In this document: positions 1 through 64,000 of the stretch, one piece after another
Position numbering within the stretch: position 1 is the first letter of the stretch
Layout of the letters: each line of letters opens with the position of its first letter
From: an uncultured Acidobacteriota bacterium
Lineage (GTDB): Bacteria > Actinomycetota > Acidimicrobiia > Spongiisociales > ZC4RG35
Reading direction: 5' to 3'
Assembly (NCBI GenBank): GCA_963810465.1
Contig: CAWENM010000002.1
Location: forward strand, 451,001 to 515,000
Length of the DNA stretch: 64,000 nt
The notes under the pieces: generated by a model
Told to the model about the DNA's origin: nothing
The model's database searches: none
What the model saw: only the letters and a program-made list of their open reading frames with translations
Translations under genes and position numbers: made by a program

Positions 1-788
1 GCGGCGAGGGGGCCGTCCTCGTCGACGCCCACGGACGCCGCTTCATGCCCCAATATCACCCCATGGCCGAGCTGGCTCCACGGGACATCGTGGCGCGCGC
101 CATCTTTTGGCAGTACGACCGGGGCCTGGGTGGGGCCTATCTGGATGCGAGATCGATCGTCGACTTCCCCGATCGGTTCCCGACTGTCAACGCCCACGCC
201 CACTCTGTCGACCTCGACCCGTCTGAGCATCTGCTGCCGGTCTCACCGGCGGCCCACTACTACATGGGCGGGATCGACGCCGATGCAAACGGGCGGACTT
301 CGGTCCCTGGTCTATGGGCGGTTGGAGAGGCCAGCTCGACGGGCGTTCACGGCGCCAACCGACTTGCCTCCAACTCTTTGCTGGAGGGTCTCGTCTTTGG
401 GGCGCGGACGTCAGCCGACGTGGCGACCTCCCTGGTCGAGCCGGACGGAGAGCCGTTCGCTCCGAAAGAGGCCCTGGACCTGCCATTGGTGGCGGGCCCT
501 GCCCTCGAGGATCTCCGTCAGATCATGTGGGATCGGGTGGGTCTGGTGCGCACCGGGCCGGGTCTGTGGGAGGCAAGGAGTCATCTGCTCGAGCTGGACT
601 CCGTGCTGCGCCGCACCATCGCCGGGCGGGTCGCTCTCGAGCTGTCGTTGATGGTGATCCTGGCCGCGCTCCGGCGCTCCGAGTCGAGGGGCGGCCACTA
701 CCGGGCCGACTACCCCGAGCCCGACCCGATGCAGGAGCACCGCACCCTGATCGACCCCACCAGGGCGCAGATGACGGCAGTGAGCTGA
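1..788 (+). CDS. nadB: L-aspartate oxidase, C-terminal part (5' end outside window)
   Basis: ORF 45..788 continues to window start in the same frame. The translation (YYMGGI, GANRLASNSLLEGLVFG, RSESRGGHYRADYP) matches the NadB / FAD-dependent succinate dehydrogenase flavoprotein superfamily C-terminal region. Stop TGA 786-788 overlaps nadC ATG (ATGA-type). Confidence 0.85.
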   Translation, partial: GEGAVLVDAHGRRFMPQYHPMAELAPRDIVARAIFWQYDRGLGGAYLDARSIVDFPDRFPTVNAHAHSVDLDPSEHLLPVSPAAHYYMGGIDADANGRTSVPGLWAVGEASSTGVHGANRLASNSLLEGLVFGARTSADVATSLVEPDGEPFAPKEALDLPLVAGPALEDLRQIMWDRVGLVRTGPGLWEARSHLLELDSVLRRTIAGRVALELSLMVILAALRRSESRGGHYRADYPEPDPMQEHRTLIDPTRAQMTAVS

Positions 789-1621
789 TGTTGCGCGCCG
801 ACTACGTGGAGATCGTTGGCCGTGCCCTGTCCGAGGACCTCGGCTCCGAAGGTGACATCACCTCCGACTCGGTCGTGCCCAAGACTGCTGAGAGCAAGGG
901 CTCCTTCGTCGCCCGTGGGCCAGGTGTGATCGCCGGGCTCGAAGTCGCCGCCTACGTCTTCGAGGCGCTCGACCCCTCCGTTCGCTTCGAGCCGAATGTC
1001 GAGGACGGCCATCGCGTCGACGCCGGCGGAATCGTCGCCCACATATCGGGGCACTCACGTTCCATCCTCAGTGGGGAGCGAACCGCGCTCAACCTCCTGG
1101 GCCGGATGTCGGGTGTGGCCACGGCAACGGCACAACTGGTCGAAGCCGTCTCGGGGACCGGGGCACGGATATCTGACACACGGAAGACGATGCCGGGGCT
1201 CAGGGCCCTGGACAAGTACGCGGTGAGAGTGGGGGGCGGCATGAACCACCGATTCGGGCTCTACGACGCGGTCCTGATCAAGGACAACCATCTCGTCGCC
1301 GCAGGTGACATCGCCGACGCCGTGGCGGCGGCTCGGGCGAAGGTGCGGCCCGGGGTGATGATCGAGGTCGAGGTCGTCAGCCTCGAACAGCTCGCTCAGG
1401 TTCTCCAAACGGGAGCTGACCGCGTGCTGCTCGACAATATGGGCCCGGAGATGCTGCGTCAGGCGGTCGAGATGGTGGACGGTCCCATGATGTTGGAGGC
1501 ATCAGGCGGAGTCACGCTCGAGAATGTCCGTCTCCTTGCCGAGACCGGCGTCGACATCATCTCGGTGGGATGGATCACCCATTCCGCACCCCAACTCGAC
1601 ATCGGACTGGATTTCGTGTGA
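788..1621 (+). CDS. nadC: nicotinate-nucleotide pyrophosphorylase (quinolinate phosphoribosyltransferase)
   Basis: Internal ATG at 788 within ORF 314..1621, giving [14 protein letters not shown]... with typical NadC motifs ([24 protein letters not shown]). Coupled to nadB by a TGATG overlap. The upstream 158 codons of the ORF lie in an alternate frame of nadB and are rejected. Confidence 0.9.
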
Positions 1622-1649
1622 CTCCCGGCTCACGGATAACTTCGACGCC

Positions 1650-2639
1650 ATGAGCGAACAACCAGTACGGGTGGCAGTGACCGGAGCGGCCGGGCAGATC
1701 GGCTACAGCCTTCTCTTCCGGATCGCGGGCGGGGACATGCTCGGCCCGGACCAGCCGGTCATCCTCCAAATGCTCGAGATCCCCCAGGCACTGGGCGCCC
1801 TCAACGGCGTGACCATGGAGCTCGAGGACGGCGCCTTTCCCCTGCTGGAGGCGACCGTCGCCACCGATGACCCGGAGGTGGCGTTCGCCGACACCGACAT
1901 CGCCCTTCTGGTCGGTGCCATGCCCCGGACGGCGGAAATGGAGCGCTCCGACCTTCTCTCGGCCAACGGCGCCATCTTCACCATGCAGGGACGGGCCATC
2001 GCCACCTCCGCCAGCCCCGATGCGAAGGTGCTCGTCGTGGGGAACCCGGCGAACACCAATGCACTGATCGCCATGAACAACGCCACGGGGATGGACCCGT
2101 CCAATTTCACCGCGATGACCAGGCTCGATCACAACCGGGCGGTGGCACAGTTGGCCAAGCGGGTGGGCCGGCCGGTCACGTCGGTCCGGAGGATGACCAT
2201 CTGGGGAAATCACTCGTCGACCCAGTACCCCGACCTGTTCCATTGCGAGGTCGACGGCAAGCCCGCTCACGAGCTGGTGGACGATCAGGTCTGGATCGAC
2301 GACGAGTTCATCCCCACCGTCGCCAGGCGTGGCACCGCCATCATCGAGGCGAGGGGCGCGTCCTCAGCGGCATCGGCCGCCAATGCCGCCATCGGGCACA
2401 TCCATGACTGGTGGCACGACACACCGGAAGGCGACTGGGTCTCGATGGGTGTCCCTTCAGACGGGTCGTACGGGGTGCCCGAGGGCCTGATGTCTTCTTT
2501 CCCGTGTATCTGTCGGGATCGACGGTGGGAGATCGTCCAGGGTCTCGAGATAGATGACTATTCACGGAAGCGGATCGACGCCTCGGTGGCCGAGCTCATC
2601 GAAGAGCGGGACGCCGTCACCGAGCTCGGCTTGATCTAG
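1650..2639 (+). CDS. mdh: malate dehydrogenase (NAD-dependent, cytosolic/LDH-like type)
   Basis: ATG at 1650 inside ORF 1524..2639. N-terminal [23 protein letters not shown] Rossmann motif, [12 protein letters not shown] and the remaining sequence match type-2 MDH. Confidence 0.9.
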
Positions 2640-2893
2640 TTCGCCAGGAAGAAGCCGACCATCGTCCCGAGGGTGACGACAAACCCACTCAGGGTGGCGA
2701 GATACAGCCGATCGATGCGCGCATTCACCGATTCAAGGAGCTCGGCACCGAACGACGCTAGGTCGGATTTGGTGACCAACTCCGAGATGTCGTAGGCAGG
2801 AAGTGCCGCCATCAGCGTCTCCGCTCGTCGCGGGCCGAGCAATTCGGTCAACCCATTGTAGAGGTCGTGGCGATCGGATTCCGAGACGGTCAC
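2636..2893 (-). CDS. hypothetical small protein with C-terminal hydrophobic anchor
   Basis: 85-aa ORF whose last about 25 residues are hydrophobic ([18 protein letters not shown]). Its end overlaps the mdh stop convergently. No recognisable family. Confidence 0.35.
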
Positions 2894-2957
2894 ACCACCA
2901 AGATGCCACGACGGAGTACGTCGTTCAAGAGTCTTGGCAGTGGCCGGCGAAGCGGAC

Positions 2958-3323
2958 TCAGCCGTCCGGCTCCTCCCACTCGACGACCGGCCGCACTTCG
3001 ACCCGGCCGTACCAGGCGCCCGGTATCTGCTGTGCCCATTTCAGGGCTTCGTCGAGATCTGCCACGTCCAGCAGGTAAAAGCCACCCAGGACTTCTTTGG
3101 TCTCGGCGAAAGGCCCGTCGGTGAAGACCGGCTCTCCCCCTTTGCCATTGGGGAGGTGGATGGTGGTCGCCGTGTTGGTGTCGTATAGGGCCTCACCGCC
3201 GGCCACGACGCCGGCCGCCCTCGCCGCCTCGGTGAATGCGTTGTATTCCTCCGTCACCCGTTCCAGTTCCTCGGGCGTGCCCGTTTCTTCTGGTCCATAG
3301 ATGAGTGCTGCATATTTGGGCAT
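2958..3323 (-). CDS. YciI-like (DGPF/YCII-related) small protein
   Basis: 121 aa; MPKYAALIYGPEETG start and overall pattern (FTDGPFAETKE) are typical of the YCII-related dimeric alpha/beta-barrel family. Confidence 0.65.
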   Translation of the reverse strand: MPKYAALIYGPEETGTPEELERVTEEYNAFTEAARAAGVVAGGEALYDTNTATTIHLPNGKGGEPVFTDGPFAETKEVLGGFYLLDVADLDEALKWAQQIPGAWYGRVEVRPVVEWEEPDG

Positions 3324-3405
3324 CCTTGGTTCCCTTCTCTCGTGGGACGCCTGATAGCTCTATGACGGAGAGCTCGAGTCGCTTTCGACAGGATTGTGCG
3401 TCGGT

Positions 3406-3789
3406 TCAGTACTCGACGTCGAGCTCGGACACGGCAGCGCCCCATTGCTGAATTGCGCCCTGGTGCATCATCAGCTTGGCCAGGTTGCCCGAAACCTTGA
3501 GCTTGCCCGTCATGAAGGCGCTCTGGGTGTTCAGATCGCCCTTCGAGATGGCGGTGGCGGTGTCGTAGGTCTGCTTGACGGTCACGTCGGCAGCTTCGAG
3601 GGTGCCCAGGGCCATGGTGGCGCTGCCGCCGCCAGCCTGCAGGTAGTAGTCGACTTCGCCGTCCGGTGCATCGGTCGTGCTGAATTGGATACCGAGCTCG
3701 GCTTCCCCGATGGCGTTCTTGAAGCCGTCATGGCTGTTGAGAGCGGTGGTGACTTCCGACGCCCACTCGTCACTGAGAAACTTGGACAA
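3406..3789 (-). CDS. SCP2 sterol-binding domain protein
   Basis: 127 aa; the C-terminal region AFMTGKLKVSGNLAKLMMHQG is the hallmark SCP-2 motif. Confidence 0.7.
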   Translation of the reverse strand: MSKFLSDEWASEVTTALNSHDGFKNAIGEAELGIQFSTTDAPDGEVDYYLQAGGGSATMALGTLEAADVTVKQTYDTATAISKGDLNTQSAFMTGKLKVSGNLAKLMMHQGAIQQWGAAVSELDVEY

Positions 3790-3868
3790 ATTGGGACTCC
3801 TTGGTGATTGGGGCGCGAATGGTACAGGCCACTGATCTGGTTGAGTTGGGCTCGGCTGGCGGCCCGGA

Positions 3869-4720
3869 TCAGATCAACTTTGCGATCGAGGTCTCGGCGC
3901 CTCGTGAGAGCCTGGTCAGAGGTTCCCTGGGGTGTCCCGGGTCGAGACCCGCCGCCTTGGCGGCCGCCTTGACACCAGGCACGCCGTGAGCCTCGACATC
4001 GGAGCTGATGGCGCTGAGTCGCTTCTGCAGCTTTCTTGCCTTGGCGGGGTCGGCCTTGGCTGCGGCCAGAGTCTGGAGCACCAACTCGGGCACGTAGTTG
4101 CCTGACCCGGTGATGGCTCCGTGACAGCCAATGGCCATCGCCGCGGTGAGAGCTCGGGACGACCCGGAGTAGAGGAGAAAGTCCGAAGGCGAAGCATCGA
4201 TGATCGATTGGAGCCGCACCACATCGCCACTCGAGTCCTTCATGCCCACGATGTTGTCGTGTCGGGAGAGCCGCCACACGAGCTCGAGCGGGAGGTTGTA
4301 CCCGGTCACCGAAGGTACCGAGTAGAGGAAGACCGGAGCCGTCGACGTGTCCGCGATTGTCTTGTAGAACCGGAGAACAGCCTCGTCCCGCCCTCGGGTC
4401 AGGGTGGTTGGCGTCATCACCAGGATGCTGTCGGCGCCGCCTTCGATGGCCTCCTCTACCTGGTGCAACGCGACCCGGGTCGACTCGGCAGCTATCCCGA
4501 TCATGAAATGGGACTTTCGCCTACGCCCTGCCTTCACCAACCGGAATCGCTCACCGGGCTCCAGATACGGCCCTTCCCCGTTCGACCCACCGATGACAAA
4601 ACCATCGATGCCTGCTGCGGCCAGCAACCGGAGGTTGGTGGTGTGCGCCCTGGTATCGATCTCCCCGCCCCGCGTGAAGGGCGTGATCAAGGCAGGCATG
4701 TAGTCGGGTGGGGGCAGCAT
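3869..4720 (-). CDS. dihydrodipicolinate synthase / N-acetylneuraminate lyase family aldolase
   Basis: 283 aa; GGSNGEGPYL (GxxGE motif) and the Schiff-base lysine context IVGMKDSSGD match the DapA/NAL class I aldolase family. The exact substrate cannot be assigned. Confidence 0.8.
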   Translation of the reverse strand: MLPPPDYMPALITPFTRGGEIDTRAHTTNLRLLAAAGIDGFVIGGSNGEGPYLEPGERFRLVKAGRRRKSHFMIGIAAESTRVALHQVEEAIEGGADSILVMTPTTLTRGRDEAVLRFYKTIADTSTAPVFLYSVPSVTGYNLPLELVWRLSRHDNIVGMKDSSGDVVRLQSIIDASPSDFLLYSGSSRALTAAMAIGCHGAITGSGNYVPELVLQTLAAAKADPAKARKLQKRLSAISSDVEAHGVPGVKAAAKAAGLDPGHPREPLTRLSRGAETSIAKLI

Positions 4721-4745
4721 GCCGCCAGCCTAGAAGTGCTTGACC

Positions 4746-6242
4746 TCAGTCGATGAGGTGGATCGGGTTCCCGATCATGTAGGCCCGCCAGGTCGTGGTG
4801 TCGTTCACCGCCGACGGGTAGGCGTAGCTCATCTTCCACCAGCAGTTGGTGCAGGAGTACGCCGCAGGCAGATCCATCTCGAACTTGAGCCAGCGTCCGT
4901 TGTACTCACCGGGGGCCACCGATTCCTGGCAGTTGGTCCCACTGGGGATGGTTGCTTGCAGGTTCCAGGCCACGGTCGGGTTGTTGCGGCTGTAGATCCG
5001 GCACTGGCCGTCGTTGAAAACGCTCGCCGTGGGATCGACCACGGCCAGGGTCCCATTGGCGGCCGACTCCCCGGCGTCGTACAACTCCACCACGAAAGTC
5101 TTGCCGTGGTAATAGGTGGGCACTTCTGCCAGGTAGAAGGAGGTTGTTGTGCCGCTGGCGTTGTTGTAGATGGAGAAATCACCGAGGGCGAACAGCTTGG
5201 CCCCGTTGAGGTTGGCTCGGACCGAGTAACGATTCAGACCGGCCCGGTCGACCGTGGCGCCGGGGTCTTGAACTGCGATCTGGAGGACATAGATCCCGGT
5301 GCCGGACTGAGTCCAACATGCGTTGCCGTTTGGCGTCGCCCAGCCGTAGGCGGCGGTGGGGAGTACCTGCCCGGCGGGGCTGAGGGTTGCCGTACACAAC
5401 GGAGCGGCATTGTCGGAGAGGTCGAGTGGTGTGGGGTCCGGAGCGTAGAGCCTGACCACCATGGTCGGCCCACAGGTGGCGGCCGCGCTCGGGGTCCAGT
5501 CCTCGCACCCACGGTCACCGGTGCGAATGGTGTCACTGGTGGGGTTGCCACCAGAGGTGTTGAAGAATCTGAGGTCGATCCCCTGGATCGTGAAGGGGCC
5601 GGTCCCCCTCTCGATTCCGTAGAGATAACCACCCGGTCGGGCGATCGGGTTCGCGGTACAGGTGGGGACATCCGAGCTTCCGACACAGTGCGATGTGTAG
5701 GCATCACCCATGCTGGTGTCGGTGAACCATCCATGGATGTTGGCCCAGAAGTTGGGCTGTCCGGACGGGCAGCCGGCCGACCCCGGAGCGCAGCCGTTGC
5801 CGAAGTCGCCGGCTGGGCTCCCCAATTTCAACGGCGGTATGTACTCAGCTACCGCCGACCGCTCAATCGTCATCTCGTCGAAGCCGAGCGCGCCGAGGAA
5901 GAAGGTTGGCACCACGTCTTGGACCGATACACCGAGCTGGTTCGGCTCGCCGGTCACTGCACCGGAGCTGACCACCACATCGGCGTCGGCGTCGTTGTAT
6001 CCATTTTGCAGTGCGGTGGCGAGGGCAGTGCTGTTGGCCGTGCCGGTGTTGGCGGGCAGCCAGACGACACCGCCGAGGGCGGCGGCGTCCGCGGCTCGCT
6101 GTACGCGGCTGGCGTTCAGATAAAACCAAGCAAGGTCGGTGCCGAAGGCGGCCATCCCCAAGAGAAGCACCATCGACATGGCGACCAGGATCATGGCTGT
6201 GCCATTGTCCTTCTCGCGAGCTCTCTCGAACAGTTTCCTCAT
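4746..6242 (-). CDS. large TadG-like pseudopilin: TadG N-terminal domain plus about 380-aa domain with 14 cysteines (copy 1)
   Basis: 498 aa. The N-terminus (GTAMILVAMSMVLLLGMAAFGTDLAWFYLNASRVQRAADAAALGG) matches the Flp-pilus-assembly TadG N-terminal (Tad_N) domain. The remainder is Cys-rich with no vWA MIDAS motif. Start ATG 6242 overlaps the stop of the upstream TadE-like gene (ATGA). Confidence 0.8.
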   Translation of the reverse strand: MRKLFERAREKDNGTAMILVAMSMVLLLGMAAFGTDLAWFYLNASRVQRAADAAALGGVVWLPANTGTANSTALATALQNGYNDADADVVVSSGAVTGEPNQLGVSVQDVVPTFFLGALGFDEMTIERSAVAEYIPPLKLGSPAGDFGNGCAPGSAGCPSGQPNFWANIHGWFTDTSMGDAYTSHCVGSSDVPTCTANPIARPGGYLYGIERGTGPFTIQGIDLRFFNTSGGNPTSDTIRTGDRGCEDWTPSAAATCGPTMVVRLYAPDPTPLDLSDNAAPLCTATLSPAGQVLPTAAYGWATPNGNACWTQSGTGIYVLQIAVQDPGATVDRAGLNRYSVRANLNGAKLFALGDFSIYNNASGTTTSFYLAEVPTYYHGKTFVVELYDAGESAANGTLAVVDPTASVFNDGQCRIYSRNNPTVAWNLQATIPSGTNCQESVAPGEYNGRWLKFEMDLPAAYSCTNCWWKMSYAYPSAVNDTTTWRAYMIGNPIHLID

Positions 6243-6796
6243 TGTGTGCCTCGGGTATCGGGCTCGATCTGCATCACTGCAGACTCGGTCCAGTTGACGG
6301 TTGGGAAGGGGAAGATCCCGGTGATGTCGGTGTGGGAGAAAATGACTTCGACACCGAGGTCATCGAAAGTGGGCGGCACCCGGTCCCGACTGGCCGGCGC
6401 CCATGGGCAGCCGTTGACACAGCCGAGATTGGTGGCGGCGCTGTCACATGCCAGCGCTGCGGTCGGCTCGTACACGTTGACCGACCCGGTTATCGGATTA
6501 CCCGCCGCGTCGGCCTTGTAGATACGTACTTCTTCCAGGTCGCCGAAGTTGAGGTTGCAGGCGGACTCTTCTACGGCGGCGAGAATCAGATCGTCGGCGT
6601 CCTTCCCCGAGACAATGTCGTTGAAGTTCGCAGCAGCGGCGCCCGTACGAGCTCCCTCACGGGCCGAGTTGCTGACCGTGAGATAGTCCACGACGAGGAA
6701 GCCGACCTCGGAGAGCCCGATGGCCATCAGAATCAGCAGAGGGAGGACTATCGAGGCCTCGATCAGACTGGCGCCCTTCTCGAATCTGTTTCTCAT
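6239..6796 (-). CDS. TadE/TadF-like minor pilin (copy 1a)
   Basis: 185 aa. N-terminus MRNRFEKG|ASLIEASIVLPLLILMAIGL shows the class-III prepilin leader with G/xxxxE and the TadE-like hydrophobic segment. 4-nt overlaps link it to both neighbours. Confidence 0.8.
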   Translation of the reverse strand: MRNRFEKGASLIEASIVLPLLILMAIGLSEVGFLVVDYLTVSNSAREGARTGAAAANFNDIVSGKDADDLILAAVEESACNLNFGDLEEVRIYKADAAGNPITGSVNVYEPTAALACDSAATNLGCVNGCPWAPASRDRVPPTFDDLGVEVIFSHTDITGIFPFPTVNWTESAVMQIEPDTRGTQ

Positions 6797-7398
6797 GAGG
6801 TGCCGAACACCTGTGGTTCGACCTGGAAATCGGTGGAGGCGGTGAAGTCTGCGTCCGGCGTGAAGTACCCGGTGAGCCAGACGTGGGTGAAGTCGACCGC
6901 GACACCGATCCGGTCGGTGGTTGGAGCTTCGACATCACGGTCTGCCGGATCCCAGACGGGGGTGACATAGGTGGTGCGGAAGGGCTCGGGGCAAGGGGAC
7001 CAGTCACAACAACCGGGGAGGGCGGGAGAGGAGGTGCTGGCACAGCCGGTGCCTGGGGCATAGTTGTAGGTGGTCGATTCGCCTAGAGGAGTGGCTTCGA
7101 AAATCCTGGCGGTCATGCCATCCGAGATTCCCGCCGGCGACAGCGTCTGCTCGATGTCCCGGAGGATCTGTATGTCGGCCCGCGGATCGTCGCCATAGGT
7201 CGCTCCAGCCCTGGCGCCTTCACGTGCTGCATGGCTCACCGAGAGCCAGTCCTTGAAGGCGAGACCGAACTCGACGACTGCGAACAGGGTCAGAAAGAGC
7301 AGGCCGTACACAATGGCCGCCTCGACCAGCGTTGCCCCGCGCTCACGCCCGGGATCGCCCCGATCGATGATGCCCCTGATGCCTTTCACTGCCTTCAC
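6793..7398 (-). CDS. TadE-like minor pilin (copy 1b); start uncertain
   Basis: The ORF runs to a TTG at 7491, but the paralog at 9607..10185 has only a 10-aa leader before RG|ATLVEAA. A GTG at 7398 (GGTGGAAAGAC spacer) or a GTG at 7389 are more plausible starts. The TadE domain is ATLVEAAIVYGLLFLTLFAVVEFGLAF. Confidence 0.65.
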   Translation of the reverse strand: MKAVKGIRGIIDRGDPGRERGATLVEAAIVYGLLFLTLFAVVEFGLAFKDWLSVSHAAREGARAGATYGDDPRADIQILRDIEQTLSPAGISDGMTARIFEATPLGESTTYNYAPGTGCASTSSPALPGCCDWSPCPEPFRTTYVTPVWDPADRDVEAPTTDRIGVAVDFTHVWLTGYFTPDADFTASTDFQVEPQVFGTS

Positions 7399-7516
7399 GT
7401 CTTTCCACCCACCCGGGCATTGCGTTGCCCAATGACTGGGGGTACTTCGGCAGAAACGGCCAATTACTGAAGGCGATTTGGCCAAGAGCAAGGATTGGGT
7501 TCGCCAGACCCAAGAG

Positions 7517-7537
7517 AAACCTCAACCCAGAGTGGGG
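7517..7537. promoter_or_regulatory. conserved upstream element AAACCTCAACCCAGAGTGGGG, copy A (a second AGAGTGGG lies at 7551-7559)
   Basis: Shared 16-18-nt motif (AACCT[AC][AC]CCCAGAGTGG) found upstream of both pseudopilin cassettes. See copy B at 10231..10246. Confidence 0.35.
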
Positions 7538-7574
7538 AGGCGTCACTGAGAGTGGGCGAACGGTCGCCCGTCTT

Positions 7575-9074
7575 CTACTCGACCAGGTGGATCGGGTTGC
7601 CGATCATGTACGCCTTCCAGGTGGTGGTGTCGTTGACACCCGATGGATAGGCGTAATTCACCTTCCACCAGCATCCGGGTACACCACCCTCGGTACAGGC
7701 GTACTCGGGGGGCAGGTCCATTTCGAATTTGAGCCAGCGGTCGTGGTATTCCTGTGGGGTCACTGTCTCCTGGCACGGGCTGCCGGCGGCGATCGTGTTC
7801 TGCAGGCTCCAGTCCTGTCCCGGGTTGCCCCGCGTGTAGATCCGGCATTCTCCGTCATTGAAGACGGACCCGTCCGGGCTCACCATCTGCAGAGTCCCGG
7901 TTGCGGCCGACTCACCGGCGTCGAAGAACTCGACCACGAAGGTCTTGCCGTGGTAGTAGGTGGGGACTTCAGCCAGGTAGAACGCGGTGGTCGACCCGCT
8001 GGCGTTGTTGTATATCGAGAAGTCACCAAGTGCGTACAGCTGCCCGGAGGACGACTGGATCGAGTATCTGTTCAGGCCTGCTCGGTCGACCGCCCCCCCG
8101 GGGTCGACATGACGGACCTGCACCACATAGACACCCGGTCCCGACTGAGACCAGCACCCCTGGCCGTCGGGCGCCGAGAAGGCGTAGGGATCCGGGTCCA
8201 GCCCTTGGGGCAACGGCGGGATTGTGGCCTGGCAGAGGAGTGCGTTGTCAGTGACATCGAGAGGGGTTGGGTCCGGGGCGTAGAGGGCGACGTACATGGT
8301 CGGCCCACAGTCGGGAGCAGTGCTCCCTGTCCAGTCCTCACAGCCACGGTCGCCCGTGCGAATTCCATCGTTGGTCGTGTTCCCACCCGAGGTGTTGTGG
8401 AAGGCGATGTCGTTGAACTGGAGGGTGAAACTCGATCCGGACTCGATGCCGTAGAGGTATCCGGTGCTGCGGGCGAATGCGTTCTGGCTGCATCCGGGGT
8501 TGTCGTTGGCATTGGTGCACCACGACGAGTAGGCATCCCCCATCTCGTTGTCGGTCCACTTGCCATGGATGTTGGCCCAGAAGTTTGCCTGACCGGTGCA
8601 CCCTGGCTGCTCCGGATCGCACGAGTTGCCGAATTGATTATCGGGGCTGCCCAGTTTCAACGGCGGGATGTACTCGGCAACCGCGGTCCGTGAGATGTCC
8701 ATCGTGTCGAACCCGAGCACCTTGGCGAAGAAGGTCGGCACCACATCGTTGATCGTCACCTTCAGCTTGTTGGGCTCACCGGGTACCGCTGCCGGCAGGA
8801 CTTCGACATCGGTGAGGCCGTTGTCGTATCCGTTACGGAGTGCGATGTCGACTGCTGTGGCGTCGGCCGTGCCCGGCTGTCCCGGCAGCCAGATGACACC
8901 GCCGAGAGCCGCGGCATCGGCAGCCCTCTGCATCCGGCTGGCATTGAGATAGAACCAGCCGAGGTCGGTTCCGAAGGCGGCCATTCCCATCAAGACGACG
9001 AGCGATGCCGCCACCAGGGCCAATGCGGCGCCGCGGTCCTCACGTTCCTTGAATTGCCTGAAGAGGCGTCTCAT
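7575..9074 (-). CDS. large TadG-like pseudopilin with domain of 14 cysteines (copy 2, paralog of 4746..6242)
   Basis: 499 aa; same architecture as copy 1 with all 14 Cys positions and long blocks conserved (FYLAEVPTYYHGKTFVVE, WLKFEMDLP, YMIGNPIHL). Confidence 0.8.
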   Translation of the reverse strand: MRRLFRQFKEREDRGAALALVAASLVVLMGMAAFGTDLGWFYLNASRMQRAADAAALGGVIWLPGQPGTADATAVDIALRNGYDNGLTDVEVLPAAVPGEPNKLKVTINDVVPTFFAKVLGFDTMDISRTAVAEYIPPLKLGSPDNQFGNSCDPEQPGCTGQANFWANIHGKWTDNEMGDAYSSWCTNANDNPGCSQNAFARSTGYLYGIESGSSFTLQFNDIAFHNTSGGNTTNDGIRTGDRGCEDWTGSTAPDCGPTMYVALYAPDPTPLDVTDNALLCQATIPPLPQGLDPDPYAFSAPDGQGCWSQSGPGVYVVQVRHVDPGGAVDRAGLNRYSIQSSSGQLYALGDFSIYNNASGSTTAFYLAEVPTYYHGKTFVVEFFDAGESAATGTLQMVSPDGSVFNDGECRIYTRGNPGQDWSLQNTIAAGSPCQETVTPQEYHDRWLKFEMDLPPEYACTEGGVPGCWWKVNYAYPSGVNDTTTWKAYMIGNPIHLVE

Positions 9075-9610
9075 TGGCTGCCTCTGGTGTCAGGCTCGAT
9101 CTGCATCACCGCGGTCTCGTCCCAGTCGACAGTGGGGAAGGGGAAGATCCCGGTCACGCTTGTGTGAGAGAACGTGACCTCCACGCCGAGGACGTCGAGG
9201 CCGGGCGGCTCCCGATCGCGGCCGCTCGCGGCCCACGGGCATCCGTTGTCACAACTTAGGGCATTGCCCGGCGAGTCACATGAGAGACTGCCACCTGGCG
9301 AGTATTCGTTGATTGCACCCGGGATGGGATCACCGACAGCGTCTGCTTTGAAGATGCGCACCTTCTCCAGATCCCCGAAGCGGAGGTTGCACGAAGCCTC
9401 CTCCACCGCATCGAGGATGAGGGCGTCGGCAGTAGGGAAATTGGCGGCAGCCGCTCCAGTGCGAGCCCCTTCCCTCGCGGCATTGGTCACGGTGAGGTAG
9501 TCGACGACCAAGAAGCCGATCTCGGAGAGCCCGATGGCGAGAAGGATCAGGATTGGTAGGACAAGCCCAACCTCCACCAACGAGGCCCCGCGCTCGAGCC
9601 GACGCCTCAT
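9071..9610 (-). CDS. TadE/TadF-like minor pilin (copy 2a)
   Basis: 179 aa, paralog of 6239..6796 (MRRRLERG|ASLVEVGLVLPILILLAIGL). 4-nt overlaps with neighbours. Confidence 0.8.
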   Translation of the reverse strand: MRRRLERGASLVEVGLVLPILILLAIGLSEIGFLVVDYLTVTNAAREGARTGAAAANFPTADALILDAVEEASCNLRFGDLEKVRIFKADAVGDPIPGAINEYSPGGSLSCDSPGNALSCDNGCPWAASGRDREPPGLDVLGVEVTFSHTSVTGIFPFPTVDWDETAVMQIEPDTRGSQ

Positions 9611-10185
9611 GACTCGAACACCTGTGGCTCGATCTGGAAGTCAGTCACGGTGGTGAAGTCGCTGGACGGGACGAAGTAGTTGGTCAGCCACTGATGGCTG
9701 AACTGCACTTCCACTCCGATCCGATCGAGATTGGGCGTCTCGACGTCCCGACTCGAAGGGTCCCAGCCGGGCACCTGGTAGGTGTCCCGGAACGGTTCCG
9801 GACAGGGTGTCCAGTCGCAACAGCCAACGAGTGGTGGGAGACCAACCGGGGTGTTGTCGCTGCAGTCACTTCCCGGTGAATACGAGTAGACCTCGCCGGT
9901 CCCGGGGGACGCAGCATTGAAGACGCGGACGTTCATTCCGTTGGCGATCCCCGCAGGAGCCAAGGTCTGCTCAACGTCACGAAGTATCTGGATGTCGGCG
10001 GTGGGGTCGTTGCCATAGGTGGCTCCAGCACGGGCGCCCTCGCGTGCGGCGTGACTGACCGAGAGCCAGTCCTTGAAGGCGAGACCGAACTCGACGACGG
10101 CAAAGAGGGCGAGGAAGAGGAGGGCGTAGACCAACGCCGCCTCAACGAGGGTGGCCCCTCTGTCGTCCCGTCTCTCGGTTGTCAT
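9607..10185 (-). CDS. TadE-like minor pilin (copy 2b)
   Basis: 192 aa, MTTERRDDRG|ATLVEAALVYALLFLALFAVVEFGLAF, paralog of 6793..7398. ATG start preceded by AGGGAACAGGGG. Confidence 0.8.
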   Translation of the reverse strand: MTTERRDDRGATLVEAALVYALLFLALFAVVEFGLAFKDWLSVSHAAREGARAGATYGNDPTADIQILRDVEQTLAPAGIANGMNVRVFNAASPGTGEVYSYSPGSDCSDNTPVGLPPLVGCCDWTPCPEPFRDTYQVPGWDPSSRDVETPNLDRIGVEVQFSHQWLTNYFVPSSDFTTVTDFQIEPQVFES

Positions 10186-10230
10186 TTGCCCCTGTTCCCT
10201 TTGGTCCCAGCAACCACGTTCGGTGAGCTG

Positions 10231-10246
10231 AACCTACCCAGAGTGG
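10231..10246. promoter_or_regulatory. conserved upstream element AACCTACCCAGAGTGG, copy B
   Basis: About 46 nt upstream of the ATG of the first gene of cassette 2 (minus strand). Matches the element upstream of cassette 1. Confidence 0.35.
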
Positions 10247-10319
10247 TCCCCCCGAATTCGCTCAGGCTACGTCGTAGATTTTCGCTGACAAGGGGTTACT
10301 ACGCCAAGGCCAAAAAGGA

Positions 10320-11078
10320 CTACTGCGCGACCAGCCGGCGGTTTTTCACCTTCGCCTTGAGGTAATCGGCGTTCATCATTGCAATGAAGTCGATCGAGAT
10401 CGACTTCGGGCACGCCTTCTCGCACTCTCCGTGGTTGGTGCACGACCCGAAGTACTGCTCCATCACCTCGACCATGTTCTCGGTTCGTGTCCATCTCTCG
10501 GCCTGACCCTGGGGGAGGAGGTTGAGATGACTGATCTTGGCTGCGGTGAAGAGATTGGCGGCGCCGTTGGGGCAGGCTGCGACACAGGCTCCGCAACCGA
10601 TGCACGCCGCCGCATCGAAGGCGATATCAGCAGCGGGCTTGGGAACGGGCGTGAGGTTGGCGTCGGGAGCCGACCCGGTGTCAACGGTGATGTAGCCGCC
10701 GGCTTCGATGATGTGGTCGAACGAGCTGCGGTCCACCACGAGATCTTTGACCAAGGGGAATCCCGCCGCCCGCCACGGCTCAACGGTGATCGTCGACCCG
10801 CTCTCGAACTTCCGCATGTGGAGCTGGCAGGTGGCGGTGCCGAGCTGGGGGCCGTGGGCCCGGCCGTCGATCATCACGCCGCAGGAGCCGCAGATGCCCT
10901 CCCGGCAGTCGTGATCGAAGGCAACCGGCTCATCTCCCTGGTTGACCAGACGCTCGTTGAGCACATCGAGCATCTCGAGGAACGACATCTCCTCGGAGAT
11001 CCCGGCCACCTCGTAGATCTTGAACCCACCGGGCCGGTCGGGGCCTTCTTGCCGCCAGATCTGGAGGGTCACGTTCAC
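10320..11078 (-). CDS. sdhB: succinate dehydrogenase / fumarate reductase iron-sulfur subunit
   Basis: 2Fe-2S motif [10 protein letters not shown], 4Fe-4S motif [12 protein letters not shown] and 3Fe-4S motif [15 protein letters not shown] start at 11078 overlaps the sdhA stop (GTGA). The upstream part of ORF 10320..11168 is read-through of the sdhA 3' end and is rejected. Confidence 0.9.
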
Positions 11079-12997
11079 TTGTAGCTCCGGGTGCTCAGAT
11101 TGACCGCTTCGAAGGTGAGTTGCTCCTTGTTCAACTCCGGCTTCGCCGGGTCTCCGGTCCACTCCCACACCGCAACATGAGCGAAATCATCGTCCCAGCG
11201 CAGGGCTTCTCCATCCTCGGTCTGGGACTCCTCGCGGAAATGGCCGCCGCACGACTCCTCACGATGGAGAGCATCCAGGCACATCGCCTGGGCAAGCTCG
11301 AAGAAGTCCTCCACCCGACCGGCCCGTTCCAGGGTTTGATTGAGCCCGCCCGCCGTGCCCAGGATCCGCACATCGGTCTTGAACTCCTCGTACAGGGCAG
11401 GGATCTCGGAGAGCGCCTTGTTCAGCCCCGGCTCGCTCCGTGACATGCCGCAGTACTCGAGCATGATCTTCCCCAGCTCCTTGTGGAACCAGTCCACGGT
11501 GCGGCTACCCCTCGTCGACATGAACCGGTCGACCCGGTCACGGACCTCTTGTCCGGCATCGTCGAAGGCTGGGTCGTCGATGGGCACCGGCGGCTCGCCG
11601 AGGAAGCCGGCCAAATAGTCGCCGATGGTCGTGGGGAGGACGAAGTAGCCGTCCGCCAGCCCCTGCATCAAGGCGGACGCCCCGAGGCGATTGGCACCGT
11701 GGTCGGAGAAGTTGGCCTCACCGATGGCGTAGAGCCCCGGAATCGTCGTCATCAGGTTGTAGTCGACCCAGAGCCCACCCATGGTGTAGTGCGGGGCGGG
11801 ATAGATGCGCATCGGCACCTGATAGGGGTCGTCGTCGGTGATGCGCTGATACATCTCGAACAGGTTGTCGTAGCGCTCCTGGATGACCTGGCGGCCTTCC
11901 CGCTCGATGGCGTCGTGGAAGTCGAGGTACACGCCGTTGCGGAGCGGGCCTACTCCTTTGCCCTCGTCGACGATTCGCTTCACGGCGCGCGATGCCACGT
12001 CTCTCGGGACCAGATTCCCGAAAGCTGGGTACATCCGCTCCAGGAAGTAGTCGCGCTCCTCCTTGGGGATCTGGGACGCCGGCCGATCGTCGCCGATCCG
12101 ACTCGGGACCCAGATTCGCCCGTCATTTCGCAGCGACTCGGACATCAGCGTCAGCTTCGACTGGAACTCGTCCGAAGCGGGGATGCAGGTGGGATGGATC
12201 TGTGTGAAGGAAGGATTGGCGAAACCGGCTCCCTTACGGTGCGCCCTCCAGATAGCGCTGACATTGCACGCCATCGCATTGGTGGAGAGGTAGAAGACGT
12301 TGCTGTAGCCGCCCGTGGCGAGGACCACTGCGTGACCCGAATGGTTGGTGATTGCCCCCGAGATCAGGTCACGGGTGACGATTCCGACCGCCCTGCCGTC
12401 CTTGACCACCACGTCGAGCATCTCGGTGCGGGTGTGCAGCTTCACCGTGCCCGCCGCCACCTGCCGGGCCATTGCCTGGTACGCCCCGAGGAGGAGCTGC
12501 TGGCCGGTCTGGCCTCTTGCGTAGAAGGTGCGCGCTACCTGCGCCCCACCGAATGACCGGTTGTCGAGCAGCCCGCCGTACTCCCGGGCGAAGGGCACCC
12601 CCTGAGCGGTGGCCTGGTCGATGATGTTCAGCGACTCGTGGGCCAGGCGGTAGACGTTGGCCTCCCGGCTCCGGTAGTCGCCACCTTTGACCGTGTCGTA
12701 GAAGAGCCGGTACACCGAATCACCATCGTTCTTGTAGTTCTTGGCAGCGTTGATCCCACCCTGGGCGGCAATGGAGTGGGCACGGCGCGGCGAGTCGTGG
12801 AAGGTGAACACCTCGACGTCGTACCCGAGCTCGGCGAGGGAGGCCGCCGCCGAGGCGCCGGCGAGCCCGCTGCCGACGATCAGGATCTTGAACTTTCGCT
12901 TGTTTGCCGGATTGACCAGGCGGACCGAGAACTTGTGGTTGGCCCACTTGTCCTCGATTGGCCCCTCCGGGACCTTGGCATCGAGTTGCAATGTCAC
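11075..12997 (-). CDS. sdhA: succinate dehydrogenase / fumarate reductase flavoprotein subunit
   Basis: 640 aa; FAD-binding [14 protein letters not shown], the covalent-FAD His region [12 protein letters not shown], and [10 protein letters not shown]. Confidence 0.9.
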
Positions 12998-13001
12998 GCC
13001 A

Positions 13002-13730
13002 TCACCCCACGAACCCGAAGTAGACGGCGAGAGGCATGATTGCGTTGCCCACGGTCACCAGGACAGCGAGACCGATGGCGAAGTAGCGGCGGAGGTTGTT
13101 GAACCGCGGGTGGTTGATCCCGAGGCTCTGGAACATCGACCACGCCCCGTGATAGAGATGGAGCCCCAACAGGACCATGGCGATCACGTAGAAAGCGGTG
13201 ACCGGGGCGCGGGAGAAGGTGGCGATGAAGTTGGCGTACACCTCGCCTCTGGCCCAGGTCTCGGGTGCCATCGGCTGGATGCCCCAGGTCAGGTCGGCGA
13301 GATGGAAGAGGAGGAAGGCGGCGAAGATGACCCCGCTCCAGCGCATCGTTCGGCTGGCGTAGTTGGCGGCGACGTAGTTGCGCGGGCCCTGGTAGTCCTC
13401 GGGTCGGGCCCGATGGTTCATCAGGGTCAGCGAGTAGGCGGCGTGGATATGGAGGAGGAAGGCGACGATCAACCCGGTGCGGAGGATCCACAGCGCAACG
13501 TGGGCGGGGAGGAAGGGGACCAGTAGCTCGCGTAGGGCCTCGGCATAGATGTCGATGTCGGGCACCCCGTCGACGTCGGGGAGGAAGATCTTCCAGTTCC
13601 CGATCATGTGGGCAAGGACGAAGACGATGATGCCGAGTCCGGTCAGCGCCATCACCCATTTCTTGCCAACCGCCGATCGATAGAAGCCGACCGGCCAGGG
13701 TGCTCTTCTCTCTTCGATCGTGGCGGACAC
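13002..13730 (-). CDS. sdhC: succinate dehydrogenase cytochrome b (membrane anchor) subunit
   Basis: 242 aa, five predicted TM helices with conserved His residues. Located directly upstream of sdhA and sdhB. Confidence 0.75.
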
Positions 13731-13804
13731 CGGGACTCCATTATGCCAAGTCTGTGCCTCGGGAGAATCGCACGGCGTGACAAGGAGAAATCCGCCACTC
13801 GGGG

Positions 13805-13833
13805 TTGACGGCGCGCGCGGGGGGTCTTAATGT
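13805..13833 (+). promoter_or_regulatory. sigma70-like promoter of whiB: -35 TTGACG (13805-13810), 17-nt spacer, -10 TAATGT (13828-13833)
   Basis: Read directly from the sequence; about 35 nt upstream of the AGGAGA RBS (13856-13861) and ATG 13868. Confidence 0.4.
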
Positions 13834-13837
13834 CAAA

Positions 13838-13851
13838 CGTGTAATTACACG
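13838..13851. promoter_or_regulatory. 14-bp perfect palindrome CGTGTAATTACACG overlapping the predicted whiB transcription start
   Basis: Exact inverted repeat (CGTGTAA / TTACACG) between the -10 element and the RBS. Likely an operator for a dimeric regulator. Confidence 0.45.
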
Positions 13852-13867
13852 GTTGTGAGGAGACCTG

Positions 13868-14143
13868 ATGCAGAGCAAGCTCATCCAAGCCCTGGCTGTT
13901 GGTGAGCTTTCCTGGCAGGACTACGCCAACTGCCGTGGCGCCGATGCCGACCTCTTCTTCCCCGAGCGGGGGGCTTCCACCCGGAAGGCGAAGGCGATAT
14001 GCACTGCCTGCGAGGTGCGGGCGGAGTGTCTCGACTACGCAGTCGACATGGGCGAGAAATTCGGCATCTGGGGTGGTCTCAGCGAGCGTGAGCGACGTCG
14101 GGTCCGGCGCGAGCGAACCCAACGGGAACGCAAGGTCGGATAG
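13868..14143 (+). CDS. whiB: WhiB-family (Wbl) transcriptional regulator
   Basis: 91 aa; four conserved Cys (C22, C45, C48, C54), the GIWGG turn, and a basic C-terminal tail. Strong RBS AGGAGA. Confidence 0.9.
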   Translation: MQSKLIQALAVGELSWQDYANCRGADADLFFPERGASTRKAKAICTACEVRAECLDYAVDMGEKFGIWGGLSERERRRVRRERTQRERKVG

Positions 14144-14160
14144 GGGCGGCTGCGCCGCCC
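14144..14160. terminator. GC-rich hairpin between convergent whiB and bpa (GGGCGGC-tgc-GCCGCCC)
   Basis: 7-bp perfect stem with a 3-nt loop immediately after the whiB stop. No U-tract, so it would act as an intrinsic-like bidirectional terminator. Confidence 0.35.
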
Positions 14161-14185
14161 GTACTTGGTACCTGATACCGAGTAA

Positions 14186-14650
14186 CTAGAGGTAGAGGCC
14201 GGTCTGGTCCTCCTTCGGCCCGGCGGGCGAAGGTGGGATCAACGCTCTCTTTTGCATTTCCTGCAACTGGGACTGGGCAGCCATCTGCTGGCTCCACAAC
14301 GAGGCCTGGATCCCGTGGAACAGACCTTCCAGCCAGCCGATCAATTGGGCCTGGGCGATCCGCAGCTCAGCCTCACTGACACCCTCCCTGTCGAGGGGAA
14401 CCATGATCTCGTCGAACTCATCGAGGAGCTCTGGGGAGAGGATCTCTCTCAACTCGTCGAGTGATCGGGAATGGACGTCGGCGAGACGTCTCCGTCCCCC
14501 GTCATCGAGCGGCGCCTGCCGGACCTCCTCGAGCATCGCACGCGTCATCGATGCGATCCGAATGAGCTTCGTGGGCTCGGAGACCGGCGGCTCCTTCTGT
14601 TCCTCCTCCGGCACCTGCTCGACCGCGTCCGGCTTTACCGCTTCTTCCAT
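14186..14650 (-). CDS. bpa: bacterial proteasome activator (Bpa/PafE, Rv3780-like)
   Basis: 154 aa. The block SEAELRIAQAQLIGWLEGLFHGIQASLWSQQMAAQSQLQEMQ and the preceding TKLIRIASMTRAMLEEVRQAPLDD closely resemble my recollection of M. tuberculosis Bpa. It ends ...TGLYL, a variant of the Bpa C-terminal GQYL docking motif. Confidence 0.75.
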   Translation of the reverse strand: MEEAVKPDAVEQVPEEEQKEPPVSEPTKLIRIASMTRAMLEEVRQAPLDDGGRRRLADVHSRSLDELREILSPELLDEFDEIMVPLDREGVSEAELRIAQAQLIGWLEGLFHGIQASLWSQQMAAQSQLQEMQKRALIPPSPAGPKEDQTGLYL

Positions 14651-14728
14651 GACCTCAGCCTACAAAGCTCCCGTTTTCGCGCACCCATGTCGGTCCCTAC
14701 GCCTATAACGGTGCGCGAGAACAGCTGA

Positions 14729-15724
14729 TTAGGCCCTGACCTCGTCGCGCATGAAGGCGATGTAGGCGGCGGCGAACATGACGGCCGTGAGGGCGACCAG
14801 GATGGCGATCTGGGGCCAAACCACTGCCAGGCTCTGGGTCAGGTTGAGCTCGGAGACGATGGCTCGGTCCACTTGTTCCACGGTGACCAGCCCGACGGTG
14901 CGCACCTCGGGGTCGAGCAGCACGCTCGAGCCCTGTTGAAAGAGGGTCACCGGCGACAGTTGTGACACGGTCTGGGCGGTTTGCTGGTAGGCGATCTCGG
15001 CCGCATCCGACCCATCTCTCGGGCTGAGGACACTGGCCACGGCGCTGAAAATGAAGGACCCGAACAGCGTTAGCACCAACCAGATGCCGAGGGGGATCAT
15101 GGCCGAGGTCGACGCCCGTTTCGATAGGACCGAGGTCAACGTGGCCAGGGCTTGCCAGAACCCGACATAGATGATGGCGAAGACCAGCCACACCGCAAGC
15201 CGTGAGATCTCGGTCGGCGTGGGCACCACCCCGAGTCTGAGGATCCCGATGCCAGACACGAACAGCACGAGGGCGGTGAGCATGATCGACACCACGGTCA
15301 GCCCGGCCACGAACTTGCCCAGGATCACCTCATCGCGGTGAATCGGCTGGGAGAGGAGCCGGGGCAGAGTCCCTTGTGAGCGCTCGCCGCTGACCGCGTC
15401 GAACCCGAACATGATCCCCAGGAGCGGGGCCAGAAACCCGACGAAGACGATGAGTGGGAACGGGACAGGGTCGGCGGTCACGGTGAAGAGCTTGAGGAAC
15501 AGCGCCGTGATCCCCTGGGCGTTGGGGGCGACGTCACGGATCCCGCCCGAGGCGGCGAAAACCGCGGCGGCGGTCGCGATTCCGAGCACCCCCATCAGGA
15601 CCACGAAGCGTCCCGAGAGCAGATGATCGGCGATCTCCTTTTGCGCCACCGCCCTCCATCCACCGACCCTGGTGGATTCGACGGCAGGGACCTCCTCGGC
15701 GACGACGTCTGCGTCAGTGGTCAT
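14729..15724 (-). CDS. ABC-2 family transporter permease
   Basis: ATG at 15724 (MTTDADV...) overlaps the ATPase stop (ATGA). Six TM segments and ABC-2 features. The longer upstream ORF portion is rejected. Confidence 0.8.
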   Translation of the reverse strand: MTTDADVVAEEVPAVESTRVGGWRAVAQKEIADHLLSGRFVVLMGVLGIATAAAVFAASGGIRDVAPNAQGITALFLKLFTVTADPVPFPLIVFVGFLAPLLGIMFGFDAVSGERSQGTLPRLLSQPIHRDEVILGKFVAGLTVVSIMLTALVLFVSGIGILRLGVVPTPTEISRLAVWLVFAIIYVGFWQALATLTSVLSKRASTSAMIPLGIWLVLTLFGSFIFSAVASVLSPRDGSDAAEIAYQQTAQTVSQLSPVTLFQQGSSVLLDPEVRTVGLVTVEQVDRAIVSELNLTQSLAVVWPQIAILVALTAVMFAAAYIAFMRDEVRA

Positions 15725-16671
15725 ACCGTCGCCTCCTCTTCTTCCTCGATCTCGAAGTACCGGCGATAGATGGTCTCCAGGTCTTCGTCGAGGCGATGGA
15801 CGCCGATGACGTCGACCCCTTTCGAGACGAGACCGCTCACCGCTGGTGCCAGCGACTCTGAATGGAGGTCGGCCACCCAAGACCCGGGCGCACGACCCGG
15901 GGCGACGCCGGTGACAGTCCCGAGAGACTCCAGGTCGGCTCGGCTCTTCGACGGGTCGCCACCCAGACGGAACTCGACCCGGATGTTGCCTTCCTTGTCG
16001 ACGGCGGCGAGCTCGTGCGGTGTGCCTTGGGCGACCACCTTGCCCCGGACGAAGATGGCGACCCGGTCACACACCGCCTGCACCTGGTGGAGGAGATGGC
16101 TGGCGAGGAGAACAGTTACGCCCTCCTCTTTGGCGAGCCTTTGGATCAGGTTGAGCATCTCCACCACGCCCTCGGGGTCGATGGCGGTGGTCGGCTCGTC
16201 CAGGATGAGGATCGACGGGCCTTTGACCAGGGCATCGGCCACCCCGAGACGTTGCTTCATGCCGCGCGAATACTCCCCGGCCGGCTGATCACCGGCTTCG
16301 CCCAGACCTACGAGGTGGAGAAGCGACTCGATGAGGTCCTCGTAGTCGTCGAGACCATTGAGGCGGGCGGTGAAGCGCAGGTTCTCCCGCCCGGTCATCG
16401 GGTCGTAGAAGCCCACGGCGTCGGGCAAATACCCGACCTTCCGCTTGACCTCGATGGGGTTCCATCTCGGATCGAGGCCGAGGACTTCGATCTTCCCTTT
16501 CGTCGGCTCGACCAGGCCGAGCAGCATGAGGATGGTCGTCGTCTTCCCGGCACCATTCGGTCCGAGGAGCCCGAAAACCTCGCCGGCGTCGACGTCGAGG
16601 TCGAGCCGGTCGACGACGGTGTGCTCGCCGTAGGTCTTGGTCAGCTTCCGGCTGCGGATGGTCGAGGCCAT
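15721..16671 (-). CDS. ABC transporter ATP-binding protein
   Basis: Walker A GPNGAGKTT, ABC signature YSRGMKQRLG, Walker B ILILDEPT. Confidence 0.9.
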   Translation of the reverse strand: MASTIRSRKLTKTYGEHTVVDRLDLDVDAGEVFGLLGPNGAGKTTTILMLLGLVEPTKGKIEVLGLDPRWNPIEVKRKVGYLPDAVGFYDPMTGRENLRFTARLNGLDDYEDLIESLLHLVGLGEAGDQPAGEYSRGMKQRLGVADALVKGPSILILDEPTTAIDPEGVVEMLNLIQRLAKEEGVTVLLASHLLHQVQAVCDRVAIFVRGKVVAQGTPHELAAVDKEGNIRVEFRLGGDPSKSRADLESLGTVTGVAPGRAPGSWVADLHSESLAPAVSGLVSKGVDVIGVHRLDEDLETIYRRYFEIEEEEEATV

Positions 16672-16672
16672 G

Positions 16673-17851
16673 TCAGCGACGGCCGAAGCGCCGGAAGACC
16701 CAGGCCAGACCGGCGAGAGTCAGGGCGATGACGGCGATCCCGACGAAGCCCCAGATTGCGGAGGGGTTGACAGTCGTCCGCACCTCCATCTGGGCGTCGG
16801 CCTGCTCGTGGGTGGCGGTGAAGCTGATCACGTAGTCGCCGGCGACCGCTTCCTCCGACGGCGTGATGGTTGCCACGACCGGCACTGTCTCACCTGCCGG
16901 GATGGTGACCTCCTGGCTGTCGAAGGCGACCTCCCACCCCGTAGGCGGGGTGACCCCGACCACGACATTGTCGAGGTCGGCAGTCCCGGTGTTGGTCAGG
17001 ATGATCTGGAAGTCACTGGTGCTACCCACTGTCACCTCGGCGTTGAGGCGCTGGTCGGCGGTGGTCATCTCCAGGGAGTAGGAACCGGTCACCTCCACGA
17101 TCATCTCGGTCTCAACAGTCGACCCCGGTGCAGTTGCCACGAGTGTGACCGGGTACTGGGCGGCCTCGGCCTGGACCGGCGGGGTCACTGCGACGTTGAT
17201 CGTCTCGGTGCCACCGGCCTCGACCAGGACGGTGGAAGCCTGGGCCTGACCGGAGAGCTCGGCGGTGACATCCCATCCCGATGGGGCGGTGGGGGTCAGC
17301 TCGAACTCGAGGTCGGCGGGGGTGCCGTTGGACAGCTCGACATCGAAGGTGACCTCCTCACCGGCGGGGGAGCGAAGACCCGGGAAGTTGGGAGTCAGGG
17401 TCACCTCACCGCCGGCCAGGGCGGAGACCCGGACCGCGATCGGCAGGGCGACAGTCTCGGCGCCACCGGAGGCGTTGATTGTCATCGGGAACTCGCCTTC
17501 GGTCACGCTGGTCGGAACCGTGACGTCGAAAGTGAGTTCGGGCTCGAGTCCGGGTCCGGCTGTTACCGAGTCGACCTCGAAGCCGCCGCCTCGGAAGGCG
17601 GCTGTCCAGCCTTCGGGCACACCGTCCACGGCGAGGGCGACCTCGACCTGCGCCGGTGCGCCGATCGTGAGCGCGAAGCTGACCTGGTCCCCAGGCTCGA
17701 CCGCGACCGACGGAAACGGCGTGCTGACGGTCAGCGCGGTGGCGGGGAGAGTCGTCGGTGTCTCCTCCTCCGTCTGCGCCAGAGCCGCAGGGGCGAGAGC
17801 CAGCGTGGACACCACGGCCAACGCCACCAGCAATTGCCTCTTCGACACCAA
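16673..17851 (-). CDS. secreted repetitive beta-sandwich protein (NEW3/COG1470-like) with C-terminal TM anchor
   Basis: Start taken at TTG 17851 or GTG 17848, giving signal peptide VSKRQLLVALAVVSTLALAPAALA|QTEE. It carries repeated about 100-aa T/V/E-rich units and a C-terminal TM helix plus RRFGRR. The 5' part of the longer ORF (16673..18313) overlaps the transglutaminase gene and is rejected. Confidence 0.6.
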   Translation of the reverse strand: MVSKRQLLVALAVVSTLALAPAALAQTEEETPTTLPATALTVSTPFPSVAVEPGDQVSFALTIGAPAQVEVALAVDGVPEGWTAAFRGGGFEVDSVTAGPGLEPELTFDVTVPTSVTEGEFPMTINASGGAETVALPIAVRVSALAGGEVTLTPNFPGLRSPAGEEVTFDVELSNGTPADLEFELTPTAPSGWDVTAELSGQAQASTVLVEAGGTETINVAVTPPVQAEAAQYPVTLVATAPGSTVETEMIVEVTGSYSLEMTTADQRLNAEVTVGSTSDFQIILTNTGTADLDNVVVGVTPPTGWEVAFDSQEVTIPAGETVPVVATITPSEEAVAGDYVISFTATHEQADAQMEVRTTVNPSAIWGFVGIAVIALTLAGLAWVFRRFGRR

Positions 17852-17955
17852 GGTGATCAGAGCTCCTTCTTCATCGGTTTTGGGCACAAACACTGGAAAT
17901 GACCGCAGAGACCCTAAATCGATGATAAATCCATTGAGAAAACGGTGCGCCGCCG

Positions 17956-18828
17956 CTACTGCTCGGCCATCTGCGACAGACGCTCCCGGCTGATGCGCAC
18001 CTGGACCCCCAGCTGGTGGTCCGCCCCGCCGTGATAGACGCCACGCAACGGCATGACGTCCTGGTAATCCCGGCCGTGTCCGATCTTGATATGAAGCTCG
18101 CCGACAGGCTGGGCATTGGTCGGATCGAGACCCCACCATCCGTGCCCGGGCACGAAGACTTCGAGCCAGGCATGGGTCTGCACGCTCAGCTCTGGCTCGT
18201 CCGGGGCCACTGCCGAAGTCTGTTCGGCGGCGTACAGATAGCCCGACACATACCGGGCCGGGATGCCGATGCTGCGATACATCGCGATGCCGAGATGGGC
18301 GAAATCCTGGCATACCCCCTTGCCCTGAGACATGACATCCGCCACGTCGACGCCGACGTATGTGGCGCCCGGCACGTAGTCGAGCGTTGACGTGACCTTG
18401 CCAGAGATAGCGGTTGCCACGTCCAGCACTTCAACCGCGCCACCGACCGCCTCTCTGGCTGCCTCTTCGATCGGCTCGTCCCAGATCGCGTGGGGCGAGG
18501 GGCGGAGAAAGCTGGACAGCTCCCCACGCACCGACTCGAGCGCCTCGACGGTTGCCTCACTCGATGGGCTCGCCGGGGCTGCGGTGTCGACCTTCGACTC
18601 GGCCATGATCCGTAGAGCACGGTGAGGCTCGACGATCCCGAACTCGTCGACTCTGGTCCCCCAGTAGTCGGTGTAGGAGTGGACCCGGGCCGTCGGGGTG
18701 ACCTCGACCCGATACGCGGCCAACTGCTGATGGTCGTCATTGGCGGGACAGGCTCGGAGCAGGTTGTGCGACTCCCAGGCCGGCTCCCCGTAGGTGAACT
18801 CGTTCAGATAGCGGATCTCGAGTCTCAT
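17956..18828 (-). CDS. transglutaminase-like cysteine protease domain protein (with bacterial transglutaminase N-terminal domain)
   Basis: ATG at 18828 (MRLEIRYLNEFTYGEP). Cys/His/Asp catalytic motifs GKGVCQDFAHL, HAWLEVF and GLDPTN. The start overlaps the alpha-E stop (ATGA). Confidence 0.8.
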   Translation of the reverse strand: MRLEIRYLNEFTYGEPAWESHNLLRACPANDDHQQLAAYRVEVTPTARVHSYTDYWGTRVDEFGIVEPHRALRIMAESKVDTAAPASPSSEATVEALESVRGELSSFLRPSPHAIWDEPIEEAAREAVGGAVEVLDVATAISGKVTSTLDYVPGATYVGVDVADVMSQGKGVCQDFAHLGIAMYRSIGIPARYVSGYLYAAEQTSAVAPDEPELSVQTHAWLEVFVPGHGWWGLDPTNAQPVGELHIKIGHGRDYQDVMPLRGVYHGGADHQLGVQVRISRERLSQMAEQ

Positions 18829-19784
18829 GCCCACCTCTGGAAGTGGAGCTGAAGATCGGTGCCGGCGCGGAAGAAGTGGGCCTCCACCTCGTCGGAGACC
18901 TCGTAGATCTCCTTCTGCAGCTCCTCGAGGAAAGGGTCGAGTCGTCCGTCGACAATTGTGGGGATGTCGGTGAACTCGGCATGGGCTCGCACCCGGCCCA
19001 CCGCCCGCTCCATGCTGGTCTGCTGACTCGAGCCGGCGAGCCGATCGATCAGACGCTCGACCTGCTGGAGGCAATAGAGGACGCTGCGAGGGAACTCCTG
19101 GTCGAGCAGCAGGAACTGGAGCACGTCGGTCGGGTCGAGGGAGGCGTCATGCGCCTTGAGATAGGCCTCGTAGGCCGAGACCGACTTGAGCACCGACACC
19201 CAGGCGTGAAACCCGGACTGGCCTTCGCCACCGGCGAGACGGGCATATCGGACGGAGAGGAGGCGGCAGGTCATCTCGGCGCGCTCGAGAAGAAGTCCCA
19301 GCAGCATGAAGCGATAGCCCTCGTCGCGGGGCATGGTCTGGGCGGCGACGCCGCTGATCAGCTGACACCTGCTCTTGATGCTCCGGAACACCTCGTAGGC
19401 CCGTCGGTCGAGATCGAGGTGGAAGTCGGCGCGGGCCAGATCGAGATGGAAGACATTGATCGCCTCCCACAACTCGGTCGAGATCCGGTCCCGCAGGCCG
19501 CGGGCGTTGTCACGGGCTCGTTCCACCGCCGAGATGATGGAGCCAGGGTTGTCGCGATCGGCAACCAGATAACTGCTGACGGCGCTGCTCTCCAACGGAC
19601 CGGTGTAGAGGGCATTCACAAATAGGACCTCGAGCAGCTCGCCCCAGGTGGTCTCCGCTCCGTCGCCCGGGGATTCGAGGAGGTTGTGATAGGTCACGTC
19701 GAGCATGCGGGCGGTGTCCTCGGCCCGCTCGACATAGCGACCCACCCAGAAGAGGTCCTCAGCGTGTCGTGACAGCATGCCCAC
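18825..19784 (-). CDS. alpha-E domain protein (DUF403)
   Basis: 319 aa, all-alpha. The N-terminal LFWVGRYVERAEDTARMLDV is typical of the alpha-E family that accompanies circularly permuted ATP-grasp enzymes. Confidence 0.75.
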   Translation of the reverse strand: MGMLSRHAEDLFWVGRYVERAEDTARMLDVTYHNLLESPGDGAETTWGELLEVLFVNALYTGPLESSAVSSYLVADRDNPGSIISAVERARDNARGLRDRISTELWEAINVFHLDLARADFHLDLDRRAYEVFRSIKSRCQLISGVAAQTMPRDEGYRFMLLGLLLERAEMTCRLLSVRYARLAGGEGQSGFHAWVSVLKSVSAYEAYLKAHDASLDPTDVLQFLLLDQEFPRSVLYCLQQVERLIDRLAGSSQQTSMERAVGRVRAHAEFTDIPTIVDGRLDPFLEELQKEIYEVSDEVEAHFFRAGTDLQLHFQRWA

Positions 19785-21195
19785 TCCCGTTGCTCAGCAC
19801 CCATGTGTCCTTGGACCCACCGCCCTGTGAGGAGTTGACGATCAGTGACCCCTTCCGCATCGCTACCCGTGTCAGCCCGCCCGGCACCACCTCGATCCTG
19901 TCCCCGCTGAGCACGAACGGGCGCAGGTCGACATGGCGAGGCTCGAGATGCCCGTCGACGAACGTGGGATGGGTGGAGAGCTGGACGATCTCCTGGGCGA
20001 TGTACCCCCTCGGGTTGGCGTGGAGCGCGCCGGCGGTGGCCTCGAGGGTGGCCTCGTCGGCCACGCTGCCGATCACGATCCCGTATCCGCCGGCCTCGGC
20101 CACCGGCTTGACCACCAGCTGGTCGAGGCGGCTCAGGATGAGCTCGAGCTGGTCCGGCTCCCAGGGGAGATACGTGGTGACATTGGGGAGAATCGGTTCC
20201 TCGCCCAGGTAGTAGTCGATGAGAGCGGGGATGTAGGGATACACGCCCTTGTCGTCGACCGCCCCATTCCCGATTGCGTTGGCGACGGTCACCGAGCCCG
20301 CCCGGGCCGCACCGTGCAGACCCGGGACGCCGAGGAGGCTGTCCTGGCGGAAGACGACAGGGTCGAGGAACTCGTCGTTGACCCGGCGGTAGATCACATC
20401 GACACGTTTGAGTCCTTTGGTGGTGCGCATGAAGACTTGGCGATCGTCGACCAGGAGGTCACGGCCTTCCACCAGCTCGATGCCCATCTGCCGGGCGAGG
20501 AATGCGTGCTCGAAGTATGCAGAGTTGGCCACCCCGGGGGTCAGAACAACCACGGTGGGATCGTCGGCGTTGGGTGGGGCGATGGCGCGCAGGGCACGAA
20601 GCAGCGACGCCCCATAGTGGTCGACGGGCCGGATGACGTGGCTGGCGAAACCGACCGGGAGGATCCGGGTCATCGCCACCCTGTTCTCGAGGACATAGGA
20701 GATCCCGCTCGGCACTCGCAGATTGTCCTCGAGCACGCGATACGTCCCCTCGTCGTCGCGGACGATGTCGATCCCGGCCACCACGCAGCGAGAGCCTCGA
20801 GGGGCGGGGATGCCGTGGGCCTCGCGGACATATCCGTCCGCCGACTCGACCAGCCAGCGGGGGATGATCCCGTCGTTGATCGCCTGCTGACCGCCGACGT
20901 AGAGATCGTCGAGGAAGCGGTTGAGGACGGTCACCCGCTGTACCAGCCCGGACTCGATATGGCTCCACTCATCGGAGGGGATGATCCGGGGCACCAGGTC
21001 CATCGGCCAGGTGCGCTCGAGACCGCCCTCGTGACCGGTGACGGCGAAGGTGATGCCGAGCGTGCGAAAGAAGGAATCGAGCAGCCCGAGACGGTCGCTG
21101 AGCTCGGCGTCTCCGATCTCGGCGAGACGATTCATCAAGGCCTCGTAGTGAGGACGTACGCCGTCGGGGCCGTGAACCTCGTCGAAGCTGCCCAT
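19759..21195 (-). CDS. circularly permuted ATP-grasp (type 2) amidoligase-family protein
   Basis: ATG at 21195 (MGSFDEVHGPDGVRPHYEAL). This is the roughly 480-aa family found with alpha-E and transglutaminase genes. The ORF's upstream 50 codons are rejected. Confidence 0.8.
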   Translation of the reverse strand: MGSFDEVHGPDGVRPHYEALMNRLAEIGDAELSDRLGLLDSFFRTLGITFAVTGHEGGLERTWPMDLVPRIIPSDEWSHIESGLVQRVTVLNRFLDDLYVGGQQAINDGIIPRWLVESADGYVREAHGIPAPRGSRCVVAGIDIVRDDEGTYRVLEDNLRVPSGISYVLENRVAMTRILPVGFASHVIRPVDHYGASLLRALRAIAPPNADDPTVVVLTPGVANSAYFEHAFLARQMGIELVEGRDLLVDDRQVFMRTTKGLKRVDVIYRRVNDEFLDPVVFRQDSLLGVPGLHGAARAGSVTVANAIGNGAVDDKGVYPYIPALIDYYLGEEPILPNVTTYLPWEPDQLELILSRLDQLVVKPVAEAGGYGIVIGSVADEATLEATAGALHANPRGYIAQEIVQLSTHPTFVDGHLEPRHVDLRPFVLSGDRIEVVPGGLTRVAMRKGSLIVNSSQGGGSKDTWVLSNGSGHAVTTR

Positions 21196-21242
21196 CGGCG
21201 AAGTGTATTGAGGGCGTTGTTCCCGAATTGTCTCGGTGCAGG

Positions 21243-21620
21243 TCAGATGTTGGCCAGCGGGTGCCCGGTGTCGGCCCGGACTTCGGTCCCGCAGAACTGG
21301 CAGTTCCGCAGACCCGGCGCCACCTTGGACTGGCAGGATGGGCACTCAACGATTAGGTCGCGAACTCGCTCGTCGTCGACTCCGTCCTGGAGATCGAGCT
21401 CGTTGATCTTCTCCATGAGCCGCTCCGGGGTGATCCCTTGCTCTTCGAGGAGGGCCAGGGTCGCCCGCATGATCATCACCAGGCGGTCGATTCGCTCGTT
21501 CAGGTCTTCGATCCGGTTGGTGTGGTGGGTCCCGTCGGCGACGGCGGCGCTTCGCGCCAGTGACGCAGCCTTCGCTGCCGAGGACTGGCCCATGCTGTAA
21601 CCGAGATAGAACTCGAGCAT
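21243..21620 (-). CDS. small protein with C-terminal CxxC...CxxC zinc ribbon
   Basis: Start taken at ATG 21620 (an alternative ATG lies at 21593). Helical N-terminal part, then ECPSCQSKVAPGLRNCQFCG. 48 nt upstream of the ATP-grasp gene on the same strand. Confidence 0.5.
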   Translation of the reverse strand: MLEFYLGYSMGQSSAAKAASLARSAAVADGTHHTNRIEDLNERIDRLVMIMRATLALLEEQGITPERLMEKINELDLQDGVDDERVRDLIVECPSCQSKVAPGLRNCQFCGTEVRADTGHPLANI

Positions 21621-21727
21621 GCTCCAGGTATCGGCCTGGAATCGTGTTTGGTGAAGCCCGAGGCGAACCCATTCCAAACCAACGCCAGATGCCGTACGCT
21701 CATCTCCAGTAACGAAGAGGACGACAG

Positions 21728-21946
21728 ATGGCTGAGGACTACCCCCCGATCCTCGACGCGGCGCAGGTGGCGGAGTTGCTGGGAATGAACGTGCAAATGG
21801 TTCGGCGCTACGCCAGGGAAGGGCGGTTGCCCGCCTACAAGCTCCCCGGTGGCCGGACCTTCAAGTTCTTCCGGGACGAGATCTACGAATTCGTCCGGGC
21901 CCACCCGGTGACAGCGGAGACCGAAGATGTCAGAAGCGAGATGTAG
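21728..21946 (+). CDS. excisionase-family helix-turn-helix DNA-binding protein
   Basis: 72 aa; LDAAQVAELLGMNVQMVRRYAREGRLPAYKLPGGRTFKFFRDEI is the MerR-like Xis-family HTH. Confidence 0.7.
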   Translation: MAEDYPPILDAAQVAELLGMNVQMVRRYAREGRLPAYKLPGGRTFKFFRDEIYEFVRAHPVTAETEDVRSEM

Positions 21947-22460
21947 AGCGGATAACAGCGACGACCTGTCGGATAGGGACCACGATGGTGTTCCCGTCCT
22001 GGGTCAGTTCGACGTGATCGGTGGCCACCACATCGACGGACCCGACGATTGCTCTTCCATCGACGACGACGATTCGAACCGGCTCGACAGTCGCCGCGAT
22101 CTCGGCGAGCCGGGCCCGGAACGTGAGCTTGTCACCGCTCTGCTCGCTGCCACCCGTCTCGCTGCGCTCCACTGTCCACACCGCCGAGTCGAGGACCACT
22201 TCGACGACGTCATCGCCGCGGTCGATGCTGGCAAAGTCGGCGCCGGCGTAAACGACGCGGCCGGAGAAAGTGTGGGCTCCGGTCTCGGCGCGCACTCGCT
22301 CCCCGCGGTGAACCAGCTCGAGGACTCGCCCGGAGAGATCGAGCCTCCTCCTCCGGAGCAGCTCGGTCAGCTTCTCGTCCTCGGCGGCCTCCTCCAACCA
22401 CTCACGCCCAGCTCCCTGGCGAAGGTGGGACTCGACATCCCGATCCGGTGTTTGTTCCAT
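21930..22460 (-). CDS. hypothetical protein
   Basis: 176-aa ORF with GC3-rich codon usage and no TM segment or recognisable family. Sits between the HTH gene and cpaB. Confidence 0.4.
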   Translation of the reverse strand: MEQTPDRDVESHLRQGAGREWLEEAAEDEKLTELLRRRRLDLSGRVLELVHRGERVRAETGAHTFSGRVVYAGADFASIDRGDDVVEVVLDSAVWTVERSETGGSEQSGDKLTFRARLAEIAATVEPVRIVVVDGRAIVGSVDVVATDHVELTQDGNTIVVPIRQVVAVIRSTSRF

Positions 22461-22514
22461 CTACTTTCGCGCTCTCGACATCGAATGCAGGTCCGACGAT
22501 AGGTTCACGGCGAA

Positions 22515-23195
22515 TTGGCGACGAGTCCCTCTGCTCTGACGAGGGAAGCGGGCACCTCGGCACCGACCGTCCGGTCGGCTCGCTATCGACCTTCGCTGTC
22601 TCATTTGGCGATCGCTGTCGCTGTCGTCCTTGCCTTCGTCCTCAACTATCTCGCGCTTCAGAGTCGGGAAGCCACGACGTTGGTCGCCATAGCCGAGTCG
22701 TCGATCGCGGCCGGCTCTTCCCTCACCCCTGATCTCGTTCGATTTGCACCCTTGCCGGCTGACTTCGAAGGCATCGGACACTTGGTGAGGGAGGCCGATC
22801 TGGCAGATCTCGAAGGATGGATCGTCGGTCGCTCGGTCCGCGAGGGGGAGTTGATCGACCGCTCCCTCGTCGTCCGACCCGGCACCGGCGACGGGCTTCG
22901 CACGATGAGCATCCCGGTCCCGATCGAGCACGCCGCAGGAGCGACATTGGTGGTTGGCGATCGCGTGGACGTGATATCGATCGTTGGCGAGGAGCCGGTC
23001 TTCGTCGCAACCGACCTCGAAGTCGTCAGCATCGCCGACAGCACGCAGACCGGGCTGTCGGCAACGGGTCCCTATCACGTTGTGGTCGGGGTGAGCCCAC
23101 AACAAGCTCTGGCGCTGGCCCGTGCGATCGCTGATGGTTCCCTGGAGATCGTGCGTTCCACCGGCGCCGATGTTCTCGAAGAGGCAGACGGGTGA
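22515..23195 (+). CDS. cpaB: Flp pilus assembly protein CpaB/RcpC (SAF domain)
   Basis: 226 aa; N-terminal TM (LSHLAIAVAVVLAFVLNYLAL) followed by a beta-rich SAF-like domain. TTG start. The stop overlaps the tadZ GTG (GTGA). Confidence 0.75.
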   Translation: MATSPSALTREAGTSAPTVRSARYRPSLSHLAIAVAVVLAFVLNYLALQSREATTLVAIAESSIAAGSSLTPDLVRFAPLPADFEGIGHLVREADLADLEGWIVGRSVREGELIDRSLVVRPGTGDGLRTMSIPVPIEHAAGATLVVGDRVDVISIVGEEPVFVATDLEVVSIADSTQTGLSATGPYHVVVGVSPQQALALARAIADGSLEIVRSTGADVLEEADG

Positions 23196-24295
23196 CGACC
23201 GGTCCGCAGCTGGCGCTGGCCGCCTCCGCACGAGGCTGGCCGGACCGCCTTCACCGGTTCTTGCTCGATCATGGTGGAGGGAGAGTCCGCTCGCGGGTCA
23301 TGGGCCCGGATCAGGCGATGGCTGATCAGTACGAAGTCTTGTTCATCGACGACGTCTGCTCGTTCCTCACCCCACGCCTGGTCAGAACGGTTCGGGAAAT
23401 AGGACGGGAGATCGTCGGGGTGTACGACCCGGTCGATGCTCACGACGCCAAGCGGCACCTACTCGAGTGCGGTATCACCGACGTGATCGAACAGGATGCG
23501 GCTCCGGAGGAGTTCCTGGCGGCGGCCGAGGCCACCTTGCTCCATCGGGGAGACGCACCGTCGCCAGCAGTCGTCCCCGCGCCACGTTCGTTTCGTGTCG
23601 GTGTGCTCGGACCCATAGGTGGAGTGGGCTGCACCGAAATCGCGATTGGGATCGCCGCCAGCCTGTCTCTCTCGCGATCCACCCTGCTCATCGACTTGGA
23701 CGAGAGGACGCCGTCAGTGGCGCAGCGTCTCGACCTCCCATTGCATCCGAATCTCCTCACGGCCCTCGAGGCGGCCCATCACGTCTCTGGTTCGGTCAAT
23801 GAGGCGATCCTCGACCGTGGTCCAGTCGACGTGATCGGCGGGCTGGTCAACACGTTGTCGGCCCAGGACATCCCGCCCGTCGAGATCGAAGGGGTCCTCG
23901 ACGAGGTCGGAAGGGCCGGCTACGAAGTGGTGGTCGCCGATCTGGGAAGCCCGCGCCCTGACCGCCTCGACTATGTCCGTTTTCACGTCTTGATCGTGGT
24001 CGGTCTGGGAAATCCGGTGGGAATGTCACGGTTGGTGCGATCCGTCCAGGACCTGTCCTCGAGGACCGACGCGCCTGACACTGTCGCGCTGGTCAACCGT
24101 GTCGCCGCTGGGAGTCGCCGCCGTCTTGAGATGCGGGCAGAGATGGCCCGTCTGCTTCCGGCGGTGCCTTTGATTCTCGTGCCTGAGGAAAAGCGCCTCG
24201 AGCGCGCGTGCTGGGATGGCACCGCCATCGGGCGAGGTCCATTCGTCAAATCGGTGAGCCGTGTGGCGTCCCTGATCGATCGAGCGGCGGGATGA
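23192..24295 (+). CDS. tadZ: TadZ/CpaE-like pilus assembly protein (ParA/MinD fold, degenerate Walker A)
   Basis: 367 aa; receiver-like N-domain plus ParA-like domain in which the P-loop reads GPIGGVGCTEIA (canonical KGGVGKTT, with the Lys position occupied by Cys). Confidence 0.75.
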   Translation: MTTGPQLALAASARGWPDRLHRFLLDHGGGRVRSRVMGPDQAMADQYEVLFIDDVCSFLTPRLVRTVREIGREIVGVYDPVDAHDAKRHLLECGITDVIEQDAAPEEFLAAAEATLLHRGDAPSPAVVPAPRSFRVGVLGPIGGVGCTEIAIGIAASLSLSRSTLLIDLDERTPSVAQRLDLPLHPNLLTALEAAHHVSGSVNEAILDRGPVDVIGGLVNTLSAQDIPPVEIEGVLDEVGRAGYEVVVADLGSPRPDRLDYVRFHVLIVVGLGNPVGMSRLVRSVQDLSSRTDAPDTVALVNRVAAGSRRRLEMRAEMARLLPAVPLILVPEEKRLERACWDGTAIGRGPFVKSVSRVASLIDRAAG

Positions 24296-25563
24296 CGGTC
24301 GACGCCTATCACGAGATCAGGAGGCGAGCCCTCGAAAGAATCGACGGATCCGGGCTCGACCCGCAGCGAGACACGGCCCGGCTCGTCGAGCTGCTGCGGG
24401 CCACCGTCGACGACTATCAGCGACACGCACATATGGGTGAGACGCGATCGCTGGCAGACCCCGATGCGACAGTCCGCCGCCTGCTCCAATCCGTGTCCTA
24501 CTTCGGACCGCTGGGGGATCTTCTCGACCGCGAGGATGTGGAGGAGATCTTCATCGAGGGCGACCGAGTGACCTTTCTCGAAGCCGGGGGTCGGCTTCGT
24601 GGGTTGGATGTGCCGAGCTCCGAGTCGGAGAATCGCCAGGTAGTCGAGCGGCTGATGGCAGCCACCGATCGGCGGCTCGATGCGTCGCACCCTGTGTCCC
24701 AGGCTCGAATCCTCGATGGGTCGGCCCGCCTGACTGCGGTGATCCCGCCGGTGTCCGACCATCTCTCCGCCACCATCCGCCGTTACGCGCTCCGGAAGGA
24801 GACTCTCGCCTCCTTGGTCGAGCTCGGGTCGCTGACCCGCGGAGCAGCGGACTTCCTCAGTCTCGCCATGCGGGCGTCGACCTCCGTGATCGTGAGTGGC
24901 CCGCCCGGAGCCGGCAAGACCTCGTTCCTCTCTGCACTGATCGCCGCCGTCCCATCCGATCACTGCGTTCGGGCATGCGAGGAGATCCGGGAGTTGCACG
25001 TCCCGATCGTCCATGGGTCGTATTACGAGGCCCGGCCCCCATCGTTGGACGGAGGCGGGGAGATCAGCCTGCGGCAACTGGTCAAGGCCACACTCGCTAT
25101 GCGCCCCGACCTGATAGTCGTCGGCGAGGTCAGGGGAGGAGAGGCTTTCGAGTTGACTCGGGCAGTCAACGCCGGCTGCGGACTGGCATGCACCATCCAC
25201 GCCAACTCGGCGCCAGATGCCCTCGATGCCCTGGTCAACGCCGCGCTCATGGCCGGGGAGAACATCCCGGAGCGGGTCGTCCGGAAGGTCTTTGCTTCAT
25301 CGATCGATCTGGTCATCCATCTCGAGCGTGACATCGAACCGACCGACGGCGGCATCCGGCGAAGAACGATGGAGATCCGGGCTCTGGTCCCGTCTCTTCA
25401 CGAGGACTTCTCATCGGAGTCTCTGTTCCGGCGGGATCGCCTGGGTGGCCCGCTCGAATGGACTGGCTCGATGCCGCCGCAGTCCCTCGTTCGGCGCCTC
25501 GAGCGCGCGCTCACCGGGCAGACCAACTTGACCCAGGTGTTGGAGGGAGTAGCCAGTTGGTGA
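24292..25563 (+). CDS. tadA: Flp pilus assembly ATPase TadA/CpaF
   Basis: ATG at 24292 overlaps the tadZ stop (ATGA). Walker A GPPGAGKTS, and the Asp/His boxes of secretion ATPases. Confidence 0.9.
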   Translation: MTVDAYHEIRRRALERIDGSGLDPQRDTARLVELLRATVDDYQRHAHMGETRSLADPDATVRRLLQSVSYFGPLGDLLDREDVEEIFIEGDRVTFLEAGGRLRGLDVPSSESENRQVVERLMAATDRRLDASHPVSQARILDGSARLTAVIPPVSDHLSATIRRYALRKETLASLVELGSLTRGAADFLSLAMRASTSVIVSGPPGAGKTSFLSALIAAVPSDHCVRACEEIRELHVPIVHGSYYEARPPSLDGGGEISLRQLVKATLAMRPDLIVVGEVRGGEAFELTRAVNAGCGLACTIHANSAPDALDALVNAALMAGENIPERVVRKVFASSIDLVIHLERDIEPTDGGIRRRTMEIRALVPSLHEDFSSESLFRRDRLGGPLEWTGSMPPQSLVRRLERALTGQTNLTQVLEGVASW

Positions 25564-26426
25564 CGCTCGCTGCCGCCGTGGCGACTTCGCTGGCAGTGGC
25601 GCTCGTTTTCAGATGGGTGATGGTCGGCGTGAGAAGTCGGAACCGGCCCAAGCCAAAGAGGGCGGGATGGCTGAAGGAATCCGGGCTCGACATCACTCCC
25701 GGGCAGTTCTGGCTTGCTTCGCTCGGTGCCGGGTTCGGGACGTACGCAGTCGTATTCGCACTGACATCGCTTCCGATCGTTTCGCTGATGCCGTCCGTGG
25801 TTGTGGCAACCCTGCCCAAGGCGTACTTCTCTCGCAAGCGAGCCCAGCGGCTCGATGATGTGCAACGGGCATGGCCCGACGGGCTCCGCGACCTCCTGGC
25901 GTCGGTCAGATCGGGGGCGTCGCTTCCCACCGCTATCGAAGGTCTGGCCTCGTTCGGCCCGGCTCCTCTGCGGGTCGCCTTTCAAGGCTTCCCCGTGTAT
26001 TCGCACAGTCTCGGTGTCGTGCCCGCGCTCGAGATGATCAAGTCCGATCTGGCTGACCCGACCTCTGATCGTGTCATCGAAGTGCTGATCCTGGCCTACG
26101 AGCGGGGGGGCACGGTCGTGCCCGAGATTCTCTCAGATCTGGCCGATGCGACAACCAAGGACTTGTGGACCTTGGAGGAGATCCGCACCGACGCGCTCGA
26201 GCAGAAGATCAACTCGCGCATCGTGTTCATCCTTCCCTGGCTGGTCTTGGTGGCGATGACCGCCAGGGCGGGGCCATTTCGCGAGTTCTACGCGTCACCG
26301 ATGGGTGTGCTGGTTGCCGTCATCGGCGGGGTGATGAGCTTGGTCGGAGTGGTCATCGCCTCGAGACTCGGAGCTCAGCCGGCAGAGCCCAGGGTGTTCG
26401 TGTCGGCGCGGGGTGGTGGGGAGTGA
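25560..26426 (+). CDS. tadB: Flp pilus assembly membrane protein TadB
   Basis: GTG at 25560 overlapping the tadA TGA (GTGA). Polytopic membrane protein of the T2SS-F-like TadB family. Confidence 0.8.
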   Translation: MTLAAAVATSLAVALVFRWVMVGVRSRNRPKPKRAGWLKESGLDITPGQFWLASLGAGFGTYAVVFALTSLPIVSLMPSVVVATLPKAYFSRKRAQRLDDVQRAWPDGLRDLLASVRSGASLPTAIEGLASFGPAPLRVAFQGFPVYSHSLGVVPALEMIKSDLADPTSDRVIEVLILAYERGGTVVPEILSDLADATTKDLWTLEEIRTDALEQKINSRIVFILPWLVLVAMTARAGPFREFYASPMGVLVAVIGGVMSLVGVVIASRLGAQPAEPRVFVSARGGGE

Positions 26427-27349
26427 CGCTTACACCAGTCGTGCTGGCTGCAGCCGGGAGCACCGCCCTGGCTGCGGGCCTCGTGCTCTACGCCCTATTC
26501 CCCCCGGCTCGCAGCCTCGCCTCGAGGATCGTTCCCTACCTGAACCCGTCCGGTACGACGTCCCGCCGCGCCCCGACCGGCGGGCCGCTCGCCGTGGTGT
26601 TCGGGCCCATGTTTCGCTCGCTTGCGGCATCGGTGGGACGAGTGCTGGAGAGATCCGGGGAGAACGTGACGATTCTCGAGCTGCGGCAGGCGGGTTGGTA
26701 CCGGGAGGTGCCCGAGGAGGAAACCGTGCCGGCGTTTCGCATGGCCCAGCTTCGGACAATCTCCATCGCTGCCGGGTTGGCATTCCTCGTCGGGATGGTG
26801 CTGGGTTCCTCTCCTGTCCAACGCATCGTCCTCGTGGTTCTGGGCGTCGTGATCGGGGCGACTCGTCAGAGGGCATCTCTGCAATCGGCCATCGAGCGAA
26901 GGCGCGAGACGATGTGCATCGAGATCTACACGGTGAATCAGCTCCTCGCCATGCGGGTCCGGGCCGGAGGTGGCGTGGTGCACGCCGTCCAGGACGTGGT
27001 TCGTCGCGGAGAAGGCGAAGTCGTCGGCGAGCTCGCCGATGCACTCCGCTTGCATCGGGCGGGATGGCGCGCCGCCGATGCGTTTCGGCGGATCGCCGAG
27101 TTGACCCCGGAGCCGTTCTGCGGCCGCACCTACCGACTTCTGGCGACCGCCGAGGAGAGGGGAGCGGATCTCGCCCCGGCTCTTCTCGATCTGGCGGAGG
27201 ACGTCAGGGAGACACGTCGCGAGACAATGAGGCGATCGGCGACCAAACGCAGGGCAGCCATGTTGGTGCCAACGATCGCCATCCTGGCCCCAGTCCTTCT
27301 GCTCTTTGTGGCGGCGCCTCTTCCCTATCTGATCACTGGCTGGCGATGA
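26423..27349 (+). CDS. tadC: Flp pilus assembly membrane protein TadC
   Basis: GTG at 26423 overlapping the tadB TGA. T2SS-F-like fold with a C-terminal TM helix. Confidence 0.8.
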   Translation: MTLTPVVLAAAGSTALAAGLVLYALFPPARSLASRIVPYLNPSGTTSRRAPTGGPLAVVFGPMFRSLAASVGRVLERSGENVTILELRQAGWYREVPEEETVPAFRMAQLRTISIAAGLAFLVGMVLGSSPVQRIVLVVLGVVIGATRQRASLQSAIERRRETMCIEIYTVNQLLAMRVRAGGGVVHAVQDVVRRGEGEVVGELADALRLHRAGWRAADAFRRIAELTPEPFCGRTYRLLATAEERGADLAPALLDLAEDVRETRRETMRRSATKRRAAMLVPTIAILAPVLLLFVAAPLPYLITGWR

Positions 27350-27361
27350 AAGGAGGTTGAC

Positions 27362-27541
27362 ATGCTGGCCCTCAAGCAATGGCTCCAGGACGCGTGGGGC
27401 GACGACCGGGGACTGAACACCGCCGAGTTGATGGGGAACGCCGCTCTGGCGATTGCCGCACTCGTGGTGATCTGGGGCGCTCTTCAGGCACTTGGCGTGG
27501 ACATCGTCGGTTGGATCCGCTCGCAGCTGATCGGAGGCTGA
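27362..27541 (+). CDS. flp: Flp/Fap-family pilin precursor (59 aa; not in supplied ORF track)
   Basis: ATG 27362 is preceded by AAAGGAGG 7 nt upstream. The protein is MLALKQWLQDAWGDDRG|LNTAELMGNAALAIAALVVIWGALQALGVDIVGWIRSQLIGG: leader, then G with E at +5 (Flp G/xxxxEY-like cleavage motif), then a hydrophobic helix. Position after tadC matches the Bifidobacterium-type tad locus order. Confidence 0.7.
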   Translation: MLALKQWLQDAWGDDRGLNTAELMGNAALAIAALVVIWGALQALGVDIVGWIRSQLIGG

Positions 27542-27903
27542 GGGACCGGGGGGTCACCTCGGTTCAGTTCCTCCTTGCCAGCGGGCTGGGACTGCTGTTG
27601 TTTCTCGCCCTGGCCAATCTCGTTGTTGTTCAGTACGGACGGGGTGCCCTGCGGTCTGCGCTCGACCAGGGAGCCCGGGTGGGTGCGGTCAGCTCGTCGG
27701 AGGAGGAATGCCGGCAGAGGATCGAGGCCGTCCTCGGTCAGTTGCTCGGCGGCCGCATGGGCGATTCGGTCGTGACCGCCTGTGGGGTCGGGCCGGCGGT
27801 CGTGACTGCCTCCGGCCGCGCCGTGTTCGTCTCCTGGACCCCGTTCACTACCGATTTCGTCATCGAGATGACAGCACAGGCCACGAGGGAGTCACCACCA
27901 TGA
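27511..27903 (+). CDS. tadE: TadE-like pseudopilin (start uncertain)
   Basis: TadE N-domain ...RDRG|VTSVQFLLASGLGLLLFLALANLVVVQYGRGALRSALDQGARVGA. The only in-frame near-cognate starts after flp are TTG 27511 and CTG 27538. The ATG at 27379 would overlap flp entirely and is rejected. Confidence 0.55.
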   Translation: MDPLAADRRLRDRGVTSVQFLLASGLGLLLFLALANLVVVQYGRGALRSALDQGARVGAVSSSEEECRQRIEAVLGQLLGGRMGDSVVTACGVGPAVVTASGRAVFVSWTPFTTDFVIEMTAQATRESPP

Positions 27904-36826: not shown

Positions 36827-37417
36827 ATGACCGAGTACGACTCACGCCGGTATGCGCTGGTCAACCGTTGGGACCCGGCCCATCTGCGTCGCATCGACCG
36901 GCTGCTCCCCCTCCGACCCGGGGAGCGAGTCCTCGAAGTGGGTTGCGGGCAGGGCCATCTCACCGTTCGCCTGGCCGAGCGCGGGATCGATGTCACCGGC
37001 ATCGACGCCAACCCGAACGCGCCCGAGGTGTCCGGCTCCGACAGGGTGCTGCACATGATGGCCGAGGATCTCGCCTTCGACGATGGCGAGTTCGATGCGG
37101 TGGTCTCGGTCCACGCCATCGAGCACATCCCACCCCTGGACGAGGCGGCAGCGGAGATGTCGAGGGTCCTCAAGCCCGGTGGCCGTGCTCTCCACATTTA
37201 CCCGGCAGAGCCGATCCAGGGGCTCTACGCCATGCCCACCTCGGTGATCCTCTATGGCACCCCGTTCAAAGCGCGGCAGGTCCACTGCCACTGGCTATCG
37301 CCCTCGAAGGTGCGTCGTTTGATGGAGCCCCACGCCATGACCGAGACTCACCACGAGTTCAACCTGTTCAAGTCTCCCCAGTTCATCTCCCGCTTCACAA
37401 AGGACGGGCGGGCCTAG
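36827..37417 (+). CDS. class I SAM-dependent methyltransferase
   Basis: Motif I VLEVGCGQGHLT and motif post-I IDVTGIDAN. Methyltransf_11-like. Confidence 0.8.
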   Translation: MTEYDSRRYALVNRWDPAHLRRIDRLLPLRPGERVLEVGCGQGHLTVRLAERGIDVTGIDANPNAPEVSGSDRVLHMMAEDLAFDDGEFDAVVSVHAIEHIPPLDEAAAEMSRVLKPGGRALHIYPAEPIQGLYAMPTSVILYGTPFKARQVHCHWLSPSKVRRLMEPHAMTETHHEFNLFKSPQFISRFTKDGRA

Positions 37418-37420
37418 GGC

Positions 37421-38080
37421 GTGTTCACTTGTCAGACCTGCGGCCGGGACTTCGATCTCAGTCAGACGGTCCTCGATCGTTACCCGGGCTGGGTCCCGCG
37501 CCAATGCATGGATTGCCGCGACGGGGCCGGCCGGTCAGCCGCCTCGTCTTCCAAGCCCGCCCCGGCCAAGACGACACCAGTGAGCCGGACAAAGACGCGG
37601 GATATGACCGTCGGCGAAGTGCTCGCCTCCTTCACCGACGGCCCCGACACCGGGATCTTCACCGACGGGGCCGCGGAGGGAAATCCCGGCCCGGGGGGCT
37701 GGGGAACCGTGTACGTGGTCGAGGGTGAGATCGTCGAGGAGGCCAAGGGCTCCGACCCCTTCACCACCAACAACAAGATGGAGCTCACCGCCCTGATCGC
37801 CGGGCTGGGCATGGCGCCTGCCGACGCCCCAATCGACGTCTACACCGATTCACAGCTCATCGTGAACATCGTCAATACCTGGGCCGACGGCTGGGAGGCG
37901 AGAGGATGGACCAAGAAGTCGCCCGGGCCTATCGCCAATCTCGACCTGGTCAAGGAAGCGCACGCTCTCCACAAGCAGAAGCCAATGGCCCGTATCCAGT
38001 GGATCAAGGCTCACAGCGGCTACCGCTGGAATGAGTACGCCGACGCCCTCGCCACGTCGTATAGGCGCCAGGTGCATTGA
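37421..38080 (+). CDS. rnhA: ribonuclease HI with N-terminal CxxC...CxxC zinc ribbon
   Basis: GTG start. The N-terminus is CQTCG...CMDCRDG followed by a Pro/Ser/Thr linker. The RNase H domain has the catalytic residues in TDGAAEGNPGPGGWG, NNKMEL, YTDS and NEYAD. Confidence 0.85.
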   Translation: MFTCQTCGRDFDLSQTVLDRYPGWVPRQCMDCRDGAGRSAASSSKPAPAKTTPVSRTKTRDMTVGEVLASFTDGPDTGIFTDGAAEGNPGPGGWGTVYVVEGEIVEEAKGSDPFTTNNKMELTALIAGLGMAPADAPIDVYTDSQLIVNIVNTWADGWEARGWTKKSPGPIANLDLVKEAHALHKQKPMARIQWIKAHSGYRWNEYADALATSYRRQVH

Positions 38081-39072
38081 TGCCCCTGCCTCCGGTCACC
38101 GCGGAGTACATGCGGGACTGGGTCAAGCACACCCAGGGCTCGCCCCTCTACGGAGAGCTGGTCGAGACAGTGGCAGGAGACCCCGAGTTGCTACGGGTGA
38201 TGAACCGGATCGGGCATCTGCCACAGCCAAATCTGGTGTTCGGCGCCGTCCAGTACATGCTCATGACCGGTGAGGACGGTGACCTTGCCTCCCACTACCG
38301 CTCGATCGTCGACGATCCGGCGCCACCTGAGGGAGCGGGCCTGAAGTTCCGGAGCTTTGTCCTGGCCCACGAGGAGGAGATCGTGGAGATGGGTAACACC
38401 CGGTACACCCAGACCAACGAGTGTCGTCGCTGCGTCGCGCTGTTGCCGATGGTGACGATGGCGCAGTTCCGTGCCTTCCACCTCATCGACCTCGGCACCA
38501 GCGCCGGCCTCAACCTCGGCCTCGACCGTTACGGGTATCGGTACGGCGACCAGGTATGGCATCCGGGCGTCGAGCCCCTGCTCGAGGCGGAATCGAGAGG
38601 TGTCGCCCCGAGACTCGTCGAGATCGAGGTCATGAGCCGAACCGGTCTCGATGTCAACCCGCTCGACCCGACCGACGAGAGTGCCCGACGCTGGCTCGAC
38701 GCCCTGATCTGGCCGGAGCAGGTCGAGCGGAGGCAGCGTCTTCGCTCCGCCCTCGGCATGGTGGCGAATCTCGACATCGACATGCTTGCGGGGGACGCCC
38801 TCGAGACGCTGCCCATGGCGCTGGACAGGTTGCCCGTCGGTGAGCCTGCTGTGGTCATGAGCTCTTTCGTCCTCAACCAATTCGCCCCAGCCCAGCGAGA
38901 CCGTCTCGATTCGATCGTGTTCGGGGCGCGGTCGGCGCGTCCCGTGCATCGGGTCTCGATGGAGATCCTGGGCAAAGACGACTGGGCCCAGCTGGTGGTC
39001 GACGACGGGAAAGGGGCCGTGACTGTCGGCCAGGCCCAACCCCACGGGGAGTGGATCGAGCTGTACCGCTAG
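38080..39072 (+). CDS. conserved hypothetical protein (possibly DUF2332-like)
   Basis: 331-aa ORF with ATG 38080 overlapping the rnhA TGA. No catalytic motif recognised with confidence. Confidence 0.55.
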   Translation: MPLPPVTAEYMRDWVKHTQGSPLYGELVETVAGDPELLRVMNRIGHLPQPNLVFGAVQYMLMTGEDGDLASHYRSIVDDPAPPEGAGLKFRSFVLAHEEEIVEMGNTRYTQTNECRRCVALLPMVTMAQFRAFHLIDLGTSAGLNLGLDRYGYRYGDQVWHPGVEPLLEAESRGVAPRLVEIEVMSRTGLDVNPLDPTDESARRWLDALIWPEQVERRQRLRSALGMVANLDIDMLAGDALETLPMALDRLPVGEPAVVMSSFVLNQFAPAQRDRLDSIVFGARSARPVHRVSMEILGKDDWAQLVVDDGKGAVTVGQAQPHGEWIELYR

Positions 39073-39797
39073 ACCCGGCCGTAGACCGGTATCTCGGCGC
39101 CGTTGATCACGCCTGACTCCTCGGTGAGCAGGAAGTGGGCAACCGCTGCGATCTCGTCCGGAGTCGGCCAGTTCACGTAGTCGGCGTATGGAAGCGATCG
39201 GCGTGTTGCCGGCGTGTCGATGACCGAGGGGAGGAGGACGTTGGCGGTCACCCCGGTTCCCTCCAGCTCCTGGGCTACCGACCTGGTGAGCGCTACTACC
39301 CCCGACTTGGCCACATTGAAGGCAGCCTGCCCGGTCGGATACTCGACAGTGGCCCGGCTTCCCACGGTCACGATCCGGCCCCAGCCGGTTTCGACCAGGT
39401 AGGGCACTACGGCTCGCACCGAATAGAACGCAGAGCGGAGGTTGAGATCGAGCATCCGCTCGAACCGGACGTCGTCGGTCTCCTCGACATCACGTCCCCC
39501 GGCCCATCCCCCGACCAGGGCCACGAGGCCGTGAATGGAGCCCCATCGCTCGGCGACGCCCTTCAGGAATGTGTTGACCGCCTCGGCATTGGTGGCATCG
39601 ACTCGCACCAGCGAGACCCGGTCCTCGTCGATGTCGAACTCCTGCTCGAACTGCTCGGCCTCGTCCGGCAGCAGGTAGGTGATTGCCAGCCGGTAGTCCT
39701 CATTGATGAGTCGGCGCACGAGGGCGGTGCCGAGCCCGCCGGTGCCACCGGTGATCACAAGTGTCTTTTCCATGCTCCCGTTGTTCTGTGCGCCCAC
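39069..39797 (-). CDS. SDR-family short-chain dehydrogenase/reductase
   Basis: TGGTGGLG Rossmann motif and the YxxxK-type active-site region; 242 aa. Confidence 0.85.
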   Translation of the reverse strand: MGAQNNGSMEKTLVITGGTGGLGTALVRRLINEDYRLAITYLLPDEAEQFEQEFDIDEDRVSLVRVDATNAEAVNTFLKGVAERWGSIHGLVALVGGWAGGRDVEETDDVRFERMLDLNLRSAFYSVRAVVPYLVETGWGRIVTVGSRATVEYPTGQAAFNVAKSGVVALTRSVAQELEGTGVTANVLLPSVIDTPATRRSLPYADYVNWPTPDEIAAVAHFLLTEESGVINGAEIPVYGRV

Positions 39798-39810
39798 TCT
39801 ACGGGGAGCC

Positions 39811-41016
39811 TCAACCCCTCCGCCACAGAATCCATAGGTCGGAGACGTTGGTGCCGGTCGGTGGGCACCGAAGCAGGTCAGAGGTCAAGGCGAGGTAGCC
39901 GGCCGAGTCGAAATCCCGTAGGGCGGCAGCGGGGTCACCACCCCGTTGGATCGTGGCGCCGTCGACGATCGCGCCCGCGGCTCCGGATCGGGCATCGACG
40001 CCATCGGTGGCGAAGGCGCAGAACAGGTCGTTGGATCCGGCGAGACGCTCCGCGGCGAGCAGGGCAGCGTGTGTGGTTCGGCCGCCGGATCCTGCTCCGC
40101 TCACGTCGAGGACGACCTCGCCCGCTCCCACCGTCACTCCTAGCCCGCCCGTAGCGAGGAACCGGTCGAGACAGCCGACCATCGCTCCCCGTAGCCAGTC
40201 GTCTATCACGACCTTGGGAGGAGGCGCCGCGCTCAGCACAGCGCGGGCGGCGGTGTGGCCGTCCGCCAGCAGCGTGACTTGTGGGCTCGGAAGTGACAAC
40301 GGCTCGGTCGTCATCGCTTCCCACACCCCAGGCGGTATTTCGATCGACAGCCTCCTCAGGACCTCCGCTGCGGCCTCCGGCTCATGGGGTCGCGGGATCG
40401 TTGGTCCGGAGGCGACCACCCCGGGGTCGGCGCCGGCCACATCTGAGAGGACATAGGTGTCGATTGGCCGCTCTGCAGCCCGGACCAACCCACCGCATTT
40501 GATGGCGGAGAGATGTGCGCGAACCAGATTCAACTCCTCGATGTCGGCTCCTCCGGATAGGAGCTTTCTCGTCACCTCCGAGAGAAAGTCGGCGGGCACG
40601 CCGGCTCGGGGCGCCTCACAGAGAGCGGACCCGCCCCCGGATACCAGGGCGACGATGTCCATTGAAGACGGTGCCCTCTGAACGGCCTCGAGAACTGCTG
40701 TTCCTGCCTCGAGGCTCGCCGCCCCGGGCACGGGGTGGTCTCCGATCACCAGGCTCATCGTGTCGGGCACCGGCTCGTGATGATCGGTCACGCATACGCC
40801 GTCGACGACGTCGAGTTCTGAGGCAGCGCCCCGAGCCATCGCTGCAGCGGCCTTGCCGATTGCGATGACCATGGTCTTTCCTGTGCGCCCGGCCAACACG
40901 GCGGCGGTGAGAGCTTCGGGCTCGACCGCGGCCAGACCGGCCTCGAGCCAACCCAGCACGTTCTCCCTCGCTTCGGGATCGGGGGCGAGGACCCGGGGAT
41001 CGAAGCGAGTGGTCAC
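39811..41016 (-). CDS. glycerate kinase (MOFRL/GckA family)
   Basis: GTG at 41016 overlapping the upstream stop (GTGA). MOFRL-family blocks (MVIAIGKAAAAMA, LVSGGGSALCEAP, ...DLFCAFATDGVDARSGAAGAIVDG). The upstream 108 codons of the ORF are rejected. Confidence 0.7.
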   Translation of the reverse strand: MTTRFDPRVLAPDPEARENVLGWLEAGLAAVEPEALTAAVLAGRTGKTMVIAIGKAAAAMARGAASELDVVDGVCVTDHHEPVPDTMSLVIGDHPVPGAASLEAGTAVLEAVQRAPSSMDIVALVSGGGSALCEAPRAGVPADFLSEVTRKLLSGGADIEELNLVRAHLSAIKCGGLVRAAERPIDTYVLSDVAGADPGVVASGPTIPRPHEPEAAAEVLRRLSIEIPPGVWEAMTTEPLSLPSPQVTLLADGHTAARAVLSAAPPPKVVIDDWLRGAMVGCLDRFLATGGLGVTVGAGEVVLDVSGAGSGGRTTHAALLAAERLAGSNDLFCAFATDGVDARSGAAGAIVDGATIQRGGDPAAALRDFDSAGYLALTSDLLRCPPTGTNVSDLWILWRRG

Positions 41017-41600
41017 GTCAGATCGGAGAGCCAGGCCCCACGGGGGTGGTGACGAGCGGACTCGAGGTCGCTGAAAGTGTCGATGTCGTGGAGGAGACCG
41101 GGTCTGGCGACGATCGCCGCCGTCGGGAAGCTGCCGAGGTGGCGATGGAAGCTGCCCGGACCGTAGGCGAAGGCTGCCGGCCCGCTCGCCCCCAGCGCCG
41201 TCGTGCCGCCGTCGGCGGAGGGTGCGATGACAGACCCGGCACCGGACAGCGCCTCGTTCAGCTCCGCCAGCTCGGCAGCGATGAGAAGGGGGAGATCGGC
41301 GTGAACGACGATCCACTCGCTCGCGGCCGCGATGGCCCACCCGGCTCCAGCCATCGCCGCACCGTCGAGCCCTTCACCCGGATCGGGAATCGCGGGAAAC
41401 CCATGAATGATCGCCCATTCGGCGACCTCGCCGTCGCCGGCGACAAGGACAGGGATCAACCCCGCATCGACTGCCAGCGCCGCGGTCCTCTCGGCGAGGG
41501 CTCGCCCCAACCCGGATCGAGCATCATCGGAGAGGTGGTCAGCCATTCGACGCTTGCCCAGTCGAAAGGACTTGACGGGGAGAATGGCGACGGTGGGCAC
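41013..41600 (-). CDS. CofC/FbiD-like 2-phospho-L-lactate (or PEP) guanylyltransferase (MobA-like NTP transferase)
   Basis: 195 aa; N-terminal MPTVAILPVKSFRLGKRRM matches the AILPVK...AK.RL signature of CofC. Confidence 0.6.
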   Translation of the reverse strand: MPTVAILPVKSFRLGKRRMADHLSDDARSGLGRALAERTAALAVDAGLIPVLVAGDGEVAEWAIIHGFPAIPDPGEGLDGAAMAGAGWAIAAASEWIVVHADLPLLIAAELAELNEALSGAGSVIAPSADGGTTALGASGPAAFAYGPGSFHRHLGSFPTAAIVARPGLLHDIDTFSDLESARHHPRGAWLSDLT

Positions 41601-41625
41601 GTGGCTGGGCGGGGTCGCTCCCGGC

Positions 41626-42066
41626 TCAGGGCACCACCATCACCGGAACCGGTGAGTGGTGACAAAGGCGATCAGCGACGCTTCCGAGCATCACCCGCTC
41701 TGCCAGCCCGGCTCCCCGCTTCCCGATGACGATCAACCCCGCCTCGCGCTCCTCGGCCACCGCGATGAGGCGCGATGTGGGGTCGCCAAGCTCTTCGACT
41801 GTCTCGTAGTCCATTCCCTCCAGCGGGAGCTGGTCCTCGGTCTCCTTGATCACCTGCTGCTGTCCTTCCACGAGTGCAGCGGACAGAGCCTCCGGGGTCG
41901 GGGGTGCGCCACCGATGCCCCACCACCCCTCAGGTGGTCTGACCACGGTGACCAGCAGCAGCTTGGCCTGCCGGGATCGCGCGATCTCGGTGGCGATCAC
42001 AGCTGCGCGGGTGCTCGTCTCCGAGCCATCGACACCGACGACGATTGCTTTCGGGTTCCAGTCCAT
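41626..42066 (-). CDS. universal stress protein (UspA family)
   Basis: 146 aa; IVVGVDGSETS and a C-terminal GSV...HHSPVPVMVV, the ATP-binding-type Usp. Confidence 0.85.
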   Translation of the reverse strand: MDWNPKAIVVGVDGSETSTRAAVIATEIARSRQAKLLLVTVVRPPEGWWGIGGAPPTPEALSAALVEGQQQVIKETEDQLPLEGMDYETVEELGDPTSRLIAVAEEREAGLIVIGKRGAGLAERVMLGSVADRLCHHSPVPVMVVP

Positions 42067-42119
42067 CTGTTCTTGCTACCTCCTCAGGAGACGATACGCA
42101 GATTCGGTGATCGGCCGGG

Positions 42120-42578
42120 TCACAGGATGGTGGCGTTCAGGAGGTGGGCCATGGCCAGCGCCCAGGCTCCAGCGACGAGATCGTCGAGGACGATGCCGGT
42201 CGCTCCGGGCATCGAGTCGGCTTGGTGGACGCCGGGGAAAGGCCGCTTTGTGATGTCGACGATACGAAAAAGGACGAAGGCGATCACCGCCGCCCATCCG
42301 AGCAACCCGATGGTGGCGACGAAGACTCCAGCGGCCTCGTCGATGACGATCCAGCCTGCATCTCCCTCCGACGAGACCACACCTGCCGAGGCCCACAGGG
42401 CAACGGCCGTCACCAACACCGCCGCCGCAAGCTGTCCCGGCCAGCCCCACGTCTCGCCGATGAGGAGGGCAAACGGAAGGGCCACCAAGCCCCCAATCGT
42501 TCCCGAACCGGCGTCGGAGCCCCGCACCTTGCGCAGGATCAAGCCGGCCCCGAACAGAGAGGCGATGAGGCGGTGCAT
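42120..42578 (-). CDS. pgpA: phosphatidylglycerophosphatase A
   Basis: ATG 42578 (MHRLIASLFGAGL...SGTIGGLVALPF...IVIDEAAG...DITKP) matches the PgpA family. The longer ORF 5' end is rejected. Confidence 0.7.
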   Translation of the reverse strand: MHRLIASLFGAGLILRKVRGSDAGSGTIGGLVALPFALLIGETWGWPGQLAAAVLVTAVALWASAGVVSSEGDAGWIVIDEAAGVFVATIGLLGWAAVIAFVLFRIVDITKRPFPGVHQADSMPGATGIVLDDLVAGAWALAMAHLLNATIL

Positions 42579-42589
42579 CGGCGGCGAGG

Positions 42590-43564
42590 CTACTTCTCGC
42601 TGCTCCACCCATCGAGGACTCGCATTGCTCGGAGGGTGTTCCAACGGCTCGGCTCGCCGACCGTCTCCATCTCGAACCATGCCTCACCTCGCCAGCGCTG
42701 TTGCAGCGGCCATCGCCCATCCTGATCTCGCTTGTCAACCACAACGTCGATTGCCTCGTGGAGGCGGCGATCGCTCAGGACGCCCGCGGACCTGAAGTAG
42801 TCGAGACCGCGCAGGACGTCGTAGTGCCATCTGGTCGGGAAGGAGAGCCGGAGGAAGCGCTGGTTGATGACTTCTCCAGTGCGGTGGGAACGAAACATCC
42901 TGTGCTCCAGGAAGAACTCGCCGCCCCGGGCCTCCGCCGTCTCGATTTCATCGACGCCCGGAGCACCGGACATCGCACACTCGCGCAGGGCCTCGAGTGC
43001 CATGACGGTCGTGTGGAACGAGCCGTGACTGGATTGCCCATCGCAATTCCAACCGCCGTCGTCCAGCTGCTTGCCGAGCAGATGGGCCAGGACCGGCTCG
43101 CGCAGCCGGTCCTCCACGTCAAACCAGAACAGGAGGGCGGTGACCATGGATTGGATGCAGGTCTCACTGTTGCTTCGAGTTCCCAGGCCCTCGGACAGGA
43201 ACAGCTGACAAGATTTGAGTGCCTTCGGGTCGGAGCGGGGCAGACCCATCTCACGCAAGAGCACCATGGAATAGGTGGTCGAAATCCACTTCTTGCCATA
43301 GAGCCGGGGCGTCCAGCGTCCGTCCTGGTCCTGGTGCTCCAGCAGACGCGCTCCCCAGCCCTCGGTGGCCACCCTTTCCTGCTCGGGCCCCCACTCGATT
43401 TCCTTCGCCCCGACCAGATCGCGCAGCGTCTGCCACCTGATGGCGGGGTCCCCGTCGAGCAGCCAGTCGATGATCCGGGCGCGATCCGAGGCGTTCTCAC
43501 CCATGCTTCGATTCAACCAGTGCCGGCTGAAAACGGAAATCAGTGGTTTCGCTCCGGTCGACAC
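42590..43564 (-). CDS. prenyltransferase / squalene-cyclase-like alpha-alpha toroid repeat protein
   Basis: Repeated DGGW / DGRW aromatic repeats (QDQDGRW, DDGGWNCDGQ, RDQDGRWPL) are typical of the terpenoid cyclase / protein prenyltransferase beta-subunit fold. Confidence 0.55.
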   Translation of the reverse strand: MSTGAKPLISVFSRHWLNRSMGENASDRARIIDWLLDGDPAIRWQTLRDLVGAKEIEWGPEQERVATEGWGARLLEHQDQDGRWTPRLYGKKWISTTYSMVLLREMGLPRSDPKALKSCQLFLSEGLGTRSNSETCIQSMVTALLFWFDVEDRLREPVLAHLLGKQLDDGGWNCDGQSSHGSFHTTVMALEALRECAMSGAPGVDEIETAEARGGEFFLEHRMFRSHRTGEVINQRFLRLSFPTRWHYDVLRGLDYFRSAGVLSDRRLHEAIDVVVDKRDQDGRWPLQQRWRGEAWFEMETVGEPSRWNTLRAMRVLDGWSSEK

Positions 43565-43580
43565 CAGTTAGCCTTGACCG

Positions 43581-44495
43581 ATGGAACCGGCAAACAAGAT
43601 ATGGGTTGATGGTGATTTCGTCCCCTGGGACGACGCCACCGTCCACTTCCTGTCACATTCCCTCCAATACGGAACTGGTGTCTTCGAGGGCATTCGTGCC
43701 TACAAGACGCCGGAGGGAACCGCCGTATTCCGTCTCCACGATCACATGGTCCGGCTGGTCGCCTCGGCACGGGCCTACGACCTCCCTATGAAGGAGAGCG
43801 CCGAGGAGATGGAAGAAGTTTGTCTCGAGCTTCTCCGCGTAAACGAGCTGGAGTCGGCCTACATCCGCCCGTTCGTCTTCTATGGGTCGGGCGCGTTTGG
43901 CATCAACCCGAAGAGCAGCCCCGTCCACAACTACATGGCTGCCTTCTATCTGGGCAGCTATCTGGGCGACGACGGCGTGGAGAAGGGCATCACCGCCATG
44001 GTCTCGAGCTGGCGTCGAATCTCACACACCAGCTTCATCCCTACGGCCAAGGGCTCGGGTCAGTATCTCAACTCGGTGCTGGCCAAGCAGGAAGCCATCC
44101 GCGCCGGCTTCGACGAGGCGATCATGCTGAACGACGCGGGGCTCGTCTCCGAGGGAAGCGGGATGAACCTCTTCACCGTCAGCAAGGGCGTGGTCTACAC
44201 CCCGCCGGTGTCCTCTGGGATCCTCGAAGGGATCACCCGCAACACCGTCATCGAACTGCTCGCCGGTGAGGGTGTCGAGGTGGTCCAGTCCGACCTGGCC
44301 AGGGGGAGTCTGTACACCGCCGAGGAGGTATTCCTGACCGGCACCGCAGCCGAGGTGACACCGGTCCGTGAGATCGACGGACGCGTCGTTGGCAGCGGAG
44401 AGCCGGGCCCGGTCACCCGAAAGGCCCAGGATCTGTTCTCCGATCTGGTCGCAGCCAAGATCCCCGAGTACCGAAGCTGGCTCAGTTTCATCTGA
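43581..44495 (+). CDS. ilvE: branched-chain amino acid aminotransferase
   Basis: 304 aa, fold-type IV PLP enzyme with catalytic Lys context (FIPTAKGSGQYLNS) and EVFLTGTAAEVTPV. Confidence 0.9.
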   Translation: MEPANKIWVDGDFVPWDDATVHFLSHSLQYGTGVFEGIRAYKTPEGTAVFRLHDHMVRLVASARAYDLPMKESAEEMEEVCLELLRVNELESAYIRPFVFYGSGAFGINPKSSPVHNYMAAFYLGSYLGDDGVEKGITAMVSSWRRISHTSFIPTAKGSGQYLNSVLAKQEAIRAGFDEAIMLNDAGLVSEGSGMNLFTVSKGVVYTPPVSSGILEGITRNTVIELLAGEGVEVVQSDLARGSLYTAEEVFLTGTAAEVTPVREIDGRVVGSGEPGPVTRKAQDLFSDLVAAKIPEYRSWLSFI

Positions 44496-44995
44496 TGGGC
44501 CAACAGCCCAATATCGAAGTGACCGAAGCGGAGCGGCCACGCAAGTCATTACAGCCCCCTCCGGCACGGCGTTGGAACCCGAGCATCAAGCCCGGCATCC
44601 CAACGTCGCCAGAGGATGTTCCCACCGGAGGCCGTTTCGGCCAGACCACGCCTGACGGCGGATGGGGATTGCGGCTGGTGAACGCCGCCGACCTCCCGGA
44701 CACCGACCCCGATCTGAAGGCGGTGCTGGCCGCCCTGACCATCGCCCGGGCCGGTGTGCTGGGCCGGGCACCAGTACCTGAGGACCTCGAGGTCGCCCTG
44801 CTCCTCTCCGGTTATGGCTTCGAGCCCTCCGAAGACGTGGTCGAGCGTCGTGAGAGATGGAAGGCTGCCGTGCCTCATGAGGGGAGGCCGGGGCAGACAG
44901 CGGTGGCCGACGTCGACCGTGATGTCATCGTCCGCAAGCCCAACGAGATCCGGAGCCTTCTGGCCGCTTCGGGGGTATCGGAGGCGCAGCGCTAG
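44495..44995 (+). CDS. hypothetical protein
   Basis: 166-aa ORF whose ATG overlaps the ilvE stop (TGATG). No recognisable domain. Confidence 0.45.
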
Positions 44996-45008
44996 CTTTC
45001 CGTCCCTC

Positions 45009-45773
45009 ATGAAGCTCGTCCGCATCAAGGCCGGCGACGACATCGCCTACGGGGTAGCCGATGTCGAAGGGGTGCTCGTCTACATCGGGTCTCCCTTCGT
45101 GGCCTGGGAGCCGACCGAGACGGTGATTCCCTGGGAAACCGCTCACCTCCTGGCACCGGTCCTCCCCTCCAAGGTGGTGGCTGTCGGTCGCAACTACGAG
45201 GATCATGCCGCCGAGCATGACGCCGCGGTTCCCGATGAGCCGATCATCTTCCTCAAGCCGGCTACCTCGGTGATCGGGCCGGACGCCAATGTGGTCCATC
45301 CGGCGATGTCGGAGAACGTCCATCACGAGGCCGAACTGGCAGTGGTGGTCAGCCGGGTGGCGCGTCATGTCAAAGCCGAGGACGCCTCTGCCTACATCCT
45401 GGGTTACACGGCAGCGAACGACGTGAGCGCACGCGACCTGCAGAAAAAGGACGGGCAGTGGGCCCGGGCCAAGGGGTTCGACACGTTCTGTCCTCTGGGC
45501 CCGGCCATCGAGACGGAACTGGACCCCTTGGAGAAGCTGGCAGTGATCTGCCGGGTGAACGGGGAGGTCCGTCAGGCCGGCTTCACCTCGGACATGGTCT
45601 TTGGGGTGGCCGAGCTCTTCGAGTTCGTCACCTCGGTGATGACACTCCTGCCCGGTGACGTGATCCTCACCGGCACGCCTGCGGGCGTGAGCAAGGTGGT
45701 GCCTGGCGACTTGATGGAGGTCGAGGTCGACGGGATCGGGGTCCTTCAGAATCGAGTCGTGGCGGCACGATGA
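45009..45773 (+). CDS. fumarylacetoacetate hydrolase (FAH) family protein
   Basis: ATG 45009 (MKLVRIK...). FAH-fold motifs [21 protein letters not shown] and GTPAGV. The upstream part of ORF 44754..45773 is rejected. Confidence 0.85.
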
Positions 45774-47194
45774 CTGTCCGCGTGAGGGTCGCTCCCTCGC
45801 CCACCGGGCACCTCCATGTCGGGACGGCGCGTGCGGCGCTCTTCAACTGGCTGTATGCGAGTCATCACGGTGGGACGTTCATCCTGAGGATCGATGACAC
45901 TGATCGGGAGCGATCGACCACCGCGTTCGAAGAAGACATCCTTGACTCCCTGCGCTGGCTCGGGCTCGACTGGGGCGAGGGCGTCGGCGTGGGCGGGCCG
46001 CACGGCGAGTACCGGCAATCCAGCCGTTACGACCGCTACCAGCAAGCGGCCGCAGACCTCGTCGACGCGGGGGCGGCCTACTACGACAACCGCCTGCCCG
46101 ATGAGCTCGAGGCGCTTCGCCGCCGGGCCGAGGAAGAGCGTCTGCACCCGGGTCATTACGTTCGACGTCCCGAAAACCCGGGTACCGAGGGTGCGATCAG
46201 GCTGTCGGTCCCACAGGACCGACCGGTGGTATTCGAAGACCTGGTACGCGGCGAGATCAGCTTCGAGGCCCGCGACATCGACGACTTCGTGATCCTGCGC
46301 AGCGACGGCACTCCGACATATCACCTGGCATCAACGGTGGACGATGTCGATTACGACATCACCCACGTCGCCCGCGGTGAGGACCTTCTCCCCTCGACCC
46401 CGAAGCACATACTGCTCACGAGGGCCCTGGGAGCAGAAGTGCCCGAGTACGCCCACCTCCCTCTCCTGTTCGGCACCGACGGCAAGAAGCTCTCCAAGCG
46501 GCACGGCGCCATCTCCCTGTCCACCTACCGGGACGACGGGTACCTGGCCGACGCAGTTTTCAACTACCTGTCGCTGCTGGGTTGGTCGATCGATGGCGAT
46601 CGAACCGTCTTCACGAGAGATGAGGCGATCGCAGCATTCGATCTGATCGGTGTCTCGCGCAATCCCGCCGTGTTCGATCCCGACAAGTTGGCGTGGATGA
46701 ACGGGGAGTACATCAGGGCACTGGATCCCGGGGAGTTTCGAACCCTCGCCCGACCCCACGTCGAAGCCGCAGTGGGGCGCCTTCTCGATGAAGAAGAATC
46801 GGCCCGGTTCGACGCGGTGGCCGATCTGGTCCAGGAACGAACCCGGCTCTTACCCGAGGCAGGCCAGCAGGTTGTGTTTCTGTTCGAGGATTTCGACGAA
46901 TATGACCGGGCGGCGTGGGACAAGGTCATGGCCAAGGATGGGGTCCCCGGGATCCTGAAGACAGCATCGGAGTATCTGGCCTCACTCGACACCTGGAGCG
47001 CGGCTGCCATCGAAGCGGTGTTGCGGGGGATGCTGGAGGAGATGGGTCTCGGCGCCGCCAAGGGTCTCCAACCGCTTCGTGTGGCCGTGACCGGCTCCTC
47101 GGTCAGCCCTCCCCTCTTCGAGTCGATGGCCGCCCTGGGCAAGGAGAAGACGCTGGAGCGTCTGGCGCGGGCGCAGCGAGAGCTTGCCGGTTAG
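45770..47194 (+). CDS. gltX: glutamate--tRNA ligase
   Basis: HIGH motif [14 protein letters not shown] and KMSKS-like KLSKR. ATG overlaps the upstream stop (ATGA). tRNA-Glu lies 42 nt downstream. Confidence 0.9.
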
Positions 47195-47235
47195 GGGGTA
47201 GGTCCGTGCCACCCGTTAACCTGTGGTGATCGCGA

Positions 47236-47308
47236 GGTCCCGTCGTCCAGTGGCCTAGGACGCCGGCCTTTCAAGCCGGAAACGCCGGTTCGAATCCGGT
47301 CGGGACTG
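47236..47308 (+). tRNA. tRNA-Glu (anticodon TTC)
   Basis: GGTCCCG acceptor stem, anticodon arm CCGGC-CTTTCAA-GCCGG, T-loop GGTTCGAATCC. CCA is not encoded. Confidence 0.8.
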
Positions 47309-47324
47309 CCAGCCAGGAAGGCAC

Positions 47325-47852
47325 ATGTCGATCGAGACCATCCTCGTCTTCAACAACATCTTCGCCATGCTCACCCTGGTTGCGCTGGGCGGGGCGATCG
47401 GGCTGCTCGCATACCGAGCCGTCAAGGGGCCCGAGGCCGCCGGCTTGTTCGGAGGCAATTCGATCTGGCTCGCCTTCACCGTGGCCCTGGTCTGCACGGT
47501 GGGGTCGTTGTTGTACTCGGAGGCCTTCCACTACGTGCCCTGCCGTCTCTGCTGGTTCCAGCGCATCGCCATGTACCCGCTCGCCGTCGTTCTCCTGGTG
47601 GGTGCGATTCGTCGCGAGGCGGTGGTCAAGTTCTATGCCCTGCCGCTCGCCCTCATCGGGCTCGCCATCTCCATCTATCACAACTTCGTCCAATTCTTCC
47701 CCAGCCTCGAGGGCGGGTCGTGTGATCCCGCGGTCCCCTGCTCGGCGCGGAGCATCGAGATGTTCGGCTTCATGGACCTGCCGTTTATGGCCGGCGTCGG
47801 GTTTATCGTTATCGCTGTCTTACTCGCCTTCTACACGAAAGCCTCCGAATGA
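47325..47852 (+). CDS. DsbB/BdbC-family disulfide bond formation membrane protein
   Basis: 4 TM; periplasmic loop VPCRLCWFQRIAMYPL matches the BdbC CxxC...QR motif. Second Cys pair in CDPAVPC. Confidence 0.7.
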   Translation: MSIETILVFNNIFAMLTLVALGGAIGLLAYRAVKGPEAAGLFGGNSIWLAFTVALVCTVGSLLYSEAFHYVPCRLCWFQRIAMYPLAVVLLVGAIRREAVVKFYALPLALIGLAISIYHNFVQFFPSLEGGSCDPAVPCSARSIEMFGFMDLPFMAGVGFIVIAVLLAFYTKASE

Positions 47853-48505
47853 CTCAGACCAAGAAACCCAAGCCCGGGGCCAAGGACGCCAAGAGCAACT
47901 CCACCATTTGGTGGATCGTCGGAGGCGTGGTCGGTCTCGGCCTGATCGTGGCCCTGGCCATGTCCATTGCCGGGGAGGCGCCCGTCGACGCGAGTATCGG
48001 TTATGGCGACCCGACGGTGACCGGCGATCCGTTGCCGGTCTACGCCGCAGGACAGGAAGACGTCTCCGTCGGCCTCACCGCGCCCAGTGTCGAGGGCGCC
48101 GACTGGGAGGGGAACCCGGTCACGATCGAGCCCGATGGGACCTCCAAGATCATCCTCTTCCTGGCTCACTGGTGCCCGCATTGCCAGGCCGAGGTCCCGG
48201 TGGTCCAGCAATGGGTCAATGACGGAAATCTTCCCGACGACGTGGAGCTGATCTCCGTTGCCACCTCGACCGACAGGCTCCAGACCAACTGGCCGCCTCA
48301 GGATTGGCTCGAGGAGGAGGGTTGGACTTCTCCCGTGATCATGGACGACCAGATCGGGGTTGTCGCCGGCAACTATGGGATGGCGGGGACCCCCTTCTAC
48401 GTGGTGCTCGACGGTGACAACACGAACCTGGGACGAGTGTCAGGGGAGATAGGCACCGCCGGCCTCGATCAGCTGGTCGCTCTGGCCCAGTCCGGGGGCG
48501 GATGA
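47849..48505 (+). CDS. membrane-anchored thioredoxin-like thiol:disulfide oxidoreductase (TlpA/ResA/BdbD-like)
   Basis: N-terminal TM anchor and a thioredoxin fold with active site WCPHC. ATG overlaps the upstream stop (ATGA). Confidence 0.75.
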   Translation: MTQTKKPKPGAKDAKSNSTIWWIVGGVVGLGLIVALAMSIAGEAPVDASIGYGDPTVTGDPLPVYAAGQEDVSVGLTAPSVEGADWEGNPVTIEPDGTSKIILFLAHWCPHCQAEVPVVQQWVNDGNLPDDVELISVATSTDRLQTNWPPQDWLEEEGWTSPVIMDDQIGVVAGNYGMAGTPFYVVLDGDNTNLGRVSGEIGTAGLDQLVALAQSGGG

Positions 48506-48508
48506 ACG

Positions 48509-48949
48509 TCAGGCCTCCAAGGACCTGATCTTCTCCAGACGTCGGACGTGCCGGTCCTCTCGCGAGAATCGAGCCTCGAGAAACGTCGTCACCAGCTCCT
48601 CAGCGAGCGCCTCGCCGATCACCCGTGAGCCCAGGCTGAGCACGTTCACGTCGTCGTGCTCGACCATCTGATGGGCGGTGTACGTGTCATGGGCTATCGA
48701 CGCCCTGATTCCCTGTAGCTTGTTGGCGGCCACCGCCGCCCCCGCCCCGGAACCACAGATGAGGATGCCCCGGTCGGCGCGGCCATCCAGCACGGCCTGG
48801 GAGACGGCGGCTGCATAGTCGGGGTAGTCGACCGGCTCGGCGGAATGGGTGCCCAGGTCGTACACCGCGTGACCGGACTCGGCGAGCCATGTCGACAGGT
48901 GCTCTTTCAGCGGAAATCCGGCGTGATCGGATCCGAGCGCGATTCTCAT
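48509..48949 (-). CDS. rpiB: ribose-5-phosphate isomerase B
   Basis: ATG 48949 ([12 protein letters not shown]...ILICGSGAG...). RpiB/LacAB family. Confidence 0.85.
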
Positions 48950-49027
48950 CTCGGCCGGCAGGGTAGCCAGACCGCCCGCCCCCGGCCCTGCATGGGGTTG
49001 GCGCCACACCTAACTACATTCGCCTCA

Positions 49028-50278
49028 ATGGCCAAGTTGGTTGTCGAGGGCGGAGCGCGTCTCCAGGGGACTGTCGGCGTGCTGGGGGCCAAGAACGCTG
49101 TGCTCAAGGAGATGGTCTCTGCTCTGCTCGCTCCGGGCCGGCATCGTCTGACCAATGTCCCTTCGATCCTCGACGTCGGGCTGATGTGCGAGGTGCTGGA
49201 GCACACCGGCTGCCGGGTGGAGCAGGGCGATCACGAGCTCTGGGTGGTTGTTCCCGACCAGCTCCTCCCTGAGGCGCCGATCGAGCTGGTTCGGCAGATG
49301 CGGGCCTCGATCGTGGTGCTCGGTCCCCTTCTCTCCCGTTGTGGTGAGGCGCGGGTCGCCCTCCCCGGCGGGGACGACCTCGGTGCCCGGCCCATCGACA
49401 TGCATCTCAATGGCCTCGAGGCGATGGGCGTCGACTTCGAGCTGGTCCATGGCGAGCTGGTGGGGCGAGTCGAAGGCCGTCTGAAGGGAACCGAAGTCGA
49501 GCTGCCCTTCCCATCGGTGGGCGCCACCGAGAATCTCTTGTTTGCCGGCGTCCTCGCCGAAGGCGACACGGTCATAGTCAATGCCGCCCGCGAGCCGGAG
49601 ATCGAAGACCTGATCACCCAGTTGACCGAGATGGGAGCCAGGATCACCGGTGGCGGCACCTCCCTGGTGACGGTCCACGGCGTGGAGAGCCTCTCACCAG
49701 CGGAGCACCACGCCGTCCCCGATCGGCTCGAGACGGGGACATATGCCGCAGCCGCCGCCATCACAGGCGGCGATATCACGGTGACAGGCTGTCTCCCGGA
49801 GCATCTCCGTATGGAGCTGAGGAAGCTCGAGGAGGCGGGCTGCGAAGTCGAGCAGGGCAACGGGTGGCTTCGGGTAAAAGGTCCGGAGCGACCGGCTCCG
49901 GTGGACTTCGCCACACTCCCGTTCCCCGGATTTCACACGGATATGCACCCCCAGATGGTCGCCCTGTTGTCGGTGGCCACGGGCACTTCGGTCATCACCG
50001 AGAATCTCTACGACTCACGATTCCGATATGTCGGCGAGCTGGCGCGAATGGGCGCCGACATCACCACGGAGGCGCAGCACGCCATCATCCGGGGTGTCGA
50101 AAGGCTTTCGGGTTGCCCGGTGCTGGCGCCAGATATCCGCGCCGGGGCGGCACTGGTGCTGGCGGGTCTTCGCGCCGAAGGCACCACCGAGGTGGGCGAG
50201 GCGAGCCACATCGACAGGGGGTACGAGGAATTCCCCGAGAGGCTGCGCTCGCTGGGAGCGAGAATAGAGAGAGCGTGA
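49028..50278 (+). CDS. murA: UDP-N-acetylglucosamine 1-carboxyvinyltransferase
   Basis: ATG 49028 (MAKLVVEGGARLQGTV...). EPSP-synthase fold, catalytic Cys loop (LGARPIDMH...), 417 aa. Confidence 0.9.
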   Translation: MAKLVVEGGARLQGTVGVLGAKNAVLKEMVSALLAPGRHRLTNVPSILDVGLMCEVLEHTGCRVEQGDHELWVVVPDQLLPEAPIELVRQMRASIVVLGPLLSRCGEARVALPGGDDLGARPIDMHLNGLEAMGVDFELVHGELVGRVEGRLKGTEVELPFPSVGATENLLFAGVLAEGDTVIVNAAREPEIEDLITQLTEMGARITGGGTSLVTVHGVESLSPAEHHAVPDRLETGTYAAAAAITGGDITVTGCLPEHLRMELRKLEEAGCEVEQGNGWLRVKGPERPAPVDFATLPFPGFHTDMHPQMVALLSVATGTSVITENLYDSRFRYVGELARMGADITTEAQHAIIRGVERLSGCPVLAPDIRAGAALVLAGLRAEGTTEVGEASHIDRGYEEFPERLRSLGARIERA

Positions 50279-51594
50279 TCGCTCGCCGGGCTCTCGACCC
50301 CATTTCAACGGTCGCAGTTGCAATTCTCTCGGTTGCATTCGTCCTCCTGATGACGCCTCCGGCGATGGCCGCACGACCACAGGGAACGGTCGTCGAGGTG
50401 TCGGCGCCGGATGGGGCATATCTGGAGATGGGGGGTCGGCGCTACCGCGGGCCTTTTCGGATTACGGCAGAGTCCGATGGCGTCGCGGTGGTCGAGGTTG
50501 CCCCCCTCGACGCCTATCTGGAGGGGATAAGGGAGGTCCCGTTCAGCTGGCACGAGGATGCCCTGGCGGCCCAGGTGGTCGCAGCGCGCACCTACCTCGC
50601 CTGGACTCTCTTGGGTGGGCGCACCGAGACCGGAAGCCGGATCGGGTACGACATCTGCGCGACAGCGGCGTGCCAGGTCTACGCCGGCGTGGAGGCGGTG
50701 CTGGGTGAAGACGGTGATCGATGGCGTGAGGCGGTGAGCAGGACCTCGGGCGAGATCCTGGTGCACGATGGGGAGCCGGCCCGCGCCTTCTACTCGTCGA
50801 CGACGGGTCTCCGCACCAGGAACATCGAAGACATCTGGCCCGGATCCGAGCCTGCGCCGTATCTGGTCGGGGTCCCTTCACCCGGCGAGGACAGCCCGTT
50901 CGTCAATTGGTCTTGGGAACTGCCGGGCTACCAGATGGAGGATCTGCTCCGAGAGGCGGATGTGGCCGGTGGCGACGTCCAGTCGATCGCAACCAGGACG
51001 ACCGAGGACGGCCAAGGCCCCTGGATGATCGACATCGTGTCCGACTCGGGCACCGTCTCGATGGATACCTGGGCGCTTCGGTCGCGAATCAACGAAGCGG
51101 CGGCCATCTTGCCCGACCTCCTGCCGGCGAAGAGACCGGATGGGATCACCTATCCGAACACCATCCTCAGCCCGGAGTTCTCGATTCGCCGTGAAGTCCG
51201 TGCCAGCCGGGTCGGCGGCGATGCCCTGGCCATCTCCGTCCCCTACTACATCGTCGAGGGGGCAGGCTGGGGGCATCTCATCGGGATGTCCCAGTTCGGC
51301 GCCCAGGCCATGGCCGAGGCGGGTTCGGCCTATCCCGAGATCCTGGCTCATTACTACGGAGGGCTCACCCCCGTCCCCGGTGACCAGTTCCTGCCAGAGC
51401 AGCTGGCCGTCGGCCTGGTAGTCGGCTCCGATTTCGTAAGAGTCCGTTCCGACTCGCCGCTGAACGTCACTGTCGACGGGGTGCCAATCGAGACGTCTGT
51501 AACGGGGACGTGGGGGTTCCTCTCGGTCGATGACGTTCTGCAGGTGATACAGCCAGTGCGCTACTTCCCATGGAGCGGGCCCGACGAGTTCTGA
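50275..51594 (+). CDS. SpoIID/LytB-domain protein
   Basis: GTG 50275 overlaps the murA TGA. Signal/TM then the SpoIID/LytB domain (SWHEDALAAQVVAARTY, FYSSTTG, GMSQFGAQAMA). Confidence 0.75.
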   Translation: MIARRALDPISTVAVAILSVAFVLLMTPPAMAARPQGTVVEVSAPDGAYLEMGGRRYRGPFRITAESDGVAVVEVAPLDAYLEGIREVPFSWHEDALAAQVVAARTYLAWTLLGGRTETGSRIGYDICATAACQVYAGVEAVLGEDGDRWREAVSRTSGEILVHDGEPARAFYSSTTGLRTRNIEDIWPGSEPAPYLVGVPSPGEDSPFVNWSWELPGYQMEDLLREADVAGGDVQSIATRTTEDGQGPWMIDIVSDSGTVSMDTWALRSRINEAAAILPDLLPAKRPDGITYPNTILSPEFSIRREVRASRVGGDALAISVPYYIVEGAGWGHLIGMSQFGAQAMAEAGSAYPEILAHYYGGLTPVPGDQFLPEQLAVGLVVGSDFVRVRSDSPLNVTVDGVPIETSVTGTWGFLSVDDVLQVIQPVRYFPWSGPDEF

Positions 51595-51654
51595 GTCCGG
51601 CGCCGACGGTAGAATCAGGAACAAATCCCTACCAGGCAAGGGTTCTTCAAGGCG

Positions 51655-51987
51655 ATGTCAGAAACACCGGTGACCATATCGAGCAGCGTCAAGGTCGACG
51701 AAGGACCTATCGATGTCGACAAGCTGCGGGAGACCCTCGAGTACATAAGACCCGCTGTCCAGGCCGACGGGGGTGACCTCGTCCTGCTCGGGACAGATGG
51801 CGGCAGGGTCGACATCCAGATGGTTGGCGCCTGCGGCGGCTGCCCCCTCTCGATGATGACCCTGAAAGCCGGTATCGAGCGAATCCTGATGGACCGTGTG
51901 CCGGGAGTCCTCGAGGTTCACGCCAGCGCCGATGCCCCCGGTCTCGAAGAGGACACCGTCAACGGTGTCACCCTCCCCGCCCTGTAA
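51655..51987 (+). CDS. NifU-like (Nfu) Fe-S cluster assembly domain protein
   Basis: 110 aa; C-terminal NifU domain with the CxxC motif (GACGGCP). Confidence 0.8.
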   Translation: MSETPVTISSSVKVDEGPIDVDKLRETLEYIRPAVQADGGDLVLLGTDGGRVDIQMVGACGGCPLSMMTLKAGIERILMDRVPGVLEVHASADAPGLEEDTVNGVTLPAL

Positions 51988-52019
51988 ACGAGCAGGACCC
52001 GCCCTTAGTCTGTCGCCCG

Positions 52020-52733
52020 ATGAGCGACATCGATCTGGCCAGGCGCGTGCGGGATGGGGACCGACGAAGTCTCGCCCGGCTGATCACCGCCATCGAGGCC
52101 GCTGATCCAGATGCCGAGACCGTCGTCACCTCGCTCATCGACTCCACCATCCCGCCCGCCAAGAGGGTCGGTATCACCGGGCCACCCGGAGCAGGAAAGT
52201 CCACCCTCGTCAATGCGATGGTGACGGATCTGAGGTCGAGGGGTGACACGGTGGCGGTGCTGGCGGTTGACCCTTCCAGTCCGATCACCGGCGGGGCACT
52301 GCTCGGCGACAGGATCCGAATGCAGGACCATGCCGGCGATACAGGGGTTTACGTGCGATCCATGGCGGCGCGCGGGCACCTGGGTGGCCTGTCAGTCGCG
52401 GCCGGACCGGCCATCGCCGCCATGGCTCGGGCCGGATTCGACCTGGTTCTCGTGGAGACGGTGGGAGTCGGCCAGTCCGAGCTCGAGGTGATGGACCATG
52501 TCGACGTCGTCGTCTTGGTCCTAGGCCCTGGCTGGGGGGATCAGATTCAGGCCGACAAAGCGGGGATCGTCGAGATCGCCGATGTCTTCGTGGTGAACAA
52601 GGGAGACCGGCCTGGGGTGGACACCGTGCACCGGGCCCTCCTCGAGAGATTGGGAGGCTCCGGGGCGCCGGTGCTGATCACGACGGCGATCACTGGCGAA
52701 GGGGTGCCCGAATTGGTCGAAGTCATCCGCTGA
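52020..52733 (+). CDS. meaB: MeaB/ArgK-family G-protein (short form)
   Basis: P-loop GPPGAGKST and switch regions VETVGVGQSE and NKGD (G4). Only 237 aa, compared with about 320 aa for canonical MeaB. Confidence 0.7.
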   Translation: MSDIDLARRVRDGDRRSLARLITAIEAADPDAETVVTSLIDSTIPPAKRVGITGPPGAGKSTLVNAMVTDLRSRGDTVAVLAVDPSSPITGGALLGDRIRMQDHAGDTGVYVRSMAARGHLGGLSVAAGPAIAAMARAGFDLVLVETVGVGQSELEVMDHVDVVVLVLGPGWGDQIQADKAGIVEIADVFVVNKGDRPGVDTVHRALLERLGGSGAPVLITTAITGEGVPELVEVIR

Positions 52734-52734
52734 C

Positions 52735-55371
52735 TCAGACGTCGTTGCGATCCGACTGGAGCGCCGCCTGCGCCGCGGCGAGCCGCGCCCCCTCGACCCT
52801 CGGTGGGCTGCACGACACGTAGTCGAGCCCAAGATCGTGCACGAAGTAGATGGAATCGGGGTCACCACCATGCTCCCCGCACAGACCGACCACCAGATCC
52901 TGATTGGCCTCCCGGCCCTCCCTCGTCGCGACTCGCACCAGACGCCCCACCCCTGGCCGATCCAGGGTCTGGAACGGGTCGGAGGTAAAGATGCCCTGCT
53001 CCAGATAATCGCTGAGGAACAACCCTTCAGCGTCATCGCGGCTGAGCCCATAGGTCATCTGGGTCAGGTCGTTGGTGCCGAATGAGAAGAAATCGGCAAC
53101 TCCGGCGATCTCGCCTGCGGTCAACGCGGCCCGGGGCAGCTCGATCATCGTCCCGATCGGGATGTCCAACTCCACACCAGAACCTGCGGTGGCGATGGCG
53201 ATCTCCTCCTCGATCATCTCCCGCATCCGGATGAGCTCCTCGGCGGCGGCGACCAGCGGGATCATGATCTCCAGATGGGGATTGCCGCCAGCCTGGATGC
53301 GACGGGTGAGCGCGGTGGTGGCGGCGCGGGCCTGCATCCGATAGAGATCCTTGAGCATCAACCCGAGCCTGACCCCGCGCAGGCCGAGCATGGGGTTGTC
53401 CTCCTCCCATCGAGCGACCTGGTCAGACATCGCCTGTAGGTCGTCGATGGGGCGGCCGGCCCTTACCCGGCGCAGCATCTCGTGCTCCAGCTCGAGACGG
53501 GAGGGGAGGAACTCGTGGAGGGGCGGGTCGAGGAGCCGGATCACCACAGGCAGCCCGTCCATCGCCTCGAGCAGACTCTCGAAGTCCCCTATCTGCTGTC
53601 GTTCCAAATCACCGAGAGCTTCCTCCCGATCGGTCGGATCGGTGGAGAGGATGACCCTCTGGACGATGGCGAGACGCTCGCCAAGGAACATGTGCTCGGT
53701 CCGCGCCAACCCGATGCCCTCCGCCCCGTGGCCCCGGGCCAGCGTGGCGTCTTCTGCCGTGTCGGCGTTGGCCCTGACTCCGAGATCGCGGAACTGGTCG
53801 GCCCATTCGAGCAGTTCACCGAGCTCGGGGGGGACATCCGGCGGGACGAGCTCGATCTCTCCCTGATAGACGACTCCGGTCGTCCCGTCGATGGTGATGA
53901 CGTCACCACGTCGGACATCGACACTCCCGGTGGAGGCGATGCCCGCTTCGGAATCGACCTGCAGCTTGGCCGCCCCGGTGATGGCGGGCTTGCCCATGCC
54001 CCGAGCCACCACGGCAGCATGTGATGTCTTGCCCCCCTGGCTGGTGAGGATGCCGACCGCCGCCGCCATGCCGTGGATGTCGTCCGGGGTCGTTTCCGGC
54101 CGAACCAGGATGACCTCCACCCCGGTCCGTGCCTGCTGGACCGCCTCCTCGGAGGAGAAGACCACCTTCCCGGTGGCGGCGCCGGGGGACGCGGCCACGC
54201 CGACCACGAGCGGTGCAGATCCCTTGACCCGATCAGCGATCCGGGGGCGGTGGAGTTGTTCCAGGGAGTCAGGCTCGACTCTGGTGACAGCAGTTTCCCG
54301 GTCGATGAGACCCTCGCCAACCATGGCCACAGCCATCTTCACCGCAGCCGCTGCCGTCCTCTTCCCTGCCCGCGTCTGCAGGATGTAGAGAACGTCCTTC
54401 TCGATCGTGAACTCGATGTCGCACATGTCTCGGTAGTGGTTCTCGAGCCCGTCCATGATCTGGAGCAGACGCCGATGACACTCGGGATGCAGATCGGCCA
54501 GCTGGTCGAGGGTCAAGGTGTTGCGGATACCGGCTACGACGTCCTCGCCCTGGGCCCGGGGCAGGTAGTCGCCGTAAATGGCCCTTTCCCCTGTGCCAGG
54601 GTCACGGGTGAAACAGACGCCTGTGCCCGAATCGTCGCCGAGGTCGCCGAACACCATCATCTGGACGTTCGCCGCGGTCCCTAGATCGTCCGGGATCGAG
54701 TGGATTCTGCGGTACTCGACGGCACGCTTCGTGTTCCACGACAGGAAGACAGCGGTGATCGCGCCTTTGAGCTGTTGCATCGGGTCCTCGGGTAGCTCAC
54801 CCGGGCGCGCCTGCTCGACGATGTCGCGAAATCGGGTGGTGGCAGTCTCCAGATCCTCGGCGCTCAGCTCCGAGTCGTCCTCGACATCTCTGGATCGCCT
54901 CAGCGCGGTCAATACGTCCTGGAAATTGTGGTCGGGGATGCCGAGCACCACGTCGCCATACATCTGGACGAACCGCCGGTAGGCGTCCCAGCCGAAGTGG
55001 GGGTCGCCCGACCACTCGATCAGCGCCTTCACTACTTCATCGTTGATGCCCAGGTTCAGGACCGTGTCCATCATTCCCGGCATCGAGAACTTGGCTCCGG
55101 ATCGGACCGAGAGAAGCAGTGGTACCGGCCCCGCCCCGAAGATGCGACCACTGGTCTTCTCGAGGCGCTCGACGGCGGTCTCCACCTCCGGCCAGAGGTC
55201 ATCCGGTATGGCGCCGGTGGTCATTGCGGCCCGGCACACATCTGTCGTGATCGTGAACCCGGGTGGGACGGGAAGGCCGAGTGTGGTCATCCGAGCCAGA
55301 CCTGCCCCCTTGCCGCCAAGCAGGTCGCGGTCCGAGCCGTCTGTAGCGGAGAAGTCGTGGAGATGCGGCAT
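52735..55371 (-). CDS. ppdK: pyruvate, phosphate dikinase
   Basis: 878 aa; the ATP-grasp N-domain, central phospho-His domain (GGKTSHAAVVARG) and PEP-utilizing C-domain are all present. Confidence 0.9.
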   Translation of the reverse strand: MPHLHDFSATDGSDRDLLGGKGAGLARMTTLGLPVPPGFTITTDVCRAAMTTGAIPDDLWPEVETAVERLEKTSGRIFGAGPVPLLLSVRSGAKFSMPGMMDTVLNLGINDEVVKALIEWSGDPHFGWDAYRRFVQMYGDVVLGIPDHNFQDVLTALRRSRDVEDDSELSAEDLETATTRFRDIVEQARPGELPEDPMQQLKGAITAVFLSWNTKRAVEYRRIHSIPDDLGTAANVQMMVFGDLGDDSGTGVCFTRDPGTGERAIYGDYLPRAQGEDVVAGIRNTLTLDQLADLHPECHRRLLQIMDGLENHYRDMCDIEFTIEKDVLYILQTRAGKRTAAAAVKMAVAMVGEGLIDRETAVTRVEPDSLEQLHRPRIADRVKGSAPLVVGVAASPGAATGKVVFSSEEAVQQARTGVEVILVRPETTPDDIHGMAAAVGILTSQGGKTSHAAVVARGMGKPAITGAAKLQVDSEAGIASTGSVDVRRGDVITIDGTTGVVYQGEIELVPPDVPPELGELLEWADQFRDLGVRANADTAEDATLARGHGAEGIGLARTEHMFLGERLAIVQRVILSTDPTDREEALGDLERQQIGDFESLLEAMDGLPVVIRLLDPPLHEFLPSRLELEHEMLRRVRAGRPIDDLQAMSDQVARWEEDNPMLGLRGVRLGLMLKDLYRMQARAATTALTRRIQAGGNPHLEIMIPLVAAAEELIRMREMIEEEIAIATAGSGVELDIPIGTMIELPRAALTAGEIAGVADFFSFGTNDLTQMTYGLSRDDAEGLFLSDYLEQGIFTSDPFQTLDRPGVGRLVRVATREGREANQDLVVGLCGEHGGDPDSIYFVHDLGLDYVSCSPPRVEGARLAAAQAALQSDRNDV

Positions 55372-55464
55372 CAGTTCAATGAAGTTAACGATTGCGTCGT
55401 GACCCTCAATGAGGCGAACGCCGAAACATCGGCAGGTCTTTCGCCCTGGAGTCTCTTTCCCGGG

Positions 55465-57180
55465 CTACGGAACAAGCGGGACGAGGAGGTATGAGTCGGT
55501 CTCGCCTCCGACATGGATGTTCACCCTTCCCGAGAAGATGTCGTCGGGCCGATCGTCGGGATCGCCATGCTTGAAAGGCCCTACCCCCCGCCCGGCGTAG
55601 TGAAACTGCTGGGCGAAATCGGACAATTCACCCTCGAATCGATAGTCATTGCCGCGGACGGTCAGAGCCAGACGGTATTCGGCGGGAATGACGATGGAGG
55701 TTGGCCAGATCTCGACCTCAAGCTCGTAGGTGTGCCCCGGTACCAAGGGTTCGAGGCGGTCATGGGAGTGATAGGGCCGATGGGGCAACGACATGTCCGG
55801 GTCGAGCGCCCGATGTGAGGCACGAAGCCAGCCCTGGGCGATCGGTGTGTTGGGGTCGAGAGCGCCCATGAAGGTCACTTCGGCATCGTCGGGATCGAAC
55901 ACCCGCACCACCAGAAACAGGTCGGCATCCGGCGTCTCGGATGAGAGAAAGATCCGGGCCGCCATAGGCCCGGTGAGCTCCATCTCCTCTGTCAGCGGGA
56001 CTGTGCTGAACGTGACGCCTTCTCCCGCGGTGTGGTACGAGACAACGGAAGAGCCAGTCGTTGGCTCCACCGTCAGGCTTCTCTCCTCGGTCAGGTGATA
56101 GCGGGCCCATGTCGTCCGAGCCAAAGGCCATTCGTTCTCGGCACGATCGGTGAAGGTGCCATCGACGTGTCGGATGCGGAGTTGGACCTTCGGCTCCGAA
56201 TCCCAGCCGTTTTCCTCGCCCTTCAGGTAGTGGTCGAAGAAACGCCGCTGCAAGGCGACGCCACGGTCGGTGTAGAAGTCGACCCAGTGCGCATCGCCAT
56301 GGACCTCTAGCCACCTGTCGGTGGCCGCCGACTGGGTGAATGCCTCGATGTTGCCCCGAAGGTGCAGGCCCTGGCCACCCCAGTTCGCCGCCGAGAGCAT
56401 TGGGGTTCTCACCCGCGACCAATCCGGGTTGCGCTCCAGATGCCAGGCATCGATCAAGGGATGGGTCTTCACATCCCGGCCCAGGTCGGCTCTTCTCGAT
56501 GCCAGCACCTCGGGCTCCTCGGTGTCCGGCCCGGAGACGGATTCGCCGGTCACGGCGCTGAAGAACCCCCGATCACCGACGCCGTGCTGGACATTCTCGA
56601 CCTGGCGCGGGTACCAGTCTTGGGCGAACTCGCAAAGGATCCCGCCGTGCCGAGCAAAATCCCGGTACCAGTCTGATGCCCCCTCCCAAGGGCAGATAGC
56701 CGCGAGATGCGGAGGCTGGAGGGCTGCAACCTGATACTGGTTCATTGCGTAGTACGAGATGCCGGCCAGCCCGATTCGGCCGTTGCTCCATTGCTGCGCG
56801 GCAGCCCACTCGATGCAATCGTAGAGATCAACGGTTTCCCGGCCCGACCACACGTCGACGTAACCGGGGGAGCGTCCCGTGCCTCTGGAGTCGACCCGCG
56901 CGCATACATATCCGGCGGGTACCCATCTCTCCGGATCGACCACTTCCCAGTTCTGATGCTCGTTGCTGGTGCCCTGGCCGACCTCGGGATACTTCTCGAT
57001 CATGTAGTCCCATTGCGGTTTGTAGCCCTCCTGGAAAGCGAGTCCCTTCCCGTAAGGGCCATAGCTGAGGAGAGTGGGGTACTCACCGTCCTCGACCGGG
57101 ATGAAGACGTCGGCCCTGAGGACTACCCCGTCGTCCATCGCGATAGGCACATCCCGTTCGATACGCATCGGCGTTTCCAT
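55465..57180 (-). CDS. CocE/NonD-family alpha/beta hydrolase (X-Pro dipeptidyl-peptidase S15-like)
   Basis: 571 aa; nucleophile elbow GISYYA in an alpha/beta hydrolase domain, plus a C-terminal beta-sandwich domain. Confidence 0.8.
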   Translation of the reverse strand: METPMRIERDVPIAMDDGVVLRADVFIPVEDGEYPTLLSYGPYGKGLAFQEGYKPQWDYMIEKYPEVGQGTSNEHQNWEVVDPERWVPAGYVCARVDSRGTGRSPGYVDVWSGRETVDLYDCIEWAAAQQWSNGRIGLAGISYYAMNQYQVAALQPPHLAAICPWEGASDWYRDFARHGGILCEFAQDWYPRQVENVQHGVGDRGFFSAVTGESVSGPDTEEPEVLASRRADLGRDVKTHPLIDAWHLERNPDWSRVRTPMLSAANWGGQGLHLRGNIEAFTQSAATDRWLEVHGDAHWVDFYTDRGVALQRRFFDHYLKGEENGWDSEPKVQLRIRHVDGTFTDRAENEWPLARTTWARYHLTEERSLTVEPTTGSSVVSYHTAGEGVTFSTVPLTEEMELTGPMAARIFLSSETPDADLFLVVRVFDPDDAEVTFMGALDPNTPIAQGWLRASHRALDPDMSLPHRPYHSHDRLEPLVPGHTYELEVEIWPTSIVIPAEYRLALTVRGNDYRFEGELSDFAQQFHYAGRGVGPFKHGDPDDRPDDIFSGRVNIHVGGETDSYLLVPLVP

Positions 57181-57263
57181 CGGTCTGAACCTAACTATGC
57201 GGGGCGAGGGCGCTCCGCCGGCTCGATGGATTTCGCCACAACAGCGGTTGCAGGGAACATGTT

Positions 57264-57728
57264 GTGATGACGTCGCTGGTCCAACGTCTGGATGCGGTTC
57301 TCATCCCGTTCCTCCAACGCTGGTCCCTCCCTGCCCTCCGCTGGTCGCTCGCCGTCGTCTTCATCTGGTTCGGGGCACTCAAGGTATTCGGTGTCTCGCC
57401 GGTCGTCGACCTCGTCGCCTCGACGGTCTACTGGGTCGATCCAGAATGGTTCGTGCCGTTGTTGGGAGTGGTCGAAGTGCTGATCGGCATTGGACTGGCG
57501 CTGAGAATCGGCTTGCGAATCGTGCTGCTGGCGCTCATCGCTCAGATGCTGGGCACCTTCATGGTTTTCCTGTTGCTCCCCGAGGTCGCCTTCCAGGATG
57601 GCAATCCTTTGAAGCTGACGGTCGAGGGTGAGTTCGTGCTCAAGAACCTGGTCCTACTCTCCGCCGCGATGGTCGTGGGCGCCGAGGTGGATCGGTCCAG
57701 GGGCACCGTTGAGCTGGTCGACGCCTAG
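57264..57728 (+). CDS. DoxX-like / DUF417-type small membrane protein
   Basis: 154 aa, 4 TM helices. Resembles the YkgB/DUF417 family. Confidence 0.5.
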   Translation: MMTSLVQRLDAVLIPFLQRWSLPALRWSLAVVFIWFGALKVFGVSPVVDLVASTVYWVDPEWFVPLLGVVEVLIGIGLALRIGLRIVLLALIAQMLGTFMVFLLLPEVAFQDGNPLKLTVEGEFVLKNLVLLSAAMVVGAEVDRSRGTVELVDA

Positions 57729-59302
57729 TTGCCCTTGGCGTCGAACAACCGCTCCAGGGCCTGCTGGTCCTGACCGGCCAGTGCGTATTCGGCCTTCAGC
57801 GATTCCAGGTCCCGATAAATCGATGCCACAGCCTGTATCGCGCCATCCTTCCGGTAGCCGATCATGACATCGCGGTCTGATGCCTTGCCACGCACGATCT
57901 CCTCATCCCATTCCTTGGCGTGGCCGACGACGTTGATCGGGACGTCGTAGTGCTGGCTCCAGAAAAATGGCGGATCTGTGAACGGGGTGTCGTGCCCGAG
58001 GATGTTCCTGGCAGCGGCCTGGCCCTGTCGTTCGGCGAGCACCCAGTGCTCGATCCGGACCCGCCCGGCGTTCTGGTCGGGATAGGAGGCGACGTCGCCG
58101 GCGGCCCAGATGCTGGGATCGCTGCTGCGCAGACGATCGTCGACCACGACACCATTGTCGACGTTGAGGCCGGCCTGTTCGGCCAAGGCGGTATTGGGAA
58201 CCACGCCGACACCTATCACCACCAGGTCGGCGGGGACGGTCGTCCCGTCGTCGAGCACCACCTCCCTTTCCTTGATCTCCGTCACCGTCTGGCCGAGACG
58301 GAACTCGACACCGTGTTCCTCATGGAGATCCTGGACGAAGCGACCGAGCTTCTCGCCGATGATCGGCACCAGTGGCACGTCCTCAGGCGCGACCACTGTG
58401 ACCGCTACCTCTCGCTGGCGAAGGGATGCAGCAACTTCCAACCCGATGAACCCTGCTCCGATCACGATCGCACTGTCGGTCGCGTCCAGAGCGGCGATGA
58501 TCGAGCGGCTGTCCTCCAGCGTGCGCAAGTAGTGGACATGATCCTGATCGGCTCCAGGGGTGGGGAGACGTCTCGGCTCCGCTCCCGGGGCGAGGAGCAT
58601 CGCCTCGTACCCAATATTCCGGCCGTCGGCCAGCGCCACGGTCCGCGCATCGACGTCGATCGCGGTGGCCTCGACCCCGGTGATCAGCTCGATGTCATGC
58701 CGCTCGTAGAAATCCGGGCCGCGTAAAGGCATCCAGTCCTCGGGTGCCGTTCCCGCCAGATAGTCCTTGGAGACATTGGGGCGATCCACGGGGGCCTCCA
58801 AACCGATCATGGATACCGATCCGGTGTAGCCGAGTCGGCGAAGCATCTCGGCGGCGGCTGCGCCGGCTGCACCCGAGCCCACGATCACGACTGATGCGGG
58901 CGCAACTGGTGGCCGTCTCTCGGGAGTGGGAGCATCGATAGGCCCGTTCACAAACACGCGTCCGTCTCGTTCGGTCGGCTCGTAGACCTTCAGATTGTTG
59001 AGGGCGGGGGCCCCGACCGCTTCTCCGGTGGTCAGATCGAAGATGGCGTGGTGCCACGGGCAATGCACCCGACCGTCGACACAAAGCCCGTCACCGAGGG
59101 GGCCGCCATAGTGGGTGCAGTGTCCGGCGACGGCGCACAATCCGCTTCCGGTGCGGACCACGATCACCTGCTTCCCGTCGACCTGACCCTTGACCGGGGT
59201 GTCTTCATCCAGCGAATCGATCGGGATGCCTTCCTCGACCAAGTCCGGCCCGGTCACCTCCGTGTCTGCCATCCGCAGTCCTTTCAGTCCATCTTCTTTC
59301 AA
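57725..59302 (-). CDS. Rieske [2Fe-2S] domain fused to FAD/NAD(P)-dependent pyridine nucleotide-disulfide oxidoreductase
   Basis: Rieske motifs CTHYGGPL...CPWHHAIF. Reductase FAD motif VVIVGSGAAGAAAA and NAD motif IVIGAGFIGLEVA. Confidence 0.8.
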   Translation of the reverse strand: MKEDGLKGLRMADTEVTGPDLVEEGIPIDSLDEDTPVKGQVDGKQVIVVRTGSGLCAVAGHCTHYGGPLGDGLCVDGRVHCPWHHAIFDLTTGEAVGAPALNNLKVYEPTERDGRVFVNGPIDAPTPERRPPVAPASVVIVGSGAAGAAAAEMLRRLGYTGSVSMIGLEAPVDRPNVSKDYLAGTAPEDWMPLRGPDFYERHDIELITGVEATAIDVDARTVALADGRNIGYEAMLLAPGAEPRRLPTPGADQDHVHYLRTLEDSRSIIAALDATDSAIVIGAGFIGLEVAASLRQREVAVTVVAPEDVPLVPIIGEKLGRFVQDLHEEHGVEFRLGQTVTEIKEREVVLDDGTTVPADLVVIGVGVVPNTALAEQAGLNVDNGVVVDDRLRSSDPSIWAAGDVASYPDQNAGRVRIEHWVLAERQGQAAARNILGHDTPFTDPPFFWSQHYDVPINVVGHAKEWDEEIVRGKASDRDVMIGYRKDGAIQAVASIYRDLESLKAEYALAGQDQQALERLFDAKGN

Positions 59303-59332
59303 CCATAGTGATGGCTTTTAGAACGAGGAGGG

Positions 59333-60097
59333 TCAGCTGTCCGATCGATAGACCAGCCCGAGATCGCCGGTCGAGCTCAGGGTGAGGAGCTGCCCGTCGA
59401 CAACAGCACGGAATCCGTCGCCGAGAACCGACACGACGTGTCCGTCTTGGGCCTCGAGCTCTGCCGGGCACTCACCGTGGGCTGTCATTTCGGTCATCGC
59501 CACTTCGGCGCCACTCACGATGTATTGACCGTCGAGGGTTCGACAGCCGGTGGAGCCCAACATCGATCCGTCTGTGAACAGCTCCAAGGTCGCGCGATCC
59601 CCGTTGACACTCGACGCGGCCTCCCCGTCGAGCAGGCTTTCCAGCACCCAAACTGTCCCGGTCAGTTCGGCAGTGGGGACTGGAGGCAGGGCGATGAAAT
59701 CGAGCTCGACCTGTTCACCGCTGAGAGTGAGGCTGTGCTCGGTCATCGAGTACGTGCCCACCAAGAGAAGACCCTCTAGATACGTCTGCTCCGATTCCAT
59801 CACCCCTTCGGCCACGCACGCCATCTCTGTCCATAGCAGCTCGGTGAAAGTGATTTGAGACCCGGCGATCTCGTACATCCCCCCATAGCCGTTGCAGGCG
59901 GCTGTCCCGCCGGCGCCCTCGTCGGTCAATGACAGTGTGATCGGATACCCGTCGACGATCGGGACGGTGACGCCGTCCACCACTCCCTCGGTGAGCTCCC
60001 AGGCGATGTCTGTCGGATCGCCAGTCTGTTGGACGGGCGCGCCGCATCCCGTGATCAGGGTGGCAACGCAGCCGACGGCGAGGAGCGACCGGCGCAT
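59333..60097 (-). CDS. lipoprotein with two META (HslJ-like/DUF306) domains
   Basis: Lipobox LITGC. Repeated CNGYGGMYEIAGSQITF-type META-domain motifs. Confidence 0.7.
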   Translation of the reverse strand: MRRSLLAVGCVATLITGCGAPVQQTGDPTDIAWELTEGVVDGVTVPIVDGYPITLSLTDEGAGGTAACNGYGGMYEIAGSQITFTELLWTEMACVAEGVMESEQTYLEGLLLVGTYSMTEHSLTLSGEQVELDFIALPPVPTAELTGTVWVLESLLDGEAASSVNGDRATLELFTDGSMLGSTGCRTLDGQYIVSGAEVAMTEMTAHGECPAELEAQDGHVVSVLGDGFRAVVDGQLLTLSSTGDLGLVYRSDS

Positions 60098-60108
60098 GTG
60101 GGGTCAGG

Positions 60109-60549
60109 TCAGGACTGGGCTGCCGACTCGTCGACAACGAACACCAGGTCGGCATCCACACCGGAGAGGTTCAGCTGACCATCTTCGATCGTGAAGAGCT
60201 CGACCAGACTGAGAGCCTGTAGATACGCGGCCTCGGCGTCCATCACCTCAGCCGGTTCGCAGGCCATCATCGTCGAGCCGGCATCGTCGAAGGTGAGGTC
60301 CGACCCGGACAGCGTGTAGGCGGCGAAGTACTGGTTGCAGGCCGAGGAGCCGCCAGCCGTCCCATCCTCGGTGTTGAAGACGAGCGTGACGGGGTGGTCG
60401 TCGAAGATCGGGATGTCGGCGCCATCGAGTGTGCCGGCCTCGAGGACCCAGGCGTTGGCTGTCGGATCTGAGGAACCTTCTTCACCCGGATCGGCGCAAG
60501 CGGTCAGCGCGAGGGCGAGGATGGCTACAAGGGCGAGTGATCTCTTCAT
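60109..60549 (-). CDS. lipoprotein with single META domain
   Basis: ATG 60549 (MKRSLALVAILALALTAC) has a lipobox. CNQYFAAYTLSGSDLTF META motif. The upstream 135 codons of ORF 60109..60954 are rejected. Confidence 0.7.
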   Translation of the reverse strand: MKRSLALVAILALALTACADPGEEGSSDPTANAWVLEAGTLDGADIPIFDDHPVTLVFNTEDGTAGGSSACNQYFAAYTLSGSDLTFDDAGSTMMACEPAEVMDAEAAYLQALSLVELFTIEDGQLNLSGVDADLVFVVDESAAQS

Positions 60550-60587
60550 GGTGTTTTCGACGCTACGCCGCCCCGCAACGGTTCCGA

Positions 60588-61466
60588 TCAGATCAGCACT
60601 CCGGCCGCGATCACCAACCCGGTCCAGAGGTGGAGACGGGCAGTCATCTTCAGGGCCCGGATCAAGGCGGGTCCGTCGCTCTTGCGATAGATGATGCGCA
60701 CCGGGCCCATGGCGTAGGGAGCGAGGAGAGCGGCGAAGACGGTGGGGAACGGGGTCCATCGCAGAACTGCGAAGAGCGCGATGAGAAGAAATGCCCCGTA
60801 GACCAGAGCGACGAAGAGTGTCCTCGTCCTGTCCGGCCCGATGATCACGGCCAGTGTTCGCTTCCCCGCCGATCGGTCGGTGTCGAGGTCGCGGTAGTTG
60901 TTGACCACGAGTATCGCCGCCGCCAGCAGTCCGATCGGGATCGAGAGAAGCCACGCCGGGAGCGGGGCCGTCATGTCGTAGACGTACCTGGTCCCAACCG
61001 TTGCCACCACCCCGAAGAAGAGGAAGACGAAGACCTCACCCAACCCCCGATAGCCGTAGGGAAACGGTCCGCCCACGTAGGCGAGCATGGCTATGACGGA
61101 TACGACGCCGATTACGACGATCAAAGGCCCGGCGAGCAGGGCAAGGGCGACACCGGCGGCCGCGGCAATTACCAGGGCCACCCCCACGCCGATCCACATC
61201 TGCTTGGCCGAGATCCGGCCAAGGGCAACCATCCTGGGCGGTCCCACCCTCTCCCCGCTATCGGCGCCGCGACGCGCATCCGAGACGTCGTTGGCGAAAT
61301 TGGCCGCTACCTGGATTGCCAGGGCGGCCACCATGGCATAGAGGAAGACGTCCCATCGGAACACGTCATCTGCCTGCGCGAGGGCGGAACCGACCACGAC
61401 CGGCACCACAGCCGCGGGAAGAGTGTGAAGGCGGGCCGCCGTCTTCCAGGCCTGAGCTGTGGTCAC
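60588..61466 (-). CDS. menA: 1,4-dihydroxy-2-naphthoate polyprenyltransferase
   Basis: UbiA-family prenyltransferase with the NDVSDARRGAD motif. GTG 61466 chosen as start (VTTAQAWKTAARLHTLPAA...), 4 nt after the menB stop. The longer ORF overlaps menB. Confidence 0.8.
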   Translation of the reverse strand: MTTAQAWKTAARLHTLPAAVVPVVVGSALAQADDVFRWDVFLYAMVAALAIQVAANFANDVSDARRGADSGERVGPPRMVALGRISAKQMWIGVGVALVIAAAAGVALALLAGPLIVVIGVVSVIAMLAYVGGPFPYGYRGLGEVFVFLFFGVVATVGTRYVYDMTAPLPAWLLSIPIGLLAAAILVVNNYRDLDTDRSAGKRTLAVIIGPDRTRTLFVALVYGAFLLIALFAVLRWTPFPTVFAALLAPYAMGPVRIIYRKSDGPALIRALKMTARLHLWTGLVIAAGVLI

Positions 61467-61470
61467 TGGC

Positions 61471-62415
61471 TCAGAAATGCCAGGGATACTGACCGAAATC
61501 TGGCTCCCGCTTCTCCAGGAAGGCGTCACGACCTTCCCGGGCCTCATCGGTCATGTAGCCGAGACGGGTCGCTTCCCCGGCGAAGATCTGCTGACCGACC
61601 AACCCGTCGTCGATCAGGTTGAAGGCAAACTTGAGCATGCGTTGGGCCGTCGGGCTCTTGGATGTGATCTCGGCGGCCCAGTCGAGGGCGACCTTCTCCA
61701 ATTCCGAATGAGGCACCACCGCGTTGACCATTCCCATCTGGTGCGCCTCGGCCGCCGAGTACTCGCGCCCGAGGAAGAAGATCTCACGGGCTCGCTTCTG
61801 CCCGACCTGACGGGCGAGATAGGCAGAGCCATAGCCGGCGTCATACGAGGCGACATCGGCATCGGTCTGCTTGAAGATGGCGTGCTCCTCTGAGGCCAGA
61901 GTCAGGTCGCAGACGACATGGAGAGAGTGACCACCCCCGACTGCCCAGCCTGGCACTACGGCAATGACGATCTTGGGCATGAACCTGATGAGACGCTGCA
62001 CCTCGAGGATGTGAAGACGGCCCAGGCGGGCAGGGTCCACGGTGTCATCATCATCCTCTGCGGTGTACTTGTAGCCGTCCCGGCCCCTGATCCTCTGGTC
62101 GCCTCCCGAGCAGAAAGCCCACCCGCCGTCCTTGGGAGATGGGCCGTTGCCGGTGAGGAGGACACACCCGACATTGGCGGACTGACGGGCATGGTCGAGG
62201 GCCGCGAACAACTCGTCGACCGTTTGTGGTCGGAAGGCATTCCGCACTTCGGGCCGATCGAAGGCGACGCGGACCACACCGTGGCCAATTGCCTTGTGAT
62301 AGGTGATGTCGGTGAACTCGAAACCCGGCACCGTATCCCAGGACGACTCATCGAAGAGCGCAGAGATCACCGGCGGAGGATAAGAGGCAGAATCACTATG
62401 TGAAGATTCGCGCAC
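61471..62415 (-). CDS. menB: 1,4-dihydroxy-2-naphthoyl-CoA synthase
   Basis: Crotonase fold with MenB-specific motifs (RPEVRNAFRP, CSGGDQRIRG, GYMTDEAREGR). Confidence 0.9.
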   Translation of the reverse strand: MRESSHSDSASYPPPVISALFDESSWDTVPGFEFTDITYHKAIGHGVVRVAFDRPEVRNAFRPQTVDELFAALDHARQSANVGCVLLTGNGPSPKDGGWAFCSGGDQRIRGRDGYKYTAEDDDDTVDPARLGRLHILEVQRLIRFMPKIVIAVVPGWAVGGGHSLHVVCDLTLASEEHAIFKQTDADVASYDAGYGSAYLARQVGQKRAREIFFLGREYSAAEAHQMGMVNAVVPHSELEKVALDWAAEITSKSPTAQRMLKFAFNLIDDGLVGQQIFAGEATRLGYMTDEAREGRDAFLEKREPDFGQYPWHF

Positions 62416-62422
62416 ACTCCAT

Positions 62423-63661
62423 GTGTGTAAACCCTCACAGAACGGTGGTTCGATGCGCGACTGGCTGAGACGTCACGATCCGGGCCGGGTCTTCATCGAG
62501 ACGCCGAGTGAGAGCCTGACCTTCGGGGAGATCGCCGATGCAGTCGACGAGCGGCCGGTCAGTGGCATAGAGGTCCTCAGTCCCGGACTCGATGTCGGAT
62601 CTGTGATCGACCTGCTCGCAGTCATGTCCAAGGGGTCAGCGGTGATCACCGGGGACATGGTCGGGACGGGAGAGATCGATCCCGGGTCCGTTGACCCCGC
62701 CGGAGCGGTCTCGGTCGTCTTCACGTCCGGGAGCACAGGCGGGCGAAAAGGGGTCCGTCTCACCGGCGACAACTGGGAGGCGGCCGCCGAGGCTTCGACG
62801 GAGCACCTCGGTCATGGTCCCGCCGACACCTGGCTGCTGGCCCTCCCCCTTCATCATGTGGCCGGGCTCTCGATCCTTGTCAGGTCGGCGTTTTCAGGGG
62901 GTGCCGTTCGCCTGCTCCCCGGTTTTGATCCCGTCTCGTTTGCTGCCCACCTCCAGCAAGGCGTGACCATTGCTTCGCTGGTGCCGACCATGTTGAGCCG
63001 GGTGCTCGAGGTCGGTCCGGGACTGTACGACGGACTGAAGGGGGTGCTGCTCGGGGGAGGGCCCATCCCTGATCGCCTCCTCGATCAGGCAGGCGAAGCG
63101 GGGCTACCGGTGCTTCCCACCTACGGCCTGACCGAGACCGCGGGGCAGGTGGCGACCCTGAAACCTGGCGCTCCACTCGAGAACAAGGCGCATCCGTTGC
63201 CCGGCGTCTCGCTCCGAATCGAGCCCGACCAGCAGATCGCGGTGCGGGGACCGATGGTGAGCCGGGGATATGTCGGCGAGCCTGATCGAGAGGTGGAGGA
63301 CTGGTTGGTGACGGGGGATCTGGGCATCATCGACAGCGAGGGGGCGCTTCGGGTGACAGGGCGCGCCGACACGATCATCGTCAGCGGCGGAGAGAACATC
63401 GACCCGGCTCTCGTCGAAGCGGCATTGGCTCAGGTGGCCGGTGTCGATGACGCCCTTGTGGCCGGGGTGGCCAGCGACATGTGGGGGATGGAGACCGTCT
63501 GTCTCTACGTGGGTGAGGCGAATCCGGCCAACGTCGAGGCAGAGCTGAGGGAACTGCTGCCAGCCTTCATGATCCCCAAACGCTGGCTCCAGGTCGATGA
63601 TCTGCCCAGGACGCCAATGGGAAAACCTGATCGCGCCGAAGCCGTGCGGCGCTTCAGCTGA
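62423..63661 (+). CDS. menE: AMP-dependent synthetase/ligase, probable o-succinylbenzoate--CoA ligase
   Basis: AMP-binding motif VVFTSGSTGGRKGV and a C-terminal GEN...K region. Assignment as MenE is based on small size and adjacency to menB and menA. Confidence 0.65.
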   Translation: MCKPSQNGGSMRDWLRRHDPGRVFIETPSESLTFGEIADAVDERPVSGIEVLSPGLDVGSVIDLLAVMSKGSAVITGDMVGTGEIDPGSVDPAGAVSVVFTSGSTGGRKGVRLTGDNWEAAAEASTEHLGHGPADTWLLALPLHHVAGLSILVRSAFSGGAVRLLPGFDPVSFAAHLQQGVTIASLVPTMLSRVLEVGPGLYDGLKGVLLGGGPIPDRLLDQAGEAGLPVLPTYGLTETAGQVATLKPGAPLENKAHPLPGVSLRIEPDQQIAVRGPMVSRGYVGEPDREVEDWLVTGDLGIIDSEGALRVTGRADTIIVSGGENIDPALVEAALAQVAGVDDALVAGVASDMWGMETVCLYVGEANPANVEAELRELLPAFMIPKRWLQVDDLPRTPMGKPDRAEAVRRFS

Positions 63662-64000
63662 CCCGTCGAGCGATCAGGACGCCCTCACGGAATGGGAATG
63701 CCGCTGCCTCGAACGCGGGGTCGGCGGCGATATGCCGATTGAACTCGTCGGTGCCGTATCCCTGGTCGATCCATCCGGAGCCGATGCCATAGACATTGTC
63801 GGCGATGACCAGGCCGCCAACGGCAATCAAGGGGCGGGCTATGTCGAAGTAGGCGATGTACTCCGGCTTATGGGCATCGATGAACAAGACGTCGACGCTA
63901 TCTGGCTCCAGCTCTCGCCTCAGGTCGGTCAGGACCTCCACTCCACCCCCATGCCTCAGGTCGACCCGATCGGCGATACCGGCGCGTTCGAACTGGCGTC
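63654..64000 (-). CDS. class I SAM-dependent O-methyltransferase (caffeoyl-CoA OMT-like), C-terminal part; 5' end beyond window
   Basis: ORF 63654..63941 continues upstream to the window end. LFIDAHKPEY...LIAVGGLVIADNV is the OMT family-3 C-terminal signature. Confidence 0.7.
   Translation of the reverse strand, partial: RQFERAGIADRVDLRHGGGVEVLTDLRRELEPDSVDVLFIDAHKPEYIAYFDIARPLIAVGGLVIADNVYGIGSGWIDQGYGTDEFNRHIAADPAFEAAAFPFREGVLIARRVS

Follow-up and report, generated by a model that had tools for sequence, protein, structure and literature searches.

Among described systems, the Tad pilus of Myxococcus xanthus carries four paralogous TadEFG-like KilLMN 'Tip' clusters, Tip1-4 (Herrou et al. 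2025, PMC12075869). These clusters were demonstrated to supply one Tad pilus with interchangeable tips that are rich in Cys; three of the four are located outside the core kil cluster, and HMMs for kil and tip genes (tip1-4) were reported to be restricted to Myxococcota (PMC12075869). A related concept comes from the type IVa pilus of the same species, which has multiple minor-pilin/PilY1 sets (Treuner-Lange et al. 2020, PMC7541494). There too, several paralogous priming or tip gene sets are present per machine, each with a large adhesin-like subunit, although they belong to another pilus class and to unrelated families (four GspH-K-like minor pilins plus PilY1). Canonical TadE/TadF/TadG proteins, as in Aggregatibacter actinomycetemcomitans, Pseudomonas aeruginosa and Caulobacter (CpaJ/K/L), come from single gene copies that belong to the tad operon itself.

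Here we describe two consecutive minus-strand modules of three genes apiece from an uncultured monoderm soil lineage of Acidimicrobiia, within a window that comprises the whole 64,000-nt stretch of DNA that was analysed. Module B spans 10185-7575 and module A 7398-4746, each encoding, in order, two TadE-type proteins and a TadG-type protein of ~500 aa. The features of this region are as follows:

10236-10246, minus strand: CCACTCTGGGT motif (exact 11-mer), 51-61 nt upstream of the B1 ATG
9607-10185, minus strand: B1, TadE-type pseudopilin, 192 aa (PF07811, E = 1.7e-11; leader MTTERRDDRG then ATLVE)
9071-9610, minus strand: B2, second TadE-type pseudopilin, 179 aa (PF07811, E = 1.1e-11; leader MRRRLERG then ASLVE; 4-nt overlap with B1)
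7575-9074, minus strand: B3, large TadG-type protein, 499 aa (PF13400, E = 2.5e-8; PF09977, E = 3.4e-5; 4-nt overlap with B2)
7554-7569, minus strand: hairpin GGGCGA-CCGT-TCGCCC, read from the sequence, 5 nt past the B3 stop codon
7525-7535, minus strand: CCACTCTGGGT motif (exact 11-mer), in the spacer upstream of A1
6793-7398, minus strand: A1, TadE-type pseudopilin, 201 aa from GTG 7398 (PF07811, E = 1.9e-11; leader ending GRERG then ATLVE)
6239-6796, minus strand: A2, second TadE-type pseudopilin, 185 aa (PF07811, E = 2.5e-10; 4-nt overlap with A1)
4746-6242, minus strand: A3, large TadG-type protein and paralogue of B3, 498 aa (PF13400, E = 3.7e-7; 4-nt overlap with A2)

All six open reading frames are present in the order given by the original prediction, with the 4-nt overlaps it had described (9607-9610 and 9071-9074 in module B; 6793-6796 and 6239-6242 in module A), which indicate translational coupling inside the modules. 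The limit of 7491 that had been set for module A is that of the open reading frame only; since the GTG at 7398 and the GGTGGAAAG upstream of it are kept in orthologues, and independent gene calls give a protein of 201 aa, A1 most likely starts at 7398. The resulting spacer of 176 nt upstream of A1 separates the two modules and contains the hairpin, which folds with -12.2 kcal/mol (z = -1.9, a weak value) and the stem of which is present in orthologues; a scan for T-run terminators did not call it, and it is possibly a terminator or a transcript-stabilising stem. The exact 11-mer CCACTCTGGGT has just two occurrences in the window, each of them upstream of one cassette, and a CCACTC core was found in 50 of 136 cassette-upstream regions, compared to 8.6% expected.

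Profile searches corroborate the TadE assignment of the four small proteins, with PF07811 scores of 40.8-45.1 bits for A1, A2, B1 and B2 against a gathering cut-off of 22.9. The G/xxxxE prepilin motif that had been read from their translations was found in all four, preceded by a short basic leader and followed by a hydrophobic helix; the predicted prepilin-peptidase sites are RG/ATLVE (A1 and B1), G/ASLIE (A2) and G/ASLVE (B2), and G10 and E15 are invariant across 34 members of the TadE-type family. In the AF2 model of B1 (pLDDT 86), a 48-residue N-terminal helix extends from the predicted cleavage site and is followed by a second helix and a beta-sheet. Based on its 35-39% full-length identity to B1 and A1, B2 is an older paralogue of these.

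The predicted TadG N-terminal domain is likewise present in both large proteins, for which PF13400 scored 30.8 bits (A3) and 34.5 bits (B3) against a gathering cut-off of 22.3, while PF09977 (Tad_C) was above its cut-off of 22.1 bits in B3 (25.2) and below it in A3 (17.4). The name 'TadG family pilus assembly protein' is already in use for these proteins at NCBI. The TadG-like proteins keep the conserved Gly and are missing the Glu at +5. B3 consists of a pilin-like module (~1-135) and a beta-rich C-terminal domain of ~360 aa (~136-499) bearing 12 Cys, and its AF2 model (pLDDT 89.1, pTM 0.82) begins with an N-terminal helix of 47 residues, continues through a small module of helix plus sheet and ends in beta domains. 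The description of the large proteins as Cys-rich holds in that A3 and B3 have 12 conserved Cys at matching positions, yet these make up just 2.4% of their ~499 residues; the small TadE-type proteins have four each. In all the satellite proteins the Cys count is even and the positions are conserved. With Pfam, neither a vWA domain nor any other known domain was detected in the large protein, and the B3 C-terminal domain had no relative among solved structures. This domain defines a family of 941 representative clusters (at 50% identity) and is a dedicated TadG module, since it is always C-terminal and ten of ten larger distant relatives carry PF13400 at their N-terminus. At one locus (L053) an exchange has affected only the C-terminal domain and left the pilin module and both TadE genes in place, as would be predicted for an N-terminal module that docks to partners and a C-terminal domain that acts as the free functional part.

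Module B is separated by 12.3 kb (10185 to 22515) from a core tad locus in the same window, the genes of which are:

22515-23195, plus strand: CpaB/RcpC-like protein, first gene of the core locus (SAF PF08666 above cut-off; RcpC PF16976 below)
23192-24295, plus strand: TadZ/CpaE-like ParA/MinD-family ATPase (CbiA PF01656)
24208-25563, plus strand: TadA/CpaF secretion ATPase (T2SSE PF00437, E = 2.6e-26; TIGR03819, TadA family, E = 1.6e-56)
25458-26426, plus strand: TadB-like platform protein (T2SSF PF00482, E = 1.4e-3, weak)
26165-27349, plus strand: TadC-like platform protein (T2SSF PF00482, E = 3.5e-14)
27362-27541, plus strand: presumed Flp major pilin, 59 aa (DDRG then LNTAE and a hydrophobic stretch; from position and sequence features)
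27541-28328, plus strand: two small presumed TadE-like pseudopilins (~27541-27903 and ~27900-28328; from position and N-terminal features of the translations)
28328-28741, plus strand: small TadG/Rv3654c-like protein, ~137 aa (PF13400, E = 1.5e-7; TIGR03816, E = 1.6e-4, below cut-off)

The coordinates of the TadA/CpaF and TadC-like genes are open-reading-frame limits, and the true starts probably lie more downstream in the former and near 26420 in the latter. The core locus was confirmed for CpaB (the CpaB/RcpC-like protein also matched TIGR03177 below cut-off, E = 1.7e-13), the TadZ-like ATPase, the CpaF/TadA ATPase, TadB and TadC; a secretin is absent from this machinery, which we otherwise rate as complete. 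That the core has its own flp/tadE/tadF/tadG-like set, as originally proposed, holds for the small PF13400 protein, while the presumed Flp gene has no HMM support and, against PF07811, the first presumed TadE-like protein gave E = 0.099 and the second no match. Among the window's open reading frames scanned, neither an A24 prepilin peptidase (TadV/CpaA) nor T3SS-like genes, such as those of the needleless T3SS* that partners Kil in prey killing, were found. With its TIGR03819 ATPase, Rv3654c-like protein and lack of a secretin, the core is of the Mycobacterium tuberculosis Rv3654c-Rv3660c type. The satellite proteins differ from the families of that type in length (180-500 aa versus ~100 aa), and membership of the mycobacterial-type small pseudopilin families NF041390 and TIGR03816 is ruled out by best satellite scores of 21.5 and 19.0 bits, far below the curated cut-offs of 40 and 50.95. 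With the canonical TadE/TadF/TadG proteins they share PF07811, PF13400/PF09977 and the G/xxxxE motif of the small proteins; they differ in forming duplicated satellites beyond a small core set.

Across Acidimicrobiia, relatives have one to three such cassettes, plus a further site. Seven of 38 species-level loci contain one cassette, 29 contain two and two contain three, such that two or three cassettes occupy the sdhB-DHDPS site in 31 of the 38. This site is a cassette hot spot, and more than one cassette is the rule there in this lineage. Two gene orders are seen, E-E-G and E-G-E (E denoting TadE-type and G TadG-type genes). The suggestion that no Tad system with duplicated TadG cassettes had been described is superseded by the M. 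xanthus Tip clusters (PMC12075869). Like these, the satellite cassettes are three-gene TadE/TadF/TadG-like clusters that occur as several paralogous sets, most of them away from the core genes, and several clusters would serve one pilus machine; their proteins likewise contain many Cys, and the large subunits combine a pilin-like N-terminus with a variable C-terminal domain without solved structural homologues. They differ in that the host is a monoderm whereas that of Kil is a predatory diderm, and in being arranged in tandem at one chromosomal hot spot; the two gene orders and the exchange of C-terminal domains are not among the Kil features considered here (PMC12075869). Since the kil/tip HMMs are reported to be restricted to Myxococcota, orthology is unlikely, and the satellite cassettes would be analogues or distant homologues of the Kil Tips. 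We rate the locus as a variant of the multi-Tip arrangement in a monoderm lineage.

Taken as a whole, we consider with moderate confidence that A and B represent a pair of paralogous operons that each supply minor pilins of the Tad (type IVc) class in a 1:1:1 set, and that by analogy these may serve the Tad machinery encoded 12 kb away as alternative complexes for the tip or for priming. The proposal that they are additional or interchangeable tip or minor-pilin modules therewith stands as the most plausible reading, on grounds of homology and analogy. We infer that a TadV-type prepilin peptidase would cleave the TadE-type proteins behind the conserved Gly, releasing their short basic leaders, and that the three proteins would associate in the membrane through a bundle of their long, hydrophobic N-terminal helices, giving a heterotrimer of the kind ascribed to the Kil Tips. 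Docked to the core machinery (22515-28741) at its TadB/TadC platform, this complex would prime polymerisation of the Flp pilin and so end at the distal pilus tip, exposing the 360-aa, disulfide-stabilised, beta-rich C-terminal domain as a putative substrate- or cell-recognition module. Since A and B differ at about one third of their residues, one machine could build pili with two different, potentially interchangeable tips, and the repertoire of the lineage may be varied through cassette gain and loss and recombinational exchange of C-terminal domains.

Several alternatives to these alternative tips were considered. That the tandem repeat is an expanded or collapsed assembly artefact is effectively refuted: we found no point in its favour, the modules are too diverged to confuse assemblers (74-77% DNA identity per gene over aligned columns, ~76%, in agreement with the 75-80% estimated by eye), and three independent assemblies of the same organism contain the exact B3 protein and six-gene layout, on contigs of 168-473 kb, with the layout also present in many other Acidimicrobiia genomes, including MAGs from unrelated studies. 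At the protein level the two copies are 69% (gene 1), 69% (gene 2) and 64% (gene 3, over its full length) identical. A redundant duplication, in which a copy kept for dosage or back-up is drifting to loss, might be read from the differential loss of A or B among relatives and from one locus (L033) where a leftover of the 3' end of B3 lies upstream of A1. However, both copies retain intact reading frames and, after synonymous saturation (dS above 1), have dN/dS well under 1, with values of 0.13-0.26 for paralogue pairs and 0.06-0.18 for orthologue pairs. Purifying selection thus acts on both, and in the tree A and B are sister clades to which many species contribute orthologues of each copy. 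The duplication is old and was followed by differential loss; its retention under selection, as first proposed, is upheld, and redundancy appears very improbable.

Cooperation of the two cassettes in the same pilus or assembly cycle, with one priming and the other serving as the adhesin, or with both in a larger hetero-oligomer that includes the small core pseudopilins, is an explanation we consider unlikely while giving it some weight. The tandem pair is retained together in many species (E-E-G twice in 12 of 38 loci), the shared upstream motif suggests common regulation, and few sites are fixed differently between the A and B clades. Yet many relatives keep only A, only B, or B together with a cassette of the other gene order, so that neither cassette is obligatory for the other; the modules are also split by the hairpin-containing spacer, and in Myxococcus single Tips suffice for function (PMC12075869). 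Marginally less probable still is that the large proteins are not pilus subunits but membrane-anchored surface or assembly factors, in which the TadE/TadG N-terminus is a signal-anchor only and the protein displays its C-terminal domain or stabilises the machinery. This is at odds with the TadE-type partners, which have canonical G/xxxxE sites and are translationally coupled to the large protein, with the finding of the C-terminal domain only in fusion to TadG N-termini, and with structural models and genetics in Myxococcus, by which KilN, the homologue of TadG there, is located at the tip (PMC12075869).

Beyond the alternative-tip reading of A and B, we tentatively raise the possibility, doubtful as it is at present, that the sdhB-DHDPS(-SCP2-YCII) region is a dedicated pilus-tip diversity island, in which whole cassettes of both gene orders are gained, lost and duplicated and recombination at the boundary of the pilin module swaps the TadG C-terminal domain from lineage to lineage, resulting in strain-specific binding. 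If true, strain-specific Tad-pilus binding would arise from one conserved machine, much as phages shuffle their tail-fibre or receptor-binding domains, and the locus would for the first time extend multi-tip Tad systems beyond the predatory Myxococcota and to a monoderm.

If A and B are alternative tips, the 'adaptable tip' principle of the Myxococcus Kil pilus would not be predator-specific, and would represent a general route to functional diversity in Tad pili, including those of abundant uncultured monoderm soil Actinomycetota. The locus offers a natural comparative set of dozens of genomes, in which gene order (two types), copy number (one to three) and, in at least one case, the C-terminal domain vary; this set could reveal which part of the TadG-type protein carries specificity. 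The locus also defines a large uncharacterised family of TadG-specific C-terminal domains that structural and binding studies could address.

The six open reading frames between positions 4746 and 10185 all lie on the minus strand and form two modules, cassettes B and A, in each of which two small TadE-type pseudopilins (E) precede a large TadG-type subunit (G) and every consecutive gene pair overlaps by 4 nt:

10185-9607, minus strand: B1, TadE-type, 192 aa
9610-9071, minus strand: B2, TadE-type, 179 aa
9074-7575, minus strand: B3, large TadG-type, 499 aa
7398-6793, minus strand: A1, TadE-type, 201 aa from the best start, GTG 7398 (ORF limit 7491)
6796-6239, minus strand: A2, TadE-type, 185 aa
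6242-4746, minus strand: A3, large TadG-type, 498 aa

The start of A1 was set at GTG 7398 because this codon and the preceding GGTGGAAAG are kept in A1 orthologues, and because the gene calls of three other assemblies likewise predict 201 aa. With this correction, the two-module layout of the original prediction was borne out in its reading frames, overlaps and Pfam families. All six proteins match the family expected of them: the four small proteins match TadE (PF07811, E 1e-10 to 2e-11) and both A3 and B3 match Tad (PF13400), with B3 above and A3 below the cut-off for Tad_C (PF09977), while all cassette proteins fall far below the cut-offs of the NCBIfam models for small mycobacterial pseudopilins (NF041390 and TIGR03816). 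Each small protein carries a short basic leader followed by RG|ATLVE or G|ASL(I/V)E; A3 and B3 retain the Gly and lack Glu at +5. Pairwise alignment upheld the predicted homology of the modules, with protein identities of 69%, 69% and 64% for the first, second and third gene pairs and DNA identities of 74-77%. Cysteines number 4, 4 and 12 per protein in A as in B, at matching positions. B1/A1 and B2/A2 are 35-39% identical over their full length and are, by their sequences, older paralogues of each other.

An assembly artefact, which had been named as a possible refutation of the original prediction, is effectively excluded as an explanation of the tandem arrangement: three separate ENA assemblies each contain a contig (168, 222 and 473 kb) that encodes an identical B3 protein in the same six-gene layout, and the order B then A between sdhB and a DHDPS-family gene recurs in MAGs of unrelated studies. 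Neighbour-joining analysis of 124 large subunits resolved A and B as sister clades, both of them populated by orthologues from many genomes; A alone is retained in some genomes and B alone in others, often beside a different cassette. This topology places the duplication before the split of many species-level lineages, with differential loss afterwards. One such loss can be traced in the relative L033, which has cassette A only and in which the region upstream of A1 (L033:3345-3625) resembles the 3' end of B3 and the hairpin that follows it, indicating that cassette B was deleted in that lineage. The dN/dS ratios between paralogues are 0.14, 0.13 and 0.26 for the three gene pairs (dS > 1), and those between orthologues are 0.06-0.18; sdhB and DHDPS, next to the cassettes, have ratios of 0.02-0.05. 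Selection maintains both cassettes, which evolve faster than their housekeeping neighbours; the sister clades and low dN/dS thus agree with the earlier view of an old duplication kept under selection. Split or frameshifted cassette genes were seen in some close relatives (L041:5913-11540 and L084:5279-5838) and could be assembly indel errors or real pseudogenes. The apparent decay of cassette B in L041, where the whole region aligns to the window at 91.5% with 47 small gaps, was rejected as a sign of pseudogenisation, since such gaps may stem from errors in sequencing or assembly just as from real mutation.

The search of related genomes called for by the original prediction recovered the same cassettes. 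B3 gave 429 matches, of which the source names shown were all Acidimicrobiia or Actinobacteria, and several are already named 'TadG family pilus assembly protein' at NCBI. In the set of 38 species-representative loci that include both flanks, one cassette lies between sdhB and DHDPS in 7, two in 29 and three in 2. The order E-E-G occurs twice, as in the window, in 12 of the 38, and E-E-G is combined with E-G-E in about 17, so that the arrangement in the window is typical of the lineage rather than exceptional. Relatives also carry a type C cassette, with the order TadE-TadG-TadE and a large subunit 33% identical to B3 over its full length, which either replaces A or occupies a further site, flanked by SCP2 and YCII (beside SCP2 at L001:15807-18381 and L002:16746-19245, both in relatives). 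The SCP2-YCII spacer that houses a further cassette in relatives is only 83 nt long in the window (3323-3406), and tblastn detected no third cassette anywhere in the window.

The structure of the large subunit was predicted with AF2 from an alignment of 69 sequences from both cassette types, and the B3 model is confident (pLDDT 89.1, pTM 0.82). In the B3 model the leader is followed by a helix of 47 residues (14-60), then by a short helix and three strands matching the Tad_C region (67-135), and the remainder, about 360 residues, is nearly all beta. As a phmmer query against 1.84 billion representative proteins, the C-terminal part alone matched 941 clusters. In essentially all listed full-length hits (460-730 aa) it is the C-terminal end that matches, and each of ten larger distant members examined has an N-terminal PF13400 domain. 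By this distribution the C-terminal part is a TadG-specific module. Furthermore, the relative L053 has a recombinant B3 (L053:10001-11507), as judged against window 7575-9074 and L058:10001-11503. L053 shares 80-100% identity with the window and L007 in B1, in B2 and over the first ~160 residues of B3, whereas from about residue 200 to 500 its B3 shares only 19-65% identity with B3 of the window and 57-80% with that of L058; the exchange left the neighbouring TadE genes untouched. The same break is present at the DNA level in L037. The C-terminal domain is thus a unit that can be exchanged. Only 11 of 499 positions show fixed differences between the A3 and B3 clades, and these form no clear cluster by which a specificity region could be localised.

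The core tad locus, on the plus strand at 22515-28741, comprises the following:

within 22515-28741, plus strand: CpaB-like protein
within 22515-28741, plus strand: TadZ-like ATPase
within 22515-28741, plus strand: TadA/CpaF ATPase (T2SSE E = 2.6e-26; TIGR03819 E = 1.6e-56)
within 22515-28741, plus strand: TadB, weak support
within 22515-28741, plus strand: TadC (T2SSF E = 3.5e-14)
27362-28328, plus strand: presumed Flp-like ORF of 59 aa (27362-27541) and two presumed small TadE-like ORFs
within 22515-28741, plus strand: PF13400 protein, 137 aa

The pilin set originally ascribed to this locus thus stands in part: the machinery and the PF13400 protein are supported, but the presumed flp and two TadE-like genes have no significant Pfam or NCBIfam match (best E = 0.099) and are a divergent, poorly modelled pilin set. 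No secretin family was matched among the ORFs scanned in the locus, which fits a monoderm host, and no A24 prepilin peptidase was found among the window ORFs scanned. Directly downstream of the locus lie tRNA-Gln(CTG) and tRNA-Glu(CTC) (28814-28989, plus strand), and a glutamyl-tRNA synthetase gene (45770-47194, plus strand) is followed by tRNA-Glu(TTC) (region 45770-47311); an Rfam scan of the window returned three tRNAs only.

Around the cassettes, the exact 11-mer CCACTCTGGGT has only two copies in the window, one upstream of each cassette; these two sites of the conserved ACCACTCTGGGTAG-like motif come first in the list below, followed by weaker copies:

10236-10246, minus strand: ACCACTCTGGGTAG-like motif, 51-61 nt upstream of B1
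7525-7535, minus strand: ACCACTCTGGGTAG-like motif, in the 176-nt spacer upstream of A1
7545-7555 (minus strand), 2685-2695 and 13795-13805 (plus strand): weaker copies

One-mismatch copies are also found ahead of sdhC and between mdh and YCII. Of 136 cassette-upstream regions drawn from the loci, 50 have the core CCACTC on their sense strand (8.6% expected). The ACCACTCTGGGTAG-like motif could act as a promoter or operator. A hairpin with a GC-rich 6-bp stem, GGGCGA-CCGT-TCGCCC (7554-7569, minus strand), begins 5 nt past the B3 stop codon, and its stem is kept in orthologues, including L033. It was set aside, its predicted folding being only marginally more stable than that of shuffled sequences (z = -1.9). 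In 4500-10500, scans for sigma-70 promoters and T-run terminators gave no result above chance. Together, the shared motif and the hairpin hint that A may have its own promoter and that a common regulator may act on both cassettes.

One large project gave many of its MAG records (L005, L007, L010, L014, L018, L020 and others) the title 'uncultured Acidobacteriota bacterium', and syntenic records deposited by other projects bear the title Acidimicrobiia. L001-L003 and the L085 contig, which belongs to the organism of the window, have a WhiB gene called in the syntenic block, and this gene and the Rv3654c-type core tad locus both indicate Actinomycetota; the loci look actinobacterial and the 'Acidobacteriota' titles look like a labelling problem. 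Elsewhere, the window contains a tandem paralogue pair of META-domain (PF03724) genes (59333-60097 and 60109-60954, minus strand) and two long ORFs with no Pfam match at E <= 1 (35494-37197, minus strand, 567 aa; 41656-42795, plus strand, 379 aa).

The evidence best supports a reading in which each cassette would supply one 1:1:1 minor-pilin complex, with A and B giving two kinds of pilus tip. This draws on homology, operon structure, the selection pattern, modular domain exchange and a precedent in Myxococcus xanthus, where four paralogous kilLMN clusters encode Cys-rich TadE/F/G homologues, three of the four lie outside the core cluster, and genetic work showed that all four serve the Kil Tad pilus as tips that can replace one another (PMC12075869). 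The proposal that the cassettes are additional or interchangeable tip modules is accordingly plausible on homology and the Myxococcus analogy, but unproven; the accompanying claim of novelty is out of date, given the multi-tip Tad system of that species (PMC12075869). The authors of that study describe its tip families as restricted to Myxococcota, and TadEFG elsewhere in bacteria were considered only where encoded inside tad loci (PMC12075869). We found no paper linking Acidimicrobiia with Tad, Flp or TadG.

That A and B cooperate rather than alternate is unlikely in our estimate, and slightly less credit is due to a non-pilus, membrane-anchored role for the proteins; plain redundancy of the two cassettes seems very improbable. 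In contrast to the Kil tips, the cassettes described here belong to a monoderm uncultured lineage, in a variable tandem locus and with a previously uncharacterised TadG C-terminal domain. If they do form alternative tips, multi-tip Tad pili, known in Myxococcus, would extend to a monoderm uncultured lineage.

Follow-up and report, generated by a model that had tools for sequence, protein, structure and literature searches.

Within the window, by which we mean the whole 64,000-nucleotide stretch of DNA that was analysed, there are two TadG-like genes, here called A and B, each having two genes of the TadE family (PF07811) upstream. We refer to each TadE-TadE-TadG set as a cassette. The genes of both cassettes, together with two other loci discussed below, are the following:

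4746..6242, minus strand: TadG-like gene A, 498 aa, encoding a leader with alpha1 helix, a pilin-like head and a C-terminal module (open reading frame list, Pfam, AF2)
6239..6796, minus strand: TadE-like minor pilin of cassette A, 185 aa, leader ..EKG/ASLIE, Glu at +5, 4 Cys (Pfam TadE, E 2.5e-10)
6793..7398, minus strand: TadE-like minor pilin of cassette A, about 201 aa, start GTG 7398, leader ..ERG/ATLVE, Glu at +5, 4 Cys (Pfam TadE, E 1.9e-11)
7575..9074, minus strand: TadG-like gene B, 499 aa, paralog of A, with its C-terminal module at 7578-8672
9071..9610, minus strand: TadE-like minor pilin of cassette B, 179 aa, leader ..ERG/ASLVE, 4 Cys (69% identity to the cassette-A counterpart)
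9607..10185, minus strand: TadE-like minor pilin of cassette B, 192 aa, leader ..DRG/ATLVE, 4 Cys (69% identity to the cassette-A counterpart)
22515..28741, plus strand: Tad locus of the actinobacterial Rv3654c-3660c type, a candidate for the cognate machinery whose link to the cassettes is putative
47325..48505, plus strand: DsbB-family protein, then a thioredoxin/redoxin-fold protein (Pfam DsbB, E 7e-14; AhpC-TSA/Redoxin)

All four junctions within cassettes A and B are ATGA overlaps, a sign of translational coupling, and the four TadE partners share the sequence G/A[ST]L[VI]E. The open reading frame of the 201-aa TadE protein can be extended to 7491, but this extension is probably over-long, as public gene calls give 201 aa. 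The three genes of the cassettes have diverged together (69%, 69% and 64% identity, the last value being that of A and B over their full length). The TadE-TadE-TadG arrangement recurs in relatives, and in a 2.6-Mb relative (L001) the order sdhCAB-cassette-cassette-DHDPS is kept, with a third cassette in addition. Neither tblastn nor the family HMM run on six-frame open reading frames revealed further copies of the module in the window. A search for promoters and terminators in 3800-10500 gave nothing above shuffle expectation. A GC hairpin 3' of the TadG-B stop was spotted by eye.

The Tad locus lies 13 kb from the cassettes. It encodes a CpaB-like protein, a ParA/TadZ-like protein, the TadA ATPase, TadB, TadC, small TadE-like proteins, a small Tad_N protein and a 59-aa Flp-like protein (27362-27541); no secretin was found there. 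In one relative (L083) a cassette directly adjoins such a locus, and elsewhere among the relatives the cassettes have no such neighbour. A prepilin peptidase (A24) was not found among the window open reading frames that were scanned. Given this negative result, and since the Tad locus is at a distance and has small TadE and Tad_N genes of its own, the identity of the cognate machine is uncertain.

The first-pass annotation of this DNA had placed a large extracellular domain, fused to a TadG-type N-terminus, at 4746-5900 and 7575-8720, which corresponds to residues 115-498 of A and 119-499 of B. The assignment of the N-terminus is borne out, as Tad (PF13400) matched residues 14-59 above its cutoff of 22.3 bits in both A (30.8 bits) and B (34.5 bits). 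Tad_C (PF09977, cutoff 22.1 bits) matched residues ~44-133 of B with 25.2 bits and those of A, below cutoff, with 17.4 bits. In a Pfam scan of 83 diverse relatives, PF13400 was matched in every member and Tad_C in 51 of them at E<=10. The motifs quoted earlier from the large domain were likewise all found, at A/B positions 245/244 (GCEDWT), 257/256 (CGPTM), 414/410 (CRIY) and 467/468 (CWWK), and so were, in both copies, the blocks reported as perfectly conserved: FYLAEVPTYYHGKTFVVE at 369/365, WLKFEMDLP at 451/447 and YMIGNPIHL at 488/489. Based on the profile matches and structure models, protein A can be divided as follows:

6066..6242, minus strand: residues 1-59, charged leader ending ..DN-G14 and long hydrophobic alpha1 helix 15-59 (PF13400, both models)
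5841..6065, minus strand: residues 60-134, pilin-like head consisting of helix 66-79 and a three-stranded sheet, 89-96, 99-112 and 123-134 (weak PF09977, models)
5646..5840, minus strand: residues 135-199 (D0), mostly coil, a Gly/Pro-rich neck with invariant G141 and G179
5205..5645, minus strand: residues 200-346 (D1), first beta-sandwich, variable loops ~234-260 and 284-300 (strands in models)
4749..5204, minus strand: residues 347-498 (D2), second, larger beta-sandwich and most conserved part, with invariant D389

The position +5 after G14 in A is occupied by Leu, not Glu. This is a family trait: among the 116 diverse members used for leader and cysteine counts, G14 is present in 108, and +5 is W, L, I, F or M, never E. 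Two independent AF2 runs for A gave pLDDT 88.6 with pTM 0.83 and pLDDT 90.5 with pTM 0.86, agree in secondary structure and both contain the head of a helix and three strands. The C-terminal ~365 residues are predicted with high confidence to form a neck and two beta-sandwich domains, and the high whole-chain pTM of the models suggests packing between this head and the pilin module. D2 comprises ~150 aa and ~12 strands; its C-terminal block DTTTWRAYMIGNPIHL closes with a short strand, 494-497, and the GNP[IV][HR]L block near the C-terminus is strongly conserved. D1 and D2 were matched to each other by hhalign with a probability of 60% and E 8.8e-5.

Variation is concentrated in D1. Identity between A and B falls to its minimum of 35% at 281-300, compared with 72% in D2; the insertion hot spots of the family are located after residues 234-236 and 284-292; and in the AF2 model of A, pLDDT below 80 within D1 is confined to 241-260 and 291-300. 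In other words, identity minima, insertion hot spots and low-pLDDT stretches coincide in the variable loops of this domain.

The domain had also been described as having 14 conserved cysteines, a number that has to be corrected, as there are 12 in each protein. Every one of them is inside the C-terminal module and has an aligned counterpart in the paralog; in A they are residues 151, 158, 186, 195, 246, 257, 283, 309, 414, 438, 464 and 467. In D0, Cys151/158 are specific to the subfamily and Cys186/195 family-wide, in D1 the same holds for Cys246/257 and Cys283/309, respectively, and D2 has Cys414/438 and Cys464/467. Eight positions are each occupied by Cys in >=96% of the 116 members. The suggestion that the domain is disulfide-rich fares better than the count: the number of module cysteines ranges from 2 to 16 (mode 10) and is even in all 116 members, and C464 and C467 are gained and lost as a pair, both being present in 112 members, neither in four, and a single one never. 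We infer that the head is rigidified by about six sequence-local disulfides, with the predicted pairs 151-158, 186-195, 246-257, 283-309, 414-438 and 464-467. Mean-field DCA for disulfide pairs and for back-folding of the C-terminal strand (343 sequences, Meff 221) returned aromatic-biased noise. The DsbB and thioredoxin-fold pair encoded in the window implies that the organism is able to oxidise exported cysteines.

Could the head belong to a known family? Searches of Pfam and NCBIfam, and of PDB by sequence and by profile, assigned the module to no named sequence family, and those of PDB, whether with the single protein or with a 14-sequence profile, gave nothing meaningful. Foldseek searches against PDB and BFVD yielded TM at most 0.25, to multi-beta-sandwich proteins only (PHM, tandem CBM22, reelin, double jelly-roll capsids and phage tail proteins). 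We do not take these low-TM matches as homology and read them as generic architecture instead. The earlier statement that there is no recognisable named fold is correct with respect to named sequence families, but the models show an ordinary beta-sandwich architecture. In the models and their structural neighbours there is a weak fold resemblance to the PPC/collagen-binding domain and to CBMs. PF04151 (PPC) has no match in A or B even at E<=10; it appears sub-threshold in 7 of the 83 relatives (best E 0.0062), none of which reaches the gathering score of 25.9 bits. These sub-threshold matches fall within D2, an example being the one of 13 bits at residues 355-399 in a relative (P0144). We also considered a vWA head. 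The absence of the MIDAS motif noted previously is confirmed, DxSxS being found in neither A nor B, and since there is also no Rossmann fold and no vWA match, this candidate was rejected.

The module, ~365 residues long, is known only as the C-terminus of TadG-like (Tad_N) proteins of Acidimicrobiia, where its family counts 809 representatives at 50% identity. ENA metagenome contigs carry a protein identical to A, and in other MAGs B-type orthologs (up to 94% identity) adjoin A-type orthologs, the two types being kept distinct across many MAGs. At 49 of the 83 related loci the TadG gene is present twice or three times, and identity between the copies is often no more than about 30%. As tblastn found no match to the module in plasmid and phage collections, there is no sign of carriage by mobile elements.

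Until about 2025, Tad pili were credited with only two minor pilins. According to more recent work, TadG/CpaL proteins cap the fibre and bear its functional head: the subunit on top of a tip complex is one that has no Glu5, TadG/CpaL taking the PilK/GspK role (PMC10191384; PMC13533445), and Caulobacter CpaL consists of a pilin module and a head at the pilus tip (PMC12607857). Against this background, we lean, by a little, toward the view that the three proteins of each cassette form a heterotrimer serving as tip and initiation complex of a Tad (type IVc) pilus, with TadG as the apical, PilK/GspK-like subunit and with exchangeable heads. The heterotrimer itself we infer from gene order and leaders only. 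Judging by what is known of the family, the N-terminal helix and small pilin-like sheet of TadG would form a bundle with the two TadE pilins, which carry Glu5, and since TadG has no Glu5, it would occupy the apex of the complex. The head would then sit on top of the fibre, standing in for the vWA domain of classical TadG/CpaL. The disulfide-bounded, insertion-prone variable loops of D1 would form the ligand-contacting surface, and D2 with the invariant C-terminal strand the conserved scaffold. If CpaL is a guide, that strand may turn back to the pilin module and thereby license assembly. Paralogous cassettes, two here and two or three in most relatives, might provide alternative heads for the same pilus. 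As to the ligand, our best guess, guided solely by the CBM/PPC-like fold resemblance of the models, would be a polysaccharide or a surface protein. A more specific version of this scheme, to be taken as tentative and perhaps rather doubtful, is a single secretin-less Tad pilus of Acidimicrobiia with a repertoire of exchangeable tips, specified by the tandem cassettes and bearing lineage-specific, disulfide-stapled double beta-sandwich heads, the specificity of which would be set by the hypervariable D1 loops.

A role at the pilus tip had already been put forward in the first-pass annotation, alongside that of a putative adhesin, and a place at the tip fits with the combination of two Glu5-bearing TadE proteins and a Glu5-less TadG, with the ATGA overlaps and with the literature on TadG/CpaL and Kil tips. 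Two of its formulations need adjustment. The domain was thought to be delivered by the Tad machinery; the N-terminus is indeed of Tad pilin type, but the domain forms one protein with it and is not cargo, so that "incorporated as pilin subunit" is the better wording. It was also called possibly novel, which is true insofar as it has no named family; however, TadG proteins with modular heads at the tips of Tad pili were described in 2025-2026, and the novelty is accordingly smaller than implied.

Several properties of the family could also be explained if the module were only a structural cap or primer that closes the fibre and sets the timing of assembly, like the alpha-domain of T2SS GspK, the paralogs being redundant and no external ligand being bound. 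Conservation being highest in D2 and at the extreme C-terminus is what an assembly role predicts. The C-terminal strand of Caulobacter CpaL matters for assembly, with the ~470-residue middle largely dispensable (PMC13533445), and a binding motif searched for in the module was not found. Nonetheless, we consider this explanation unlikely, because a cap has no need for disulfide-bounded loops so variable in length and sequence, nor for two or three adjoining paralogs at ~30% identity in most genomes, and because A-type and B-type orthologs are separately retained in many MAGs. A tip-borne enzyme, a hydrolase or lyase degrading polymers, prey or host envelopes on contact, appears highly improbable: the structural neighbours are non-catalytic binding modules (CBMs, collagen-binding domain, PPC) and not catalytic domains, Pfam, NCBIfam and PDB gave no catalytic-family match, and there is no conserved His/Ser/Glu constellation, H495 being replaced by Arg in many members. 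With a catalytic-family signal absent, this reading was dropped.

Whether TadG enters the fibre at all is a separate matter. In older work on Aggregatibacter, TadG was assigned to the membrane part of the machine and not to the fibre, and a review table accordingly has it in the cytoplasmic-membrane sub-complex (PMC10191384). The protein might then be a bitopic, membrane-anchored assembly factor that is neither processed nor polymerised, with the module in the cell-wall zone, for example, guiding the pilus through peptidoglycan. The absence of Glu5 from TadG would agree with this, as would the fact that no peptidase was found nearby. On the other hand, the conserved [ED]-R-G before the hydrophobic helix resembles a class III cleavage site, the predicted fold of the pilin-like head equals that of CpaL, the TadG gene is translationally linked with those of two genuine TadE pilins and as a rule lies at a distance from the machinery genes, and recent genetics put TadG/CpaL in the tip complex. 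Taken together, these points make a membrane-anchored factor quite unlikely in our opinion, and we retain the pilus-tip complex as the preferred reading.

Acidimicrobiia are abundant, almost entirely uncultured actinobacteria of soil and water. What is new here is a head family of considerable size (809 clusters at 50% identity) that has no Pfam, NCBIfam or PDB counterpart and replaces vWA throughout this class. If the heads are ligand-specific, they offer the best available handle on the attachment targets of these bacteria. The family merits a Pfam/InterPro domain, since present annotation ("TadG family", "hypothetical") covers the first 130 residues only, and it is experimentally testable, as Dermatobacter hominis is a cultured carrier. 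The current view of Tad pili is not overturned, beta-sandwich heads on pilins being an expected kind of variation.

Caulobacter crescentus CpaL (PMC12607857; PMC13533445) offers many points of likeness. Its leader contains a conserved Gly and is followed by a long hydrophobic helix and a pilin-like sheet of three strands, the layout of its pilin module (PMC12607857) equalling that of A residues 60-134. It also has no Glu at +5, a large module beyond the pilin part, a conserved extreme C-terminus, two small TadE/F-type partners (CpaJ/K) and a similar size (500-600 aa). By contrast, the head described here is not vWA but an all-beta neck with two beta-sandwiches and 4-6 predicted disulfides, and it occurs in a monoderm Acidimicrobiia setting with no secretin and in two or three tandem paralogous cassettes. 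T2SS GspK and T4aP PilK likewise lack Glu5, sit at the apex, as proposed for TadG, and have a long stretch inserted after the pilin sheet and ahead of a conserved C-terminal strand; the insertion of GspK, however, is alpha-helical and about 180 residues long, and no sequence or fold match to it was seen. PilB (vWA) and PilC (lectin) of Streptococcus sanguinis follow the same design principle, in which a type IV filament of a monoderm displays at its tip a binding module grafted on a pilin, but these are T4a and not Tad/T4c pili, the grafted folds are different and there is no sequence relation. As for PPC (PF04151), including ColG s3 and ColH s3 of clostridial collagenases, D2 differs in being larger and in having its own predicted disulfides.

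The organization of the cassettes finds its closest parallel in the Kil system of Myxococcus xanthus, where four scattered, partly redundant "Tip" clusters of TadE/F/G-like genes have exchangeable function (PMC12075869). KilL/KilM/KilN (PMC12075869) resemble the genes described here in that paralogous three-gene TadE/TadF/TadG-like clusters lie away from machinery genes, the large TadG-like subunit has a C-terminal domain with no PDB homologue, and the proposed function is that of exchangeable tips of one pilus. The bacterium, however, is diderm and predatory and its clusters are scattered and not tandem, and the head of KilN, which we could compare by its published description only, has two long alpha-helices and a beta-scaffold, whereas the head here is all-beta and cysteine-stapled. 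If our reading is true, the idea of exchangeable tips would extend from a predatory diderm to monoderms, with pilus-tip diversification analogous to that of the Kil tips and based on another head fold. The module is then most likely an exchangeable tip head and a beta variant of the known pilin-plus-head design, not a new kind of system.

According to the ORF listing of the window, the region 4746-10185 on the minus strand consists of two tandem cassettes, each with two TadE-like genes and one TadG-like gene:

9607-10185, minus strand: cassette B, first TadE-like gene, 192 aa, Pfam TadE
9071-9610, minus strand: cassette B, second TadE-like gene, 179 aa, Pfam TadE
7575-9074, minus strand: cassette B, TadG-B, 499 aa, Pfam Tad PF13400
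6793-7398, minus strand: cassette A, first TadE-like gene, about 201 aa, mechanical ORF to 7491
6239-6796, minus strand: cassette A, second TadE-like gene, 185 aa, Pfam TadE
4746-6242, minus strand: cassette A, TadG-A, 498 aa, Pfam Tad PF13400

Each of the four small proteins hits Pfam TadE with an E value between 1e-10 and 1e-11. In both large proteins, residues 14-59 exceed the gathering score of PF13400, and about residues 44-133 match Tad_C PF09977, above the cutoff for TadG-B and below it for TadG-A. Since TadG-A and TadG-B are 64% identical end to end and each small protein is 69% identical to its counterpart in the other cassette, the whole cassette was duplicated, its members then diverging together. 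ATGA overlaps at 4/4 internal gene junctions imply translational coupling. Upstream the cassettes border on sdhCAB, and a DHDPS-family gene follows them downstream; the same synteny, with a third cassette, is found on a relative's 2.6-Mb contig, and the exact TadG-A protein is recorded on ENA metagenome contigs of 473 kb and 168 kb. The mechanical ORF of the first TadE of cassette A (6793-7491, minus strand) starts at a TTG at 7491, roughly 31 codons ahead of the publicly called GTG at 7398 (201 aa); this extension would add two cysteines and is probably not translated. A GC-rich hairpin without a T-tract (GGGCGAccgtTCGCCC, about 7551-7566, minus strand), a few bases past the TadG-B stop codon, may separate the two cassettes transcriptionally; it was not reported by the consensus terminator scan.

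When phmmer was run exhaustively with just the module (the C-terminal ~365 residues of TadG-A and TadG-B), 809 members passed E<=1e-3 and 360 passed E<=1e-10, counted as representatives of 50% identity clusters. In this set the module is always C-terminal, in proteins mostly of 450-620 aa; a Tad N-terminus is present in 83/83 diverse members tested, and the insertions of longer variants (to 793 aa) are unannotated and are not other known domains. The proteins, named 'TadG family', 'TadG-related' or 'hypothetical' at source, come from Acidimicrobiia MAGs, Microthrixaceae and the cultured Dermatobacter hominis. Scanning one genome per species yielded 77 loci, almost all from Acidimicrobiia; several matching Microflora-Danica MAGs bear the title 'Acidobacteriota' but consist of contigs identical to those at ENA. 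L072 and L079 (44% and 54% identity) come from MAGs titled Chloroflexi and Boseongicola (Alphaproteobacteria); these two loci may reflect mis-binning of Acidimicrobiia contigs and not a true spread beyond the class. The plasmid and phage collections searched held no module match, and our literature search found no paper joining Acidimicrobiia with Tad pili. In the window itself, the assignment of the contig to Acidimicrobiia agrees with two actinobacterial markers: a WhiB-like small ORF at 13868-14143 and, at 14186-14650, the gene for the bacterial proteasome activator Bpa.

A second module copy lies within 6 kb at 49/83 related loci and a third at 11; a search of the window for further copies returned just A and B. 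Many MAGs carry A-type next to B-type orthologs, clearly distinct, and the additional copies in relatives are only ~30% identical. Further TadG copies, for example at locus L001 (16746-19245, minus strand) and at L004, L008-L010, L022 and L031, have heads (modules) 26-35% identical to A and B and often follow the order TadE-TadG-TadE or lie directly downstream of the first TadG, with up to three heads per 13-kb locus. The cassettes of relatives are mostly free-standing, with one or two TadE genes and TadG amid housekeeping genes, and in one case directly beside a Tad machinery locus. At locus L083 (14774-21503), large serine recombinases, a Prim-Pol/AAA_25 gene and an integrase interrupt or flank the Tad locus beside the cassette, which suggests that a mobile element inserted beside these pilus genes.

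The domain that the first-pass annotation had placed at 4746-5900 and 7575-8720 corresponds to residues 115-498 of TadG-A and 119-499 of TadG-B, and every motif and conserved block it quoted is present in both proteins where it had put them. Two AlphaFold2 runs for TadG-A, with alignments of 66 close sequences (pLDDT 88.6, pTM 0.83) and 83 diverse sequences (pLDDT 90.5, pTM 0.86), agree. Both models contain a long helix (15-59), a second helix (66-79) and a three-stranded sheet (89-134), that is, a pilin 'lollipop', and an essentially all-beta part (135-498), which we subdivide as follows:

Residues 135-199: D0, coil-rich neck
Residues 200-346: D1, first sandwich
Residues 347-498: D2, larger sandwich

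The first-pass annotation recognised no named domain and no vWA MIDAS motif; DxSxS is indeed absent from both proteins, and neither sequence nor profile searches returned a confident match to a well-known domain. Pfam at E<=10 (module and 83 diverse members) gave no match naming the module as a known domain, and no match to it came from NCBIfam, from phmmer against all PDB chains or from the family profile against PDB. The sole recurrent weak sequence signal was PPC PF04151, seen in 7/83 members (best E 0.0062, always under the cutoff); in the family member P0144 it falls on the D2 segment equivalent to 'FYLAEV..GKTFVVELYDAGE....L.VVDP'. The PPC fold is common to the ColG and ColH collagen-binding domains. 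Comparison of D1 with D2 by hhalign (60% probability, E 8.8e-5, 80 columns) hints at an old internal duplication. Thus, the module family itself is undescribed, and its architecture is an ordinary one of beta-sandwiches, which are possibly PPC-like.

Fourteen conserved cysteines had been proposed; there are 12 per protein, the first of them beyond residue 150, and every one has its aligned partner in the other paralog. Among 116 diverse relatives the module cysteine count is even in every case (116/116; range 2 to 16, mostly 10), and eight positions (186, 195, 283, 309, 414, 438, 464 and 467 in TadG-A) are occupied in 96% or more of them; the close subfamily adds C151/C158 and C246/C257. Both C464 and C467 are found in 112 members, neither in 4 and a single one in 0, so the two are gained or lost only together; one member without them retains 414/438. 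This pattern is far from chance, and from sequence we favour six local disulfide pairs: 151-158, 186-195, 246-257, 283-309, 414-438 and 464-467. The window also encodes the following pair:

47325-47852, plus strand: DsbB-family gene, preceded by a tRNA-Glu(ttc) gene (region 47236-48505)
47849-48505, plus strand: thioredoxin/redoxin-fold gene, overlapping the DsbB-family gene

These are likely an extracytoplasmic disulfide-forming pair, so the organism seems equipped to oxidise exported cysteines, which is relevant to its many exported Cys-rich pilins. A DsbA/FrnE-like thioredoxin-domain protein with a CPWC motif and without an obvious signal peptide is encoded just past the Tad locus (29745-30251, plus strand).

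This Tad locus (22515-28741, plus strand), of the actinobacterial Rv3654c-3660c type, lies 13 kb from the cassettes, and we infer that it serves them:

Within 22515-28741, plus strand: CpaB-like and ParA/TadZ-like genes
Within 22515-28741, plus strand: TadA ATPase, best NCBIfam match TIGR03819, below cutoff
Within 22515-28741, plus strand: TadB and TadC, two T2SSF platform proteins
27362-27541, plus strand: Flp-like ORF, 59 aa
Within the Tad locus, plus strand: two small TadE-like ORFs without Pfam match
28142-28741, plus strand: small Tad_N protein resembling Rv3654c

The locus has no secretin, as expected in a monoderm, and no prepilin peptidase was found among the window ORFs scanned, the locus included. 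Immediately past it (region 28814-29791) lie tRNA-Gln(ctg) and tRNA-Glu(ctc), and behind these, on the minus strand, a small ORF (28998-29255) and a Cys/His-rich 203-aa ORF with three 'C..HY.R.....G' repeats (29180-29791), perhaps a tRNA-site remnant of HNH-like or mobile type. Between cassettes and Tad locus, a 546-aa protein with NPCBM_assoc, Fn3-like and Ig-like domains, encoded beside an ABC-transporter ATPase (15721-18313, minus strand), is probably another surface protein, unrelated to the TadG heads; a circularly permuted ATP-grasp type 2 gene and then an Alpha-E domain gene (18825-21345, minus strand) form a conserved pair of unknown function.

In the picture drawn by recent work, the Tad tip complex is a heterotrimer in which TadG/CpaL, as the PilK/GspK-like apical subunit, joins two TadE/F-type pilins; the extreme C-terminal strand of TadG/CpaL folds back, completes the pilin sheet and licenses assembly, and its large middle part forms the functional head on top of the tip (PMC12607857; PMC13533445). 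In type IV filament tip complexes the cap is the single subunit without Glu5, the Glu at +5 after the conserved leader Gly (PMC10191384; PMC13533445). Family TadG leaders have a conserved [ED]-R-G and then a hydrophobic stretch, with W/L/I/F/M and never Glu at +5, and the TadE partners of both cassettes (4/4) read G|A[ST]L[VI]E, with Glu5 present. Our cassettes fit this 2025-2026 tip picture, and we hold with moderate confidence that, once cleaved, TadG-A and TadG-B would each cap a heterotrimeric tip with two TadE pilins, the extreme C-terminal strand folding back onto the pilin sheet and a disulfide-stapled double beta-sandwich taking the place of a vWA domain as the head. Of this account, the domain composition, leaders, coupling, copy-number pattern, conservation map and cysteine parity are direct observations; cleavage, the trimer, the tip location, the disulfide pairs, the folding back of the strand and any binding activity are deduced from them. 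It is also conceivable, though rather improbable, that TadG with this same leader stays uncleaved as a membrane-anchored assembly factor.

As for the head itself, A and B are least identical at residues 281-300 (35%) and 181-200 (40%), family-wide insertion hot spots follow residues 234-236, 284-292, 345, 155 and 464, and in the better AlphaFold2 model module pLDDT falls below 80 only at 241-260 and 291-300. Taken together, these place the variable surface mainly in two D1 loops, one enclosed by cysteines 246 and 257 and the other by 283 and 309. D2 (72% A/B identity) is among the most conserved parts of the module, and the last 18 residues (DTTTWRAYMIGNPIHL) are conserved above all else. In the cap reading with a beta-sandwich head, the D1 loops would be the probable ligand surface, and D2 with the C-terminal block the scaffold. 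We consider a cap or primer without any ligand unlikely; a tip-borne enzyme would be very surprising.

The head family has no description in Pfam, NCBIfam or PDB, nor in the literature that could be searched, and the same goes for its stapling by disulfides, its confinement to Acidimicrobiia and its usual occurrence in several tandem copies. To a specialist the finding would be useful and unsurprising, its main value being a domain definition and a lead to the adhesion targets of these uncultured actinobacteria. Modular TadG minor pilins that carry a head at the tip are already known as a kind, and so are tip cassettes in paralogous sets; in Myxococcus, the exchangeable tips come from four paralogous TadE/F/G-like clusters and are partly redundant in their roles (PMC12075869). 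In contrast to vWA-headed TadG, however, the head here would be a double beta-sandwich stapled by disulfides.

Follow-up and report, generated by a model that had tools for sequence, protein, structure and literature searches.

INTRODUCTION

The genes for a circularly permuted (CP) ATP-grasp protein, an alpha-E protein and a transglutaminase-like protein form a triad that is among the most widespread conserved operons without known function and that occurs in Pseudomonas and Yersinia. In Proteobacteria and Cyanobacteria, the three genes are joined by that of Anbu, a proteasome beta-subunit homologue of the Ntn-hydrolase type, to form the 'Anbu operon' (Valas & Bourne 2008, PMC3235984; Iyer et al. 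2009; Piasecka et al. 2018), and the link between the triad and Anbu has remained unexplained since 2008. The triad was predicted to be an amidoligase/peptidase system by Iyer et al. 2009, as relayed in PMC6376114 and PMC5666114 and as had been stated in the initial annotation of the locus studied here, and likewise by Valas & Bourne 2008 (PMC3235984).

The Anbu operon is the only triad set with any biochemistry, and it also has expression data. The ATP-grasp protein of Yersinia bercovieri releases orthophosphate from ATP (PMC6376114). According to a note in PMC3235984, nitrogen limitation induces the triad operon of P. putida more strongly than any other gene set, and in B. cenocepacia the operon depends 6–9-fold on NtrC/sigma-54 (PMC5491218). 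Lysates containing Rv2411c and Rv2567 were negative for GABA-trehalose synthesis, a result that excludes one product (bioRxiv 10.64898/2026.04.15.718621). The initial annotation had held that no member was biochemically characterised. Indeed, we found no physiological function of the triad in the literature searched, but the phosphate release by the Yersinia bercovieri protein, the structures of an ATP-grasp orthologue (3n6x) and a transglutaminase-like relative (3isr) and the Rv2411c/Rv2567 assay show that the claim was somewhat too broad.

RESULTS

A canonical triad in a soil actinobacterium

We analysed a stretch of 64,000 nucleotides (hereafter the window), whose host is a soil member of the Acidimicrobiia. 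Its copy of the triad is a canonical, self-contained COG2308-COG2307-COG1305 operon with the following genes.

21195–19759, minus strand: CP ATP-grasp protein (COG2308), first gene of the triad, 478 aa; PF14403, PF04174, PDB 3n6x
19784 or 19778 to 18825, minus strand: alpha-E protein (COG2307), second gene of the triad; PF04168
18828–17956, minus strand: transglutaminase-like Cys-His-Asp protein (COG1305), third gene of the triad, 290 aa; PF08379, PF01841

A Pfam HMM check confirmed the three family assignments that had been read from the sequence alone. The ATP-grasp protein matched PF14403 (CP_ATPgrasp_2) over model positions 1–374 of 374 (E = 4e-156) and PF04174 (E = 1e-139), and its residues 4–468 of 478 aligned with PDB 3n6x (E = 1.5e-148). 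Similarly, the alpha-E protein covered positions 1–294 of the 294 in PF04168 (E = 8e-92); its start is likely the ATG at 19778, which gives a protein of 317 aa, the length seen in homologues. No solved alpha-E structure was found. The transglutaminase-like protein contains PF08379 (Bact_transglu_N, E = 2e-18) and PF01841 (Transglut_core, E = 5e-23), and 17 orthologues, drawn from four lineages, all keep its residues C173, H219 and D235. It aligns with 3isr and with TgpA (6g49; E = 1e-4 for the core) over the same catalytic Cys, His and Asp. None of the three products carries a signal peptide.

The end of the ATP-grasp gene overlaps the alpha-E start by ~20 nt, and the alpha-E stop overlaps the transglutaminase-like start by 4 nt (ATGA). 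Upstream, 47 nt separate a zinc-ribbon gene from the ATP-grasp gene. The four genes are thus co-directional with overlaps or gaps under 50 nt, as originally described; this description stands despite the gap of ~105 nt between the transglutaminase-like gene and the following NEW3 gene, because it covered the four genes only.

To place the locus among its relatives, we compared 80 triad loci whose ATP-grasp homologues are 54–97% identical to the window copy. Gene order and strand are the same in ~78 of the 80, which come from Acidimicrobiia, Mycobacteriales, Solirubrobacterales and other lineages, and the three-gene arrangement is therefore conserved far beyond chance. ORF clustering identified no fourth gene common to the lineages, the triad genes forming the only cross-lineage clusters. 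In the flanks of ~40 loci, 127 genes with 146 Pfam families were found, of which the most recurrent family appeared 5 times and BPA 3 times. Collectively, these data set a clear module boundary at three genes.

No Anbu gene follows the transglutaminase-like gene in the window, the next gene encoding the NEW3 protein. None of the window genes scanned matched a proteasome family, and the 25 most recurrent families recorded among the 127 genes that flank related loci do not include Proteasome. Nor does Anbu occur in the immediate flanks of any of the 80 loci. The possibility that the locus is a four-gene Anbu operon was ruled out, as the Anbu gene is absent.

A conserved promoter-like element ahead of the triad

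A −10-like hexamer was read directly in the gap upstream of the ATP-grasp gene.

21202–21207, minus strand: TACACT (TANNNT), 6 nt 5′ of the ATP-grasp ATG

Within the Acidimicrobiia loci, to which this comparison was confined, TANNNT lies 6–9 nt before an in-frame ATP-grasp start in 31 of 35 cases, versus 37 of 7000 random anchors (0.5%). Judging from this conservation, TACACT is probably the promoter of a leaderless transcript that starts within the 47-nt gap and belongs to the triad itself. A simple sigma-70 scan found no promoter. No terminator-like site was found among the co-directional genes, including the gap between the zinc-ribbon and ATP-grasp genes, so read-through into the triad is possible.

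The zinc-ribbon gene is an independent neighbour

21620–21243, minus strand: zinc-ribbon and coiled-coil protein, 125 aa, neighbour outside the triad; 198 homologues

This protein ends in CPSC...CQFC and matched Pfam DZR only at E = 1e-3, below the family cutoff. Its 198 homologues mark the gene as real; all of the organism-named ones belong to the Acidimicrobiia, one has a Pfam match, and the conserved start coincides exactly with 21620, the end coordinate given in the initial annotation. The gene is kept upstream of the triad in L003–L006. It is absent from that place in L007–L021, L023–L037 and all non-Acidimicrobiia loci, so that most triads are without it, and the family occurs without a triad in L081–L086 and L089. 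The four-gene operon that had been proposed to include the zinc-ribbon gene is not upheld by these data: the family is lineage-restricted, it occurs apart from the triad, and a conserved putative promoter of the leaderless type lies between.

The same observations bear on whether the ATP-grasp ligase could act, in a RiPP-like manner, on the zinc-ribbon protein as its dedicated precursor or substrate. Its gene lies on the same strand, directly 5′ and 47 nt away, and is retained in L003–L006, which speaks for this idea. However, it is missing in the many loci listed above and exists where there is no triad, and a 125-aa protein with a structured coiled coil and zinc ribbon is unlike a leader-core peptide; we consider the probability of such a role next to negligible. 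A RiPP-like system with a consistently adjacent zinc-ribbon precursor gene was thus rejected, as adjacency is inconsistent across loci.

Downstream genes assort separately from the triad

Two further units follow the triad on the same strand.

17851–14729, minus strand: NEW3+ABC-2 module of tightly coupled genes, neighbour (Pfam)
17851–16673, minus strand: secreted protein with three NEW3 repeats (Pfam)
16671–15721, minus strand: ABC ATPase (Pfam)
15727–14729, minus strand: ABC-2 permease (Pfam)
14662–14657, minus strand: TAGGCT, conserved, 6 nt 5′ of the Bpa ATG
14650–14186, minus strand: Bpa, bacterial proteasome activator, neighbour; PF10759, E = 2e-48

The C-terminal Bpa motif in M. tuberculosis is GQYL. 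The window protein combines the BPA domain with a tail of this type (...TGLYL) and is thus a bona fide Bpa.

Related genomes share a common frame, Tad–[slot]–Bpa–WhiB–sdhCAB, in which the slot holds the zinc-ribbon gene, the triad and the NEW3+ABC-2 module in differing combinations. Among triad loci, the NEW3+ABC-2 module is restricted to L001–L004, and in L088 it adjoins Bpa without the triad at 72–86% identity. Conversely, the triad adjoins Bpa without the module in L022, with a gap of 11 nt, and lies near Bpa without it in L008, where an opposite-strand gene intervenes. The Bpa–WhiB–sdhCAB part is kept without the triad in L087–L090. The window and L088 share a conserved region of 85 nt 5′ of the NEW3 gene (~17852–17935), and TAGnnT with the ATG ahead of Bpa is kept in 7 genomes independently of the upstream gene.

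These data weigh against a single co-transcribed system in which the zinc-ribbon, triad, NEW3, ABC-2 and Bpa genes would together ligate or process peptides carried on exported or proteasome-bound substrates. All nine genes lie on one strand and are separated by short gaps, terminator-like sites between them were not found, and the whole arrangement is kept in L001–L004. However, the ATP-grasp proteins of L001–L004 are 88–97% identical, and the shared order is inherited, because these are close relatives. Moreover, L008, L022, L087, L088, L089 and L090 carry the components independently of one another; the ATP-grasp, NEW3 and Bpa genes are each preceded by a conserved promoter-like or 5′ region; and the triad proteins carry no signal peptides. 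We regard such a system as extremely unlikely. Co-transcription from 21677 to 14186, which had been suggested, is likewise unlikely given the conserved elements upstream of the ATP-grasp, NEW3 and Bpa genes, and the separate assortment in L088, L022, L008 and L087–L090 deprives the NEW3/ABC-2/Bpa context of the functional meaning once read into it.

The adjacency of triad and Bpa across one clade leaves room for a lineage-specific functional tie. It is seen in the window, L001–L004, L008, L022 and L038, with a gap of just 11 nt in L022, and favours a triad that works with Bpa and the 20S proteasome and might tag or condition substrates for ATP-independent degradation. Such a partnership would echo the pairing of Gram-negative bacteria with the proteasome homologue Anbu, whose standard partner elsewhere is the triad (PMC3235984, PMC5666114). 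However, we judge it very unlikely: the adjacency is confined to a single clade and hence represents one evolutionary event, and in 29 other Acidimicrobiia loci and 42 loci from Mycobacteriales or elsewhere the 10 kb around the triad contain no Bpa. The flank Pfam survey and the 80 triad loci likewise gave no Bpa linked to the triad beyond the window's clade. Further, Bpa retains its frame where the triad is missing (L087–L090) and has its own conserved −10-like box, and in L008 the opposite-strand gene parts the two. The more specific proposal, that the triad of this clade was recruited beside bpa to feed the Bpa-20S route, e.g., by adding or trimming a gamma-glutamyl or peptide mark on proteins bound for ATP-independent degradation, appears highly improbable.

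DISCUSSION

Taken as a whole, the most probable reading is that the unit consists of the ATP-grasp, alpha-E and transglutaminase-like genes (21195–17956, minus strand), a widespread triad with its own leaderless mRNA, and that the zinc-ribbon gene, the NEW3+ABC-2 module and Bpa, which share a variable slot with it, are transcribed separately and play no role in its mechanism; we hold this reading with fair confidence.

By analogy with the chemistry of the families, our best inference is that the triad pairs an ATP-dependent amide ligase with a cysteine amidase/transamidase. The leaderless mRNA would begin at the ATP-grasp ATG, with TACACT as its −10 box, and the start/stop overlaps would couple translation of the alpha-E and transglutaminase-like genes. 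The triad proteins would act in the cytoplasm, because all three products lack signal peptides. The ATP-grasp protein would convert a carboxylate to an acyl-phosphate and join it to an amine, giving a gamma-glutamyl- or peptide-type amide. The all-helical alpha-E protein would be its obligate partner, serving as adaptor, regulator or substrate holder, and the papain-fold Cys-His-Asp protein would hydrolyse or transfer the amide so formed. Judging from its proteobacterial members, the triad probably operates when nutrients, nitrogen in particular, are limiting.

A related view is that the product is a small molecule, the ATP-grasp protein making a glutathionylspermidine-like compound or a gamma-glutamyl-amine, for which the transglutaminase-like protein would be the amidase in a nitrogen storage or scavenging cycle; proteins and peptides would then not be the things modified. 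The name given to 3n6x, 'putative glutathionylspermidine synthase', agrees with this, though it is the depositors' annotation, and COG2308 matches the glutathione-synthetase ATP-binding superfamily weakly (Valas & Bourne, PMC3235984). The NtrC regulon of B. cenocepacia also holds the operon together with urease, polyamine and amino-acid transporters (PMC5491218). However, GSP_synth gave no Pfam match at E up to 0.01, and the Anbu association and an alpha-E protein of ~300 aa that looks non-enzymatic fit a macromolecular substrate better. The Rv2411c/Rv2567 lysates yielded no GABA-trehalose, although this excludes only one product. We therefore consider a small-molecule product possible but rather unlikely.

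For the self-contained triad that we favour, the window offers no new handle on function, and its suggestive neighbours are a mosaic in a variable slot. The zinc-ribbon, NEW3/ABC-2 and Bpa genes are thus unfit as guilt-by-association clues. A small residual lead is the adjacency of triad and Bpa in one clade; if the Bpa-20S reading were true, it would be an actinobacterial counterpart of the triad–Anbu pairing and the first functional handle on both.

The locus resembles several known systems. The window ATP-grasp protein is an orthologue of 3n6x from structural genomics, and its transglutaminase-like partner aligns with 3isr ('transglutaminase-like putative cysteine protease') over the catalytic core, both names being predictions. 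Classical ATP-grasp ligases, such as glutathione synthetase, RimK and glutathionylspermidine synthetase, share the expected acyl-phosphate chemistry (PMC6376114), but the window protein differs from them in its circularly permuted fold and its separate Pfam families; Pfam gave it no significant match to classical ATP-grasp families. The core of TgpA-type bacterial transglutaminases (6g49) resembles that of the window protein.

At the level of the operon, the closest mycobacterial counterparts have the Rv2411c-Rv2409c layout of M. tuberculosis. Like the window, Rv2411c-Rv2410c-Rv2409c and the loci of other Mycobacteriales carry the three families identically ordered on one strand, with Anbu absent; identities to the window proteins are 54–57% (ATP-grasp), 31–41% (alpha-E) and 34–41% (transglutaminase-like). 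In contrast, they occupy another chromosomal neighbourhood, holA-rpsT-triad...lepA, which corresponds to Rv2413c-Rv2404c, and their ATP-grasp and alpha-E genes are separated by ~150–200 nt, whereas those of Acidimicrobiia overlap. The Anbu operon, finally, has the same first three genes as the window, in the same order and with the same predicted chemistry.

Gene content of the locus

The open reading frames described in an initial annotation were found on the minus strand, and Pfam searches confirmed its domain assignments. The spacings it gave also held: from the zinc-ribbon gene to the transglutaminase-like gene there are a 47-nt gap, an overlap of ~20 nt and an ATGA overlap. The circularly permuted ATP-grasp, alpha-E and transglutaminase-like genes (COG2308/COG2307/COG1305) are hereafter called the triad.

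Genes of the region (window coordinates)
21930–22460, minus strand: up176, a conserved 176-aa protein; no Pfam or NCBIfam match
21728–21946, plus strand: HTH_17/MerR-like, 72 aa; 17-nt overlap with the end of up176, divergent from the zinc-ribbon gene
21620–21243, minus strand: zinc-ribbon small protein, C-terminal CPSC...CQFC; Pfam DZR only at E 1e-3, below cutoff
21195–19759, minus strand: circularly permuted ATP-grasp; PF14403, E 4e-156, model covered over its full length
19778/19784–18825, minus strand: Alpha-E; PF04168, E 8e-92
18828–17956, minus strand: Bact_transglu_N and Transglut_core; E 2e-18 and 5e-23, respectively
17851–16673, minus strand: secreted NEW3-repeat protein; PF10633, E 2.5e-27, three stretches
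16671–15721, minus strand: ABC ATPase; PF00005, E 2.6e-28
15727–14729, minus strand: ABC-2 permease; PF12679, E 1.4e-32
14650–14186, minus strand: Bpa (bacterial proteasome activator); PF10759, E 2e-48
13868–14143, plus strand: WhiB-family, 91 aa; convergent with bpa

The HTH_17/MerR-like and WhiB genes are small opposite-strand regulator genes that bracket the co-directional run. No NCBIfam model exists for up176, Bpa, the zinc-ribbon protein or any triad protein, and a plasmid megablast with the locus region, where G+C is 63–67%, returned no match. An Rfam search of the whole window found three tRNAs only, none of them in the locus region, and no proteasome or Pup-system genes were present among the window genes scanned. 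The remaining window (28814–28987, 47236–47308; 33413–59302) is ordinary chromosome, including three tRNA genes, and encodes H+-pyrophosphatase, GltX, EPSP synthase, pyruvate phosphate dikinase, an S15 peptidase and a Rieske/FAD reductase.

The closest relatives are metagenome-assembled genomes with ATP-grasp proteins 85–97% identical, and the source of the window is a soil Acidimicrobiia lineage. Several Microflora Danica bins carrying the locus (L001–L003, L008 and L022) are labelled 'uncultured Acidobacteriota'. The ATP-grasp proteins in bins so labelled are 77–97% identical to those in Acidimicrobiia-labelled bins, and 'Acidobacteriota' on these records is probably a taxonomy label error.

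The triad is a conserved module

The window proteins were compared by tblastn with 80 loci (among them L001–L038), which had been retrieved using the ATP-grasp protein. Of the loci with sufficient sequence, essentially all kept the order and strand of the three triad genes; triad-bearing loci span Acidimicrobiia, Mycobacterium, Gordonia, Rhodococcus, Solirubrobacterales and one Opitutaceae MAG. Mycobacteriales loci are arranged as holA-rpsT-triad...lepA, which is the Rv2413c–Rv2404c layout of M. tuberculosis; their triads therefore correspond to Rv2411c–Rv2409c.

For the ATP-grasp protein, the structure of an orthologue is available (PDB 3n6x, E 1.5e-148). Residues C173, H219 and D235 of the transglutaminase-like protein are kept in 17 orthologues from four lineages and are covered by its alignment to PDB 3isr and to the bacterial transglutaminase TgpA. 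The best 120 matches to the alpha-E protein were all stand-alone alpha-E proteins, and none was fused to ATP-grasp or transglutaminase domains, a form exemplified by Rv2567. The triad proteins are all intact, canonical, cytoplasmic and translationally coupled, and the catalytic triad of the transglutaminase-like protein is intact.

ORF clustering revealed no fourth conserved partner gene. The 127 triad-flanking genes from ~40 non-Mycobacteriales loci matched 146 Pfam families, the most recurrent of them five times; proteasome, Pup-system and Anbu (proteasome homologue) families were absent among the 25 most recurrent families listed.

A promoter-like element precedes the ATP-grasp gene

The first triad gene is preceded by a conserved promoter-like element, TACACT, located 6 nt upstream of the ATP-grasp ATG in the window. 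A TANNNT box 6–9 nt before an in-frame start was present in 31 of 35 Acidimicrobiia loci, compared with 37 of 7000 random anchors, and frequently it is exactly TACACT amid differing surrounding sequence. Leaderless actinobacterial transcripts are usually marked by such a −10-like box close before the start codon. The triad thus appears, from its sequence, to have its own leaderless promoter, which would put the transcription start within the 47 nt that separate the ATP-grasp gene from the zinc-ribbon gene. A scan for sigma-70 and terminator consensus sequences gave 0 promoters and terminators at chance level, and is uninformative for a high-GC actinobacterial lineage.

About 10 nt upstream of TACACT, a G(G/T)AACA motif is conserved (window 21208–21235 and homologous positions in L001–L004) and could be a regulator site. 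A reading as a GlnR-type box was considered and dropped, since these genomes are too closely related for the conservation to be meaningful.

The zinc-ribbon gene lies outside the module

The initial annotation had proposed a four-gene unit that included the zinc-ribbon gene. This proposal did not survive comparison: zinc-ribbon copies occur without the triad, and triads occur without the zinc-ribbon gene. Upstream of ATP-grasp the gene is confined to the closest relatives, namely L003–L006, L001 (frameshifted) and L022 (~670 nt away), and it was not found there in L007–L021 or L023–L037. In six further loci (L081–L086), members 62–64% identical have no triad nearby and face the distal end of a Tad pilus operon in convergent orientation; in L089, retrieved with Bpa, a 44% identical copy lies two genes before Bpa, again without a triad. 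In the two closest relatives, L001 and L002, the triad is intact despite an apparently damaged or missing zinc-ribbon gene.

All organism-named members among the 198 matches to the zinc-ribbon family are Acidimicrobiia, and only one match has a Pfam hit; this coiled-coil and zinc-ribbon family (125 aa) appears restricted to that class. L001 retains a frameshifted N-terminal half (9498–9929) and L002 has no detectable copy upstream of 10001, which could reflect long-read assembly errors or real decay. Members lie repeatedly at the edge of Tad loci: the window copy is close to the cpaB end, and those of L081–L086 are convergent with the TadE end. The family may have a role connected with Tad.

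Neighbouring genes occupy a variable slot in a conserved frame

Among triad loci, the NEW3 and ABC-2 genes are found in L001–L004 only. In L022 the transglutaminase gene is followed after 11 nt by Bpa, and in L008 an opposite-strand membrane protein separates the two. Bpa homologues 74–75% identical were used as a starting point and yielded four further genomes, L087–L090, which share with the window a frame consisting of the Tad operon, up176, HTH_17, a slot, Bpa, WhiB, sdhCAB, TadE/TadG and DHDPS.

Slot contents in the four genomes retrieved with Bpa
L087: MPAB, DUF1801, RibD_C and a Tricorn-like protease
L088: NEW3 and ABC-2 only, 72–86% identical to those of the window; no triad, no zinc-ribbon gene
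L089: zinc-ribbon gene and a cupredoxin-like gene
L090: DUF2238 only

The differing contents indicate that the three cargo units (zinc-ribbon gene, triad, NEW3+ABC-2) assort independently and that Bpa belongs to the frame. NEW3+ABC-2 and Bpa are separate units from the triad, which is independent of its neighbouring genes. The window and L088, which has no triad, share a conserved stretch of ~85 nt upstream of NEW3 that includes its Shine-Dalgarno sequence. The initial annotation had taken the neighbour context as a hint at modification of exported or degraded substrates. Its observation is borne out and its interpretation only in part: the domains and the triad stand, whereas the context is a mosaic of cargo units in a frame slot.

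In the window, the frame occupies 3869–26426, with cpaB-cpaE-cpaF... on the plus strand from 22515 and TadE/TadE/TadG-like genes at 10185–4746; the Tad-related genes form two blocks flanking Bpa-WhiB-sdhCAB. The up176 gene is always divergent from cpaB (window, L087–L090 and L001–L008; 36–91% identity) and is probably associated with the Tad locus.

A TAG(G/T)(C/G)T box lies 6–8 nt before the bpa ATG in seven genomes (window, L002–L004, L008, L022 and L038), whatever lies upstream; in the window it is TAGGCT (14657–14662), 6 nt before the ATG at 14650. This suggests a leaderless bpa transcript. The window Bpa ends in GLYL, and that of M. tuberculosis in GQYL. The sole residual lead, to which we give very little credence, is the triad–bpa adjacency, which is limited to one clade; it represents one evolutionary event and is therefore weak evidence. 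In L087, the Tricorn-like protease (5115–6965; Tricorn_N, Tricorn_2nd, PD40; 616 aa) is encoded on the bpa strand immediately before bpa; this brings together two themes associated with the proteasome, perhaps by coincidence.

Proposed mechanism and relation to known systems

Family chemistry and proteobacterial data suggest how the triad may work. The ATP-grasp enzyme would form an amide bond via an acyl-phosphate intermediate, with alpha-E as an obligate non-catalytic partner, and the Cys-His-Asp protein would hydrolyse or transfer the amide so made. The system would probably be used under nitrogen limitation. The association with Anbu and the character of alpha-E slightly favour a protein or peptide substrate over a small metabolite; a small metabolite of the gamma-glutamyl-amine type seems rather unlikely.

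The COG2308/COG2307/COG1305 trio was first noticed as a partner of Anbu (Valas & Bourne 2008, PMC3235984), and a peptide-ligase/peptidase system was the reading given by Iyer et al. 2009, as relayed in PMC6376114 and PMC5666114. Expression of the operon rises strongly when P. putida is limited for nitrogen (note in PMC3235984), and in B. cenocepacia it shows 6–9-fold dependence on NtrC/sigma-54 (PMC5491218). The Yersinia ATP-grasp released phosphate from ATP, and the same study detected no interactions between the operon proteins and no Anbu peptidase activity (PMC6376114). Anbu function was still described as unknown in 2021 (PMC8665760), and lysates with expressed Rv2411c or Rv2567 gave no GABA-trehalose in a 2026 study (bioRxiv 10.64898/2026.04.15.718621). 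A PLoS Pathogens paper that describes Rv2569c as a 'serine protease' was set aside as family evidence, as it mentions neither a transglutaminase domain nor the catalytic triad. On this literature the family is therefore known and named but not understood, and the earlier description 'uncharacterised' was nearly right. The locus is an ordinary further copy of this known operon family.
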